Shown here piece by piece: positions 1-64,000 of a stretch of DNA of 64,000 nucleotides. The position numbers and the translations under genes were made by a program. Origin of the DNA: Raja brachyura. Lineage: Eukaryota. The stretch is taken from assembly GCA_963514005.1 (NCBI GenBank), contig OY740807.1, positions 2,046,001 to 2,110,000 of the forward strand. The letters are read 5' to 3'. Below the pieces are notes generated by a model that worked only from the letters and a program-made list of their open reading frames with translations, made no database searches and was not told the DNA's origin. Position 1 is the first letter of the stretch. Each line of letters starts with the position of its first letter.

Positions 1-1040
1 TCCCAGGAATCAGTCTGGTGAATCTTCTATGTACCCCCTCTATGGCAAGAATGTCTTTCCTCAGATTTGGAGACCAAAACTGTATGCAATACTCCAGGTG
101 TGGCCTCACCAAAACCCTGTACAACTGCAGTAGAAGCTCCCTGCTCCTATACTCCAATCCTTTCGCTATGAATGCTAACATACCATTTGCTTTCTTCACT
201 GCCTGCTGCACCTGCATGCCTACTTTCAATGACTGGTGTACCATGACACCCAGTTCTCGTTGCATCTCCCCTTTTCCTAATCTGCCACCATTCAGATAAT
301 AGTCTACCCTCATGTTTTTGCCACCAAAGTGGATAAACTCACATTTATCCACATTATACTGCATCTGCCCATTCACTCAGCCTATCCAAATCACCCTGCA
401 GCCTCCAAGCATCCTCCTCACACCTAACTATACCCCCCAGCTTGGTGTCATCTGCAAATTTGGAGATGTTGCATTGAATCCCCTCGTCCAAATCATTAAT
501 ATATATTGTAAATAGCTGGGGTCCCAGCACCGAGCCTTGCGGTACCCCACTAGTCACTGCCTGCCATTCTGAAAAGGACCCGTTTACTCCTACCCTTTGC
601 TTCCTGTCTGCTAGCCAGTTCTCTATCCATTTCAATACTGAACCCCCAATACCGTGTGCTTTAAGTTTATATGCTAATCTCTTATGCGGGACCTTGTCGA
701 AAGCCTTCTGAAAGTCTAGATATAACACATCCACTGGTTCTCCCTTATCCACTCTACTAGTTACATCCTCGAAAAATTATATCAGATTTGTGAGACGATT
801 TACCTTTCGTAAATCCATGCTGACTTTGTCCAATGATTTCACCACTTTCCAAATGCGCTGCTATCCCATCTTTAATAACTGACTCTAGCAGTTTCCCCAC
901 TACCGATGTTAGACTAACTGGTCTGTAATTCCCCGCTTTCTCTCTCCCTCCTTTTTTAAAAAGTGGGATTACATTAGCTACCCTCTAATCCTCAGGAACT
1001 ACTCCAGAATCTAAGGAATTTTGAAAAATTTCTAAGGAAT
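1..1040 (-). mobile_element. CR1 (HER1-type) LINE fragment, RT region
   Basis: ORF 354..752(-) has CR1 RT motifs [30 protein letters not shown]; frameshifted and runs off the window edge. Confidence 0.9.
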
Positions 1041-1044
1041 TCCA

Positions 1045-1478
1045 GTCCGTGCCGACTATTTATTTTCCCCTAGTCCCATCTACCTGCACTCAGACCATAC
1101 CCCTCCATTCCCTTCCCGTCCATATACCTATCCACTTTACTTTTAAATGTTAAAATCGATCCTGCCTCCACCACTTCTGCTGGAAGATCATTCCACACAG
1201 CCACCACTCTCTGGGTAAAGAAGTTCCCCCTCATGTTACCCCTAAACTTCTGTCCCTTAATTCTCATGTCATGCCCTCTTGTTTGAATCTTCCATACCCT
1301 CAATGGGAAAAGCTTATGCACGTCAACTCTGTCGATCCCTTTCATCATTTTAAAGACCTCAATCAAGTCCTCCCTTAACCTTCTGCGCTCCAAAGAATAA
1401 AGACCTAACTTGTTCAACCTTTCTCTGTAACTTAGTTGCTGGAACCCAGGCAACATTCTAGTAAATCTCCTCTGTACA
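1045..1478 (-). mobile_element. CR1 LINE 3' end (GGTTATAT-tail subfamily)
   Basis: ORF 1070..1483(-) is the CR1 ORF2 C-terminus (GLYSLERRRLR, FFTQRVV..WN); nearly identical to copies at about 11700-12100, 27900-28300 and 62800-63140. Confidence 0.88.
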
Positions 1479-1489
1479 TACATTTTTAA

Positions 1490-2090
1490 TGTACATACAT
1501 TTTGTATTATGTGGGGGGGGGACTATTTTTTTTATCTCTTTCCTCGACGGAGATGCGACTTCTTCAACGTATCTCGTCTGCACAACGGCTTTAACACCGT
1601 GGAGCTGGGAGAAAAGGAGGAAATTAGGGATAAGTTACTTGACTTCCATCACAGTGGGGAATGTGAGGTCGCCGAAAAAACAAGATGGACTTGCTGCCTG
1701 CACTGGTGAGGACTCGGAGGCAGTGCCGTGAGTTCAGTGAGCTCGGTGTTTTGCAGGGACATGGCTCCGTGAGGACATCCCGGAGTCTGCGAGTGTGGAC
1801 GGGACGGTTCGGGCGGACAGGGACTGCAGAGAGAGTGACTGCGGTCGGTACAACTCTGGTCACATCACGGTGAAGGAGCGCGTGTGTGGCCCGGACATTG
1901 AACTGATGGCTTTGGGTCTCCGCTTATGCTGTGGCCCTGGGGATTCTCACACGCCGCTGTGGTGGCTGTTTAAGTCGATGTGTAATTTGTATGTGGTTAT
2001 GTATCTTGTTGTTTTTTTGAATGGTTGTTGGCAAATCAAATTCCTGGTATGTTTACATACTTGGCTAATAAATTAATTTCAATAAGAATT
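1490..2090 (+). mobile_element. Internally deleted Rex1/Babar-like LINE derivative (APE endonuclease remnant plus 3' tail)
   Basis: Translates in pieces as LAALVRT, TWLREDIP and RADRDCRES..GHITVKERVCGPDIEL, typical of Rex1/Babar EN; 3' tail ...catacttggctaataaa at about 2055-2072. Confidence 0.65.
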
Positions 2091-2099
2091 AAACGACAT

Positions 2100-2301
2100 T
2101 GAATTTGCCGTCAGCAGATTCTAAAGCGCCGGAAATCAGTCTCCGCCCACACAGGTTTCCTGGCCCCTCCCACTCATTACATTCCGGTTAATAAAGACAA
2201 CCAGAGGCTCTGGTTTCCAGACACTGGACCCCGAGCGGCTCCCGGACTTTGCAGTACAACACGAGTGGGTCTGAAGATTTGGTGTTCGCCTGTCCGGAAG
2301 A
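2100..2301 (+). promoter_or_regulatory. Putative IgL promoter region
   Basis: Directly upstream of the leader ATG. ETS-like CCGGAAAT 2129-2136 and ATTCCGG 2181-2187, GC box CCGCCC 2143-2148, TATA-like TAATAAA 2189-2195. Only degenerate octamers (ATTTGCCG 2103-2110, CTTTGCAG 2247-2254). Confidence 0.45.
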
Positions 2302-2350
2302 ATGGCCCCAGCGCTGCACCTCCTGTGGCCTCTGCTGCTGCTCCCAGCAG
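2302..2350 (+). CDS. IgL leader exon (MAPALHLLWPLLLLPA-G)
   Basis: ATG at 2302, hydrophobic signal peptide, donor CAG|GTGAGA at 2350/2351, phase 1. Confidence 0.88.
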
Positions 2351-4995
2351 GTGAGACTCGGGTTGGTTCACGACTGATTAGCTGCAACGAGGCTCGTTAA
2401 AATCTCCACCATCGTCGGTGCTCTACGCGTGTCTAGCCTTCTGTGGGCTCCAGATCACCCAGTCGTTTCATCTGTCCATAAGTGATGGGCCATTCAATCT
2501 CTATCTGATCTATCTCTTTCTCCTAACCCCATTCTCCTGCCTTCTCCCCATAACCCCTGTCACCCGTACGAAACACGGATCTATCTATCTCTGCCTTAGC
2601 TTGGCCTAAACCGCCGTCTGTGGCAATTAATTCACCTCCCTTGGACTAAAGAAACTCTTCATCATCTCATTCTGAAGGAATGTCCATTAGTTCTGAGGCT
2701 TTGATTAAGGTTTTCATTGTGTTTTGTTGAAGGTCTCCTGGCGATCCCAGTCCTGAATCAGACCCCAACGTCCGGACCTGTCTCCGCGGCACAAACCGTC
2801 CGCTTAGAGTGTCGGATGCAGAACGGAAATGTTGCAAGTTACAGTGTAAATTGGTATCGACAGCGTCCCGGGGAGAGACCAGAGTGGGTGATAAAGTATG
2901 AAACGGATAATGATATATTCCGTGGCAGTGGGATCACAGACCGGTTCCAACCGTCCAGAGATACCTCCGCCAACAGCTACATCCTGACCATCGGCACCCT
3001 GGAGCCCAGAGACGCCGCCGTCTACTACTGTGCAGTGTGGGAAAACAACGTGGGATACATCTTCAGCCCTGGGGGTATCCTGGATATAATTAGTAAGTGA
3101 CTCCCTCGTTCTGTTCCCATGAATCCCCTTTGCAGTCGTTCTCATTCCCCAGTCCGGGAACGCTCTGGAAAAACTTGCTCTGCCTCTACTCGGCGCGGGA
3201 GGCCATTCTGCCCATCGGGTCCGCGCCGTACGTCAGCGGTCGGGAGAGTATTCCCGCCTGCGGGGAACGCTAGCCCGCGGGGATTCCTGCATCGTTAACA
3301 CAAGTCGCAGTTTGCGACAATCAAACGCGTTAATGTTGGGGAAACAAGGAAGACAATTTGCAGGCATTCTGATGAATGACATTGAGGGGAATACTGTGCA
3401 GCGGGTTGGGCAAGTCGGTTAGAGAGTGTAGCGGGAAAGGACGTGTTGGCTCGGGGTGTAATCCGGGATGAACCGGTCGCTTCCTCGTCTCTTCACCTCT
3501 CAATAGTTTGCGGAGCCGCGCTGCTTCCCGCCGCTCCCCTTGCGTCACTTGACAGGGAGTGTTGGATATCCGGAGGCCTCTCCGGTACCGGTACTTCCCG
3601 CCATAACTCCTTAAAGTGGGTGCGGCACATTGGCTCAATGGTAGATATGTTGCCTCACTGCGCCAGATTCCCCGGTTCGAGCCTGACCTCGGGTGCTGTC
3701 TGTGTGGGGTTTGCAAGTTCTCCCTGTGACTCCCTGCGATTGCTCCGGTTTCCCCCCACATCCCAAAGACGTGCGGGTTTGGAGGTTAATTGCCCGACGG
3801 TGAATTGCCCCGAGTGTACGGGGAGTGGGTGAGAAGCGGGATATCATAGAACTAGTGTGAACGGGTGATAATGGTCAGTGTGGACTCGGTGGGCCGAAGG
3901 GCCAGTTTCCATGCTGTGTCTCCTAAAATAGCTACATTCGCAAATTCACATTCAAGCGAATTCCAGAGCTGGGGAATTATTGAACCCCGCAATGAAGTCG
4001 TCTCGACAGAGCGACGTAAAGCCGAGCGGCGCCAGGTGGAGGGACGAGGCCGGGACGGGGTGATGTTGCTCAAGTGGGTTTAGAGCTCTCGGCCTGGTGT
4101 TGGCTGCAAGGCGACAGCTGCGATTAACCTGGGCCAATCTTCATTAGCCGGCTTAGACCTGCTGGGTTCAATAGCCGCGTCCTTTTCCTCGACTTTCACG
4201 AATTGTTCGCGTCATCGACGGTCTTTTAGTTTTAGTTCTAGTTTTAGAGACAGCCCGAAAACAGGCCCTTCGGCCACCGAGTCCACACCGACCAAAGATC
4301 CCCGCAAACGAACATTACCCTACAAACACTAGGGACAATTTTACATTGATACCAAGTCAATGAACCTACACAACTGTCCGTCTTAGGGGTGCGGGAGGAA
4401 ACCGAAGATCTCGTAGAAAACCAATGCACACACGTCACGGTGATAAACGTACAAACTCCGTACGGACATGCACCTATATTTAGGATCCGACCCGGCTCTC
4501 TGGCGCTGTAAGACAGTTGCTCCAGCGCTGCACCACCGCGCCGCCCAGTCACTGACACTTTCCGTGGCCGAGTTCGTTTCTCTCGCGTTGGGGTCAGTGT
4601 GTGGCGCTGCCGACGGTCTCCATCAACTAATAATGTTTCTCTTCTCCTCCGCCTCTCCACACACAGGTAGCGAGTCTCGGAAGCCCTCACTTCTCCTGCT
4701 CCCTCCGTCTCCGGATGAAACTGGCACGGGCTCGGCCACACTCAGCTGCCTGGTGAGCGGCTTTAAGCCGGGCTTCGCGGCGCTGCGCTGGGCCGTGGAC
4801 GGCGTGGAGACGGAGAGCGGGGTGACGTCGGGCGCCGTGTCCCCGGACGCCGAACAGACGTACAGGCTGAGCAGTTACCTGCGGGTCCCCGCCGCCGCAT
4901 GGGACAAGGGCTCCAGCTATTCCTGCAGCGTCGGACATAGCTCGCTCAGCTCGCCTCTACGACACACCGTCTCGTCGTCCACCTGCGCGAACTGA
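2302..4995 (+). CDS. IgL: Immunoglobulin light chain, germline-joined VJ, sigma-cart (type I/NS5)-like; join(2302..2350,2733..3092,4667..4995), 245 aa
   Basis: Three exons with GT-AG phase-1 introns splice in frame (49+360+329=738 nt). Hydrophobic leader; V domain with C..WYRQRPG..DAAVYYC; J fused in frame; C1 domain (ATLSCLV..W..YSCSV.H) ending TCAN with the inter-chain Cys. Confidence 0.93.
2490..2700 (-). mobile_element. Degraded CR1 3' fragment in the leader-V intron
   Basis: tcctgccttctccccataaccc and following sequence resemble CR1 3' ends elsewhere in the window. Confidence 0.5.
2733..3092 (+). CDS. IgL pre-joined V-J exon
   Basis: Acceptor gttttgttgaAG|GT at 2732/2733; IPVLNQTP...LECRMQNGNV...WYRQRPG...YYC-AVWENNVGYI-FSPGGILDII; donor A|GTAAGT at 3092/3093; no heptamer/nonamer between V and J. 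Confidence 0.95.
3618..3930 (+). mobile_element. HE1-like V-SINE (tRNA head, V-domain, CR1-derived tail) in J-C intron
   Basis: A-box-like tggctcaatggt, B-box-like ggttcgagcc, V-SINE core gctccggtttccccccaca, CR1-like tail gggccgaagggccagtttccatgctgt. Confidence 0.8.
4224..4546 (-). mobile_element. HE1-like V-SINE, opposite orientation, in J-C intron
   Basis: Reverse-strand tail aaacaggcccttcggcc, core cgggaggaaaccg, head ccaccgcgccgccc; (ttttag)n tail at 4224-4246. Confidence 0.8.
4667..4995 (+). CDS. IgL constant exon (C1 domain)
   Basis: Polypyrimidine tract plus CAG|GT at 4666/4667; KPSLLLLPPSP..ATLSCLVSGFKPG..W..YRLSSYL..YSCSVGH..TCAN*. Confidence 0.95.
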
Positions 4996-5262
4996 GTTCG
5001 TGCCATTGGCATCGGCTGCCAATTCTCTGCTATGTTTAACACAGAGAGAGCTTCACTGTGGTCTGCCGCCACCTTGAGCAATGTAACCTATAGCAATGTC
5101 CACTTCTGGGAACAACACGAATATGTAATTATCTCAGAGATCAGTGCGAATTTCTTTGTAGATTTGTCCCCTGTGTCTTAATGCCTCTGGCTGCAGAGTG
5201 GGGGGAGATTCCCACGTAGACAGTAACCGTGTTGTGATTGGATCTGGTGTATCTCAGCTCTT

Positions 5263-5268
5263 AATAAA
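5263..5268 (+). terminator. Probable polyadenylation signal of the IgL gene
   Basis: First AATAAA after the stop (about 270 nt downstream), followed by GT-rich sequence. Confidence 0.6.
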
Positions 5269-5704
5269 GAGGAAAAACTGCGGTGTGATTCCATTGGTCT
5301 ATTTTCACGCGGTTCCTCGCAGTACATTGAGGGGTTTGGCGCAAAGACCTGGCGATCAGGAGCCGCCTTATACACAACTACAACCAGTTCCGCTCAAACG
5401 GCTCATTCTGCTCCTCTTGATCAATAGCACACTGTGTCCCGCACCGACCTCTTCCCCCCCCCTCTCCCACCGTCTGCCGGTCCCTCTATTCTGCGTCCCG
5501 TCTCCCTTACCTCCATCGCAACCTCACGTGTTTATCCTGCTCCCCATTTCCCACCTACCCCCCCCCCCCCCCCCCCCGCTCCCTCTGGATGCCAGATGCA
5601 CAATCTCGCCGCTCTTTGGTCAAATTTGGGGGTGGGGACACACACACACACACGAAACACGGAGCTGGACTCTTCCGCTCTGAACCATCCATGGAACACG
5701 TGGG

Positions 5705-5850
5705 TAGGTGAAAACTCGGGTAGAGACCCTTCTTCAGATTTAGCTCCGAACCAAAACGCTGAAGAAGGGTCTCGACCCGAAACGTCACCTATCTCCTGCG
5801 CTCCGTAGATGCTGCTGCACCCGCTGAGTTTCTCCAGCCTTTTGTGTACC
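5705..5850. repeat. Head-to-head pair of Penelope terminal-repeat units carrying a minimal hammerhead-ribozyme core
   Basis: 5705-5737(-) and 5759-5791(+) are inverted copies; the + copy reads CTGAAGA-A-GGGTCTCGACCC-GAAA-CG-TC. Confidence 0.7.
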
Positions 5851-6084
5851 CCCGTCACCTATCCATGTTCTCCATGGATGCTATCCGACCCATTACCAAT
5901 GCCTTTCCATGGTAAACCAGCATCTGCAGTTGCTTGTTTGCAGTTGCCGCTATAAATGAACGAAGTTCTCAGAACTCAGTAAGTGTGACGCTATCTCTCG
6001 GGAAGCATTCGCTACTGAGGGCCTAATGGGTGAACAGTAAAGTACACAAGAGCTGATCACCGGGTTGTGAATGTTTCTGAATAA

Positions 6085-7436
6085 ACTGCAGATGCTGGAA
6101 AATCGAAGGTAGACAAAAATGCTGGAGAAACCCAGCGGGTGAGGCAGCATCTATGGAGCGAAGGAAATAGGCAACGTTTCGGGTCCAGAGGGCGGGGGGG
6201 GGGGGGGATAAGAAAGGAAGAGGCGAAGACAGTAGGCTGAAAGAGAGCTGAGAAGGTGAGGAGAAAGCAGGGACTACCTGGAATTGGAGAAGTGCAGTCT
6301 AGATAGCCATAGGGGTCAGTGGGTGTCGGCCAGTACATCTACTTACTGACCGACATCTACTATAAACCCACTGAGTCCCATGGGTATCTGGACTAAGCTG
6401 CTTCCCACCCCGCTTCCTGTAAGGACTCCATCCCCCACTCCCAATTCCTCTGTCTACGCGGCATCTGCTCCCAGGATGAGGTGTTCCACTCCAGGGCATC
6501 GGAGGTGTCCTCATTCGTCAGGGAACGGGGCTTCCCCTCTTCTACTATAGATGAGGCTCTCACCAGGGTCTCTTCTATACCCCATAACTCTGCTCTCATT
6601 CCCCAACCGCTCACTCGTAACAAGGGCAGAATCCCCCTTGTCTTCGCCTTCCACCCTACCAGCCGTCACAAACAACAAATAATTCTCCGACTTTTTCGCC
6701 ACCTCTAACGGGATCCCACCACTGGCCACATCTTCCCATCTCCTCCCCTGTCTGCTTTCCACAGAGACCGCACCCTCTGTAACCCTGCTCAATTCATCCC
6801 ATCCCACCCAAACCACCCCCTCTCCTGGCACTTTCCCTTGCAACTGCAGGAAATGCTACACTTGTAGCTTTACCTCCCCCCTCGACTCCATTCAAGGACC
6901 CAAGCAGTCTTTCCAGGTGCGGGAGAGATTCACCTGCACCTCCTCCAACCACATCTATTGCATCCGCTGCTATAGGTGTCAGCTGCTCTACATTGGCGAG
7001 ACCAAGCGTAGGCTTGGCGATCGCTTCGCCCAACACCTCCGCTCGGTTCGCATTAACCAACCTTATCTCCCGGTGGATCAGCACTTCAACTCGCTCTCCC
7101 ATTCCGAATCTGACCTTTCAGTCCTTGGCCTCCTCCATGGCCAAAGTAAGGCCCACCATAAATTGGAGGAGCAGCACCTCATATTTCGCTTGGGCAGTTT
7201 ACACCCCAGTGGGTTGAACATTGACTTCTCCAGTTTCAGGCAGTCCCTGCTTTCTCCTCCCCTTCTCAGCTCTCCCTCAAACCCACTGTCTCCGCCTATT
7301 CATTTCTTCTTTTCTTCTTCCCGCCCCCCACCCTCACATCAGTCTGAAGAAGGGTCTCGACCCGAAACTTTGCCTATCTCCTTCGCTCCATAGATGCTGC
7401 CTCACCCGTTGAGTTTCTCCAGCATTTTTGTCTACC
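6085..7436 (+). mobile_element. Penelope-like retroelement (RT C-terminus plus GIY-YIG endonuclease) with inverted terminal repeats
   Basis: ORF 6917..7393 has IYCIRC..C..LYIGETKRRLGDRF.QH (GIY-YIG); about 6105-6295 is an inverted copy of about 7223-7436. Confidence 0.88.
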
Positions 7437-7974
7437 ACTGGGCTGTGAATGGTCCTATTAAAGACAGGGCTTTATTTCGTTAATACATGAGCATTTATTG
7501 ATCGGTTCATTAATTAGACACACGCGATGTGAGTTACAACCACAGACTCTCACAAATAATTCAATGAATGCCCACAGAAACGATCATGAGGTGAAATGGG
7601 TGTCTGAGGGGTTGGGTGAAGCCATTTCATTGGGGTTGATGATTGAGGAGAAGGTGGGAGCTGGAGATTGGGTGTAAAGTATAAGGAAAGTCAGGATGCC
7701 GAGTTTAATGCTGCATACCGATATTGTATGTGCCGTAAGTCTCAATGAATGGTTAGAGAAGTATAAATAAAAATATGGAGATTGTCAGGGTGCAAAGACT
7801 TGTGTCATGAGGTAAGAAATTCCAACCGGATAAACAGCGTTTTTTATTGAGACCAGTCATTAAATTATAGAGCGGCACATCACAGAAACAGGCCCTTCAG
7901 GTCACCTTACCCCTCCGACCAAGTTGGCATGCCGGGCTAGTCACATTTGGTTGTAAGCTGTGGGCCGAGCATCG

Positions 7975-10090
7975 AAAATAGAAACATAGAAATTAGGTGC
8001 AGGAGTAGGCCATTCGGCCCTTTGAGCCTGCACCGCCATTCAATATGATCATGGCTGATCATCCAAATCAGTATCCCGTACCTGCCTTTTGTCCATACCC
8101 TCTGATCCCCTTAGCCACAAGGGCCACAACTAACTCCCTCTTAAATATAGCCAATGAACTGGCCTCAACTATCCTCTGTGGCAGAGAGTTCCAGAGACCC
8201 ACCACTCTCTGTGTGAAAAAAGTCCTTCTCATCTCGGTCCAAAAGGATTTCCCCCTTTTCCTTAAGCTGTGACCCTTTGTCCTGGACCTCCCCAACATCG
8301 GGAACAATCTTCCTGCATCTAGCCTGTCCAACCCCTTAAGAATTTTGTAAGTTTCTATAAGATCGCCTCTCAATCTCCTAAATTCTAGAGAGTATAAACT
8401 GAGTCTATGCAGTCTTTGTTCATAAGACAGTCCTGACATCCCAGGAATCAGTCTGGTGAACCTTCTCTGCACTCCCTCTATGGCAATAATATCCTTCCTC
8501 AGATTTGGAGACCAGAAATGTATGGAATACTCCAGGTGTAGTCTCACCAAGACCCTATACAACTGAAGTAGAACCTCCCAGCTCCTATACTCAAATCCTT
8601 TTCCTATGAAAGCTAACATGCCATTCGCCTTCTTCACTGCCTGCTGCACCTGCGTGCCTACTTTCAATGACCGGTGTACCATGACACCCAGGTTGTGCTG
8701 CATCTCCCCTTTTCCCAATCGGCCTCCATTTAGATAATTGTTTTCCTATTTTTGCCACCAAAGTGGATAACCTCACATTTATCCACATTATACTGCATCT
8801 GCCAAACATTTGCCCACTCACCCAGCCTATCCAAGTCACCCTGCAGTCTCCTAGCATCCTCCTCACAGCTAACACTGCCCCCCAGCTTAGTGTCATCTGC
8901 AAACTTGGAGATATTGCCTTCAATTCCCTCATCCAGATCATTAATGTATATTGTAAATAGCTGGGGTCCCAGCACTGAGCCTTGCGGTACCCCACTAGTC
9001 ACTGCCTGCCATTGTGATAACGACCCGTTTACTCCTACTCTTTGCTTCCTGTTTGCCAGCCAGTTCTCTATCCACATCATTACTGAACTCCCAATGCCGT
9101 ATGCTTTAAGTTTATATACTAATCTCTTATGTGGGACCTTGTTGAAAGCCTTCTGGAAGTCCAGATACACCACATCCACTAGTTCTCCCCTATCCATGCT
9201 ACTAGTTACATCCTCGAAAAATTCCACAAGATTCGTCAGACATGATTTACCTTTCGTAAATCCATGCTGACTTTGTCCAATGATTTCACCACTTTCCAAA
9301 TGTGCTGCTATCCCATCTTTAATAACTGACTCTAGAAGTTTCCCCACTACCGATGTTAGACTAACTGGTCTGTAATTCCCCGTTTTCTCTTTCCCCCCCT
9401 TCTTAAAAAGAGGAGTTACATTTGCTACCCGCCAATCCTCAGGAACTACTCCAGAATCTAAAGAGTTTTGAAAGATTATCACTAATGCATCCACTATTTC
9501 CGGAGCTACTTCCTTAAGTACTCTGGGATGCAGCCTATCTGGCCCTGGGGATTTATCGGCCTTTAATCCATTCAATTTACCCAACACCACTTCCCGACTA
9601 ACATGGATTTCACTCAAGTCCTCCTTTGACCCGCGGTCCCCTGCTATTTCCAGCAGATTATTTATGTCTTCCTTAGTGAAGATGGAACCAAAGTAGTTAT
9701 TCAATTGGTCCGCCATATCCTTGTTCCCCATGATCAACTCGCCTGTTTCTGACTGCAAGGGACCGACATTTGTTTTAATTAATCTCTTTCTCTTCACATA
9801 TCTATAAAACTTTGCAGTCAGTTTTTATGTTCCCTGCCAGTTTTCTTTCATAATCTATTTTTCCTTTCCTAATCAAGCCCTTTGTCCTCCTCTGCTGGTC
9901 TCTGAATTTCTCCCAGTCCTCTGGTATGCTGCTTTTTCTGGCTACTTTGTACGCATCATCCTTTGCTTTGATACTATGCCTGATTTCCCTTGTTATCCAT
10001 GGATGCACTACCTTCCCTGATCTATTCTTTGCCAAACTGGGATGAACATTTTTTTTAGTTCATCCATGCAGTCTTTAAATGTCTTCCATT
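7975..10090 (-). mobile_element. CR1 LINE, 5'-truncated, with (TTTCTATG)n-type tail
   Basis: ORFs 8730..9797, 8068..8718 and 9802..10035(-) give CR1 RT and C-terminus; tail at 7975-7991. Confidence 0.92.
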
Positions 10091-10253
10091 CTAGAAAATG
10101 TTTCTAGAATTTGTGTCACCCGTGTCTGGGAAATACTTGAAAGTTTGCACAGATTTAGATATAACATAATTGAGAAGGAAGTCATAACTCGTCAGTGCAA
10201 AAAGTTGCACGTTAATTCATGAATCCAATTAGAATATGATGTCGAAAAAGTAG

Positions 10254-10287
10254 GCGCCATCTAGTGTCTAACACCCATATTACTGCA
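10254..10287 (-). promoter_or_regulatory. Candidate CTCF site (core plus upstream TGCAG module)
   Basis: Minus strand reads TGCAGTAAT-n11-ACACTAGATGGCGC, one mismatch to CCACTAGATGGCGC; lies in a short island with no recognisable TE. Confidence 0.5.
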
Positions 10288-10394
10288 TGGGAGCTTAATT
10301 CTGTGCTGCTGTTTTAACATATATATATGCTTGAGAATATGAGTGTAATTATATATAATTATATTATATAAATATAATATAACGAATATAATTT

Positions 10395-12170
10395 TGCAGA
10401 GCCAAAAGAGTTGGGGGAGATATTGAACAATTTATTTTCTTCGGTATTCACCAAGGAGAAGGATATTGAACTCTGTGAGGTAAGGGAAAAAAGTAGAGGA
10501 GCTATGGAACTATGTAGAGGAGAGTAGAGGAGCTATGGAGATTCAAAGAGGAGGAAATACTTTTGAAAAATATAAAAGTGGATAAGTCTCCAGGTCCTGA
10601 CAGGATATTCCCTAGGACATTGAGGGAAGTTAGTGTAGAAATAGCAGGAGCTATGACAGAAATATTTCAAATGTCATTAGAAACGGGAATAGTGCCGGAG
10701 GATTGGCGTACTGCGCATGTTGTTCCATTGTTTAAAAAGGGTTCAAAGAATAAACCTAGCAATTATAGACATGTTAGTTTGATGTCAGTGGTGGGCAAAT
10801 TAATGGAAAGGATACTTAGAGATTATATATATAAGCATCTGGATAACCAGGGTCTCATCAGGAACAGTCAACATGGATTTGTGCCTGGAAGATCATGTTT
10901 GACAAACCTTCTTGAATTTTTTGAAGAGGTTACAAGGGAAATTGATGAGGGTAAAGCAGTGTATGTTGTCTATATGGATTCCAGTAAGACCTTTGCCAAG
11001 GTTCCCCATGGAAGGTTGGTTAAGAAGGTTCAATCTTTGGGTGTTAATGGCGGAGTAGCGAGATGGATTCAACAGTGGCTGAATGGGAGATGTCAGAGAG
11101 TAATGGTGGATGGCTGTTTGTCAGGTTGGAAGCTGGTGACCAGTGGGGTTCCTCAGGGATCTATGTAGGGTCCACTGTTGTTTGTCATGTACATCAATGA
11201 TCTAGATGATGGGGTGGAAAATTGGATAAGTAGGTATGCAGATGATACTAAGATAGGTGGTGCTGTGGATAATGAAGTAGATTTTCAGAGTCTACAGAGA
11301 GATTTGGGCCATTTGGAAGAGTGGGCTGAAAGATGGCAGATAGAGTTTAATGCTGATAAGTGTGAGGTGCTACATCTTGGCCGGACAAATCAAAATAGGA
11401 CGTACATGGTAAATGGTAGGGAATTGAGGAATGCTGTGGAACAGAGGGATCTAGGAATAACTGTGCATAGTTCCCTGAAGGTGGAATCGCATGTAGATAG
11501 GGTGGTAAAGAAGCTTTCGGTGTGCTGGCCTTTATAAATCAGAGCATTGAATATAGGAGGAGGGAAGTAATGTTAAAATTGTACACGGCATTGGTGAGAC
11601 CAATTCTGGAGTATGGTGTACAATTTTGGTCGCCTAATTATAGGAAGGATGTCAACAAAGTAGAGAGAGTACAGAGGAGATTTACTAGAATGTTGCCTGG
11701 GTTCCAGCAACTAAGTTACAGAGAAAGGTTGAACAAAGTTAGGTCTTTATTCTTTGGAGCGCAGAAGGTTAAGGGGGGGACTTGATTGAGGTCTTTAAAA
11801 TGATGAAAGGAATAGACAGAGTTAATGTGGATTAGCTTTTCCCATTGAGGGTAGTGAAGATTCAAACAAGAGGGCATGACATGAGAATTAAGGGACAGAA
11901 GTTTAGGGGTAACATGAGGGGAACGTCTTTACTCAGAGAGTGGTGGCTGTGTGGAATGAGCTTCCAGCAGAAGTGGTGGGGGCAGGATCGATTTTAACAT
12001 TTAAAAGTAAAGTGGATATGTATATGGACGGGAAGGGAATGGAGGGGTATGGTCAGAGTGCAGGTAGATGGGACTAGGGGAAAATAAATGGTCGGCACGG
12101 ACTAGAAGGGCCGAGAAGGCCTGTTTCCGTGATGTAATTGTTATGTGGTTATTGTTATATGGTTATATGG
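10395..12170 (+). mobile_element. CR1 LINE, 5'-truncated (GGTTATAT-tail subfamily)
   Basis: ORFs 10563..11168, 11178..11537 and 11522..11785 have RT motifs (YADDTKIGG); tail gttatatggttatatgg at about 12155-12170. Confidence 0.92.
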
Positions 12171-12462
12171 TGATATCATGACGTCGTTGGCTGTGTGACG
12201 TCATGAGGTCATATGCTTGCTGCAGGGCAAGTTATGTTTGTAAAAGTGCTTTTTGTAAAGTTTATAATGTGAATAACTTGTAAAATATACCATCAATCTG
12301 AACAAAACTTTCATACACCACACCACAGGACAATGGTAAGGTAAGCCAAAAATATTTGCGCTATCGTGTTGACTTAATTGCAGGACCACTCTCATAGACA
12401 GACAAACATACAAGATGAGAGTTTGAAAGATAGACAGACAGACAGACAGACTGACAGATAGA
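12170..12462 (-). repeat. Non-autonomous Helitron-like repeat, 5' part, with (GACA)n microsatellite
   Basis: (GACA)n/(GATA)n tract 12429-12465; shares gttattcacatt..aaa..cacttt..acaaa with 14012-14055 in inverted orientation; class assignment tentative. Confidence 0.35.
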
Positions 12463-14010
12463 TAGAGGGGAAAGGGTAACTAGAGAGAGAGTAGGACCTC
12501 TCAGGAATAAAAGCGGTCACCTCTGTGTGGAGCCACAGCAGATGGGTAAAGTCCTCAATGAGTATTTCTCCTCTGTATTTATTGATGAGAAAGACAGGAG
12601 GATGGAGGAAATTGGAGCGGTCACTGGAAGTGTCATGAGAGCAGTCAGGGTTACCGTCGAGGAAGTACTGAAGGTACTGTCGTGTTTGAAGGTAGACAAA
12701 TCTCTGGGGCCTGATCAGATATATCCGATGATATTGCAGGAAATTGCGGGAGCCCTGGTTGAAATTTATGAGTCGTCCTTCAATACAGGAGAGGTGCCAG
12801 AGGATTGGAGGGTGGCAAATGTTGTGCCTCTTTTCAAGAAGGACTTCAGGGAAAATGTTGGAAACTATAGGCTGGTGAGCTTAACATCTGTAGTTAGTTA
12901 GTTACTGGAGAGTATTCTGTGGGATAGAATATACAGGCATTTGGATGGGCAAGGGCTGATTAGGGACAGTCAGCATGATTTTGTAATTGGGAGGTCGTGT
13001 CTCACAAATCTGATCGATTGTTTTGAAGACGTGACCAAAAAGGTTGATGAGGGCAGCGCTGGAGATGTGCACATGGAGTTTAGTAAGGTGTTCGACAAGG
13101 TGCCGCATGGTAGGCTGCACTGGAAGGTTAGATTTCATGGGATCCAAGGAGAGATAGCTGAATGGAAGCAAAAGCGCTCCATAGAAGGAAGCAGAGGGTG
13201 ATGGTGGAAGGTTGGTTCTCAGAATGGAGGCATGTGACTGGTGGTGTGCCACAGGGTTCGGTGCTGGGCCCATTACTGTTTGTCATCTACATCAATGATT
13301 TGGATGAGAACGTACAGGGCAAGATTAGCAAGTTTGCTGATGGTTAGTGGTTTTGCAGATAGTGAAGATGGTTGTGAACGATTGCAGCAGGATCTGGATC
13401 GATTGGCCAGGTGGGCGGAGGAATGGTTGATGTAATTTAATACAGAGAAGTGTGAGGTGTTGCATTTTGGGATGTCGAACAAGGGCAGGACCTACACAGT
13501 AAATGGTCGGCCTCTGGGTCTTGTTGTAGAGCAGAGGGATCTAGGAGTACAGGTGCATGGCTCGTTGAAGGTCGAGTCGCAGGTAGATAAGGTGGTCAAA
13601 AAGGCTTTTGGAACTTTGTCCTTCATCAGTCAGAGTATTGGGTATAGAAGTTGGGTGGTCATGTTGCAGTTATATAAGATGTTGGTGAGACTGCATTGAG
13701 AGTATTGCGTTCAGTTCTGGGCACCATGTTATAGGAAAGATATTGTCAAGCTTGAAAGGGTTCAGAAACGATTTACGAGGATGTTGCCAGGACTAGAGGG
13801 TGTGAGTTACAGGGAGAGGTTAAGTAGGCTGGGTCTCTATTCCACGGAGCTTAGGAGGATGAGGGATCTTATAGAGGCATACAAAATCATGAGAGGAATA
13901 GATCAGTTGGATGCACAGAGTTTTTTACCCAGAGTATGGGAATCGAGGACCAGAGGACATTGGATCAAGGTGAAGGGGAAAAGATTTAATACAAATCCGA
14001 GGGGTAACTC
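12463..14010 (+). mobile_element. Degraded CR1 ORF2 (RT half), apparently the continuation of 14570-15430
   Basis: Begins at the (G)KRVTRERVGPL-equivalent; ORFs 12527..12901, 12941..13201, 13162..13347, 13457..13699, 13781..14080. Confidence 0.88.
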
Positions 14011-14569
14011 GGTTATTCACATTTTAAATTGTACGAAAACCACTTTGACAAAAATCACTTCCACTTGTACAGCCCGTTAGCAGCGTATGACGGCACAATG
14101 CGATCCCGAATCTCACTTACTTTAAAAAATGCTTTTTTCAAAAAAGGAATTTTACATTTGCATCAAAAATAGCAGAAAAAAAATTGTTTAAAATAAAATC
14201 ACGATTTTCATTGTGGGGGGCGGGATGGGGGGAGGTTTCCATTTCTATTTAAAAATAGCGGGAAAATAACTACCTTTTCAAAAAAAACATCGCGATTATC
14301 ATTTTGAAGGGATGGGATAGGGGGGAGGTTTCATTTGGAAACATTGCGATTTTCATTGAGTGAGTGAGGGAGGGGAAATGAAAGGGAGGGAGAAGGGAGG
14401 GAGAGGTGAGGGTGGCAGTGGGGGAGGGGAGGAGGAGAGGAGAAAGAAGAGGGAGGGTGAAGAGTGAGGGGAGTTCTGCAGGATGAGGGAGAATGGAGGA
14501 GGAGAGGGGTAGAAGGAGGGATGGCGAGGTAATTGCGTTGGGGACCAGGCCTCCCGTGTGAAGGTCGAG
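14011..14569 (+). repeat. Non-autonomous Helitron-like repeat, 3' part, with purine-rich tract
   Basis: Related to 12170-12462; internal duplication (aaaatagc..gaaaa...cgatt.tcatt) and GA-rich tract 14360-14525. Confidence 0.3.
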
Positions 14570-15430
14570 TATTTATAAAATCTTTTGGGATTATGTTTCA
14601 TGCTGCCCACCAGAGCTATCTCCTGGCCTGTTTTTGCCCTTCTGATCTCCTTTTTTAGTTTGCTCCTTGCTTCCCGAAACTTCTGAAGGGATGCACTTGA
14701 TCCCATCTGCCTATACCAGTCCCATGCATCCTTCTCGTTTTTGACTAACATCTCCATTTCCCTTGTCAGCCAAGTTTCCCTACGTTTGCCTGCTTTGCAT
14801 TTTACTCTTAACGGGGACGTACACATCCTGAGCTCTCATCATTACACTTTTGAAGACATCCCACTTGGCCGATGTCCCTTTTCATCAAATAACCTGCTCC
14901 AGTCAACTTGAGCAAGACCTACTCTCATACCCTCAAAGTTGGCCTTACCCCAGTTGGGCATTTTAACATGTGGACCCTCTCTGTCCCGACCCATAGCTAT
15001 CTTAAACCTAATCGAACTGTGGTCACATGTCCCAAAAGGCTGCTCCACACACACTTCATTAACTTGCCCTTCCCAATTTCCCAATACTAGATCCAGCGTT
15101 GTTCTCTCACGTGTGGGGGGGGTCTGTAGTACACTCCCAACAAGCTGATCATCCTTTTCTTGTTGCTCAGCTCCACCCACTAGACAAACTGTCCATAATG
15201 TCACCTCTGAACACAGCCGTGACATCCTCCTTAACCACAATACAACTCTTTTTTCCTCACCCTGTTTCTCCTGAAGCTCCTGTACCCCACAACATTGAGC
15301 TGCCAGTCCTGCCCCTCCCCTTTCCAGGTTTCAGTCATGGCTACAACGTCCCAGTCACTCGTAGCTATCCACTCCCTAAGCTCATCTGCCTTACCCGTCA
15401 AGCCCCTTGCATTAAAATACATGCAGTTTA
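14570..15430 (-). mobile_element. CR1 ORF2 endonuclease half
   Basis: ORFs 15231..15422 (YFNARGL..MTETW), 14842..15240 (LDLVL..DH) and 14353..14826, the CR1 part ending NPKRFYKY. Confidence 0.85.
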
Positions 15431-15569
15431 ACCAACCCTCCTTCCCCTCTCTCCGGCTTTTTGCCTATTCAGTACATTAACCTTTCCCACACCACCCTCC
15501 ATACCAACTTCTAGCCTCTCCTGTGCCTCTGTCCTGTATGAGATCCCTCATGACATTACCGTCACCTCC

Positions 15570-16860
15570 AATAGGATCCCACCATTAATCACATATTAAT
15601 GGCCTCCCTGTAGATGTGGCCTAGTGCACGTCAGCGAGACCAAGCATAGATTTGGCGACCACGTTGCCGAACACTTGCGCTCAGTCCGCCAAGGCCCACG
15701 GGATCTCTGGGTTGCTAACTGAACTCCGCTCCCTATTCCCACACTTACCTTGCTGGGCCTTCAATATTACCAGAGTGATGCCACACACAAATTGGAGGAA
15801 CTGCACCTCATATTCCCCCCCCCCCCCCCCCCCCCCAGCGTCACAGTTCACAACTAGTTATTCCCCTTGGGCTCTCACCTGTTTTTATCCAACAATTGGC
15901 CTATCAGGGAATCTACTCACCTGAGGTCATCTCTCCAGCTTTTTCTCACTTTTGAAGCTTTAGCAAGAAGATGGGCAGTGTAGGACTTTGTATTCCTTTG
16001 AGCACAGGAGGCTGAGGGGTGATCTGAGGGGCTTTCAGTACATGGGCCTTCATCAGTCATGGTATTGAGTGTAGAAGTTGGCATGTGTAAGAAGGAACTG
16101 CAGATGCTGGTTTAAACTGAAAGACACTAACAGCTGGAGAGAAGGAATGGATGACTTCGAGTATTGTGTATGCGCCGATTTACAGTATTGTGTTCAGTTT
16201 TTGCCTGCCTGCTTTTGGAAGGATTTTATAGCTGGAAAGAGTGCAGGGATGATTTACAAGGATGGTGCCAGGAATTAAGGACCCGAACTATAGGGAGAGG
16301 TTGAGCAGGCTAGGACTTCATTTCTTGGAGCGCAGGAAGACGAGGGGTGTTCTTATTGAGTGTATAAGATCATGAGGGCATAAGTTTGGGTAAATGCATG
16401 GTCTTTTACCCAATGTAGAAGAATCAAGAACCAATGGGCATAGGTGTAAGCTGATAGGGGAAAGATGCAATAGGAACCTAAGGAGTAACACAGATGGTGG
16501 TGGGTATATGGAACGAGCTCCCAGAGGAGGTAGTTGAGGCAAGTACAATAACAACAGCCGAGTTACTTCTCCATGGTCAACCTTTCTTCCCACCCCCTCC
16601 CCCAGTCCCCTCAAGCAATTACCAAACCACCAGGGCAACTTCTTGTTGGTTCATTGTTCCTCCCCGAACACCGGGTTTCACCTAATGTGTGGGACAGAAC
16701 TCAGACGGCATCTCTGGAGAAATGGAATAGGTGGCATTTCGGGTCCAGACTGAAGGGTCGGGTCTGAAGAAGGGTCTTGACCCAAAACGTCACCTATTCC
16801 TTTTCTCCAGAGATGCTGTCTGACCCACTGAGTTACTCCAGCTTTTTGTGTCTACCTGCT
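15570..16860 (+). mobile_element. Mosaic of degraded Penelope (about 15570-15820), CR1 3' fragments (about 15960-16550) and a Penelope terminal-repeat pair (16705-16855)
   Basis: gagaccaagc..ggcgacc..gccgaacac (GIY-YIG remnant); CR1 C-terminal sequence; ctgaagaagggtcttgaccc unit. Confidence 0.65.
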
Positions 16861-17159
16861 TTCACCTATCACATCCCAGTCCCTGCCTCACCCCTCCTTC
16901 CCATCCACTACTTTGGACCAAAGATCCTATAGCAAGCAAGATAGATCACTCGACGAAAAATACTTTTCCAGACCTACTGGAGTGCTCAATGAATTGGATA
17001 AAGAGATGAGGGGCAGGGAGAGAGATGTAGTGCGATTATTGTCACATGTACCGAGTTACAGTGAAACGCTCTGATTTGCAGACTGTACAATCAGATTAGA
17101 TAACACTATACATAAATACAATCGTCAAACTCACGTCAAGGAGCAAAGGGGAAAGGTGC

Positions 17160-19312
17160 AGACTACAGAAACAAACAATTGGTGATGCTGGTTTACAAAT
17201 AAAGACAGTGCTGGACACAGCAGGTCAGGTAACATTTCCGGAGAACATTGGTAGGTGATATTTCAGGTCGGGACCCTTCTTCAGTCTGATTAGGGGTAAG
17301 GGAATCGAGAGATATAAAAGGTGATGTTGAGAGATAAAGAACAATGAATAAAAGATATGCAAAAAAAGTAACAATGATAAAGGAAACAGGCCATGGTAAA
17401 CTGTTTGTCGGGTGAAAATGAGAAGCTAGTGCGACGGGTGGTGGAGGGGATTCGAGAAATATAAAAGGTGATGTTGAGAGATAAAGAATGATGTATAAAA
17501 GATATTTAATTTGCGTTTAGCCTCACTCTGACAATGGAGGAGACCGAGGACAGAAAGGTCTATGTAGGAATGGGAAGGAGAATTAAAGGTGTTCTGCGAA
17601 ACGATCGCCCGGTCTGCGTTTGGTCTCACCGATGAATAAGAGTCCACATCTTGAACAACGGATACAGTAGACGAGGTTGGAGGAGATGCAAGTGGACCTC
17701 GGTCTAACCTGAAAGGACTGTCGGGGTCCCTGGACAGAGTCGAGGGAGGAGGTATAGCGACAGGTGTTGCATCTTCTGCGATTGCAGGGGAAGGTACCTG
17801 GGGAGGAAGTATTTTGGGTGGGAAGGGATGGGAGTTGCAGAGGGAACAGTCTCTGCGGAAAGTGGTGGAGATGCGAAAACGTGGCTAGTGGTGGGATCCC
17901 ATTGGAGGTGGTGGAAATTTCTGAGAATTATGTGTTCTATGCGACGGCTGATGGGGTGGAAGGTAAGGACTAGGGGGACTCCTGTCTTTGTTGCATCTAG
18001 GGAGAGCAAGGGCAGAGCTGTGGGGTACCGAGGAGACATGAGTGAGGGCCTCATCTGTGATGGGAGTGGGGAAGCCCCGTTCCCTAAAGAATATGAACAT
18101 CTCGGATGTTCCAATAAGGAACACCTCATCTTGGGCACAGATGCGGCGTAGACGGAGGAATTGGGAGTAGGGGATAGAGTCTTTAGTAGAGTGAGAAGAA
18201 GTGTTGTCAATAGACAATGGACAATAGGTGCAGGAGTAGTATTTCGCCCCTTCGAACCAGCACTGCCATTCAAAGTGGTCATGGCTGATCATCCACTATC
18301 AGTACCCCGTTCCTGCCTTCTCCCCCATATCCCCTTCCTCAAATTTGGGGACCAAAACTGCACACAATACACCAGCTGTGGTCCTACTCGGGCCCTGTGC
18401 AACTGCAGAAGGACCTCTTTGCTCCTATACTCAACTCCTCTTATTAGGAAGGCCAACATGCCATTCGCTTTCTTCACTGCCTGCAGTACCTGCATGCTTA
18501 CTTTCATTGACTGATGAACAAGAAACCCCAGATCCCATTGTACATCCCCTTTGCCCAACTTGATACCATTTAGATAATAATGGAGGAGACCGAATACAGA
18601 AAGGTCAGTGCAGGAATGGGAAGGAGAATTAAAGTGTTTAGCAACCGGGAGATCAGGTTGGTTCAAGCGGGCTGAGAGAAGGTGCTCTGCGAAACGATCT
18701 GTGTTTGGTCTCACCGATGTATAAGAGTTCACATCTTGAACAACGGATACGGTAGATGAGGTTTGAGGAGGTGCGTGAACTTCTGCTTAACCTGAAAGGA
18801 CTGTTGGGGTCCCTAGACAGAGTTGAGGGAGGAGGTATAATGACAGGTGTTGCATCTTCTGCGATTGCTGGGGAAGGTACCTGGGGAGGAAGTGGTTTGG
18901 GTGGGAAGGGATGAGTTAATCAGGGAGTTGTGGAGGGAACGGTCTCTGTGGAAGCCGGAAAGGGGTGGAGATGGAAAAATGGGGTCAGTGGGGGGATCCC
19001 GTTGGAGGTGGCGAAAATTTCAGAGGTTTATGTGTTGTATGCGATGGCTGATGAGGTGAAAGGTAAGGAGTAGGGGGACTCTGTCTCTGTTGCGACTAGG
19101 GGGAGGGGCAGCAGGAGTGGAGCTGCGGGGTACTGAGAGACATGAGCAAGGGCCTCATCTATGATGGGAGAAGGGAACCCCCGTTCCCTAAAGAATGAGG
19201 ACATCTCAGATGTTCTAGTTTGGAACACCTCATCTTGGACGCAGATGTGGCGTAGACGGAGGAATTTGGAGTAGGGGATAGAGTCTTTGTTGGAAGCAGG
19301 GTGGGAAGAAGT
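17160..19312 (-). mobile_element. Two partial Penelope-like copies (about 17160-18205 and 18578-19312) separated by CR1 fragments
   Basis: Reverse-strand matches to the 6400-7400 Penelope (SIPYSQFLRLRRICAQDE; DRFAEHL..HFNSPSH). Confidence 0.82.
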
Positions 19313-19317
19313 ACGTC

Positions 19318-19708
19318 ATAGAAACATAGGAAATAAGGGCAGGAGGCCATTCGGCCCTTCAAGCCAGCACCGCCATTCATTGTGATCATGGCTGATCGTC
19401 CCCAATCAATAACCCGGGCCTGCCTTCTCCCCATATCCCTGGATTCCACCGGCCCCGAGAGCTCTATCTCACTCTCTCTTAAATCCATCCAGTGATTTGG
19501 CCTCCACTGCCCTCTGTGGCAGGGAATTCCACAAATTCACAACTCTCTGGGTGAAAACGTTTTTTCTCACCTCAGTCTTAAATGGCATCTCCTTTATTCT
19601 AAGACTGGGGCCCATGGATTTGGACTCGCCCAACATTGGGAACATTTTTCCAGCATCTAGCTTGTCCAGTCCTTTCATAATTTTATATGTTTCTATAAGA
19701 TCCCCTGT
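19318..19708 (-). mobile_element. CR1 3' end fragment
   Basis: ORF 19469..19711(-) GDLIETYKI..FTQRVVNLWNSLP; catagaaacatag tail. Confidence 0.85.
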
Positions 19709-22560
19709 CATAGAAACATAAAAAATAGGTGTAGGAGTAGGCCATTCAGTCCTTCAATCCTGCACCGACATTCAATATGATCTTGGCTGATCATTCAACT
19801 CAGTATCCTGTACCTGCCTTCTCTCCATACCCCCTGATCCCTTTAGCCACAAGGGCCACATCCAACTCCCTCTTAAATATTGCAAATGAACTGTCCTCAA
19901 CTACCTCTGTGGCAGAGAATTCCACAGATTCACATTCTCTGTGTGAAAAATGTTTTTCTCATCTCAGTCCTAAAAGACTTCCCTCTTTTCCTTAAATGTG
20001 ACCCATTGTTCTGGACTTCCCCCAACATCGGGAACAATCTTCCTGCATCTAGCCTGTCAAACGCCTTAAGAATTTTGTAAGTTTCTATAAGATCCCCCTC
20101 AATCTTCTAAATTATAGCGAGTACAAGCCAAGTCTATCCAGTCTTTCTTCATATGAAAGTCCTGCCATCCCAGGAATCAGTCCAGTGAACCTTCTTCTCT
20201 ATGGCAAGAATGTCTTTCCTGAGAGTTTCCTGATCCTGAGATGGTGCAAAACTGTGCACAATACTCCAGATGTGGTCTCACCAAGGCCGTGTACAACTGC
20301 AGTAGAACCTCCCTGCTCCTATACTCAAATCCTTTTGCTATGAATGCTAACATACCATTCACTTTCTTCACTGCCTGCTGCACCGGCATGCCTACTTTTA
20401 ATGACTGGTGAACCATGAAACCCAGGTCTTGTTGCATCTCCCCTTTTCCTAATCGGCCACCATTCAGATAATAGTCCACTTTCCTGTTCTTGCCATCAAA
20501 GTGGATAACCTCACATTTATCCACATTAAACTGCATCTGCCATGCATTTGCCCACTCACCCAACCTGTCCAAGTCACCTTGCAGCCTCCTAGCATCCTCC
20601 TCACAGCTAACACTACCCCCCAGCTTCATGTCATCCGCAAACTTGGAGATGTTGCATTCAATTCCCTCGTCCAAATCATTAATATATATTGTAAATCGCT
20701 GAGGCCCCAGCACTGAGCCTTGCGGTACCCCACTAGTCACTGCCTGCCATTCTGAAAAGGACCTATTTACTCCTACCCTTTGCTTCCTGTCTGCCAGCCA
20801 GTTCTCGATCCACATAAATACTGAACCCCCAATACCGTGTGCTTTAAGTTTGCATACTAATATCTTATGTGGGACCTTGTCGAAAGCCTTCTGAAAGTCC
20901 AGATATAACACATCCACTGGTTCTCCCTTATCCACTCTACATGTTACACCCTCGAAAAATCCTATAAGATTCGTCAGACTTGATTTACCTTTCATAAATC
21001 CATGCTGACTTTGTCCAATGATTTCACCACTTTTCAAATGTGCTGCTATCCCATCTTTGATGACTAGTATTTTCCCCACAACCGATGTTGGGGCACCACT
21101 AATGTCCTTCCTTTCTATTGCGTTAATCTCCTCTAACCAGCAACGCTACCCCACCTCCTTTTCCTTTCTGTCTATCCCTCCTGAATATTGAATATCCCTG
21201 GATGTTCAGTTCCCAGCCTTGGTCGCCCTGGAGCCATGTCTCCGTGATCCCAACTATATCATATTCATTAATAACTATCTGCACATTCAACTCATCCACC
21301 TTATTACAACTGCTCCTTGCATTGAGACACAAAGACTTCAGGCTTGTTTTTACAACACTCTTACCCCTTATACTATTATGTTGAAAAGTGGCCTCTTTTG
21401 ATTTTTGCCCTAGATTTGTCTGCCTGCCACTTTTACTTTTCACTTTGCTACCTATTGCTTCTACCCTCATTTTACACCCCTCTGTCTCTCTGCTCATGCT
21501 CTCATCCCCCTGTCATATCAGTTTAAATCCTCCCCGACAGCACTAGCAAACACTCCCCCAAGGACATTGGTTCCATTCCAGCCCTGGTGCAGACCGTCCT
21601 GTTTGTACTGGTCCCAGAACTGGTTCCAATGCCCTAGAAGTTTGAATCCCTCCCCCTTGCACCATTTTTCAAGCCACGTATTCATCTGCAATATCCTCCT
21701 ATTTCTACTCTAACTAGTACATGGCACTGGTAGTAATCCAGAGATTATTACCTTTGAGGTCCTACTTTTAAGTTTTTCTGCTAGCTCCCTAAATTCACCT
21801 TGTAGGACCTCATCCCGTTCTTTACGTATATCGTTGGTGCCAATGTGCATCACGACAACTGGCTGTCTACCCTCCCCCTCCAGAATATTCTGCAGCCGCT
21901 CAGTGACATCCCTGACAACTTGCACCAGGGAGGCAACATACCATCCTGGAGTCTCGTTTAAGGCCGCAGAAATGCCTATCTATTCCCCTTACCATTGAAT
22001 CCCCTATTAATATAGCCCTTCCACTCTTTTTCCTCCCTCCTGTGCCGCACAGCCACCCACGGTGCCATGAACTTGGCTGCTGCTGCCTTCCCCTAGTGAG
22101 CCATCTCCTCCAACAGTATCCAAAATGGTATATCTGTTTAGGAGGGAGATTACTGCAGGGGACTCCTGCACTACCTGCCTACTGCTACGCTGGCTAGTGG
22201 CCACCCGTTCCCTTTCTGTCCATTTAACTTTTACCTGCGGTGTGGCCAACTCACTGTACGTGCTATTCACGACTTTCTCAGCATCATGGATCCTCCAGTA
22301 TGAATCCAACCACAGCTCCAATCGTTCAATGCGGTCTGCCAGGAGCTGCAGCTGGACACACTTCCTGCACACGTAGTCACCAGGGACACCGACCATATCC
22401 CTGATCTCCCATTTTGCAGGATGAGCAAACCATGGGGCCGATCTCAACTGACATGGCTTACCCTCAAATTAAATCAATTCACTCCCACTATAAAAATCTT
22501 AACCTTTTAAACTTCATCCTTCTAAACTCCAGTGAATACTGGGTCGAGAGCAAGGTCTCC
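19709..22560 (-). mobile_element. Near full-length CR1 with ORF1 (Cys motif plus SGNH esterase) and internally deleted ORF2
   Basis: ORF1 pieces 22007..22447 (CRKC) and 21710..21925 (HIGTND); EN 21123..21497 (LNARS..ITETWL) jumps directly to RT 20177..21079. Confidence 0.88.
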
Positions 22561-22769
22561 GCTTGGTCTCACCAAAATACAGGGGCAGAATGTAGTTCTC
22601 AGCAACTAACCACATGGTGCCTGGTTGCTTACCATAGTGTACCAGTTTCAGAGACAAAGTCCAATGTCCCCAGTGGGGTAGAGGGGAAACAGAGAGTATT
22701 CTAACTTATGCAAGAACCATTCAGAAGCCTGATAGCAGATGTAGAAACACCTTATAGGAAAAAGTAGAA

Positions 22770-23215
22770 AAAGGGAGCTGTAGATGTTGATTTACAAGGA
22801 AAGACACAAAATGCTGCAATAACTCAGCGGGTCAGGCAGCATCCCTGGAAAACATGAATAGATGATGTTTCCTGTTGAGACCCTACATCAGACTGCAAAT
22901 CCAAAATCACGCCTATCCATGTTCTCCAGGGATGCCGCTTGACCTGCTGAGTTATTCCAGCACTTTGTATATTTCCAACAGATGGAAAGAAACTGATCCT
23001 GATTCTGATGGTTAACAAAGAACTGCAGATGTTGGAAAAATCGAAGGCAGGCAAAAATGCTGGAGAAACTCAGCGGGTGAGACAGCATCTAGGGGGCGAA
23101 GGAACAAGCGATGTTTCGGGTCTGAAGGAGGGTCTCGACCCAAAACGTTGTCTATTCTTTTGCTCCCTAGATGCTGCCTCACCCGCTGAGTTTCTCCAGC
23201 ATTTTTGTCTACATT
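22770..23215. repeat. Cluster of Penelope terminal-repeat units in alternating orientation
   Basis: Several gatgctgcc..gctgagtt.ctccagca units; ctgaaggagggtctcgacccaaaacg at 23122-23147. Confidence 0.7.
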
Positions 23216-23544
23216 CTGATTCTTGTCCTTTCAAACTTAATGGCGTATAACGTGGCAAAGTTATTGTCTTTAAAGAGAACACTACTGCATATGACACTAT
23301 TAAATATAGACACTGAGAACGTATAAAGACGTTTTGCACCGTTTTTGTTTTGTATGGTCGGCACGGACTGGAAGGGCCGAGAAGGCCTGTTTCCGTGCTG
23401 TAATTGTTATATGGTTATATGGTTATATGGTTATATGGTATATATTTTTTTTCTGAGTGAAACTTATTTTTGAAATATATAAACATATTCAGGAATTGGC
23501 AATACCGGAAACGATGGCTTACCATCGAGATGGCATTTGGCTTT

Positions 23545-25335
23545 GTGAAACATAGAAAATAAGTGTAGGAGGAAGCCATTCGGCCCCTCGAGCCAGCACC
23601 GCGGTTTATTGCGATCATGGCTGATCATCTACAATCAGTAACTTGTGCCTGCCTTCTCCCCATACCCACTGATTCGATTATCCCCAAGAGCTCTTTCTAA
23701 CTCTCTTTTAAATTAATCCAGTGAATTGGCTTCCACAGCCTTCTGTAGCAGAGAATTCCACAAATTCACAACTCTCTCGGTGAAAACATTTTTTCTCATC
23801 TCAGTTTTAAAAGGTCTCCCCTTTTAAACTGGAGACTGGTTCTGGACTCCCTCAACATTGGAAACATTTTTCCTCCATCTGGCTTGTCCAGTTCTTTTAT
23901 GATTGTATACATTTCTATAAGGCCCTCTCATCCCTCTAAATTCCAGTGAATACAAGCCCAATCTTTCCAATCTTTCCTCATACCACAGTCCCGCCATTCC
24001 AGGGATTAACTGCCTGCTGTACCTGCATGTTTACTTTCAGTGACTGGTGTACAAGGACACCCAGGTCTCATTGCACTTCCTTTTTTCTGAACCTGAGATA
24101 ATAATCTGCCTCCTTGTTCTTTCTGCCAAAGTGCACAACCTCACATTTATCTACATTATACTGCATCTGCCATGCATCTGCCCACTCACTCAACCTGTCC
24201 AAGTCACCCTGCAACCTCATCCTCTTTGCAGTTCATACTGCCACCCAGCTTTGTGTCATCTGCAAATTTGCTAGTGTTACTTTTAATTCCATCTACATTT
24301 TTTCATATATATTGTAAATATTCAAGCAGGATTTCCCCTTCATACAGTAAATCCAAGCTGACTTGGACCAATCCTTTTACTGCTATCCAAATGCACCGTC
24401 ATTACTTGTTGAATAATTGACTCCAGCATCTTCCCCACCACCGATGTCAGGCTAACTGGTCTATAATTCCCCGTTTTCTCTCTCGCTCCTTTCGAAAAGT
24501 GGGATAACATTAGCTATCCTCCAATCCAGAACTGATCCTGAAACGATAGAACATTGGAAAATGATCACCAATGCATGCATGATTTCCAGAGCCACCTCCT
24601 TGAGTCCCCTGGGATGCAGACCATTAGGCTCTGGGGATTTATCAGCCTTCAGTCCCGTTAGTCTACCCAATATTATTTCTAGTCTAATGCAAATTTATTT
24701 CAGTTCCCTGTCTCCCTAGATCCTCTGTCCTCTAGTACATCTGGGAGATTGTTTGTGTCTTCCTTAATGAAGACAGAAGCTGTTCAACTCTTCTGCTATT
24801 TCCTTGTTCCCCATAATAATTTCACCTGCTTCTGATCTTCAAGGGACCAACATCTTAACTAATCTTTCTCTCTTAACATACCTAAATAAGCTTTTACTAT
24901 CCTTCTTCATGTTCTTGGCGGGTTTACCTTCGTACTTCATCTTTCCACCCCGTATTGCCTTTTTTGTTACCTTCTGAAGTCCTTTGAAAGCTTCCCAATC
25001 CCCTGGCTTTCTGCTACTCTTGCTATGTTATACACCTTTTCTTTTAGTATTATACTGTCCCTAACTTCCCTTGTCAGCCACAGTTGCCTCTTACTCCCTT
25101 GGAATCTTTCTTCCTCTTTGGAATAAAATGATCCTGCATCTTCTGGATTACGCCCAGAAATTCCTACCATTGCTACTGTCATTCCTGCTTGCATCCTTTA
25201 CCAGTCGACCTTGGCCAGCTCCTTTCTCATGCCCTCATAGTCCCCTTTGTTCAACTGCCACAATGACACTTCTGATTTAACATTCTCCCTCTTAAATTGC
25301 AGATTAAGACACCATATTATGGTCACTACCTCCTA
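23545..25335 (-). mobile_element. Degraded, internally deleted CR1
   Basis: ORF 24461..24670 KADKSP..LHPR.LKEVA; 3' tail at about 23548. Confidence 0.8.
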
Positions 25336-25339
25336 GCGG

Positions 25340-26285
25340 TATCTGGTCCCTGTGGAACTGGGTGAGCCCAGAGCGGCTTGAAGTGTACAAAGTCATTGTT
25401 TTGGCTGGCAGCATGTCAGAATCCCTGAGGAAGGGCATCACCATCCTCGTATACAAGCAGAAGAGGGAGTACATCAGGAATTGGAGACCCATCTCACTTC
25501 TAAATGTGGACTATAAAATATGTCCAAGGCCACTGCCAACTGGGTCAAGTCTGCTCTGGAACAAGTGCTCCACCTGGACCAAACCTGTGCCGTCATTGGC
25601 AGAGCGGTGGACACCTGGCTGGTCAGTTTGGCCCTGGAGAAGGCCTTCGATAGGATATCACACATATACATGATGGATGTGTCCTCCAATATAAGCATTT
25701 GGGAGGTGCCCAAGAAATGGATCCTGATTCATCTCTGCGTAGATACCCGTAGTGCACTCCAAAACAATGGGTGGGAAATGGTTAGCTTCCCCTTCAGATC
25801 AGGAGTCAGGCAGGGTCAGTCAGCCACTCTCCCGTCTTATTCAGATGCAGTTAAGAACCCTTTGCTAAATCCATCAGGAAATATGAGAACAGAAGAGGGG
25901 TGGCATTGCCAGGCAGTAGAGGCACTCAGAGCAAAGCCTCCCTGTCCATGGATGATGTCGCCATCTTCTGCTTGGATCCACAGTTGGCCCACACTTTGGT
26001 CAGCATCTGTGACCAGTTTGAGTTGACATTGGGAGCCGGAATAAACCGTAAGAAGAATGAGGCTCTACTCTTTGGTATCTGGGCCGACTGATCTTCCGTC
26101 CCTTCACCATTAGGTCTGACTACCTGAAGGTGCTGGGAATCTGGTTCAGAGGAGCTGAGACAAGCAACAAGAATTGGCTACAATAGAGAGCCAAGGGCAA
26201 ACAAAAATTGAAAGCAGTGTTCTTTCAATAATCAGAAAAAAATTGGTTATTGGGTGTGAGCTGCTCTCGGGACTGCTGTACTTAG
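25340..26285 (+). mobile_element. Tx1-like (L1 clade) RT fragment
   Basis: NWRPISLLNVDYKI, EKAFDRISH, SGVRQG and SMDDVAIF across ORFs 25362..25673, 25520..26026, 25900..26091. Confidence 0.75.
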
Positions 26286-27094
26286 AGGCATACAACATGG
26301 GAACAGGCCCTTCTGCCCAACTTGCCCATGCTAACCAAGACGCCCCATCTACACAAGGCCACTTCCCTGCCTTTGGCTGAATATCGCTCAAATTAATTCC
26401 TATCCATGTGCCTGTACAAATGTCTTTTAAATGTTATCCTACCTGCCTCTGTGAAAAAGTTGCCCCACAGGTCCCTATTAAATCTTTCCAATCTCCCCTT
26501 GAACTCATGTCCTTTTTTTAAAAAAAATTGTTTTTATATCTTTATTTGTTAGAGGTACCGTAAATTACATCAGTGTACATCCCATGTATATTATTTCAAT
26601 CATTGTACCCCTTAATTTTTTAAGGCTTTAGAAAAAAAGAAAAAAAGAAAGAAATATCAACAGAGAAAGTAGAAAGAGTGAAAAAGAGTTGTGAAAGTGA
26701 ACAAACGTGCCAGAGGGAAAGGGAACCCTTGGGTGAAGAGTTAGAGAAAGGAGATTAAGAGATAGACCCTGGAGAGGAGAAAAAAAGGGAAAGAAAGAGA
26801 AGGAAAAAAGAAAAGCCAGTTACTTTATTATAAACATCTCGCAAAAGGAATCTACCAACTCGACAGTTTTTCTTCCCCCTTTACCAAGACACGACACCGG
26901 TACTTTTTTGAGGTGTTCTTGCACCTTATCCTTGTAGTAGATTTAATAAATGCAGACCAGTCTGATTTTCCTGCCAGTCGGAGTCTCATATCTTCCAAAT
27001 GTAGTGTTTCAAACATAGTTGAAATCCATATATTAACTGTTGGTTTAGGAGTATTTTTCCAGAATTTTAAGATTAGCTTTTTTCCAGTTATTAA

Positions 27095-28348
27095 TGGATT
27101 TGTGCCTGGAAGGTCATGTTTGACAAACCTTCTTGAATTTTTTGAAGAGGTTACTAGGGAAATTGATGAGGGTAAAGCAGTGGATGTTGTCTATATGGAT
27201 TTCAGTAAGGCCTTTGACAAGGTTCCCCATGGAAGGTTGGTTAAGAAGGTTCAATCTTTGGGTGTTAATGGCGGAGTAGCAAGATGGATTCAACAGTGGC
27301 TGAATGGGAGATGCCAGAGAGTAATGGTGGATGGCTGTTTGTCAGGTTGGAAGCCAGTGACCAGTGGGGTGCCTCAGGGATCTGTGTTGGTCCACTTTTG
27401 TTTGTCATGTACATCAATGATCTAGATGATGGTGTGGAAAATTGGTTAAGTAAGTATGCAGATGATACTAAGATAGGTGGTGCTGTGGATAATGAAGTAG
27501 ATTTTCAAAGTCTACAGAGAGATTTGGGCCATTTGGAAGAGTGGGCTAAAAGATGGCAGATGGAGTTTAATGCTGATAAGTGTGAGGTGCTACATCTTGG
27601 CAAGCCAAATCAAAATAGGACGTACATGGTAAATGGTAGGGAATTGAGGAATGCTGTGGAACAGAGGGGTCTAGGAATAACTGTGCATAGTTCCCTGAAG
27701 GTGGAATCGCATGTAGATAGGGTGGTAAAGAAAGCTTTTGGTGTGCTGGCCTTTATAAATCAGAGCATTGAATATAGGAGTAGGGAAGTAATATTAAAAT
27801 TGTACAAAGCATTGGTGAGACCAATTCTGGAGTATGGTGTACAATTTTGTTCATCTAATTATAGGAAGGATGTCAACAAAATAGAGAGAGTACAGAGGAG
27901 ATTTACTAGAATGTTGCCTGGGTTCCAGCAACTAAGTTACAGAGAAAGGTTGAACAAGTTAGGTCTTTATTTGGAGTGCAGAAGGTTAAGGGGGGAGTTG
28001 ATTGAGGTCTTTAAAATGATGAAAGAGATAGACAGAGTTGACGTGTGGGTAGGGAAGGTTCAAACAAGAGGGCATGACATGAGAATTAAGGGACAGAAGT
28101 TTAGGGGTAACATGAGGGGGAACTTCTTTACTCAGAGAGTGGTGGCTGTGTGGAATGATCTTCCAGCAGAAGTGGTGGAGGCAGGATCGATTTTAACATT
28201 TAAAAGTAAAGTGGATAGGTATATGGACGGGAAGGGAAAGGTCTGAGTGCAGGTAGATGGGACTAGGGGAAAATAAATGGTCGGCACGGACTGGAAGGGC
28301 CGAGAAGGCCTGTTTCCGTGCTGTAATTGTTATATGGTTATATGGTTA
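27095..28348 (+). mobile_element. CR1 (GGTTATAT-tail subfamily) inserted into the L1 3' region
   Basis: ORF 27284..28246 RT/C-terminus; tail ttatatggttatatgg; L1 sequence resumes on both sides. Confidence 0.92.
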
Positions 28349-31300
28349 AGCAGTATTCAAATAGATTCTTTTGAAACACATTTAATTCAGAGCTATCTTC
28401 CGATGTTCCAAAGATAATTCAGTCTGCTTTTGGAGTCAGTTTTATTTTAAATAGTTTTGTGAAAATTTCAAAAATTTCAGTCCAACATTTTTGAATTTTT
28501 GTACAAAGACAAATGAGTGCGCTATATTAGCTTCTTGACATTGACATTGACATTTATCACAAATAGGTGAGACATTTGGAAAAAGTTTATTCATTTTAGT
28601 TTTTGAATAGTATAATCTGTGTAAGATTTTAAATTGTATTACGTTAATTGAAGATTTATGCAGATTTAATAAATATTCTTCCCACCTTTCTTTGGAAATT
28701 TTTATACTTAATTATTTTTCCCAGTCTCTCCTGATACCTTCTGTTGTTGGTATTTCTGCGTTTAGAAGAATATTATATATATGTGATATTAGGTTTGCTG
28801 ATTCAGCCTTTGTATTCATTACTTCTTCCAGTAAGTCTGGAGGTATATTGTGATAGTCTTGTGCGTATTTTTTCAGATAGTCACAGATTTGGAAATATTT
28901 AAAATACTGATTGTTTCCCAAATTGTATTTTAGTTGTATTTGTTTAAATGATAATAGTTTTCCCATTTCATACAAATCTCCGAAGATTTTAATTCCAGCT
29001 TTTTCCCATTGTATAAATGCTTTATCTATAGTTGAAGGTTTAAACAAAGGGTTTTTACCGACAGGAGATAAGAGAGATAAATTTCTTAATTTTAAATTAT
29101 TTTTTATTTGTTTCCAAATTCTAATTGTACTGTGTATAATTGGATTTTTGTTGTAATTTGTATTATTCATCTTCATTGGTGAAAGAAGGATTGCTCCAAT
29201 ATTGCAAGGAGAGCAGTCCTCTTTCTCCATAATAATCCAATCCGGTTGCTGGGGAGAGTTATCCAGCAATTGGATCATGTTTTTAATATTTACAGACCAG
29301 TAGTAATACATGAAGTTGGGGAGTGCTAATCCCCTTACTACTTTTGGTTTATTCAGATGAGCTCTTTGTAATCTGTGGGATTTATAATCCCAACTAAAAT
29401 TTGTGATATCTGAGTCCAGTTTTTAAAAAAAAAATTGGGTAAGTATATTGGAATTGATTGGAACAGGTATAAAATTTGTGTTAGAAAAATAATTTTTATG
29501 GCGTTTATTCGGCCTATTGAGGACATCGGAAGTGTTTTCCAAAATTTAGTCAAGTTATATAGTTTCTTAAGTAGAGGGTTATAATTTGCGTCAAACATGT
29601 CTTGATATCTTCTAGTGATTTCGATACCCAAGTATTTACATTTTCCCATAGCTATTTTGAAAGGAAACTGTAAAAGATGTGTAGAATATTTTGGTTTTAT
29701 TGACATGATTTCAATTTATTCTATATCCTGAAAGTGATCCGAAGTCCTCTATTAAGTTTAAAATATTTGGTATAGTAATATGAGGTTTTGTGATGTACAA
29801 TAGTACATCATCAGCGTATAATGATATTTTATTGTTGGAATATTTTGTTTTATATCCATGGATGTTCGGATGAGTTTTAATTCTTTCCGCTAGGGGTTCA
29901 ATTATGAGAGCAAATAACAGCGGTGATAGTGAACATCCTTGTCTATTACCCCTTGACAATTGAAATTTCGTAGATAAATTATTGTTAGTTAATATTCTGC
30001 CCGTTGGCTTATTATATAGTAATTTAATCCATAGAATGAAATTCTTTCCCAGTTAAAATTTTTGCAATACCCTGACCATATAATCCCATTCGACCTGATC
30101 GAATGCTTTCTCTGCACCAACGATATGATTGATAGTTTTTGATCTTCCGTTTGGTGTGAATGCATTATGTTGAGCAGACATCTCAAATTATTAAATGATT
30201 GTCTCTTAGGGATAAACCCCATTTGATCCGGATGTATTAATTTACTAGCATATTTACTTAGTCTTCTAGCTAGTATTTTCGCTAATATTTTTTGATCTGT
30301 GTTTAACAACGCAATAGCTCCATATGATCCGGGTTCTTCCACATCTATGTCTTTCTTAAGTATTAATGTGATTGTGGATTCTGCTAGTGTTTCAGGTAGT
30401 ATTTGTTCTTTGAAGGCATAAGTATACATTTTCTGTAGGCGAAGTGTAAATATGTCATAAAAACATTTATAGAATTCATTGCTAAATCCGTCGGGTCCTG
30501 GTGCTTTTCCAATTTTTTAAGGAGATTATTGTTTCTTCTATTTCCTTATTTGAGATTTGTGCTCCCAATTCCTCTTGTTCCTGCAACTCTAGTGTAGGAA
30601 GGTTACAATTATCCAAGAACTCTGTAACTTTGTCGGTGTTCGTTATTGTTTTAGATGTATACAGATTCTCTTAAAATTGTGCAAATCTTTTATTAATCAC
30701 TCGGCAAGGTCAATATCTCCCCCTTGTCTGATTTAATCTTTCAAATTGTGTGATCCTTTTCTCCTTTTTTTAACTGACGTGCCAGAAATTTATGGGGCTT
30801 ATCCCCAAATTCAAAATGTTCCTGTCTTGTAATTTTGTAATAATCTTATGACTTTCTCTAATAATAATTTATTTAATTTAAATTTCAGTATTATTATTCT
30901 ATTATGTTTATCCGTAGTGGGGTCTTTAGCGTTTTCTATGTCCAGTTGTCTAATTTGTTCGTTCTTATTTTGCTTATTTTGAAAAGCTTGGTATGAAATT
31001 ATAACACCTCGAATAAATACTTTAAAAGATTCCCCTAATAGTGTAGGTGATATGTCTGGCGTATCGTTTATTTCAAAAAAAAGGTCCATTTGCTGTTTTA
31101 AATATATACTCCCTTGCGGGTCTTTTAAAATTTGAGGATTGTACCTCCAAAACAGTTTGTTCTTAGTCATTCCTTCCATTTTTAGAAAATGGGGAGTTAT
31201 TGGGGAGTGATCTGAAATTGTATTTGTGTGTTATTTTGGTTTGGAAGTGTGGGGTGTTAATTTTGTATCCACCAGGAAATAATCTATACGTGAATATGTC

Positions 31301-31769
31301 TTGTGTACTTGAATAGAATGAGTAATCCCTGCCGGTCAGATTTGCAATCCTCCAGACATCTGTATATGTGTGTTTTTTAAATATGTATTTAGAGGTTCGC
31401 TAGTTTTGGATTTCGTAATACCTCTCTATTTTTGATTGGATTTATCTAAGTAGGGGTCTAAAACACAGTTAAAATCTCCGTTGATTATGACATTCTGGTA
31501 ATTCTATTCTGCAATTATATTCAAGATTTTATTGAAAAAATACGGATTGTCAAAGTTGGGTGCATATATGTTTTCCAAGGTAATTGGGGTTGCATGGATC
31601 TCCCCGGTAACTATCAAATATCTCCCCTCCTTATCTGTTAAGGTAGTTTTGGATTTAAATGAAATGCCTTTGCGAATAATAATAGACGTTCCTCTAGATT
31701 TCGACGTGTATGACGAGTGAAAAGTTTGTCCTATCCAGTTCACCCTCAATCTAGCTTGATCTAGCTTTC

Positions 31770-31883
31770 AAACCATTTGCTGTGTCGCTCTTCCAGGGAG
31801 ATGCTAAATGCATTTCGTTGTCTCTGTACTGTACACTGACAATGACAATTAAAATTGAATCTGAATCTGAATCTGAATCTGAA
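31770..31883 (+). mobile_element. Short retroposon 3' tail with (ATCTGA)n inserted into the L1 endonuclease
   Basis: ...aatgacaattaaaattg(aatctg)4 interrupts L1 EN just after QETHLK. Confidence 0.55.
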
Positions 31884-34734
31884 GTTTAAGATGTGTTTCT
31901 TGTAAGAAAGCAATATCTGTGTTGTATGCTTTCAGCTGAGCTAGAATCTTACCCCTTTTAATGCGTTTGTTAATACCCCCAACGTTCCAACTACAAAATG
32001 AGATTCCTCCCAGTTTATTTTGGTTATCGTCTTGCATTTTGAATAGATTTAATACCTGTGTATCTTGCGGTGCATCCGTACCTCAGGTCTTTAGATATTG
32101 GGGGATTATTTACCTTACAAAGTTCAATTAGTAGATTCCCTTTGCGATTGTCCTTGAATAGAAAAAAACACACGTGACTAAATGTGGTAGTAATTTTAAA
32201 AAATCTAATAAAAGTGAAAATACAGTGTCCGAGCTTGTCGACACTGTAACAAGTGACCCACCTGTAGGTGGGAAAAAGCATTTTATCGACTTCCGTTGTC
32301 GATATAAACAAACAAATAGCTCCACTCCCTAAAGTAATCATAACATACTGGAACGGGACCGGTTTCAAAATCAAATGTATAGTACCCATTTACAGTATAT
32401 ATATCCATTTCATCAATATTTCCAGATATAACTATCATTTTTATCTACTAAGTGTTAAGCATATTTTAGTATATTTATTTAAGTATATTTTAACCTCGGA
32501 AATCATCAACTGTTGATTGAAGGGGTTAACCTATTTCTGGCTCCTGGAACTGAGTCAGGAGCCCGCCTCTGCCCCTCATGCCCCAGTTATAAATCTACTT
32601 GAGAATTATTAAGTTAAATTATAAATGTTAATTTGTAAATCACCATTTCTACATTTCTGATTAGCATTCATTACTATTTCTATGTTAATATTCTATGTTA
32701 ATATTATTAAAAATGTTAATTCTATACCATTTAGGTTATTCATTAGATCTCATATACAACTGTAATTGCTTAGCCCAGTGTCTGTTGTTGAGCTCTTCAT
32801 TTCGGTGGTTATCTTTTTCCCACTTCCATTGGAACAGAGTATGTCCTTGAGTTAGCATTCCGCTGATAAGACGTCTAGACAAAGTTCCTTCTTCTGGCAG
32901 CACGCCACCATTCAGGGTGCAATAGTAAAAAGAGAGAGTATCCATATTGTCCAACCTTTCCAGCTAGTCCTTCTGTTCCATGATGGTTAGAGCATATTTG
33001 TATGCCTCCTCGGGATTTGTGAACGATTTTTGCTATTACTTGTAGGAGATACGCATTTTAGCTGGATTGTAAACACTATATCTAACCTCCTTTTGTTCTT
33101 GGAGAGTCTGCTTTGCCTTAGAGAACTGATTTCGCTTTTGCATAATTTCATAGGGATAGTCGCTGAATATTTTAAAAGTTGTTGTACCATACTTCAGAGG
33201 CACTCCATATTTGATATTCCTCATAACCTCTTCCATGTCAGAAATGTCCCAGAATTTCACAATAATCTGTTGTGTATGTCCTGAGCCATTATGAGATTTG
33301 TGTTCAAATCTAGGAACTCGGTGTGCCACTTCAATTTTTGGTTAGGGAGGTTAAGAGTTTCTTTAATTAAGCCCGCAGCGATCTCGCGAATGTTATCTCT
33401 CTCAGCTCCCTCTGGTACACCAACTAATCTTAGGTTTTGGGGTCTCGAACGAGCCTCCAGGTCCAGGTATTTGTCTGAAACTTTAGCCAGCTGAGTGCCA
33501 TCCGTCGTGTAGCAAGGTCTTGTTCTGACCTCACATTCTTCATCTCCTCCACCATTCTTGCCATCTCTTCCTCCATCTCGTGCATTGATGACATACAGGT
33601 TGAGACAATGTCCAGCACAGCACTGAACCGCTTCGCGGTGTCTTCTTCACCCTTATCAATTCTCTCCGACAGTTCATCTCTCACATCGTCAATTCGTTTA
33701 TTAATAGTGCCAATCAAATCCTTCACAGACTCAATAATATTCTGGTTACAAGCAGTCATGTTCAGCATCAGCTTTCCTATCTTTTCCATCATCACTCTCA
33801 TCATCTGTTCCATCTTTTTTCCATCCACCTTAACAGCTTTCAGTTCACTTACCGAAAGCTTTAATTCTTGAAATTCTTTGTCCTTGGGCAAATCTGTCTG
33901 AGATCTTGTGGCAATGCCGTAAAGCACCTTTTCTTCAGAAGCTACTTCAAAAATAAGTTCTTCAGGCTTTGTCTGTCTTCCCTAGGAGTGTTTAGTGACT
34001 GTGCTCTGAGTGCTCTTACCAGGAGAAGAAATTTTCCACTTAAAGTGCTTTAAGCCTCCGTTAAATTCACAGCGCTTACTGATGACGTAATCAGCCCAAC
34101 GTCCAGAGGCTCCGGTAAGTTTTTAAAATCAGTCCCGATCAGTAGACCCGATTTTAACGCGAGAAATCGCGCATTTTAGGGAGCAGAGCTACGTGCAGCG
34201 TCTGTTATTGTAACATGGCGCCACCGGAAGTCAAACTCATGTCCTTTGATTCTCTAATCTGGGTAAAAGACTCTATGCCGTCACCCTATCTATCCACCTC
34301 ATGATTTTATACACTTCTATAAGGTCATCCCTCAGCCTCTTGTGTTCTAAGGAATGAAGTCTTAGCCTGCCCTACCCATCTTCGGGTTTTCTGGCACCTC
34401 ATTCAAGTCCAATGATGATTCATTTTTCTCAGTAAGGCCTCCTACAATTTATTCTGTAGCTTTCCACAGTGTCCTTGGATATATCTGATCAGCAAGTCTC
34501 AAAATTAACGGTTGCCCGGGTGCCAATGGCCACCTAAAGCCCGCCGGGCAACCTAAAAGCCGAGTCATTTTCCCTGGCTTGGCAAGCGAAGGAATGCTTG
34601 GCTGATGTGGACAGCGGATGGCCTGATGCAAACTGTGCCGGTGTTTCTCAGAGAGCTCCTGTCTTATCCTTGTTCCCTGCCTTGCCCTGTGGAGTTGCTG
34701 CTTGTTTGTGAACCAGCGGCTAAGGCAGCGGATT

Positions 34735-34949
34735 GGCGCTCTACACCGCTGCAAATTGTTCTGTTGCTGTTGTTCCCTTAAAGGGCCTGAGCCACTTTGC
34801 GATTTTTTTTCAGCGACTGCGGAGCATCAGTGATGGTTTTAAAAGGCGTCAGTCAATGACACTCCACAGTCATTAAAAAAATTGGAAAGTGGGGCAGGCC
34901 CTTTAAGGGAACAACAGCAACAGAACAATTTGCAGCTGTGTCGAGCGCC
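34735..34949. repeat. 64-bp inverted repeat (60/64) with 87-bp spacer; centre resembles a Harbinger-type MITE
   Basis: 34735-34798 vs 34886-34949, with a 42-bp perfect core; inner ends agggcctg..ccactt / aagtgg..caggccct flanked by TAA/TTA. Confidence 0.85.
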
Positions 34950-36678
34950 TGAGCCGCTTCTTCCCTTCTTCCTTCAGGATTCAGTCCGTGTAGACTGAAC
35001 TCCTCTCTCCCCTCCACCCCTCTTCCCCCTCCCCCCCCTTCCCTACTCCCCCCTGCCCTTCTTCCTTCCCCTCCCCCCCCTTCTTCCCTTCCCCTTCTTC
35101 CTCCCTTCTACCCGCTCCACTCTTCTTCCCCTTCTCCACCTGCCCTCATGTCCCCTTCTCCCTCCCTTCTCCACCCCCCCCTCTCCGGCCCCCTTTCCCC
35201 GACAACCCCATTTGTGGACCCAGCCTGTGACCAGTGATCCCCGCACACTATCCCACACAGGCCAGGGACAATATATACAAACCTTTGGAGTGCGAGAGGT
35301 AACCCTAACCCTAGGTTGCTAGGCTTGGTATTTATAAATTATCCCTGGCGTGTGTGGGATAGTGTGTGGGTCGGTGCGGACTCGGTGGGCCGAAGGGCAC
35401 TTTATCTTTGAGCTAAATGGGACACGGGTGACACAGGGGCCCCAGGGGATGAACTCAAACCCCCAATATTTTGCACTAAACTGTTGGTCACGAGTTGTCC
35501 CAGAGACAGATCTCTCTTCCAATGGTTTCTCCAAAGCTCCAGAGACAGTAGGCTTTTCAACTGGGTACAGGCAATGTTGTCAATCTACCAGTGCCACACA
35601 CCTGCTCCGGCCACTGAGTCTAAATACCCACCACCCATTTTGAAGCAAGGCGAGGGGGCAGAGGGAGGGGGGGGGGGGGTGGGGGCGGTTGTTGTTCCCA
35701 AAGTCTGCATTTATCCCAGTCAATGTTACTAAAACAGATGATGTGGGAGAAGTGGAGAAGTGGGAGAACAGTGGAGCGGGGAGGAGGAGGAAGAGGCGGC
35801 GAGGGAAGAAGGGGAGCGGAGAAGGGTAGGGGGGGAGTGGAGAAGGAGGGATGGAGGCGGGAAGGGAGGGATGGAGGGGAGAGAGGCGTTCAGTCTACAC
35901 TCTGTGAATCCATCCCCTCCAGATCCAAATCCCTGAGACGGTGATTTGGACCTGGAAGCAGACCAATCCAAAATAAATCTGACCGATTCAGACATCTTCT
36001 TATTTGCACAATTGAATTTATTGTGTTAATTTTAATATATTCATGTTTAAAATCCATGCATTGAAGGAAGAATATTTTACAGCCCATCTGTGGACCCTAA
36101 CCCCAACCCTAACCGGGCATCACCCGCAGGACAGCATACGTCAGCCCGTGGATTTTGAAGCAACAGCAACAAAGAGAAGCAGGAGAAAGCACTGATTGGC
36201 TCTAGCCCAAGTGGGAGGAGAGTTTACCCGACCATGACACGACAACCTCTTTTCAGGCTGTCGCCGAAAATATTGGAAAGGCCCTTAAAACCCTCACCCC
36301 ACGGGAGGGGGAGAGAAGCTGCAAAGCGACCTGCCCGCGTTTGGGCCATATCCCTCCAAACCTGATCTATCCATGTATCTGTCTCTGTCCTTGTCTTTCT
36401 GTCTGCCTCTGTCTCTGCATCCATCTCTGTCTATCTCTGTCTCTGCCTCTGCTCTTTCTGTCTTTCTCTGTCTCTCGCTTACCAGTTCTCCCCCACTTTT
36501 TCATCAGAAACCTCCCCCCCTGAAATTTGGGCGTGGTAGCTCTCCCGAATGCTCCAGTGTAGTGCCAAGTAACAGACATGTTGCTGAAAGGGTTGTTGTG
36601 ATACAGCATGTGCAGCACTATTAGTGGGATCGAGCTGTCACAGGCTAGCTCTTCTGGTGTTCCTGAAGTCCCACACCA

Positions 36679-37026
36679 GAAGAGCTACCCAACATCTGCA
36701 CTCTCCTTGACCTCGTCCTTACCTCGTCAAGTTCAGCTGAGGCTGAGCGAAGCTTCAGCCGGCTGAAGCAGCTGAAGACCACCATCAGAAGTTCCCTCCA
36801 GGACAACCAGGTGACGGACCAGCTCCTCATCACACTGCATGCCAGTAACATCAAGGACCTTGATCCCCGGCCACCCATCAGCTTGTGGCATGCAGGAGGG
36901 ATGAGGGCAAGCAGGCCCGACACGGGAGAAGACCCAGCTGGAGCAGCTGCTTCGGGACCTCACCCTGACAGTGACAAGTCTGATGAGGAGGATGCTCTGC
37001 TCAAGAGCGACTCAGGTGACAATTAA
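36679..37026 (+). pseudogene. hAT transposase C-terminal dimerisation-domain fragment
   Basis: ERSFS motif in the same frame as ORF 36811..37026. Confidence 0.75.
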
Positions 37027-38197
37027 AGTGACTTTACATGTAGTTGAACAGCTTTGTCTTTACTTTGCTTTTCAGGAGATGGTTTAAATATCAAGCTGAA
37101 AAGTTACACAAGTTCTCACAAATATAATGTTTCTGTTCATTTAAAGTTGATATCCCCTCCCACCCCCCAAAAAAATTATTAACCATCAACATTTTTATTG
37201 CCCTTCTGGGCAATCTCACTTGCCAAGTTGCATGATTGATTCAATATGGTCACCTACTCCCATGATACATCTTCTTAGTGGGCACAGAGTAAAAGAGGTA
37301 CGATGTACATTCTAACGTATGGACTGGTCAGGTAATAATAATACAGTAACAAGTGTTTTACAAGAAAAATAAAATCCACTTAAAATAAAAAGTGCACTTC
37401 CATTCTCTTTATTTATTTTAAATTACAAAATCCTGGAGCAGAAGGGATATATTATGTATCTATTTTTCCCCTCTTGATGTTGTTGCTGTGTCTACCTTGA
37501 AAGGTGTCAAACAGATCGATTCAATTCTTTAGCAACTCACCTTGCTGTGACTGGGCACAACAGAGATTGATGATTGAAGATTCAAAAGGAAAAGACCCAT
37601 GCTAATTTTCAGTCCTTCACAGAAAACATGCTTGCATCAATCTGTAGTGTGCATGGTTAAGCATATATGTTACCATGCTCCAGGATTTATTGACACAGTT
37701 TGATCATACCCTGAATAATCCAACCACATTTTTGTTTGGAAGTGAAAAGAAATAATAGAAACATAGAAACATAGAAAATAGGTGCCGGAGTAGGCCATTC
37801 GGCCCTTCGAGCCTGCACCGCCATTCAATATGATCATGGCTGAACATCCAACTCAGTATCCCATACCTGCCTTCTCTCCATACCCACTGATCCCCTTAGC
37901 CACAAGGGCCACATCTAACTCCCTCTTAAATATAGCCAATGAATTGGCCTCAACTACCTTCTGTGGCAGAGAATAGTAAGATTAAACGAGAACTTACCAG
38001 TTTGAAGTTTGATCCTTATTTGATGAGAAGTTACGTTGAGGGATTACGTGAAGAAGCCTCGCCAGGCGCATGCGCGTCATACTTCAAAGCAGCGGCGTGA
38101 AAACACCGAAAACAAATAGCCGAAGTAACATAGTAAGGCTTTAAGAAGACTAGAACAACCACATGATCTCTTAGATTACGAGGGTGGGAGCGGAGGG

Positions 38198-38310
38198 CAC
38201 GTAATCCCTCAACGTAACTCCTCATACAATAAGGATCAAACTTCGAACTGGTAAGTTCTCATTTAATCTTACTATTTTACTTCGGAGTCACGTGAGTGAC
38301 TACACGAAGA
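38198..38310. repeat. DIRS internal complementary region (ICR, copy of the circle junction)
   Basis: 38198-38273 is the reverse complement of 37975-38050; 38274-38310 is the reverse complement of about 40492-40528; junction cttact-ATT-ttac. Confidence 0.92.
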
Positions 38311-38511
38311 TTTCAAAGCTCTGTGTTTTCATGCCGTAGATGCACTCCATACGACAATCTGCTTCGGTTGACATAGTAGTGAGTAAATAATATATTGAAC
38401 ATTGCTTCAAATTATTCAATAACTATTTTAAATAATAATAACAAAAACAGTAATAACACCTCTGTCCCCGGGGGAAATTACAAACAATTATATAAAAACA
38501 AAGCAAATGAA

Positions 38512-39525
38512 TTAAATGGAACCCAAAACAGCATGCCCAAACTGTGGCACTGTCTGTACAGGTTTGTCATAGAATTGTGAAAATGTTTTTTCTCTAGACC
38601 ATCCTGCGGCCGTGAGGATTTGGTCTAGCGGCATGTCCTGAGCCTTCGCCGTGGATGTTGATGCCTCCCTGGTGGAGTGAGAATTACATACATGAATGTC
38701 GACTCCAGCATAATTGAGAACCTGTTTCAACCATCTAGAAATAGTTTGTACTGACACTCTTTTATATGGCTTTTTGTGACTAATGAGCAATCCTGTCTCA
38801 GAACCTCTGAGACTCCTTGTTAACTCAAGATATTGGCTTAAGTGTTTAACTACACATAACATTTGGTCAACAGGATATGCTTTAAACGTCACCTTGGTTC
38901 CTGCCATACCTGGCCTGCATTGTTTGATTAAATCATAGACATAAAATGTAATGTCATCAACAGACAAATGCATACAATCTATTCGTAACAATTGTAATAT
39001 TTGTACACGTTGTGCTGAAACCAGCGCCATTAGCATAACCACTTTAAGAGTTAATCTCTGCATAGATAATGACATAATTGGAGCCCATTGCTGAAGCAGT
39101 GTGAGAACTATACTAATATCCCAGATTTCAGTATATCTAGGTTTAGGAGGGTTTTTGTTAAAAATTCCTCCCATAAATCGGGATACTAACGGATGAGACC
39201 CGATAGGTTGTTGTTCTGAAGACTGCCCCAAATAGGAGGACAAAGCACTCCGAGCACTGTTAATAGCACTATAACTCAAAGGTTCATCAAAAGGCAACTT
39301 AGCAAGGAACTCCAACACATCACACATGCTTGTAGTATAAGATATATTTGATTGTACACAGAACATCTCCCATTTCTTTATGTGAACCACATATTGTTTT
39401 TTAGTGCTATTCATCCAGGCTGCAGTGACAACCTCCATGGTCCTGGTCGACAATCTGAACTGACCATTCCAAGGCCTTGGAATGGTCTGTTCAGAACCTG
39501 CAGACCAACAAATTGATACGATCAT
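38512..39525 (-). CDS. DIRS tyrosine recombinase (probable start Met at about 39438)
   Basis: Open 337-aa frame with STKKQY, SAINSARSALS, VSAQR, SHSTR, AAGWS and TFSQFY (R, HxxR, W, Y catalytic set). Confidence 0.88.
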   Translation of the reverse strand: MIVSICWSAGSEQTIPRPWNGQFRLSTRTMEVVTAAWMNSTKKQYVVHIKKWEMFCVQSNISYTTSMCDVLEFLAKLPFDEPLSYSAINSARSALSSYLGQSSEQQPIGSHPLVSRFMGGIFNKNPPKPRYTEIWDISIVLTLLQQWAPIMSLSMQRLTLKVVMLMALVSAQRVQILQLLRIDCMHLSVDDITFYVYDLIKQCRPGMAGTKVTFKAYPVDQMLCVVKHLSQYLELTRSLRGSETGLLISHKKPYKRVSVQTISRWLKQVLNYAGVDIHVCNSHSTREASTSTAKAQDMPLDQILTAAGWSREKTFSQFYDKPVQTVPQFGHAVLGSI

Positions 39526-39566
39526 GTAACGGGTGACTTTCTCCTGTAACCGAATGCACCAACAAA

Positions 39567-40316
39567 TTACTGCAGCTGGGAATCATCATGAATGGCTGAG
39601 CCATCATCCTGAGTACTAATGGGACTTGTTGTCTCTTGCATGATAGATTGCTGGAGCTGGTGAGACACTAAATAATTGATATTGTTGGCAAGGTACTCCT
39701 CCATTGCCTCACCAGTCCCCTCCGGAATAGCAAAACTCATTGCAATATCCGGGACACCCAGAGCGTGGCTCTTGTGCTCTGGTGTATGCACATGAGCAGG
39801 GACACCAGAATCAGGGTCAGCTTCATCCTGCCCTGCTTCTCCCAAGTCATTCTGTAGGGAGGCATCCTCCAGTCCTAAACAAGGCGCTGGAAGGAAATCC
39901 CCTTGCTGATACTCCACACATTCTTCTTGATATGGGCCTTCTTGAACAGCTGTCTGGGGAATCACTGGGGCCTTTGACCCTTGATTTATCAAAGTTTGGA
40001 GCATGTTCTCCATATTTTGCATCCTCCCCCACATACTTTTATTATCTGGAGGGGAGTCTCCTTCTTCTTCAGACTCATCTGACAACACGGGTCTGATAGA
40101 CTTTCTTTTTGTCTGCCTATGGCTATCAGTGGCCTCAGGCTCCTGAGTCCCTGGAGCTGGTGTAGAAAGTTCACTCTCTAGTATAACAGCTGTCGGTAAA
40201 ACGGCACCCGGTATCGGAACCGGCGTTGCCGCGCTAATCTCCCTACCCGATCTAATTTGTGAATCCGCATCACTGGACCCACGCTTACTACGAACTCTCC
40301 TACCTGACCGCTCCAT
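39567..40316 (-). CDS. DIRS ORF1 (gag-like), truncated by the internal deletion
   Basis: 249-aa low-complexity ORF in first position after the left ITR; after about 39625 it reads through pol C-terminal sequence in another frame. Confidence 0.6.
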   Translation of the reverse strand: MERSGRRVRSKRGSSDADSQIRSGREISAATPVPIPGAVLPTAVILESELSTPAPGTQEPEATDSHRQTKRKSIRPVLSDESEEEGDSPPDNKSMWGRMQNMENMLQTLINQGSKAPVIPQTAVQEGPYQEECVEYQQGDFLPAPCLGLEDASLQNDLGEAGQDEADPDSGVPAHVHTPEHKSHALGVPDIAMSFAIPEGTGEAMEEYLANNINYLVSHQLQQSIMQETTSPISTQDDGSAIHDDSQLQ

Positions 40317-43300
40317 ACCACCGACTCTTACTGACTGCTCGAGCCAGCTTGACGGAGTTAAATACTCCCAGGCAAAGTTTTCAAAACCACTTACCTACGA
40401 AGTTTCTACTTACCACTGGTGGAGCTGCGCCCTCCAGCCCGTTCAGTGCGACATGCGTGGACGTAATGACGCGCATGCGCCTGGCGGGGCTTCTTCACGT
40501 AGTCACTCACGTGACTCCGAAGTAAAATTCTAGAGACACACCACTCTCTGTGTGAAAAAAAATGTCCTCATCTCGGTCCTAAAGGAATTCCCCCTTATCC
40601 TTAAACTGTGACCCCTTGTTCTGGACGTCCCCAACATCAGGAACAATCTTCCTGCATGTAGCCTGTCCAACCCCTTAAGAATTTTGTAAGTTTCTATAAG
40701 ATCCCCCCTCAATCTTCTAAATTCTAGCGAGTACAAGCCGAGTCTATCCAGTCTTTCCTCATATGAAAGTCCTGACATCCCAGGAATCAGTCTGATGAAC
40801 CTTCTCTGTACCCCCTCTATGGCAAGAATGTATTTCCTAAGATTTGGAGTCCAAAACTGTATGCAATACTCCAGGTGTGGTCTCACCAAGACCCTGTACA
40901 ACTGCAGTAGAACCTCCCTGCTCCTATACTCAAATCCTTTTGCTATGAATGTTAACATACCATTCGATTTCTTCACTGCTTGCTGCACCTGCATGCCTAC
41001 TTTCAATGACTGGTGTACCATGACACCCAGGTCTTGGTGCATCTCCCCTTTTCCAAATCGGCCACCATTCAGATAAAAGTCTACCGTCCTGTTTTTGCCA
41101 CCAAAGTGGATAACCTTACATTTATCCATATTACACTGCGTCTGCCATGCATTTGCCCACTCACCCAGCCTATCCAAGTCACCTTGCAGCCTCCTAAGCA
41201 CCCTCCTCACACCTAACACTGCCCCCCAGCTTTGCGTCATCCGCAAACTTGGAGATGTTGCCTTCAATTCCCTCATCCAAATTATTAATATATATTGTAT
41301 ATAGCTGGGGTCCCAGCACTGAGCCTTGCGGTACCGCACCAGTCACTGCCTGCCATTCTGAAAAGGACCCGTTTGCTCCTACCCTTTGCTTCCTGTCTGC
41401 CAGCCAGTTCTCTATCCACATCAATACTGATCCCCCAATACCGTGTGCTTTAAGTTTGTATACTAATCTCTTATGTGGGACCTTGTCGAAAGCCTTCTGA
41501 AAATCCAGATATAACACATCCACTAGTTCTCCCTCAACCACTCTACTTGTCACATCCTCGAAAAATTCTATAAGATACATCAGACATGATTTACCTTTTG
41601 TAAATCCATGCTGACTTTGTCCAATGATTTCACCACTTTCCAAATGTGCTGCTATCCCATCTTTAAATACTGACTCTAGCAGTTTCCCCACTACCAATGT
41701 TAGACTAACTGGTCTGTTATTCCCCTTTTTCTCTCTCCCTCCTTTTTTAAAAAGTGGGGTTACATTAGCTACCCTCCAATCCTCAGGAACTGCTCCAGAA
41801 TCTAAAGAGTTTTGAAAAATTATCACTAATGCATCCACTATTTCTGTGGCTACTTCCTTGAGTACTCTTGGATGCAGTCTATCTGGCCCTGGGGATTTAT
41901 CGGCCTTTAATCCATTCAATTTACCCAACACCACTTCCCGGCTAACCTGGATTTCACTCAGTTCCTCCATCTTATTGGACCCCCACTCCCCTGCTATTTC
42001 TGGCAGTTTATTTATGTCTTCCTTAGTGAAGACAGAACCAAAGTAGTTATTCAATTGGTCTGTCATGTCCTTGTTCCCCATGATCAATTCACCTGTTTCT
42101 GATTGCAAGGGACCAACATTTGTTTTAACTAATCTTTTTCTCTTCACATATCTATAAAAACTTTTGCAGTCAGTTTTTATGTTCACTGGCAGTTTTATTT
42201 CATAATCTATTTTTTCTTTCCTAATTAAGCCCTTTGTCCTCCTCTGCTGGCCTCTGAATTTCTCCCAGTCCTGTGGTTGGTTGCTTTTTCTGGCTAATTT
42301 GCATGCTTCATTTTTTGTTTTGATACTATCCCTGATTTCCCATGTTATCCACGGATGCACTACCTTCCCTGATTTATTATTTTGTCAAACTGGGACGAAC
42401 AATTGTTGTAGTTCATCCATGCAGTCTTTAAATGCCTTCCATTCCACATCCACTGTCAACCATTTAAGAATCAATTGCCTGTCTTTCTTGGCCAATTCAC
42501 GTCTCATACCTTCAAAGTTACCTTTCTTTAAGTTCAGAACCCTAGTTTCTGAATTAATGAGGTCACTCTCCATCCTAATGAAGAACTTAACCATATTATG
42601 GTCACTCTTGCCCAAGGGGCCACGCACAACAAGACTGCAAACTAACCCTTGCTCATTACTCAATACCCAGTCCAGAATAGCCTGCTCTCTCATTGGATCC
42701 TCTACATGTTGGTTTAGAAAACTATCCCGCATACATTCCAAGAAATCCTCTTTCTCAGCACCCCTGCCAATTTGATTCACCCAATCTATATGTAGATTGA
42801 AGTCACCCATTATAACTGTTTTACCTTTGTTGCACGTATTTCTAATTTCCTGTTTGATGCCATCCCCAACTCCACTACTACTGTTAGGTGGCCTGTACAC
42901 AACTCCCACTAGCAATTTTCTGCCCCTTAGTGTTTCGCAGCTCTCCCAATATCGATTCCACATCCTCCAAGCAAATGTCCTTCCTTTCTATTGCGTTAAT
43001 CTCCTCTCTAACCTGCACCAATACCCCACCTCCTTTACCTTTCCGTCTATCCCTCCTGAATATTGAATATCCCTGGATATTCCCAGCTCCCAGCCTTGGT
43101 CACCCTGGAGCCATATCTCCGTGGTCCCAACTATATCATAGTCATTAATAGCTATCTGCACCTTCAACTCATCCACCTTATTACGAATGCTCCTCGCATT
43201 GAGACACAAAGGCTTCAGGCTTGTTTTTACAACACTCTTACTCCTTATACCATTATGTTGAAAAGTGGCCCTTTTTGATTTTTACCCTGGATTTGTCTGC

Positions 43301-44564
43301 CTGCCACTTTTACTTTTCACCTTGTTACCTATTGCTTCTACCCTCATTTTACACCCCTCTTTCTCTCTGCTCACACATCAAAGAAACCCACCACCTCTTA
43401 TTCTCAGTTTATTATTTTTTTCTTCTTTCCCCCATACATGTTGGGTCTGAGTGCTTCCCTTCTCTGCCTCCTGCCTCAGACACTGTCTACTAGCTTTCTC
43501 TATTTGCCTCCCCCCAACCATGCTAGTTTAAAGTCTACCCAGTAGCCTTTCCAAATTTCCCCGCCTGGATATTGGTCCCCCTCGGGTTCAAGTGCAACGC
43601 GTCCTTTTTATACAGGTCACTCCTTCCCCAAAAGAGGTTCCAATGATCCAGAAACTTAAATCCCTGCCCTCTGCACCAGTCCTTCAGCCACGCATTTATC
43701 CTCCACCTCGCTCCATTCCTACTCTCACTGTCGCGTGGCACAGGCAGTAATCCTGAGATTGTTACCTTTGTGGTCCTTTTCTTATCTCTCTTCCTAACGC
43801 CCTAAATTCTCCTTTCAGGACCTCTTCTATTTTTCTACCTATGTCATTGGTACCAATATGCACCACGACCTCAGGCTCTTCTCCCTCCCTTTTCAGTATA
43901 TCTTGGACACGTTCAGACACATCCCAGACCCTCGCATCAGGGAGGCAAACAACCATCAAGGTCTCCGGACTGCGTCCACAGAATCCCTCATCTGACCCCC
44001 TAACGATAGAGTCCCCTATTACTTTTGCACTCCTCTTCTTTTCCTTAACCATGACCCACTTGTCTGCCTCCTGTGGTTTTGGAGTGACTACCTCTCTGTA
44101 ACTCCTCTCTATGACCTCCTCACTCTCCCTGACCAGATGGAGGTCATTGAGCTGCTGCTCCAGGTTCCTAATACACTCTTTTAGGAGTCCCATCTCGACG
44201 CACCTGCCGCAGATGTGGACGTCTGGAGGGCTACCCGACTCCATGACCTCCCACATCTGACATCCAGAACAGTAAACTGCCCTGGGCCTCATACTTCCCC
44301 CTACCCTGGATACAATACAAACTGCCGGAAGAAATCAGCAGGGATCTGACTGCCAATCAGCTGCTTACTCTAGTCCACTTCCATCAATCAGCGGCTTCCT
44401 CAAGCCCACTTAATTGAATAGAACGTTACAGATTTAGAAAGTTACAGATTTTGGTTCCTCCCTCACCAACGGCTCCTGGGCCTCTGAAAAAACAAAGCCC
44501 CTCGCTGGGATTTTACACTCACCGCTCAGACGTCGCTCCTCCCTCACCAACAGCTCCTGGGCCT

Positions 44565-44980
44565 CTACCTTCTGTGGCAGAGAATTCCAGAGATTCACCA
44601 CTGTGTAAAAAATGTTTTTGTCATCTCGATCCTACAAGACTTCCCCCTTATCCTTAAACTGTGACCCCTTGTTCTGGACTTCCCCAACATCGGGAACAAT
44701 CTTCCTGCATCTAGCCTGTCCAACCCCTTAAGAATTTTGTAAGTTTCTATAAGATCCCCCCTCAATCTTCTAAATTCTAGTGAGTACAAGCCGCGTCTAT
44801 CCAGTCTTTCTTCATATGAAAGTCCTGACATCCCAGGAATCGGTCTGGCGAACCTTCTCTGAACTCCTTCTATGGCAAGAATGTCTTTCCTCAGATGTGG
44901 AGACCAAAACTGTACGCAATACTCCAGGTGTGGTCTCACCAAGACGCTGTACAACTGCAGTAGAACCTCCCTGTTCCTAT
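44565..44980 (-). mobile_element. CR1 3' region fragment
   Basis: ORF 44595..44954 VRPHLEYCVQFWSP..GDLIETYKI. Confidence 0.88.
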
Positions 44981-45277
44981 AGAAATTGCATTATTGCAAC
45001 GTGTAAAAAGAGTTGAGATACTGTATTATAATTTTGTTATATGTCATTGTGATATATATCATGTCTTGATTGGTGAATATGTTTAGTTTGTGACTTAATT
45101 TGAAGCAGAATGTGTGAATGCTTCATTGAGCATAATTCCGACTGGTAACTACGCACTTCGTCCGAGCACATTATCGCACGCGTCATGCAAGCCGTTTTAA
45201 ATGACCACCTAAACTGACATTCGGCTTCCCTGAGCAGACTTCCCAGTTTAGTGAAATGCTTCATATCCAAAACTCAC

Positions 45278-47750
45278 CAAGGATCCAAGGAGAGATAGCA
45301 GAATGGATAGAAAATTGGCTCCAAGGAAGGAAGCAGAGGGTAATAGTGGAAGGTTGCTTCTCAGACCAGATACCTGTGACTAGTGGTGTGCCTCATGGTT
45401 TGGTGCTGGGTCCGTTACTGTTTGTCATCTACATCAATGATTTGGATGAGAACATACGGGGCAAGATTAGCTAGTTTGCTTATGATACAAAAGTTAGTGG
45501 TTTTACAGATAGTGAAGATGGTTGTGAACGTTTGCAGCAGGATGTGGATCGATTGGCCGTGGAGTCACAGGGAGAACATACAAACTCTGTACAGACAGCA
45601 CCCATAATCAGGATCAAACCCAGGTCTCTTGCAGTGTAAGGCAGCAACTCTACCAATGTGCAACCGTGCCGCCCAGAGATGAGAAAAAAACAAAAGGCTG
45701 CAAGTTAGAGAGAGAAGAGGCAAAAATCTGAAGCAAAAGGAATAGATCTTGTAAAGGGGATGAGGGAAGTGGTAAGTGTTGTTGGTTACCTAAAATTGGA
45801 GATTTGAACATGCATATTATTGGGTTGTAAGCTATTCAAGCGGAAGATACTGCTGTTCCTCCTGTTTGTGTGGGGCCACTCTGACAGTGGAGGATGCCCA
45901 GGACAGAAAGGTCAGTATGGGAAAGGGAAGGGGAATTAAAATGGTGTGCAACTGGGAGATCCAAAAGACCTTGGCAGACCAAGCACGAGTTTGGTGAAAC
46001 ATTCGCCTAACTATGCACGGTCTCGCCGTATAAAGGTCACATGGTGAGCACCAAATGCAGTAAATGAGGATGGAGGAAGTGCACATGAACCTCTCTTGCA
46101 CCCGGAAGGGTTGCTGAGTTGCTGGGTTCCCTGGGTGGATGTGAGGGGGGAGGAATAGAGATAGGAGTTACATCTCCTGCAGTTGCAGGGGAAACTACCT
46201 GGTGTGGGGGTAGTTTGGGTGGGAAGGGCTGAGTGAACCAAGGAGCTGCGGATGGAGGGGGGTTTGTAGAGCAGCACCTCATATTCCATGAGTATTCCAC
46301 TTCCACTTCCATATTCCACTTGTCATATTCCACTTCCTCCGGTTCACATTTTGCACATCTTCTTTTCTTATCTCACATCCTTTTCTCTTCTTCCCACATC
46401 TGGTCTTCATCCACCCATCTGCTAATCAAAGCACCCCTCACCTGTATCACTCGCAAGGCTTTGTCCCGTCCCACGACCTCTGTTGGTCTGGCAGAATGGA
46501 TAATTTAGAAAGGCTCTGGAATAAGGATGCCGGAAGATTGGTGGACTGTATTATGTTCTGCTTTGCTCTCCTTGCTATAGGAGCAATGTCATTAAACTCT
46601 AAATGGTACAGAAAAGATTTATAAGGATTCAGCCAGGAATCTAGAGAATAAATTGTAAGGCGAGGTTGGGAAGGCGAGGAATTTATTTGTTGGAGCATGA
46701 CAGACTGACGCATAATCTAACGGTGTTATGTAAAATCATTAATGGCATAGTGTCCCAGGGTAGAGGAATCATCAACTAATGCGCATCGGTTTAAAGTGCA
46801 ACAGGAAAAATTTTAAATGAAATTGAGCACTGTTTTTGCACGTAGATGGTTGTGGACATATGGAACAAATATGACCACAGAACTTCCAGAGGAAGTAGTT
46901 GAGGCAGGTACAATAAAAGCATTTAAAAGAGACTTGGACAGGTATATAGGTAAGAAAGGTTTGGAGGGTATGGGGCAAAAATGAGTAAATTGGACTAGTT
47001 TAAATGGGACATATTGGTCGGCTTGAATGAATTGGGCTGAAGGGCCTGTTTTCGTGCTGCATGACTATGCCATAGCCACAGAGGAGAGTCATTTATTGAA
47101 TAGATACAGCACAGAAACGGAACTTGCTATGCAATAGCCAGACTGCAAACTCCCTCTGCCACACCCTACACACACCCCAACTCAACAACTCATCCCATCC
47201 TCATCCCAACAATTCCGTTCATCCCACCCACCTATATCTCTTCCATTGGCTTCACATTTCACGCATCTTCTCTCCTATCTCACAGCCTTTTGCCTTCTTC
47301 GCATCTCTGGTCTTTGTCCACACATGTGCCAATTAAAATCCCCTCACCTGTATCACTCGCAAGGCTTTGTCCTTCACCTCCCCACAACAATAGGTCTGGG
47401 GAAGGGTCCCGAGCCAAAACGTCACCTATCCATGTTCTCCAGTGATGCTGCTTGCCCACTGTGTTAGCAGTACTTTGTGTGGATTTATTGTAAAGCCGCA
47501 TCTGCAGTCCCTTGTGTCTAAATATATGTCCAAATGAAATCGTAATTGAACTGCTTCTATAGATTCCACTGGTATTTCTTACGTGGGAACTCATCCAATG
47601 CAATTCAAAAATCCAACTGCAGCAACTCACCCACCAACCCACATGTTTTGGGGACTTATGGGGAAACCGAGGTACCCAGTGCAGACCCCCGTGGTCACAG
47701 GCAGATCTTGCAAACTCCACATGGACAGCAGCAGTGGTCAGGATTGAAGC
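45278..47750. mobile_element. Mosaic of old CR1 (45278-45558, 46600-47070), V-SINE fragments (45560-45675, 47630-47750) and Penelope remnants (45780-46270, 47230-47520)
   Basis: Recognisable motifs of each family, heavily decayed. Confidence 0.65.
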
Positions 47751-49650
47751 GTTTGCTTGGTGCTGGTGAGGGCAGGAACAGGGAGATAAGGGATCTGAAT
47801 GTTTGGCTGAGGAGCTGGTAAGGGATTTAGATTCTTAGATCACTGGGTTATCTATTTTGGGTTAAGGGTGAATTGTACAAAAGGGACGGGTTGTACCCTA
47901 ATAGGCGGGGGACCAGCATTCTGGCAGGAAGGTTTGCCACTGGTGGGTATAAACTAAATAGTGGGAGGTAGGAGACAAATTGGAAATACAAGGATGGAGT
48001 TAAAGGGAAAGAGAGTATAGGAAAAGTTAAGAAAGTCACCAGGAAGACACGAGAATTAATGGGGCAGAAAGATCATGATGGGATAGGAGAGCATGGCCAA
48101 GTGAAATCGGAATCGATGTGAAAGGTGAGGTGAGAAATGGATTGGGGTGGAAGATTGCAACCTTCACGTGGTCCGCCCTGTTTCGACGAATGCAATCAAC
48201 CCGGCCTGCACAATCAAATAAGATCAAAGAGAACATGTTGTCCTACAACTTTAGGCTGTGCACGCCACACGCAAGAATAAGAAGAATAATTTGTGGATTA
48301 AATGTATTGTTTATGAATGCACGACGTGTAAGAAGTAAAGTGGATGAGCTTGAGGCCCAGTTGGTAGATATGACATTGTGGGGGTTACAGAGTAATGGCT
48401 GCAGGAAGATCTGGACTGGGAATTGAATATTCAGGGTTATACGTCCTATAGAAAGGATAGGCAGTGGGCAGAAGAGGTGGGGTAGCTCTATTGGTGAAGG
48501 ATGAAATTCACTCCCTTGCGAAGGGTGACATAGGAACTGACGATGTAGAATCGCTGTGGATAGAATTGAGGAATTGTAAAGGTAAGAAGGCACTAATGGG
48601 AGTTATCCACAGCCCCCTGAACAGTAGCCTGGACAGGAGTTTAAATGGCATTTAACAAAGGTAATGCCCACTGTGGTTATGGGAGATTTCAATATGCAGG
48701 TAGACTGGGAAAATCAGTTGCTTCTTGTCCCCAAGAAAGGGAGTTTGTGGATTGCCTCTGAGATGGATTCTTAGAGCGACTTGTACTGGAGCCCACCAGA
48801 GAGAAGGCAATTCTAGATTTAGTGTTGTCTAATGAACCAGATTTAATAAGGAAACTCAAGGTAAAGGAACCACTAGGAGGTAGTGTCCATAATATGATAA
48901 GCTTTAATCTGCAATTTGAGAGGGAGGTTGAAACAGAAGTGTCAGTGTTGCAGTTGAACAAAGGGAACTAAAAATGCATGAGAGAGGAGCTGGCCAAGGT
49001 TGACTGGAAAAGGATCCAGAATGACGGAGGAACTACAATGGCAGGAATTTCTGGGCATAATCCAGAAGATGCAGGATGTTATCCCACTTTTCAAGAAAGG
49101 AACGAGAGAGTAAATGGGGAATTATAGATGAGTCAGCCTGACATCGGTGGTGGGGAAGATGCTGGAGTCAATTATGAAATAAGTAATAATGGCGTATTTG
49201 GATAGCAGTAAAAGGATTGGTCCAAGTCAGCATGGATTTTTGAAGGGGAAATCCTGCTTGATTAATCTTCTGGAATCTAGTGTACCTGGACATTCAGAAA
49301 GCCTTTGATAAGGTCCCACACAGGAGATTAGTGGGCAGAATTAGAGCACATGGTATTGGGGATAGGGTGTTGACATGGATAGAGAGTTGGTTGGCAGACA
49401 GGAAACAAAGAGTAGTAATAAACGGGTCCCTGTCAGATTGGCAGACAGTGGCGAATGGAGTGGCGCAAGGCTCGGTGCTGGGGCCGCAAGTATTTACAAT
49501 ATATATTAATGATTTAGATGATGAGATTAAAAGTAACATTCGCAAATTTGCAGATGACACAAAGCTGGTGGCAGTGTGAACCGCAAAGAGGATGCTAGGA
49601 GTTTGCATGGTGACTTGGACAGGTTGAGTGAGTGGGCAGATGCAGTATAA
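47750..49650 (+). mobile_element. Degraded CR1 (ORF1 end, EN, partial RT)
   Basis: [39 protein letters not shown]. Confidence 0.85.
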
Positions 49651-49938
49651 CATGGCCGTCCAAAGCAAAGATTATAGAGGAGCAATCTTTGATTTGTACT
49701 CCACACATTGAGGTTGATGCCTCGTGTCTACTCCAGGTAAGTAGAATATTGCGTTGCAGGGGTCGGAGTCGGACGGAGCCTCGCCAATGGCCAGCCTGGT
49801 GACCAAGAGACCGTTCTCCCATCGCCGGGAGCGGCTGAATCTGAACCCAGCGGCTGTAACCCCAACACCAGACACCGCTGTGGCGGGGCCCACTCCCCTC
49901 GCCTCCTCCCGCCACCGTGGCCCAAGCCGTCTACCGCC

Positions 49939-50169
49939 CACGCCACCCCCGCTGGGCCCACGCCACCCCCGCTGGACCCCCGCTGGGCTCACGCCACCCC
50001 CGCTGGACCCCCCCTGGGCTCACGCCACCCCCGCTGGGCTCACGCCACCCCCGCTGGACCCCCCCTGGGCTCACGCCACCCCCGCTGGGCTCACGCCACC
50101 CCCGCTGGGCTCACGCCACCCCCGCTGGGCTCACGCCACCCCCGCTGGACCCTCGCTGGACCCTCGCTG
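49939..50169 (+). repeat. GC-rich minisatellite, about 9 units of CACGCCACCCCCGCTGG(GCT / ACCCCCCTGGGCT)
   Basis: About 20- and 30-bp variant units counted directly. Confidence 0.92.
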
Positions 50170-50389
50170 ACTCTCTCCCCTCTTTTTTAGAAGGTACACA
50201 AAAATGCTGGAGAAACTCAGCGGGTGCAGCAGCATCTATGAAGCGAATGAAATAGACAACGTTTCGGCCGAAACCCTTCTTCAGACACTTTCTCTTTTTT
50301 ATCTCTTTTTTAGACACTTGCAGATATAGTTGAGTCTCCAAGTGACCAAATCTCCCTTTGTCCTGAACTTGGTCCGCATAAGGTAAGAA

Positions 50390-50820
50390 GGGGGAGAGAG
50401 GAGGAGAGAGGGAGTTAGGGGGGGGGAGAGAATTAGGGAGAGAGTTAGGGGGAAGGAAAGAGAGAGGGGGGGGAGAGTGAGAGGGAGGGAAGAGAGATAT
50501 GGGCAGGGAAGAGGGAAGAGAGAGGGGGAGAGCGAGAGAAGGGGGCAAGAGGGGAGAGGTGAGGGGGTGAGAGAGAGAGGGGGAGAGAGAGGGTTAGAGG
50601 AAGAAGGGGGGAGAGAGGGGGAGTGTTAGAGTGCTCTCTCCGCCCCCCTATCTCTCCCCATCCCTACCTCTCCCCCTCCCTCCCTCTCCCACCCTCCTGG
50701 CTCTCCCCTCCCTCGCTCTCCCCTCCCTTCCTCTCCACCTTCCTCTGTCCCTCCCTCTCTATCCTTCATTCACTCTCTCTCTCTCCCTCTCTCCGTTCCT
50801 GTCACCCTCTCTCCCACTCG
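50390..50820. repeat. Polypurine tract followed by polypyrimidine tract (low complexity)
   Basis: GA-rich 50390-50622, CT-rich 50634-50818. Confidence 0.85.
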
Positions 50821-50941
50821 AGATACACAACTGTACATTAAAACTACATTATTTACTGTTCTTCCAAATAAAGTTAAAGCGTTTTTTATACTTTGTGGAA
50901 AACTCGATATTTTAATCTTGTTCTTCAACCATTTTAGTCGG

Positions 50942-51241
50942 GTTTAGTTTTCAGATACAGCGTGGAAACAGGCCCTTCGGCCCACCGAGTCCGTGCTGAC
51001 CAGCGATCCCCGCACACTAACACTATCCTACACACATGAGGGACAATTTACAATCTTTACCGAAGCCAAATAACTGACAAACCCGCACGTCTTTGGAGTG
51101 CGGGAGGAAACCGGGGCACCCGGAGAAAACCCACGCAGATCACGGGGAGAACGTGCAAACTCCATACAGACAGCACCCGTAGTCAGGATCAAACATGGGT
51201 CTCTGGTGCTGTGAGATAAGATCTCTGCCGCTGAGCCACCC
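50942..51241 (-). mobile_element. HE1-like V-SINE
   Basis: ggaaacaggcccttcggcccaccgagtcc tail, cgggaggaaaccgg core, tRNA-like head at 51180-51241. Confidence 0.85.
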
Positions 51242-51972
51242 AGTAGAGGGTGGGAGTGAAGGAGGGGGAGAGGGAGAAACTAGAGAGAGGGAGGGAGAAG
51301 GAGAGACGGAGGGAGGGAGGGAGGAGAGAGAGAGAGAGAGAGAGAGAGAGCCAGGACAGAGGGAGCACTGCACTGTCGTGAAGGTGAATACTTCCTCATC
51401 TCTCACCCTTCCCCCCCCCCCCCTCCACTCGACCTTGCCCATGCCAACCCAGTTGACATTTATTGGTTGGCCCAAAATTTGCCGATATTTGGGCCAAATC
51501 CTCTCTCATTTCTCCAGTACACATTCCTGTCCACAAAACCCAGCTAGTAGTGGAGTCGTACAGCGTGGAACAGGCCCTTTAGCCCAACTTGCCCATGCTG
51601 GCGAACATGCACCATCTACACTAGTCCCACATGCCCGCGTTTAGGATTTGAAATCCTTCTCAAAATCCACTCTCCCCTCCCTCTCCCCATCTCCCCCCTC
51701 CCTCTCCCCTCTCTCTCTAACACAATACTAACCGTCCGCCCTCCTCCCTCGCTCTCTCACAATACTGATTCCGGTCTTGACCTGAAATGTCACCCATTCC
51801 TTCTCTCCAGAGATGCTACCTGTTCCACTGAGTTACTCCAGCTTTTTGTGTCTATCTTCGAGGAAACAATTCTCCGCTTCACACTCTCTCCCTTTCACTC
51901 TCTCCTGGAGGGAGGGCAGGCGTTCAAACTGGAACAAAAATACAACAACAATCCCATCTAACGCTGGAAGAT

Positions 51973-53291
51973 CAGGGCCGGATTTACGTATAAGCTTCAC
52001 AAGCTGAAGCTTAGGGCCTCGAGATCTAGGAGGGCCTCGGCAGGGCATGATTTACCTACAGGCTTCATAGGCTGAAGCCTCGGGCCTCAAAATCTAGGGG
52101 GCCTCCGGCCAAGGTGTTGTTTTCCCAGAGTAAAAAAAATCCAGCAAAAAATACTGCGCAGTTCGGGGAAACCGGTGACGCAGTTGCGACGCAAAATGAC
52201 GCTGTCTCTCCGCGCATGCGAAGTGGGCCCGGGCGGGTTCAGATCTCCATTTGCACTCCACACAATCACCTCGATGCCTCATGTCTACTCCACGTAAGTA
52301 GTGGAATATTGCGTTGCGTGAGTGCCCGTTTCGCTGGGCCGGGGGGGGGGGGGGGGGGTCTGCAGTGCGGAGTCGGAGTCGGAGCCTCGCGGCGTGGGAG
52401 GGATAGAGAGGGGGAGGGGGAGAGAGAGAGGGGGGGATTTGAGAGGGGGAAAGGGGGTTTGAGACAGAAGGGAAGAGGGAGGGAGGGGAGGGGGAGAGAG
52501 AAACATAGAAACATAGAAACATAGAAAATAGGTGCAGGAGGAGGCCATTCGGCCCTTCGAGCCAGCACCGCCATTCATTGTGATCGTCCCCTATCAATAA
52601 CCCGTGACTGCCTTCTTCCCATATCCCTTGACTCCACTAGAGAGAGAAAGGGGGGGAGGGGGAAGAGGGAAAGAGGATTATTTTTTATGAGATTGCAAAA
52701 TTAAGGTAGGTTTTAGAGCAATTATATTTTCTCCTCCATATGAATAATATCAAACAATCGTAACTATGTTTCTATGTTTCTCTCTCCCTCTCCCTTTCTT
52801 TTCCTTCATAACAATACTGAAAAATATGTATTCTATATTTTGCATCATATTTTTAATGTGCACACACTAACACAGTCGAACAGTAACAGGCAATCAAATC
52901 AACACACAAAATATTTTCTAAAAAAGGTTTTATTTACTGCAAAAACTTACAGTATTTTATTTGCAGTTTGCATGCTCCTTTATAAAATTTTACACAACAT
53001 TTTACAGTACAACTTGATTATTAAAACAAGGACAGCTTCAATTATTGATTTAAAAAAATGTATGACCACAATCATCAAAGACCCCAATCATCCCATTCCA
53101 ACCACTCATTACTGTTGACTCAGCCAAAAATATTTCTGAAATATTGGTCATAAATTTGGTGCAAATATGCTCCAAAATAAGCAATGCGCCAGAGAGCATC
53201 TAAAACCACAGAGCAAGGGTCTTTGAGCTTGGCGTTTGTGACATGTGCTGCATTCACTTATTTCACATTAAATGTTTGTAATCCTGCCATG
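51973..53291 (+). mobile_element. Possible non-autonomous hAT-like element with a tandemly duplicated left end
   Basis: Starts CAGGGCCGGATTTA, repeated in degenerate form at 52040; weak right end taatcctgccatg; no 8-bp TSD found. Confidence 0.35.
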
Positions 53292-53324
53292 CCATCCCCC
53301 TTTTTGAAAAGCTTCGTACGGGCC

Positions 53325-53925
53325 TGTATAATGTAGATACATGTGAGGTTATCTACTTTGGCGGCAAGACCAAGGTGGCAGATTATTATCTCAATGGTTT
53401 CAGATTCGGAAAAAGGGAAGTGCAATGAGACCTGGGTGTCCTTGTACACCAGTCACTGAAAGTAAACATGCAAGTACAGCAGGCAGTGAAGAAAGCTAAT
53501 GGCATGCTGGGGTTCATAACAAGAGGATTTGAGTATAGGAGTAAAGAGATCCTTCTGCAGTCGTGCAGGGCCCTGGTGAGACCACATCTGGAATATAGTG
53601 TGCAGTTTTGGTCTCCTAATTTGAAGAAGGACATCCTTGCTATTGAGGCAGTGCAGCAGAGGTTCACGAGGTTAATCCCCGGGATGGCAGGACTGCCATA
53701 TGAGGAAAGGTTGGAAAGACTGGGCTTGTATTCACTGGAATTTAGAAAGATAAGTGAGGATCTTATAGAAACGTAAACAGTTATGAAAGGACTGGACAAG
53801 CTAGCTGCAGGAAAAATGTTCCCAATGTTGGGGGAGACCAGAACCAGGGCCCACAGTCTAAGAATAAAGGGGAGGTAATTGAAAACCGAGATAAGAAAAC
53901 ACTTTTTCACCCATAGAGTTGTGTT
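53325..53925 (+). mobile_element. CR1 3' region fragment
   Basis: ORF 53468..53776 QVQQAVKKANGML..VRPHLEYSVQFWSP. Confidence 0.88.
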
Positions 53926-53928
53926 TCT

Positions 53929-54661
53929 TTTTTTTAATTTTTATTTTTTTTTATTTTTATTAGAAGCATATACATATCATAACTAAAACACAATTTGTTT
54001 CCAGTTACATATTAACACAGCTTCTGTTTATTTTTAATAGATTTTTTTGAAAGAGAGCTATAGAGAGAAGGGAGGGAGAAAAAAGAAAAAAGAAAAAAAG
54101 TACCAATAACACAATTTTGGAGATAGATCCGTAGATTATAAAGTGTAATTATTCATCCAATCCTGGATTCAGGTTTCAGTCAAGTTTCCGTGTTGAACTA
54201 ATTTACGCTTTCAGAAAATCAATAAATGGAGACCATATTCTAGCAAATAATTCTGATTTGTCAATTAGGACAAGTCAATTTTTTTCCAAATGTAGGGTCT
54301 CAGATATTCCAATAATCCACATTTTAATTGTGGGGGGGTTTGTGTTTTTCTAAAATTTTAATATTAATTTTTCCCCAATTATTATACTATAATCAAGGAA
54401 ATTTCTTTAGTTTATTGTAAGTTTTATTCTTTGTTCTGATATTCCTAATATTATTAGTTTTGGATCAGGATCCAATTGGATATTAACAAACCAGAAATAA
54501 TTTTTAAAATATCCATCCAGAAATTTTTAATTTTTGTACAGTTTACAAAAGTACGAGTTAAATTAGCTTCTAAATATTGACATTTGTCATAGATAGGAGA
54601 GATATTTAGAAAAATTCTGTTTAATTTTGTTTTAGAATGTTGTGTTTTGTTTTAGAATGTC
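53929..54661 (-). mobile_element. 5'-truncated L1 with poly(A) and 15-bp TSD
   Basis: TSD TAGAGTTGTGTTTCT at 53914-53928 and 54662-54676; T-rich tail 53929-53960; body resembles the 3' end of the L1 at 26516-28700. Confidence 0.85.
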
Positions 54662-54912
54662 TAGAGTTGTGTTTCTATGGCTCAGGCACTCAACTATTGG
54701 CAACATCCTCGTAAATCTTCTCTGCATTATTTTGAGCTTAATGACATCCTTCTTATACCAGGGTGACCAAAACTGAACTCAATACTCTAAATATGGACTC
54801 ACCAACGCCTTATACAACTGTAACATAACATCCCAACTTCTAAATACCCTGACCGATGAAAGCCAATGTACCAAGAGCCTTCTTGACACCCTGTCTACTT
54901 GTGACATCACTT

Positions 54913-55871
54913 GTAGGTATGTTGCAAAACTTACCTTTAGCGGCGCTGCAGTTCTGCCGCTCCCCGTGTGCGCGACTTTGGCGCCTTTCAGAGGGGGGCG
55001 GGCTTAAAGTGCCGTTTTTCAACAGACTGGGATAATCGATGAATGTCGGTCGATTTAGAAAAATCGCTCCGACATTTCATCAATGAAGGTATTTTTAAAT
55101 TACTCTAGATTATTTATTAACTAGAGTAATTTAAAAATCACCTTCAAAAGCCGTGAGCACCATTAAAAGTTGGTTTTTCGGGAGCCTTTAATATTATTTT
55201 TATGTTGCGAAATGGGGTCCCAAAAAATGTATGAACAAACAGTATTTTCCCCCCCCGACTTCACCGCTAACCGCAACGTTCCAATCCACCGCATTCCACT
55301 AAAACCCACTCGCTAGCTGATTTAAATGGCCATTAATTTACAGGCATGAAACACTAAATTCCTTCTATTTGGCCCAGAAATTCATGAAAATGAGATTTAA
55401 AAATTATGTTATATTGTGGAATATTGTGTGAATGTTATTTGGACACTTAGGCAATTTAAAAAAAGTTTATATTTTCTTAAGAAATGGATAGATGTTTAGA
55501 TCTACTCATTTAATTTTATAATTAGCTACAATTAGATAACTAACTAATTATATCCTTTAATTTCAAGTAAGATTGTTTAATATTTGTTTCAGAATGCTTC
55601 AATCTATAATAACTGAAAATTTCATTGAGTTCTCTTAATTTTTAAGAATGTTATGGGCTTTTAACTTTTCCAGATCACAGCTTTTGAGTTGTCAATTGAA
55701 AGGCAAATTAGCAAGATGCTAATTTTCGAGTATGAAAATGGCCATAACTTTCTTAATACTGAAGATATGAAAGTAAATTAGGTGTCAAATTAAACTTATT
55801 TTTATTCTTTATCTGATGGGATAAATTGCAGACTTGATTTTTTAAATCTCAAAATTTTGTAACATTGCTAC
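54913..55871. mobile_element. 959-bp non-autonomous TIR DNA element inserted in a CR1 fragment
   Basis: TIRs GTAGGTATGTTGCAAAA / TTTTGTAACATTGCTAC (14/17); CR1 sequence cactt|tttcaggga resumes on both sides. Confidence 0.7.
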
Positions 55872-56089
55872 TTTCAGGGAGGTTTGTACCTGCACTGCTA
55901 GATCCCTCTGCTCTCCATCACTCCCCAACGCCCAGCCATTCACATACTTATCTCCATTAGCTTTTCTTCATCCCACATGCCCTGCTGATCAAATGCTGCT
56001 GTCATTTTTGATAACTATCTTCGCTATCTACAATACCACCCACTTCAGTGTCATGAATAGAAATTTCCCAACAGTATCTACTCTGGAGA

Positions 56090-56812
56090 AGGGCATGGAA
56101 GTTAAGCAGTTCGAGGAAATGAAGAGTAAAGTATATGAACAAATCCATATATCACAAGCGGATAGACTGACATCAAAAGAGGAGGTTAAACCTTAAAGCA
56201 TATTAAGGTTGATAAATCCCTGGGGTTTGATCAAATGTATCCACGAATATTGTGGGAATTAAGATCAGGAATTACAGGGGCCCTGGCAGATATATTTCCA
56301 GTATCTTTAGCCACAGGAGGTACGGAAAGAGGATAGCTCATGTTGTACTGTTATTTACGAACAGCTGCAAGAGCAAGCCAGGAAATTACAAGCCAGTGAG
56401 ACTTACATCAGTGGTAGACAAAAGTGCTGGAGAAACTCAGTGGGTGCAGCAGCATATATGGAGCGAAGGAAATAGGCAATGTTTCGGGCTGAAACCCTTT
56501 TTCAGACTGATGGAGGATGGGGGGGAGAGCGGGGAGAAGAAAGGAAAAAGGAGGAGGAGCCCGAGGGCTGAGGGAGTGCTAGGAAGGGGAGTAGACAGCA
56601 AGGGCTAATGGAATTGGGAGAATTCAATGTTCAGGCCACCGGGATGCAGACTGCCCAAGCGGAATATGAGGTGCTGTTCCTCCAATTTCCAGTGTTGCTC
56701 ACTCTGGCCATGGAGGAGGCCCAGGACAGAGAGGTCGGATACGGAATGAGAGGGGGAGTTGAAGTGCTGAGCCACCGGGAGATCAGGTTGGATAATGCGG
56801 ACCGAGCGGAGG
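56090..56812. mobile_element. CR1 fragment (56090-56413, +) abutting a Penelope 3' end (56414-56812, -)
   Basis: KSKPGNYKPVRLTSVV; LPVAQHFNSPSH..LEEQHLIFRLG..P.GLNIEF. Confidence 0.8.
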
Positions 56813-57404
56813 TCAATTGTGGGAAAGGTAGGAATGGTGGGAATGTTATTGGTCAATGGTGGGAAATTTATTGGAGAGGGACAATACCAACCAAAGCAGT
56901 CACAGACTGCAAGACTTGGTTGGTCAGGCAGATAATGTTTAATGCACAGATATGTAAGGTGAGGCACCTTGGTAGGAAGGAACGGAAGGGAAACAAGGTG
57001 ACAAAAGGTCACGGATCTACAGGTTGTGCGGGAACATGGGAGCTGAGTATTCCTCTGTATCCATATCGGAGAGTGGCAGGGCATGTGGAATGAGTGGGGA
57101 ATAAAATACATTGCATCCTTGGATTGTTAAACAGAGATCTGAGACAGAAGCAGGGAGGTAGTGGAGCATTCTAACACAATGGCGGGCCACAGCTGGAGTG
57201 TAACACCATTTCGGCTCTCTCACGTCAGGCCTAATGTAAACACAGCTGTGCTTACAAACCTGTTGTATTTGCAAGTAAGATTGTCATTGTTCTGTTTCAG
57301 TACATATGATAACAAAACACTTTGACATCCCTGAAATCATTTCCGGGAATATTCTTTACTCCCCTCTGCGATGTCCTCAGCCTTTCTGAAGTGAGAACCT
57401 GTCG

Positions 57405-58024
57405 TTATGTACTAAGCAAGTGTGTCCCACTGGTACAGTTCTGTGGCTGTGCGAGTATTTGTGCACTCGTCCTGTCACAGAATGACCAGTAATGACAGAG
57501 TAACCAGTAATGGCTTGAGAAATTCAAACCAGTTTTCTGTGAACCTTATAATAACCAGGGTGGACAACGTTAGTTCCTTTTAAAAAAGGTCAAACCTCTG
57601 TACACTGACACTGTATTACATGCACGCCGAGCTGCTAGAGCACAGCACTGGCCAGTGAGAATGCAGACCAATATAACACTCAGCTCTCTAATATAAGGAC
57701 AGAGATTAACACGACACAACACTTATGATCCAGAGCTGGACAATTCCATCACTGCACTGAAACTCTGTCCGACAAACATCATTGGCACTGTACTGCAAGG
57801 ACACGCACCTTTACAACAACCAACACTGTCTATAAGGGCATAGATTGTAACAAGAGCAGTCGGATAATTAAGTGATTAAAAAACTGTAAATACTGAAAAC
57901 CTAAATTAAAAACAGAAGGTAGTGGAAATTCTCAGCTGGTCAGCCAGCAGCATTTTCTGGTTTCACTTTAATACATGCACAGCCGCAGAACTGTAGCAGT
58001 GGAACACACTTGCTTTGTACATAA
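57405..58024. repeat. MITE-like unit bounded by about 55-bp inverted repeats; third repeat copy at 58059-58109
   Basis: 57409-57459 vs 57970-58020 are 45/51 identical in inverted orientation, flanked by ttat/ataa. Confidence 0.55.
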
Positions 58025-58504
58025 TAATACTCACTGTAAATTATCTGCCATTGTGTGCGTACCAATCAAGTCTGTCCAACTGATAGAGTTCTGTGGTTGT
58101 CCATGTATTTGTGCCTTCACATACTTATAGTGAACTGACAGGAAACATTAACACAGTCGCTAGACTGTTCTGCAAGGCCACATGCTAGGAAAATACAAAA
58201 CTGTATACGCCAAGGACACTGAGCTGATGCAACAAGGCACCATAATGTCAGGACACAGATTCCAACAACCCCAGTGCTGCTCTGCAGGACCACACATTCT
58301 CAGCACTGACCCTTTTTCTGCACAGGTGAATCTCTGGTATTTTCTACCCTGCTGTGGACTAGATCATTGGAGAGATTTAAAACAGGAAATAAGTCATAGA
58401 GTCATTGAGTGATACAGTGTGGAAACAGGGCGTTCAGCTCAACTTGCCAACAGCGACCAACATGTCCCAGCTACATTAGGCCCACTTGCCTACGCTTAGT
58501 TCAT

Positions 58505-58802
58505 ATCCCGCCATTCATTGTGATCATGGCTAATCGTCCGCTATCAATAACCCGTGCCTGCCTTCTCCCCATATCCCTTGACTCCACTAGCCCCAAGAGC
58601 TCTATCCAACTCTCTCTTAAATCCATCCAGTGCTTTGGCCTCCACTGCCCTCTGTGCCAGGGAAATCCATAAATTCACAACTCTCTGGGTAAAAAAGTTT
58701 TTTCTCAGCTCAGTCTTAAATGACCTCCCATTTATTCTAAGACTGTGCCCCAGGTTCTGGACTCACCCAATATTGGGAACATTTTTCCTGCATCTAGCTT
58801 GG
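58505..58802 (-). mobile_element. CR1 3' end fragment
   Basis: ccgccattcattgtgatcatgg... matches other CR1 3' ends in the window. Confidence 0.85.
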
Positions 58803-58807
58803 ATGTC

Positions 58808-61224
58808 TTTAGATGGATGCAGATAAACAATTCATATGATCATGCAATGGATGAATTTCTTTTGTTACTGGTTGTGTCAACAGATTGTCGCAACTGGGAT
58901 TTGTCATACATGGTTCAACAATCATTTTAAGCATCAATGGGAACCATGACTGCATAGGCCCATTTTGGCACCACCAATAATGCCTTTGGCAGCATCTTGC
59001 GCTATTTCCTTGGGACATTGCCCAATCAGACAGAATGGGGAAAAGCATAAAAACGTATTCCCCCAGTGTAGCGAGAAAGCATCCACCGCTACTGCCCCTG
59101 GATCGTGTTCCCAAGACACGTATTTGGGCAATTGGTGATTCAATCTAGATGCAAACAGATCAATGTACGGTACTCCATACCGACTGACAATATTTTTGAA
59201 AATTTGTGGATAACATCCATTCTGTATTGTCTTTAAATATTCATGATCTTTTGTCTGCCACAACATTGTCTCTTCCTGGGAGATAAATAGCTGAACCAAA
59301 TATTTTTTCCAATACACCATTGCCACATCTGGTTACCAGATGATCACATGATCTGACACCACCCATGTGATTGATATATGCCACAGTTGTGGTATTGTCT
59401 ATTTGTGTATGGACATGTAAATCTTTAATGTAGAACAATAAGCTTTTAATCCATAAATGCTCCCAGGAGCTCCAAATAATTAATACCATATGTTTGGAGC
59501 AAAAAATCCTCTTGGACAGCCCATCTGCCCCCGCAGCTGGTCTCATAATCCGTCCCCCCCCCCATCCGAGAGAACTTGCATCAGTTTGCAAAACACTACT
59601 GGCTGACGACCAAATGTTCTAAGCAGCTTGTGGAACATTCTCAATCCACCAATGTAATTCTGATAAATTTCCTTTGGCAATTGCATTGGCCTATCAAATG
59701 GCCTGCTCGCTGAATAAGCGCTTGAGTTTTTGCCCTTTGAAGATTTTGGTAATGCAGAGGGCCAAAATCCACTGCTGGAGATGCTGCTACCAATTTCCCA
59801 ATAGCCTTGGCACTACTTGGATGGAGGGATAAGGTTTGTTAATCAGGTTCTGACACACATTTGTCAATCTATCACCTTATCCATTGGTAAAGTTACCAAC
59901 GTGGTAACTGAATAAATCACAAACCCCAGATATTCCATGGTTTGGGATAGCTGCAACTTAGATTTTGTTGGATAAATCAGGAACCCAACTTCTCAAACAG
60001 GCTTGTAGTTGCTGAGACTGATTTTCAGCTGACTCCTGATTAGCATAAACAATTAATGTCATCTAGATAAGCCATAACGATGTGTTTTGTGCCCTTTGTG
60101 CAAGTGCTGGCTTCAACAATAAAGTGAACAATCTAGGTGCTGAATTAGCATCTAGTTGCCCAATTGACCCATTAGGTAATGCTTGTATTGCCACAGCTGT
60201 CCCATCCATAAGACTTTAATTACCTGCGAAACTATGGTGAATTGGGACCAAAAAATATGCATCCTTCAATCTATTGTAGCCATATAACATCCTGTTGATA
60301 CCAGCTGCATTGCAGTGTTGAATGTGTCCATTTTAAATGTTTACTGGACAAATGTATTCAATTGTGTGAGATCTAAAATGATTCTACAACCCCCATCTTT
60401 CTTCGGTCTGGGGAAAATATTTGATACAATTGTTGTGGATCCTCTCCTGTTTTCTCAATAACTCCTTTCTCACACAAATTCTTAACCTCTTTGTCAATTT
60501 GAATTCTTTCAAGAACTGAAACATCAAAGAATGATTAGGCTTATTGTGTCCCAATGGATCCATACCTCCCATTCATTATAAAACATTCGGAGTCTACCAC
60601 CAATCTGAGGTTCATCCAAACATCCTTCTTTAATAGGATAAAGTTTTTGTACCTCTCCAACTGGACAAAATGATCTCCTTTCCCAATAAATGGGTGTACA
60701 TTCGGCTGTGCTGGCTGGTAATTCTTCCTTATCATACTCCTGCCTCGGCTCGTTCCAGCTCCAAAATCAAATCCCCTTCTCATATGACCAGCCTTTCTGG
60801 CCAAAACTGAAGGGTTTCACAAGGCCAACAGTTTTTTCCCTCTTCATCCATTTCTTTAATTTGTTTAGACAGATTTCCTCCGAACAAATAACCAAGAGCT
60901 TGAACATTACTTGCCCTGTACAACCCTGAAAATCTTGGATGTAAAAGAGGCCGAATGGCAATCTTCCATTTTTTATATAATTTATCTCAAAAATGAGTTG
61001 CAGAATAAACCCAACATATGTTTATTCTGAACTTTGGTCATTCCACAACCTTCCAGCTTGTCTTCCAAAAGACAGTGATGCCAAAATTAGCTTGAGGATT
61101 CTTTGAATCGTAATTCCTGCGCCCGCATTATTGCTGACATTGGCGCCCAAAAAGCCGGATTCACCATAGGTACCTTCTTTGAGGTGTTTGGAACGCTTCA
61201 CGAATTTGCGTGTCATCCTTGCGC

Positions 61225-61275
<51 letters not shown>

Positions 61276-62152
61276 GAGCACTTTTACAATAAATAGGTGT
61301 TTAAATCCAAATCTGCTGTCTCAACCATAACAGCTTTTTTGAGGCAGGTGAGAGACCATATAATTAACATTGGCCGCCAGGTTTCCTTCCATGGCCTCAC
61401 CGCCTCCTCCAGGTATAGTAAACTTTGTGCCCCTCAGACACACCTGGATTTGTATTGTGGTGGATACTCCTGACCGCAATCACCACTTTCAGGGTCAGTC
61501 TCATACAGCCCTGGTACTCCTGAAACTTGTTCAAGGAGACTACCTCCAGCCCAATCCCAGGCACTGGAGTTTCAATTCCCAATTCAAACTGGCACCATAT
61601 TCATGATATGGAACCCCCTCAGGGGCTGCCTGGGAATATTCTGGGTACTTAGACCCTTGGTTGATTATTGTTTGGAGTATTTTCTCCATTAGATCCATTC
61701 TTAGCTAAAGGCTTTCCTTCAGGATCTTTCAGAAACCTCAGGCCTTTCAAGCTTCTTTCTTTTACATTTTAGGCACTGGGTTTTCAAAGTTTTTATTTGT
61801 GGAGCAACCAAAGGCTCACTAACGGGTATTTCAACGGCCACCGGTATCGGAACCGGCTCCGCAATAATCTGCTGTCCCGACTTTCTACACCCTGGGACGC
61901 ACGTTTTACCCGCGATTTTTTAAAACATTTTTATTTTTATTTTAACTCCTCCTGGTTTACCCACCAGCCTACGGAGTTTTTAGAAAACGCCCTGGAAGTA
62001 AAATAATTTTACTCACCTGCGGGCCGTTTTCTTACAGCTGTGTTGGAGCTGCGCTCTGCAGCTCTTCCTCTACCGATAGCGTCGACGTAATGCCGATCCA
62101 GCGCCAGGCGGGGCTTCTTCACGTAGTCACTTACATGACTCCGAAGTAAAAT
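58808..62152 (-). mobile_element. Decayed DIRS retrotransposon, left part (gag, RT, RNase H, methyltransferase-like domain); YR and right end missing
   Basis: Left terminus matches 40490-40528; MAYLDDI at about 60055-60075; QTDASSLGWG and IDNTTTVAYINHMGG (RNase H); IDLFASRLNHQLPKYVSW..DAFSLHW (MT). Confidence 0.88.
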
Positions 62153-62363
62153 CACATTTTTAGAGTAATTTATCCTTCAGATGAATTTATACATATGATT
62201 TCTTAGGATAGCTTCTAATGTACTGACTCCTGCAGCCACAAACATATTACTAGCACTACACCATCTAGGTTTACTTAGCAGTGTTCTCATGGCATCATTA
62301 CATGACACCTTTAGTCTCTGCAAATTTGTCTTTCCATAGTTCGACCACAGATGCGCAGTAAAG
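62153..62363 (-). mobile_element. Fragment of a CR1/L2-group LINE C-terminus (non-CR1 family)
   Basis: HLWSNY..LQRLKVSCNDAMRTLL..PRWCSASNMFV...LRNHMYKFI in ORF 62177..62833. Confidence 0.5.
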
Positions 62364-62364
62364 A

Positions 62365-62493
62365 GCCGTTTTCTTACAGCTGTGTTGGAGCTGCGCTCTG
62401 CAGCTCTTCCTCTCCCGATAGCGTCGACGTAATGCCGATCCAGCGCCAGGCGGGGCTTCTTCACGTAGTCACTCACGTGACTCCGAAGTAAAA
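62365..62493 (-). repeat. Second copy of the DIRS left terminus (direct repeat of 62023-62151)
   Basis: 129 bp, 3 mismatches. Confidence 0.92.
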
Positions 62494-64000
62494 CATTAGC
62501 TATCCTCCAATCCACAGGAACTGATCCTGAATCTATTGAACATTGGAAAATGATCACCAATGCGTCCACTATTTCTAGAGCCACCTCCCTGAGCACCCTG
62601 GGATGCAGACCATCAAGCCCAGGGGATATATCATCCTTCAGTCCCATTAGCCAACACAATACTATTTCTCGCCTAATGAAAATGTCTTTCAGATCCTCCA
62701 CCCCCTTAGGTCTCCTGTCCTCCAGTACATATAACCATATAACCATATAACAATTACAGCACGGAAACAGGCTTTCTCGGCCCTTCCAGTCCGTGCCGAC
62801 CATTTGTTTTCCCCTAGTCCCATCTACCTGCACTCAGACCATACCCCTCCATTCCCTTCCCGTCCATATACCTCTCCACTTTACTTTTAAATGTTCAAAT
62901 CGATCCTGCCTCCACTACTTCTGCTGGAAGATCATTCCACACAGCCACCACTCTCTGAGTAAAGAAGTTCCCCCTCATGTTACCCCTAAACGTCTGTCCC
63001 TTAATTCTCATGTCATGCCCTCTTGTTTGAATCTTCCCTACCCTCAATGGGAAAAGCTTATCCACGTCAACTCTGTCTATCCCTTTCATCATTTTAAAGA
63101 CCTCAATCAAGTCCCCCCTTAACCTTCTGTGCTCCAAAGAATAAACATAGAAACATAGAAACATAGAAAATAGGTGCAGGAGTAGGCCATTCGGCCCTTC
63201 GAGCCTGCACCGCCATTCAATGTGATCATGGCTGATCATCCAACTCAGTATCCCGTACCTGCCTTAAAGACCTAACTTGTTCAACCTTTCTCTGGAACTT
63301 AGTTGCTGGAACCCAGGCAACATTCTCGTAAATCTCCTCTGAACTCTCTCTATTTTGTTGACATCCTTCCTATAATCAGGCGACCAAAATTGTACACCAT
63401 ACTCCAGAATTGGTCTCACCAATGCCTTGTACAATTTTAACATTACTTCCCTACTCCTATATTCAATGCTCTGATTTATAAAGGCCAGCACACCAAAAGC
63501 TTTCTTTACCACCCTATCTACATGCAATTCCACCTTCAGGGAACTATGCACAGTTATTCCTAGATCCCTCTGTTCCACAGCATTCCTCAATTCCCTACCA
63601 TTTACCATGTACGTCCTATTTTGATTTGTCCTGCCAAGATGTAGCACTTCACACTTTTCAGCTTTAAACTCCATCTGCCATCTTTCAGCCCTCTCTTCCA
63701 AATGGCCCAAATCTCTCTGTAGACTTTGAAAATCTACTTCATTATCCACAGCACCACCTATCTTAGTATCATCTGCATACTTACTTATCCAATTTTCCAC
63801 ACAATCATCTAGATCATTGATGTACATGACAAACAACAGTGGACCCAACACAGATCCCTGAGGTACCCCACTGGTCACCGGCTTCCAACCTGACAAACAG
63901 CCATCCACCATTACTCTCTGGCATCTCCCATTCAGCCACTGTTGAATCCATCTTGCTACTCCGCCATTAACACCCAAAGATTGAACCTTCTTAACCAACC
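62494..64000 (-). mobile_element. CR1 fragments: 62494-62730, and a GGTTATAT-tail CR1 at 62730-64000 carrying a short CR1-tail insertion at 63143-63264
   Basis: ORFs 63264..63998 and 62895..63239; tails (ataaccat)n and (catagaaa)n. Confidence 0.9.

Follow-up and report, generated by a model that had tools for sequence, protein, structure and literature searches.

The locus at positions 2302 to 4995 of the window (the whole 64,000-nt stretch of Raja brachyura DNA analysed here) raises the question of how an immunoglobulin light-chain gene comes to carry its V and J segments already joined in the genome, and whether such a joint is inherited or was captured in the assembly from a lymphocyte. 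We place a probability of about 0.9 on the reading that this is an intact, germline-joined sigma-2 gene from which B cells would produce a ready-made chain, an ancestral split cluster having been joined in the germ line. When spliced together the leader, VJ and C exons (Table 1) amount to 738 nt and encode 245 aa and a stop in an open frame. The intron boundaries are GT..AG, with the donors GTGAGA and GTAAGT and the acceptors AAG and CAG. These features are consistent with the in-frame splicing proposed in a preliminary description of the locus, which was also right in stating that both introns have been kept. The repeat fragment in the leader-V intron is marked by a spike in contig depth and by loose ends. 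Pfam recognises a V-set domain (E 2.5e-16) and a C1-set domain (E 3.6e-20), and the canonical residues are all in place: Cys 43, Cys 116 and Trp 57 in the V domain, Cys 164 and Cys 223 in the C domain, and the terminal Cys 243, which is the putative bond to the heavy chain. The architecture is that of a light chain, comprising a split leader, one V-set VJ exon and one C1-set exon without a transmembrane exon.

Table 1. Coordinates of the light-chain gene and of the duplication that contains it (window positions).
Feature	Position	Strand	Details
Leader exon	2302..2350	+	49 nt; 16 codons plus one base; split leader
Leader-V intron	2351..2732	+	382 nt; high-copy repeat fragment at ~2505-2600
Fused V-J exon, sigma-2 type	2733..3092	+	360 nt; 86% identity to Leucoraja type I V-J
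CDR1	2822-2845	+	8 aa; within fused V-J exon
CDR2	2897-2917	+	7 aa; within fused V-J exon
Germline-fixed CDR3	3032..3061	+	10 aa, across the V-J joint; without heptamer, nonamer or spacer
J / FR4 part	3062..3092	+	FSPG replacing FGXG; GTAAGT donor at end
J-C intron	3093..4666	+	1574 nt
C1-set constant exon, single	4667..4995	+	329 nt; Cys164, Cys223, C-terminal Cys243, then TGA
AATAAA, putative polyadenylation signal	5263..5268	+	
Inverted duplication arm	11..33881		99.7-99.95% identity; other arm at G000:C29 ~2.30-2.35 Mb (L093-L096, L103-L104)

A single reading frame leads from the YYC motif (3023) through the CDR3, AVWENNVGYI, to the J phenylalanine codon at 3062 and on to the J donor. A strict scan for recombination signal sequences (RSSs; at most one heptamer and two nonamer mismatches) returned no site in the whole window, and a relaxed scan of positions 2000-5300 found none at the joint, the four weak sites (3728, 3802, 4436 and 4601) all lying in the J-C intron. 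Together with the reading frame, these scans confirm the earlier observation that V passes straight into J with neither RSS nor spacer. Tblastn searches of the window with VJ and C (E ≤ 1) revealed no second V or C exon and a scan for J motifs found no second J, in agreement with the claim that the 59 kb downstream hold no other V, J or C segment. In the J motif (3062-3073) the first glycine of FGXG is replaced by serine. FSPG is present in all 12 close relatives among the matches listed, and as these include the named Leucoraja type I chains, the motif is a lineage variant of FGXG. It is fixed in the main skate sigma-2 group and is not found in the group on contig C47, described below, or in stingray gene models.

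The sequence supports assignment of the gene to the sigma-2 (type I, sigma-cart) immunoglobulin light chains, the type named in the preliminary description. Among 74 hits the best match with a single V and a single C is the ‘type I immunoglobulin light chain' of Leucoraja erinacea (86% over V-J), and over the full length 216 of 245 residues (88%) are identical to those of AAA87170.1; a near-length protein search gave one hit. The lengths of CDR1 and CDR2, 8 and 7 residues when IMGT-style boundaries are placed manually relative to the conserved Trp, are those given for sigma-2 in the accessible text of PMC5985310. A quick V+C tree of 66 rows, which carries a long-branch warning and draws its rows from outside the labelled kappa and sigma references, places the gene beside the type I chains of Leucoraja and Amblyraja (SH-aLRT 95), in a 49-row sigma-2 clade (99) that stands apart from lambda-like and sigma-like rows. 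The grouping with the named type I chains is likewise supported in a V-only tree of 49 rows and 95 columns (SH-aLRT 98). Seven full-length relatives, on contigs of ~1 kb, read leader-VJ-C, with a CDR3 of 10 aa in six and of 9 aa in one. A PDB sequence search returned only generic antibody fragments and left the isotype unsettled.

The extent to which the joint is shared was revealed by the rest of the genome. A DNA search identified 11 matches, all spanning V and J, nine of which are on contig C29 (1.52-2.41 Mb); the other two are on C47. The same 11 were recovered when V and C each served as a protein query, and beyond them identity falls from 61% to 45% or less. Every copy comprises a leader, a fused VJ and a C exon with canonical splice sites, and none has an RSS at the joint. 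The comparison of CDR3s over paralogous clusters, which the preliminary description had advocated, gave 10 residues in all 11, and the CDR3 is identical or near-identical across the eight intact C29 copies. As a control, the RSS scan was applied to other V genes of this assembly, where signals were found beside 8 of the 10 V ends of heavy-chain-like or TCR-like genes, one signal being weak, and beside both sigma-like V ends, showing that the assembly is not broadly rearranged. The 21 runs listed include none recorded as RNA, and a transcript of this copy was not seen. Reads were compared in 4 of the 21, of which X1, containing 0.95 of the words and possibly the source of the assembly, was excluded as support. 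Contigs from runs X5 and X12, which derive from two other, related organisms, cross the joint into the J-C intron (3003-3120 with 4 differences, and 2948-3117 with 12, respectively). A contig of run X4, from a third such organism, skips exactly the 382-nt leader-V intron at GT..AG; since X4 has no record as an RNA run and is ~96% alike, the contig is evidence for the family's splice sites rather than for expression of this copy.

A VJ joint free of RSSs is what a B cell would carry, and the preliminary description had identified a somatic rearrangement, caught by the assembly from lymphocyte DNA, as the event that would undermine its view of the gene. Such an event would, however, have to account for 11 joined copies on two contigs with one CDR3 length, for the near-invariant CDR3 of the intact C29 copies, for the RSSs retained by heavy-chain-like and sigma-like V genes of the same assembly, and for the same joint in the intron-containing contigs of other organisms; we consider it extremely improbable. 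Because all 11 copies are joined, contigs of relatives cross the joint into intron, and RSSs are kept elsewhere, the view that the V-J joint is inherited and is not a lymphocyte rearrangement is indirectly supported, as the preliminary description held. Its account of the CDR3 as fixed stands for the germ line, although in B cells the loop may still hypermutate, the term ‘potentially somatically mutated' being used in the available part of PMC2192082. There is a similarly negligible probability that the gene encodes no light chain and belongs to the non-rearranging IgSF genes, whether UrIg-like or of the multi-V receptor kind. Multi-V proteins of cartilaginous fish do head the protein search, occupying nine of its first ten rows at 43-52% identity (the tenth is a fused horn shark model), and genes with a joined VJ can be annotated automatically as light chains (PMC12227049). 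The multi-V proteins outrank the type I chain by summed score alone, however, displaying just 41-52% identity against 88% for the named type I chain, and the gene has one V and one C1 domain followed by a terminal Cys and a stop, in a window without a further C exon. The best match is thus neither a T-cell receptor nor a non-rearranging IgSF protein, both of which the preliminary description had considered, and the UrIg and UrIg2 layout, in which at least three C domains follow a single VJ (PMC12227049), is not seen, the single C exon ending in a stop. Elsewhere in the genome, many tandem joined-VJ-like exons at G000:C8 88.2-89.2 Mb (L069, L070) are RSS-free, are 41-43% identical to this V and resemble the top-scoring multi-V proteins; one lies inside an open frame of 1904 aa.

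The 11 sigma-2 copies, 10 of which are intact, spread by segmental duplication. The exception, L049 (G000:C29 1.525 Mb), is frameshifted by a 7-nt deletion in FR1 of V, its leader and C being otherwise intact. The two copies on C47 (L050 and L051, at G000:C47 2.24 and 2.41 Mb) constitute a second joined sublineage, characterized by 61% V identity, an FGGG J motif, the CDR3 AVRETDAVYY and a short leader intron (148-149 nt), with relatives in Amblyraja (P0067) and Leucoraja (P0090). V-J exons are identical within three pairs of copies. The inverted duplication that includes the gene under study spans at least 44 kb, including 10 kb upstream of the window; its mirror is on the other strand ~0.3 Mb away, and identity drops to 96-98% in pieces further along. 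The V-J exon of the other arm is identical to that of this gene, and the L042 copy differs by two C-exon positions. Either the segment was duplicated recently, or the second arm is a false duplicate of an allele. The five distinct intact C29 V-J sequences display 28 replacement against 2 silent changes (pN/pS 4.4, p=0.015), with 12 replacement changes in the 37 sites of CDR1 and CDR2 versus 14 in 211 framework sites (p=5e-5) and 2 in the 24 sites of CDR3, all of these numbers being plain tallies relative to the majority codon, with neither a tree nor a model of gene conversion. Judged from these sequences, selection appears to concentrate the differences between copies in CDR1 and CDR2. In Raja erinacea ‘at least 89' type I clusters were estimated, according to the accessible portion of PMC2192082, compared with the 11 found in this genome. 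The gap could reflect a species difference, alleles, a PCR artefact or assembly collapse.

In the model that we favour, a split V-RSS...RSS-J cluster of the horn and nurse shark style likely underwent one or a few joining events in an ancestral germ line, probably by RAG, and the join would have been clean enough for the V end to provide nearly the whole CDR3. In horn shark gene models, the source from which these V ends are known here rather than from DNA, V ends in ...SAGYI and is succeeded by H-S, the residues that a heptamer would encode, and the spacing from the Cys equals that of the CDR3 in this gene, such that the skate CDR3 resembles a V end placed on J with almost no trimming. The joined cluster would then have multiplied through tandem and inverted duplication, and diversity would now derive from differences between copies and, probably, from somatic hypermutation. 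The joint contains no recognisable N or P nucleotides and therefore bears no direct trace of RAG; joining by RAG in germ cells is suggested by analogy with nurse shark NS4, as described in the available text of PMC2193156. The preliminary description had attributed germline joining to RAG activity in germ cells. The evidence for such activity comes from the kappa (NS4) genes of the nurse shark, but for skate type I the same text goes only as far as to call a joining or splitting event after divergence ‘probable, but not conclusive'. DNA and protein searches of this genome found no split sigma-2 parent. With respect to the number of joins, fused sigma-2 V and J segments are present in gar, turtle and coelacanth as well (PMC5985310, in the part available), a pattern that calls for either more than one join or a joined form of ancient date. 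In the V-only tree, whose deep forks are unsupported, the C47 pair does not group with the C29 copies, and a single joining event is thus unproven. Skate and stingray models have CDR3s in common, for example WESGVGYF, the stingray, sawfish and Narcine rows being gene models; a single joining for all batoids, proposed from these shared CDR3s, was set aside as the V-only tree gave no support at the deep forks.

The joined sigma-2 genes of gar, turtle and coelacanth and the lack of N or P traces at the joint are also what would be expected if the joined state were ancestral, the VJ exon never having been split and the split shark genes having appeared later, which is the standing alternative named in the accessible text of PMC2193156. 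This history is nevertheless quite improbable given that horn shark type I is split, and that nurse shark NS5 has ordinary 12/23 RSSs, oriented as in the split sigma-like clusters of this genome. In addition, recent germline joining is documented in nurse shark NS4 (PMC2193156), and the CDR3 lengths of 8, 10 and 11 in batoid models fit several independent joins. A separate issue is whether this particular copy, lying in a nearly perfect inverted duplication with an identical V-J exon on the other arm, has a function of its own or is instead silent, redundant or an allele duplicated falsely in the assembly. One sister copy is frameshifted, and no exact octamer lies closer than 400 nt to the start codon in any of the nine copies checked; seven have a one-mismatch site at about -317 that is absent from the other two. 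Against redundancy, the frame, the splice sites, the canonical Cys and Trp residues and the poly(A) signal are intact, and the excess of replacement changes in CDR1 and CDR2 argues for selection on the family. We therefore regard a redundant copy as rather unlikely, and it would be compatible, at the level of the family, with the germline-joined sigma-2 gene that we favour.

The gene itself repeats a 30-year-old result, as germline-joined type I genes in skate are a textbook case. Anderson et al. 1995 report, in the part of PMC2192082 available, that all Raja type I genes are germline-joined and expressed, with replacement changes enriched in CDRs; this and reviews bear out the earlier remark that germline-joined light chains are known in skates. 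The little skate type I chains (AAA87170.1 and AAA87171.1) have 87-88% full-chain identity to the one described here, a 10-aa CDR3 and the FSPG J, and in that species, as here, all clusters are joined and replacement changes are concentrated in the CDRs. Compared with the little skate work, this genome shows the positions of the clusters, the pattern of duplication and the divergent joined C47 sublineage. Horn shark type I sigma-2 is of the same isotype and 60-68% identical over V-J, but its genes are split. Nurse shark NS5 is also of this isotype, and two of its genes rearrange, whereas none found here does; the available passages of PMC5192425 and PMC2435157 describe one NS5 gene as germline-joined and pairing with IgM1gj in neonates. 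The germline-joined kappa genes of the nurse shark (NS4; Lee et al. 2000, PMC2193156) resemble this gene in that the RSS and spacer have gone and the introns are kept. They are, however, of a different isotype, and their close split relatives allow P nucleotides to be read, which is not the case here. Finally, lambda (type II, NS3) light chains are germline-joined in all species studied, as stated in the accessible text of PMC5192425; they are thus joined like this gene, and all 25 lambda-like V ends on contig C30 of this genome agree.

Light-chain constant exons were found on four contigs: 9 and 2 of sigma-2 type, 26 and one partial of lambda-like type (C30) and 3 of sigma-like type (C32), these counts being lower bounds, as they derive from three C-domain probes and the best 150 of 233-271 candidates for each. 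Among the V ends that were read, 36 of 38 are pre-joined (11 sigma-2 and 25 lambda-like), and the other two, both sigma-like, are split. The lambda-like clusters, ~27 in number and in two orientations, occupy G000:C30 11.87-12.93 Mb (L023-L041, L052-L056, L074-L092). A V was identified by motif at 25 of the 27 loci and in each case runs into J without an RSS; the remaining two loci consist of one damaged joined V end and one partial C only. The CDR3 lengths of the lambda-like genes (6, 8, 9 and 11) suggest several old joins, and their C domains are 40-45% identical to that of this gene. The sole split light-chain clusters found, L057:6713-7095 and L059 (G000:C32 20.06-20.09 Mb), are sigma-like and are arranged as V with a good 12RSS, ~370 nt, then heptamer and J, the J signal combining a perfect heptamer with a poor nonamer that, at 23-nt spacing, matches at only 2-3 of 9 positions. 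A third sigma-like cluster on C32 has been disrupted by the insertion of a repeat. There was no sign of a fourth, kappa-like group among the best 150 of 233-271 candidates returned by the three non-kappa C-domain probes. Four borderline loci were considered as kappa candidates and rejected, their sequences resembling heavy-chain or other Ig domains. Table 2 of PMC5985310, in the part of that paper available, lists kappa as not detected in little skate. At two further loci, L068 (G000:C30 39.48 Mb) and L071 (G000:C47 8.16 Mb), a heavy-chain-like V runs into J-like sequence, RSS-free and apparently out of frame; these are candidate germline-joined IgH pseudogenes.

By analogy with skate and shark work, in the accessible parts of PMC2192082, PMC5192425 and PMC4279169, B cells likely express this gene directly, its chain being ready-made and requiring no V-J rearrangement. 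The chain would pair with rearranged heavy chains via its C-terminal cysteine, and hypermutation, like expression and pairing, may be expected from the same studies. It is possible, at slightly less than an even chance, that the skate builds its light-chain repertoire with next to no V-J recombination. In that case its B cells would select from ~35 ready-made light-chain genes diversified in the germ line by duplication and selection, and one light chain per cell would need a control other than rearrangement feedback, or several would be expressed. What is new here is the inventory, in which 36 of the 38 light-chain V ends read are pre-joined; a literature search, with most subscription journals outside its coverage, found no genome-wide light-chain inventory for a skate. 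With 11 sigma-2, ~27 lambda-like and 3 sigma-like constant exons mapped on four contigs, expressed chains become assignable to single germline copies. The mapped set makes it possible to test in skates how much of light-chain diversity is contributed by somatic mutation, whether each B cell is limited to one pre-joined gene without rearrangement, and how many times a V-J join has become fixed in the germ lines of batoids. What merits pursuit is a possible near-complete loss of light-chain rearrangement, together with the control of one chain per cell.

The surroundings of the gene within the window include putative fragmented reverse-transcriptase-like frames upstream (147-1522, minus strand) and a putative retroelement-like remnant downstream (6299-7393), both assigned by motif. 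Further along, positions 49939-50815 contain a GC-rich tandem repeat with units of 20, 31 and 51 nt, followed by purine-rich and pyrimidine-rich tracts of low complexity.
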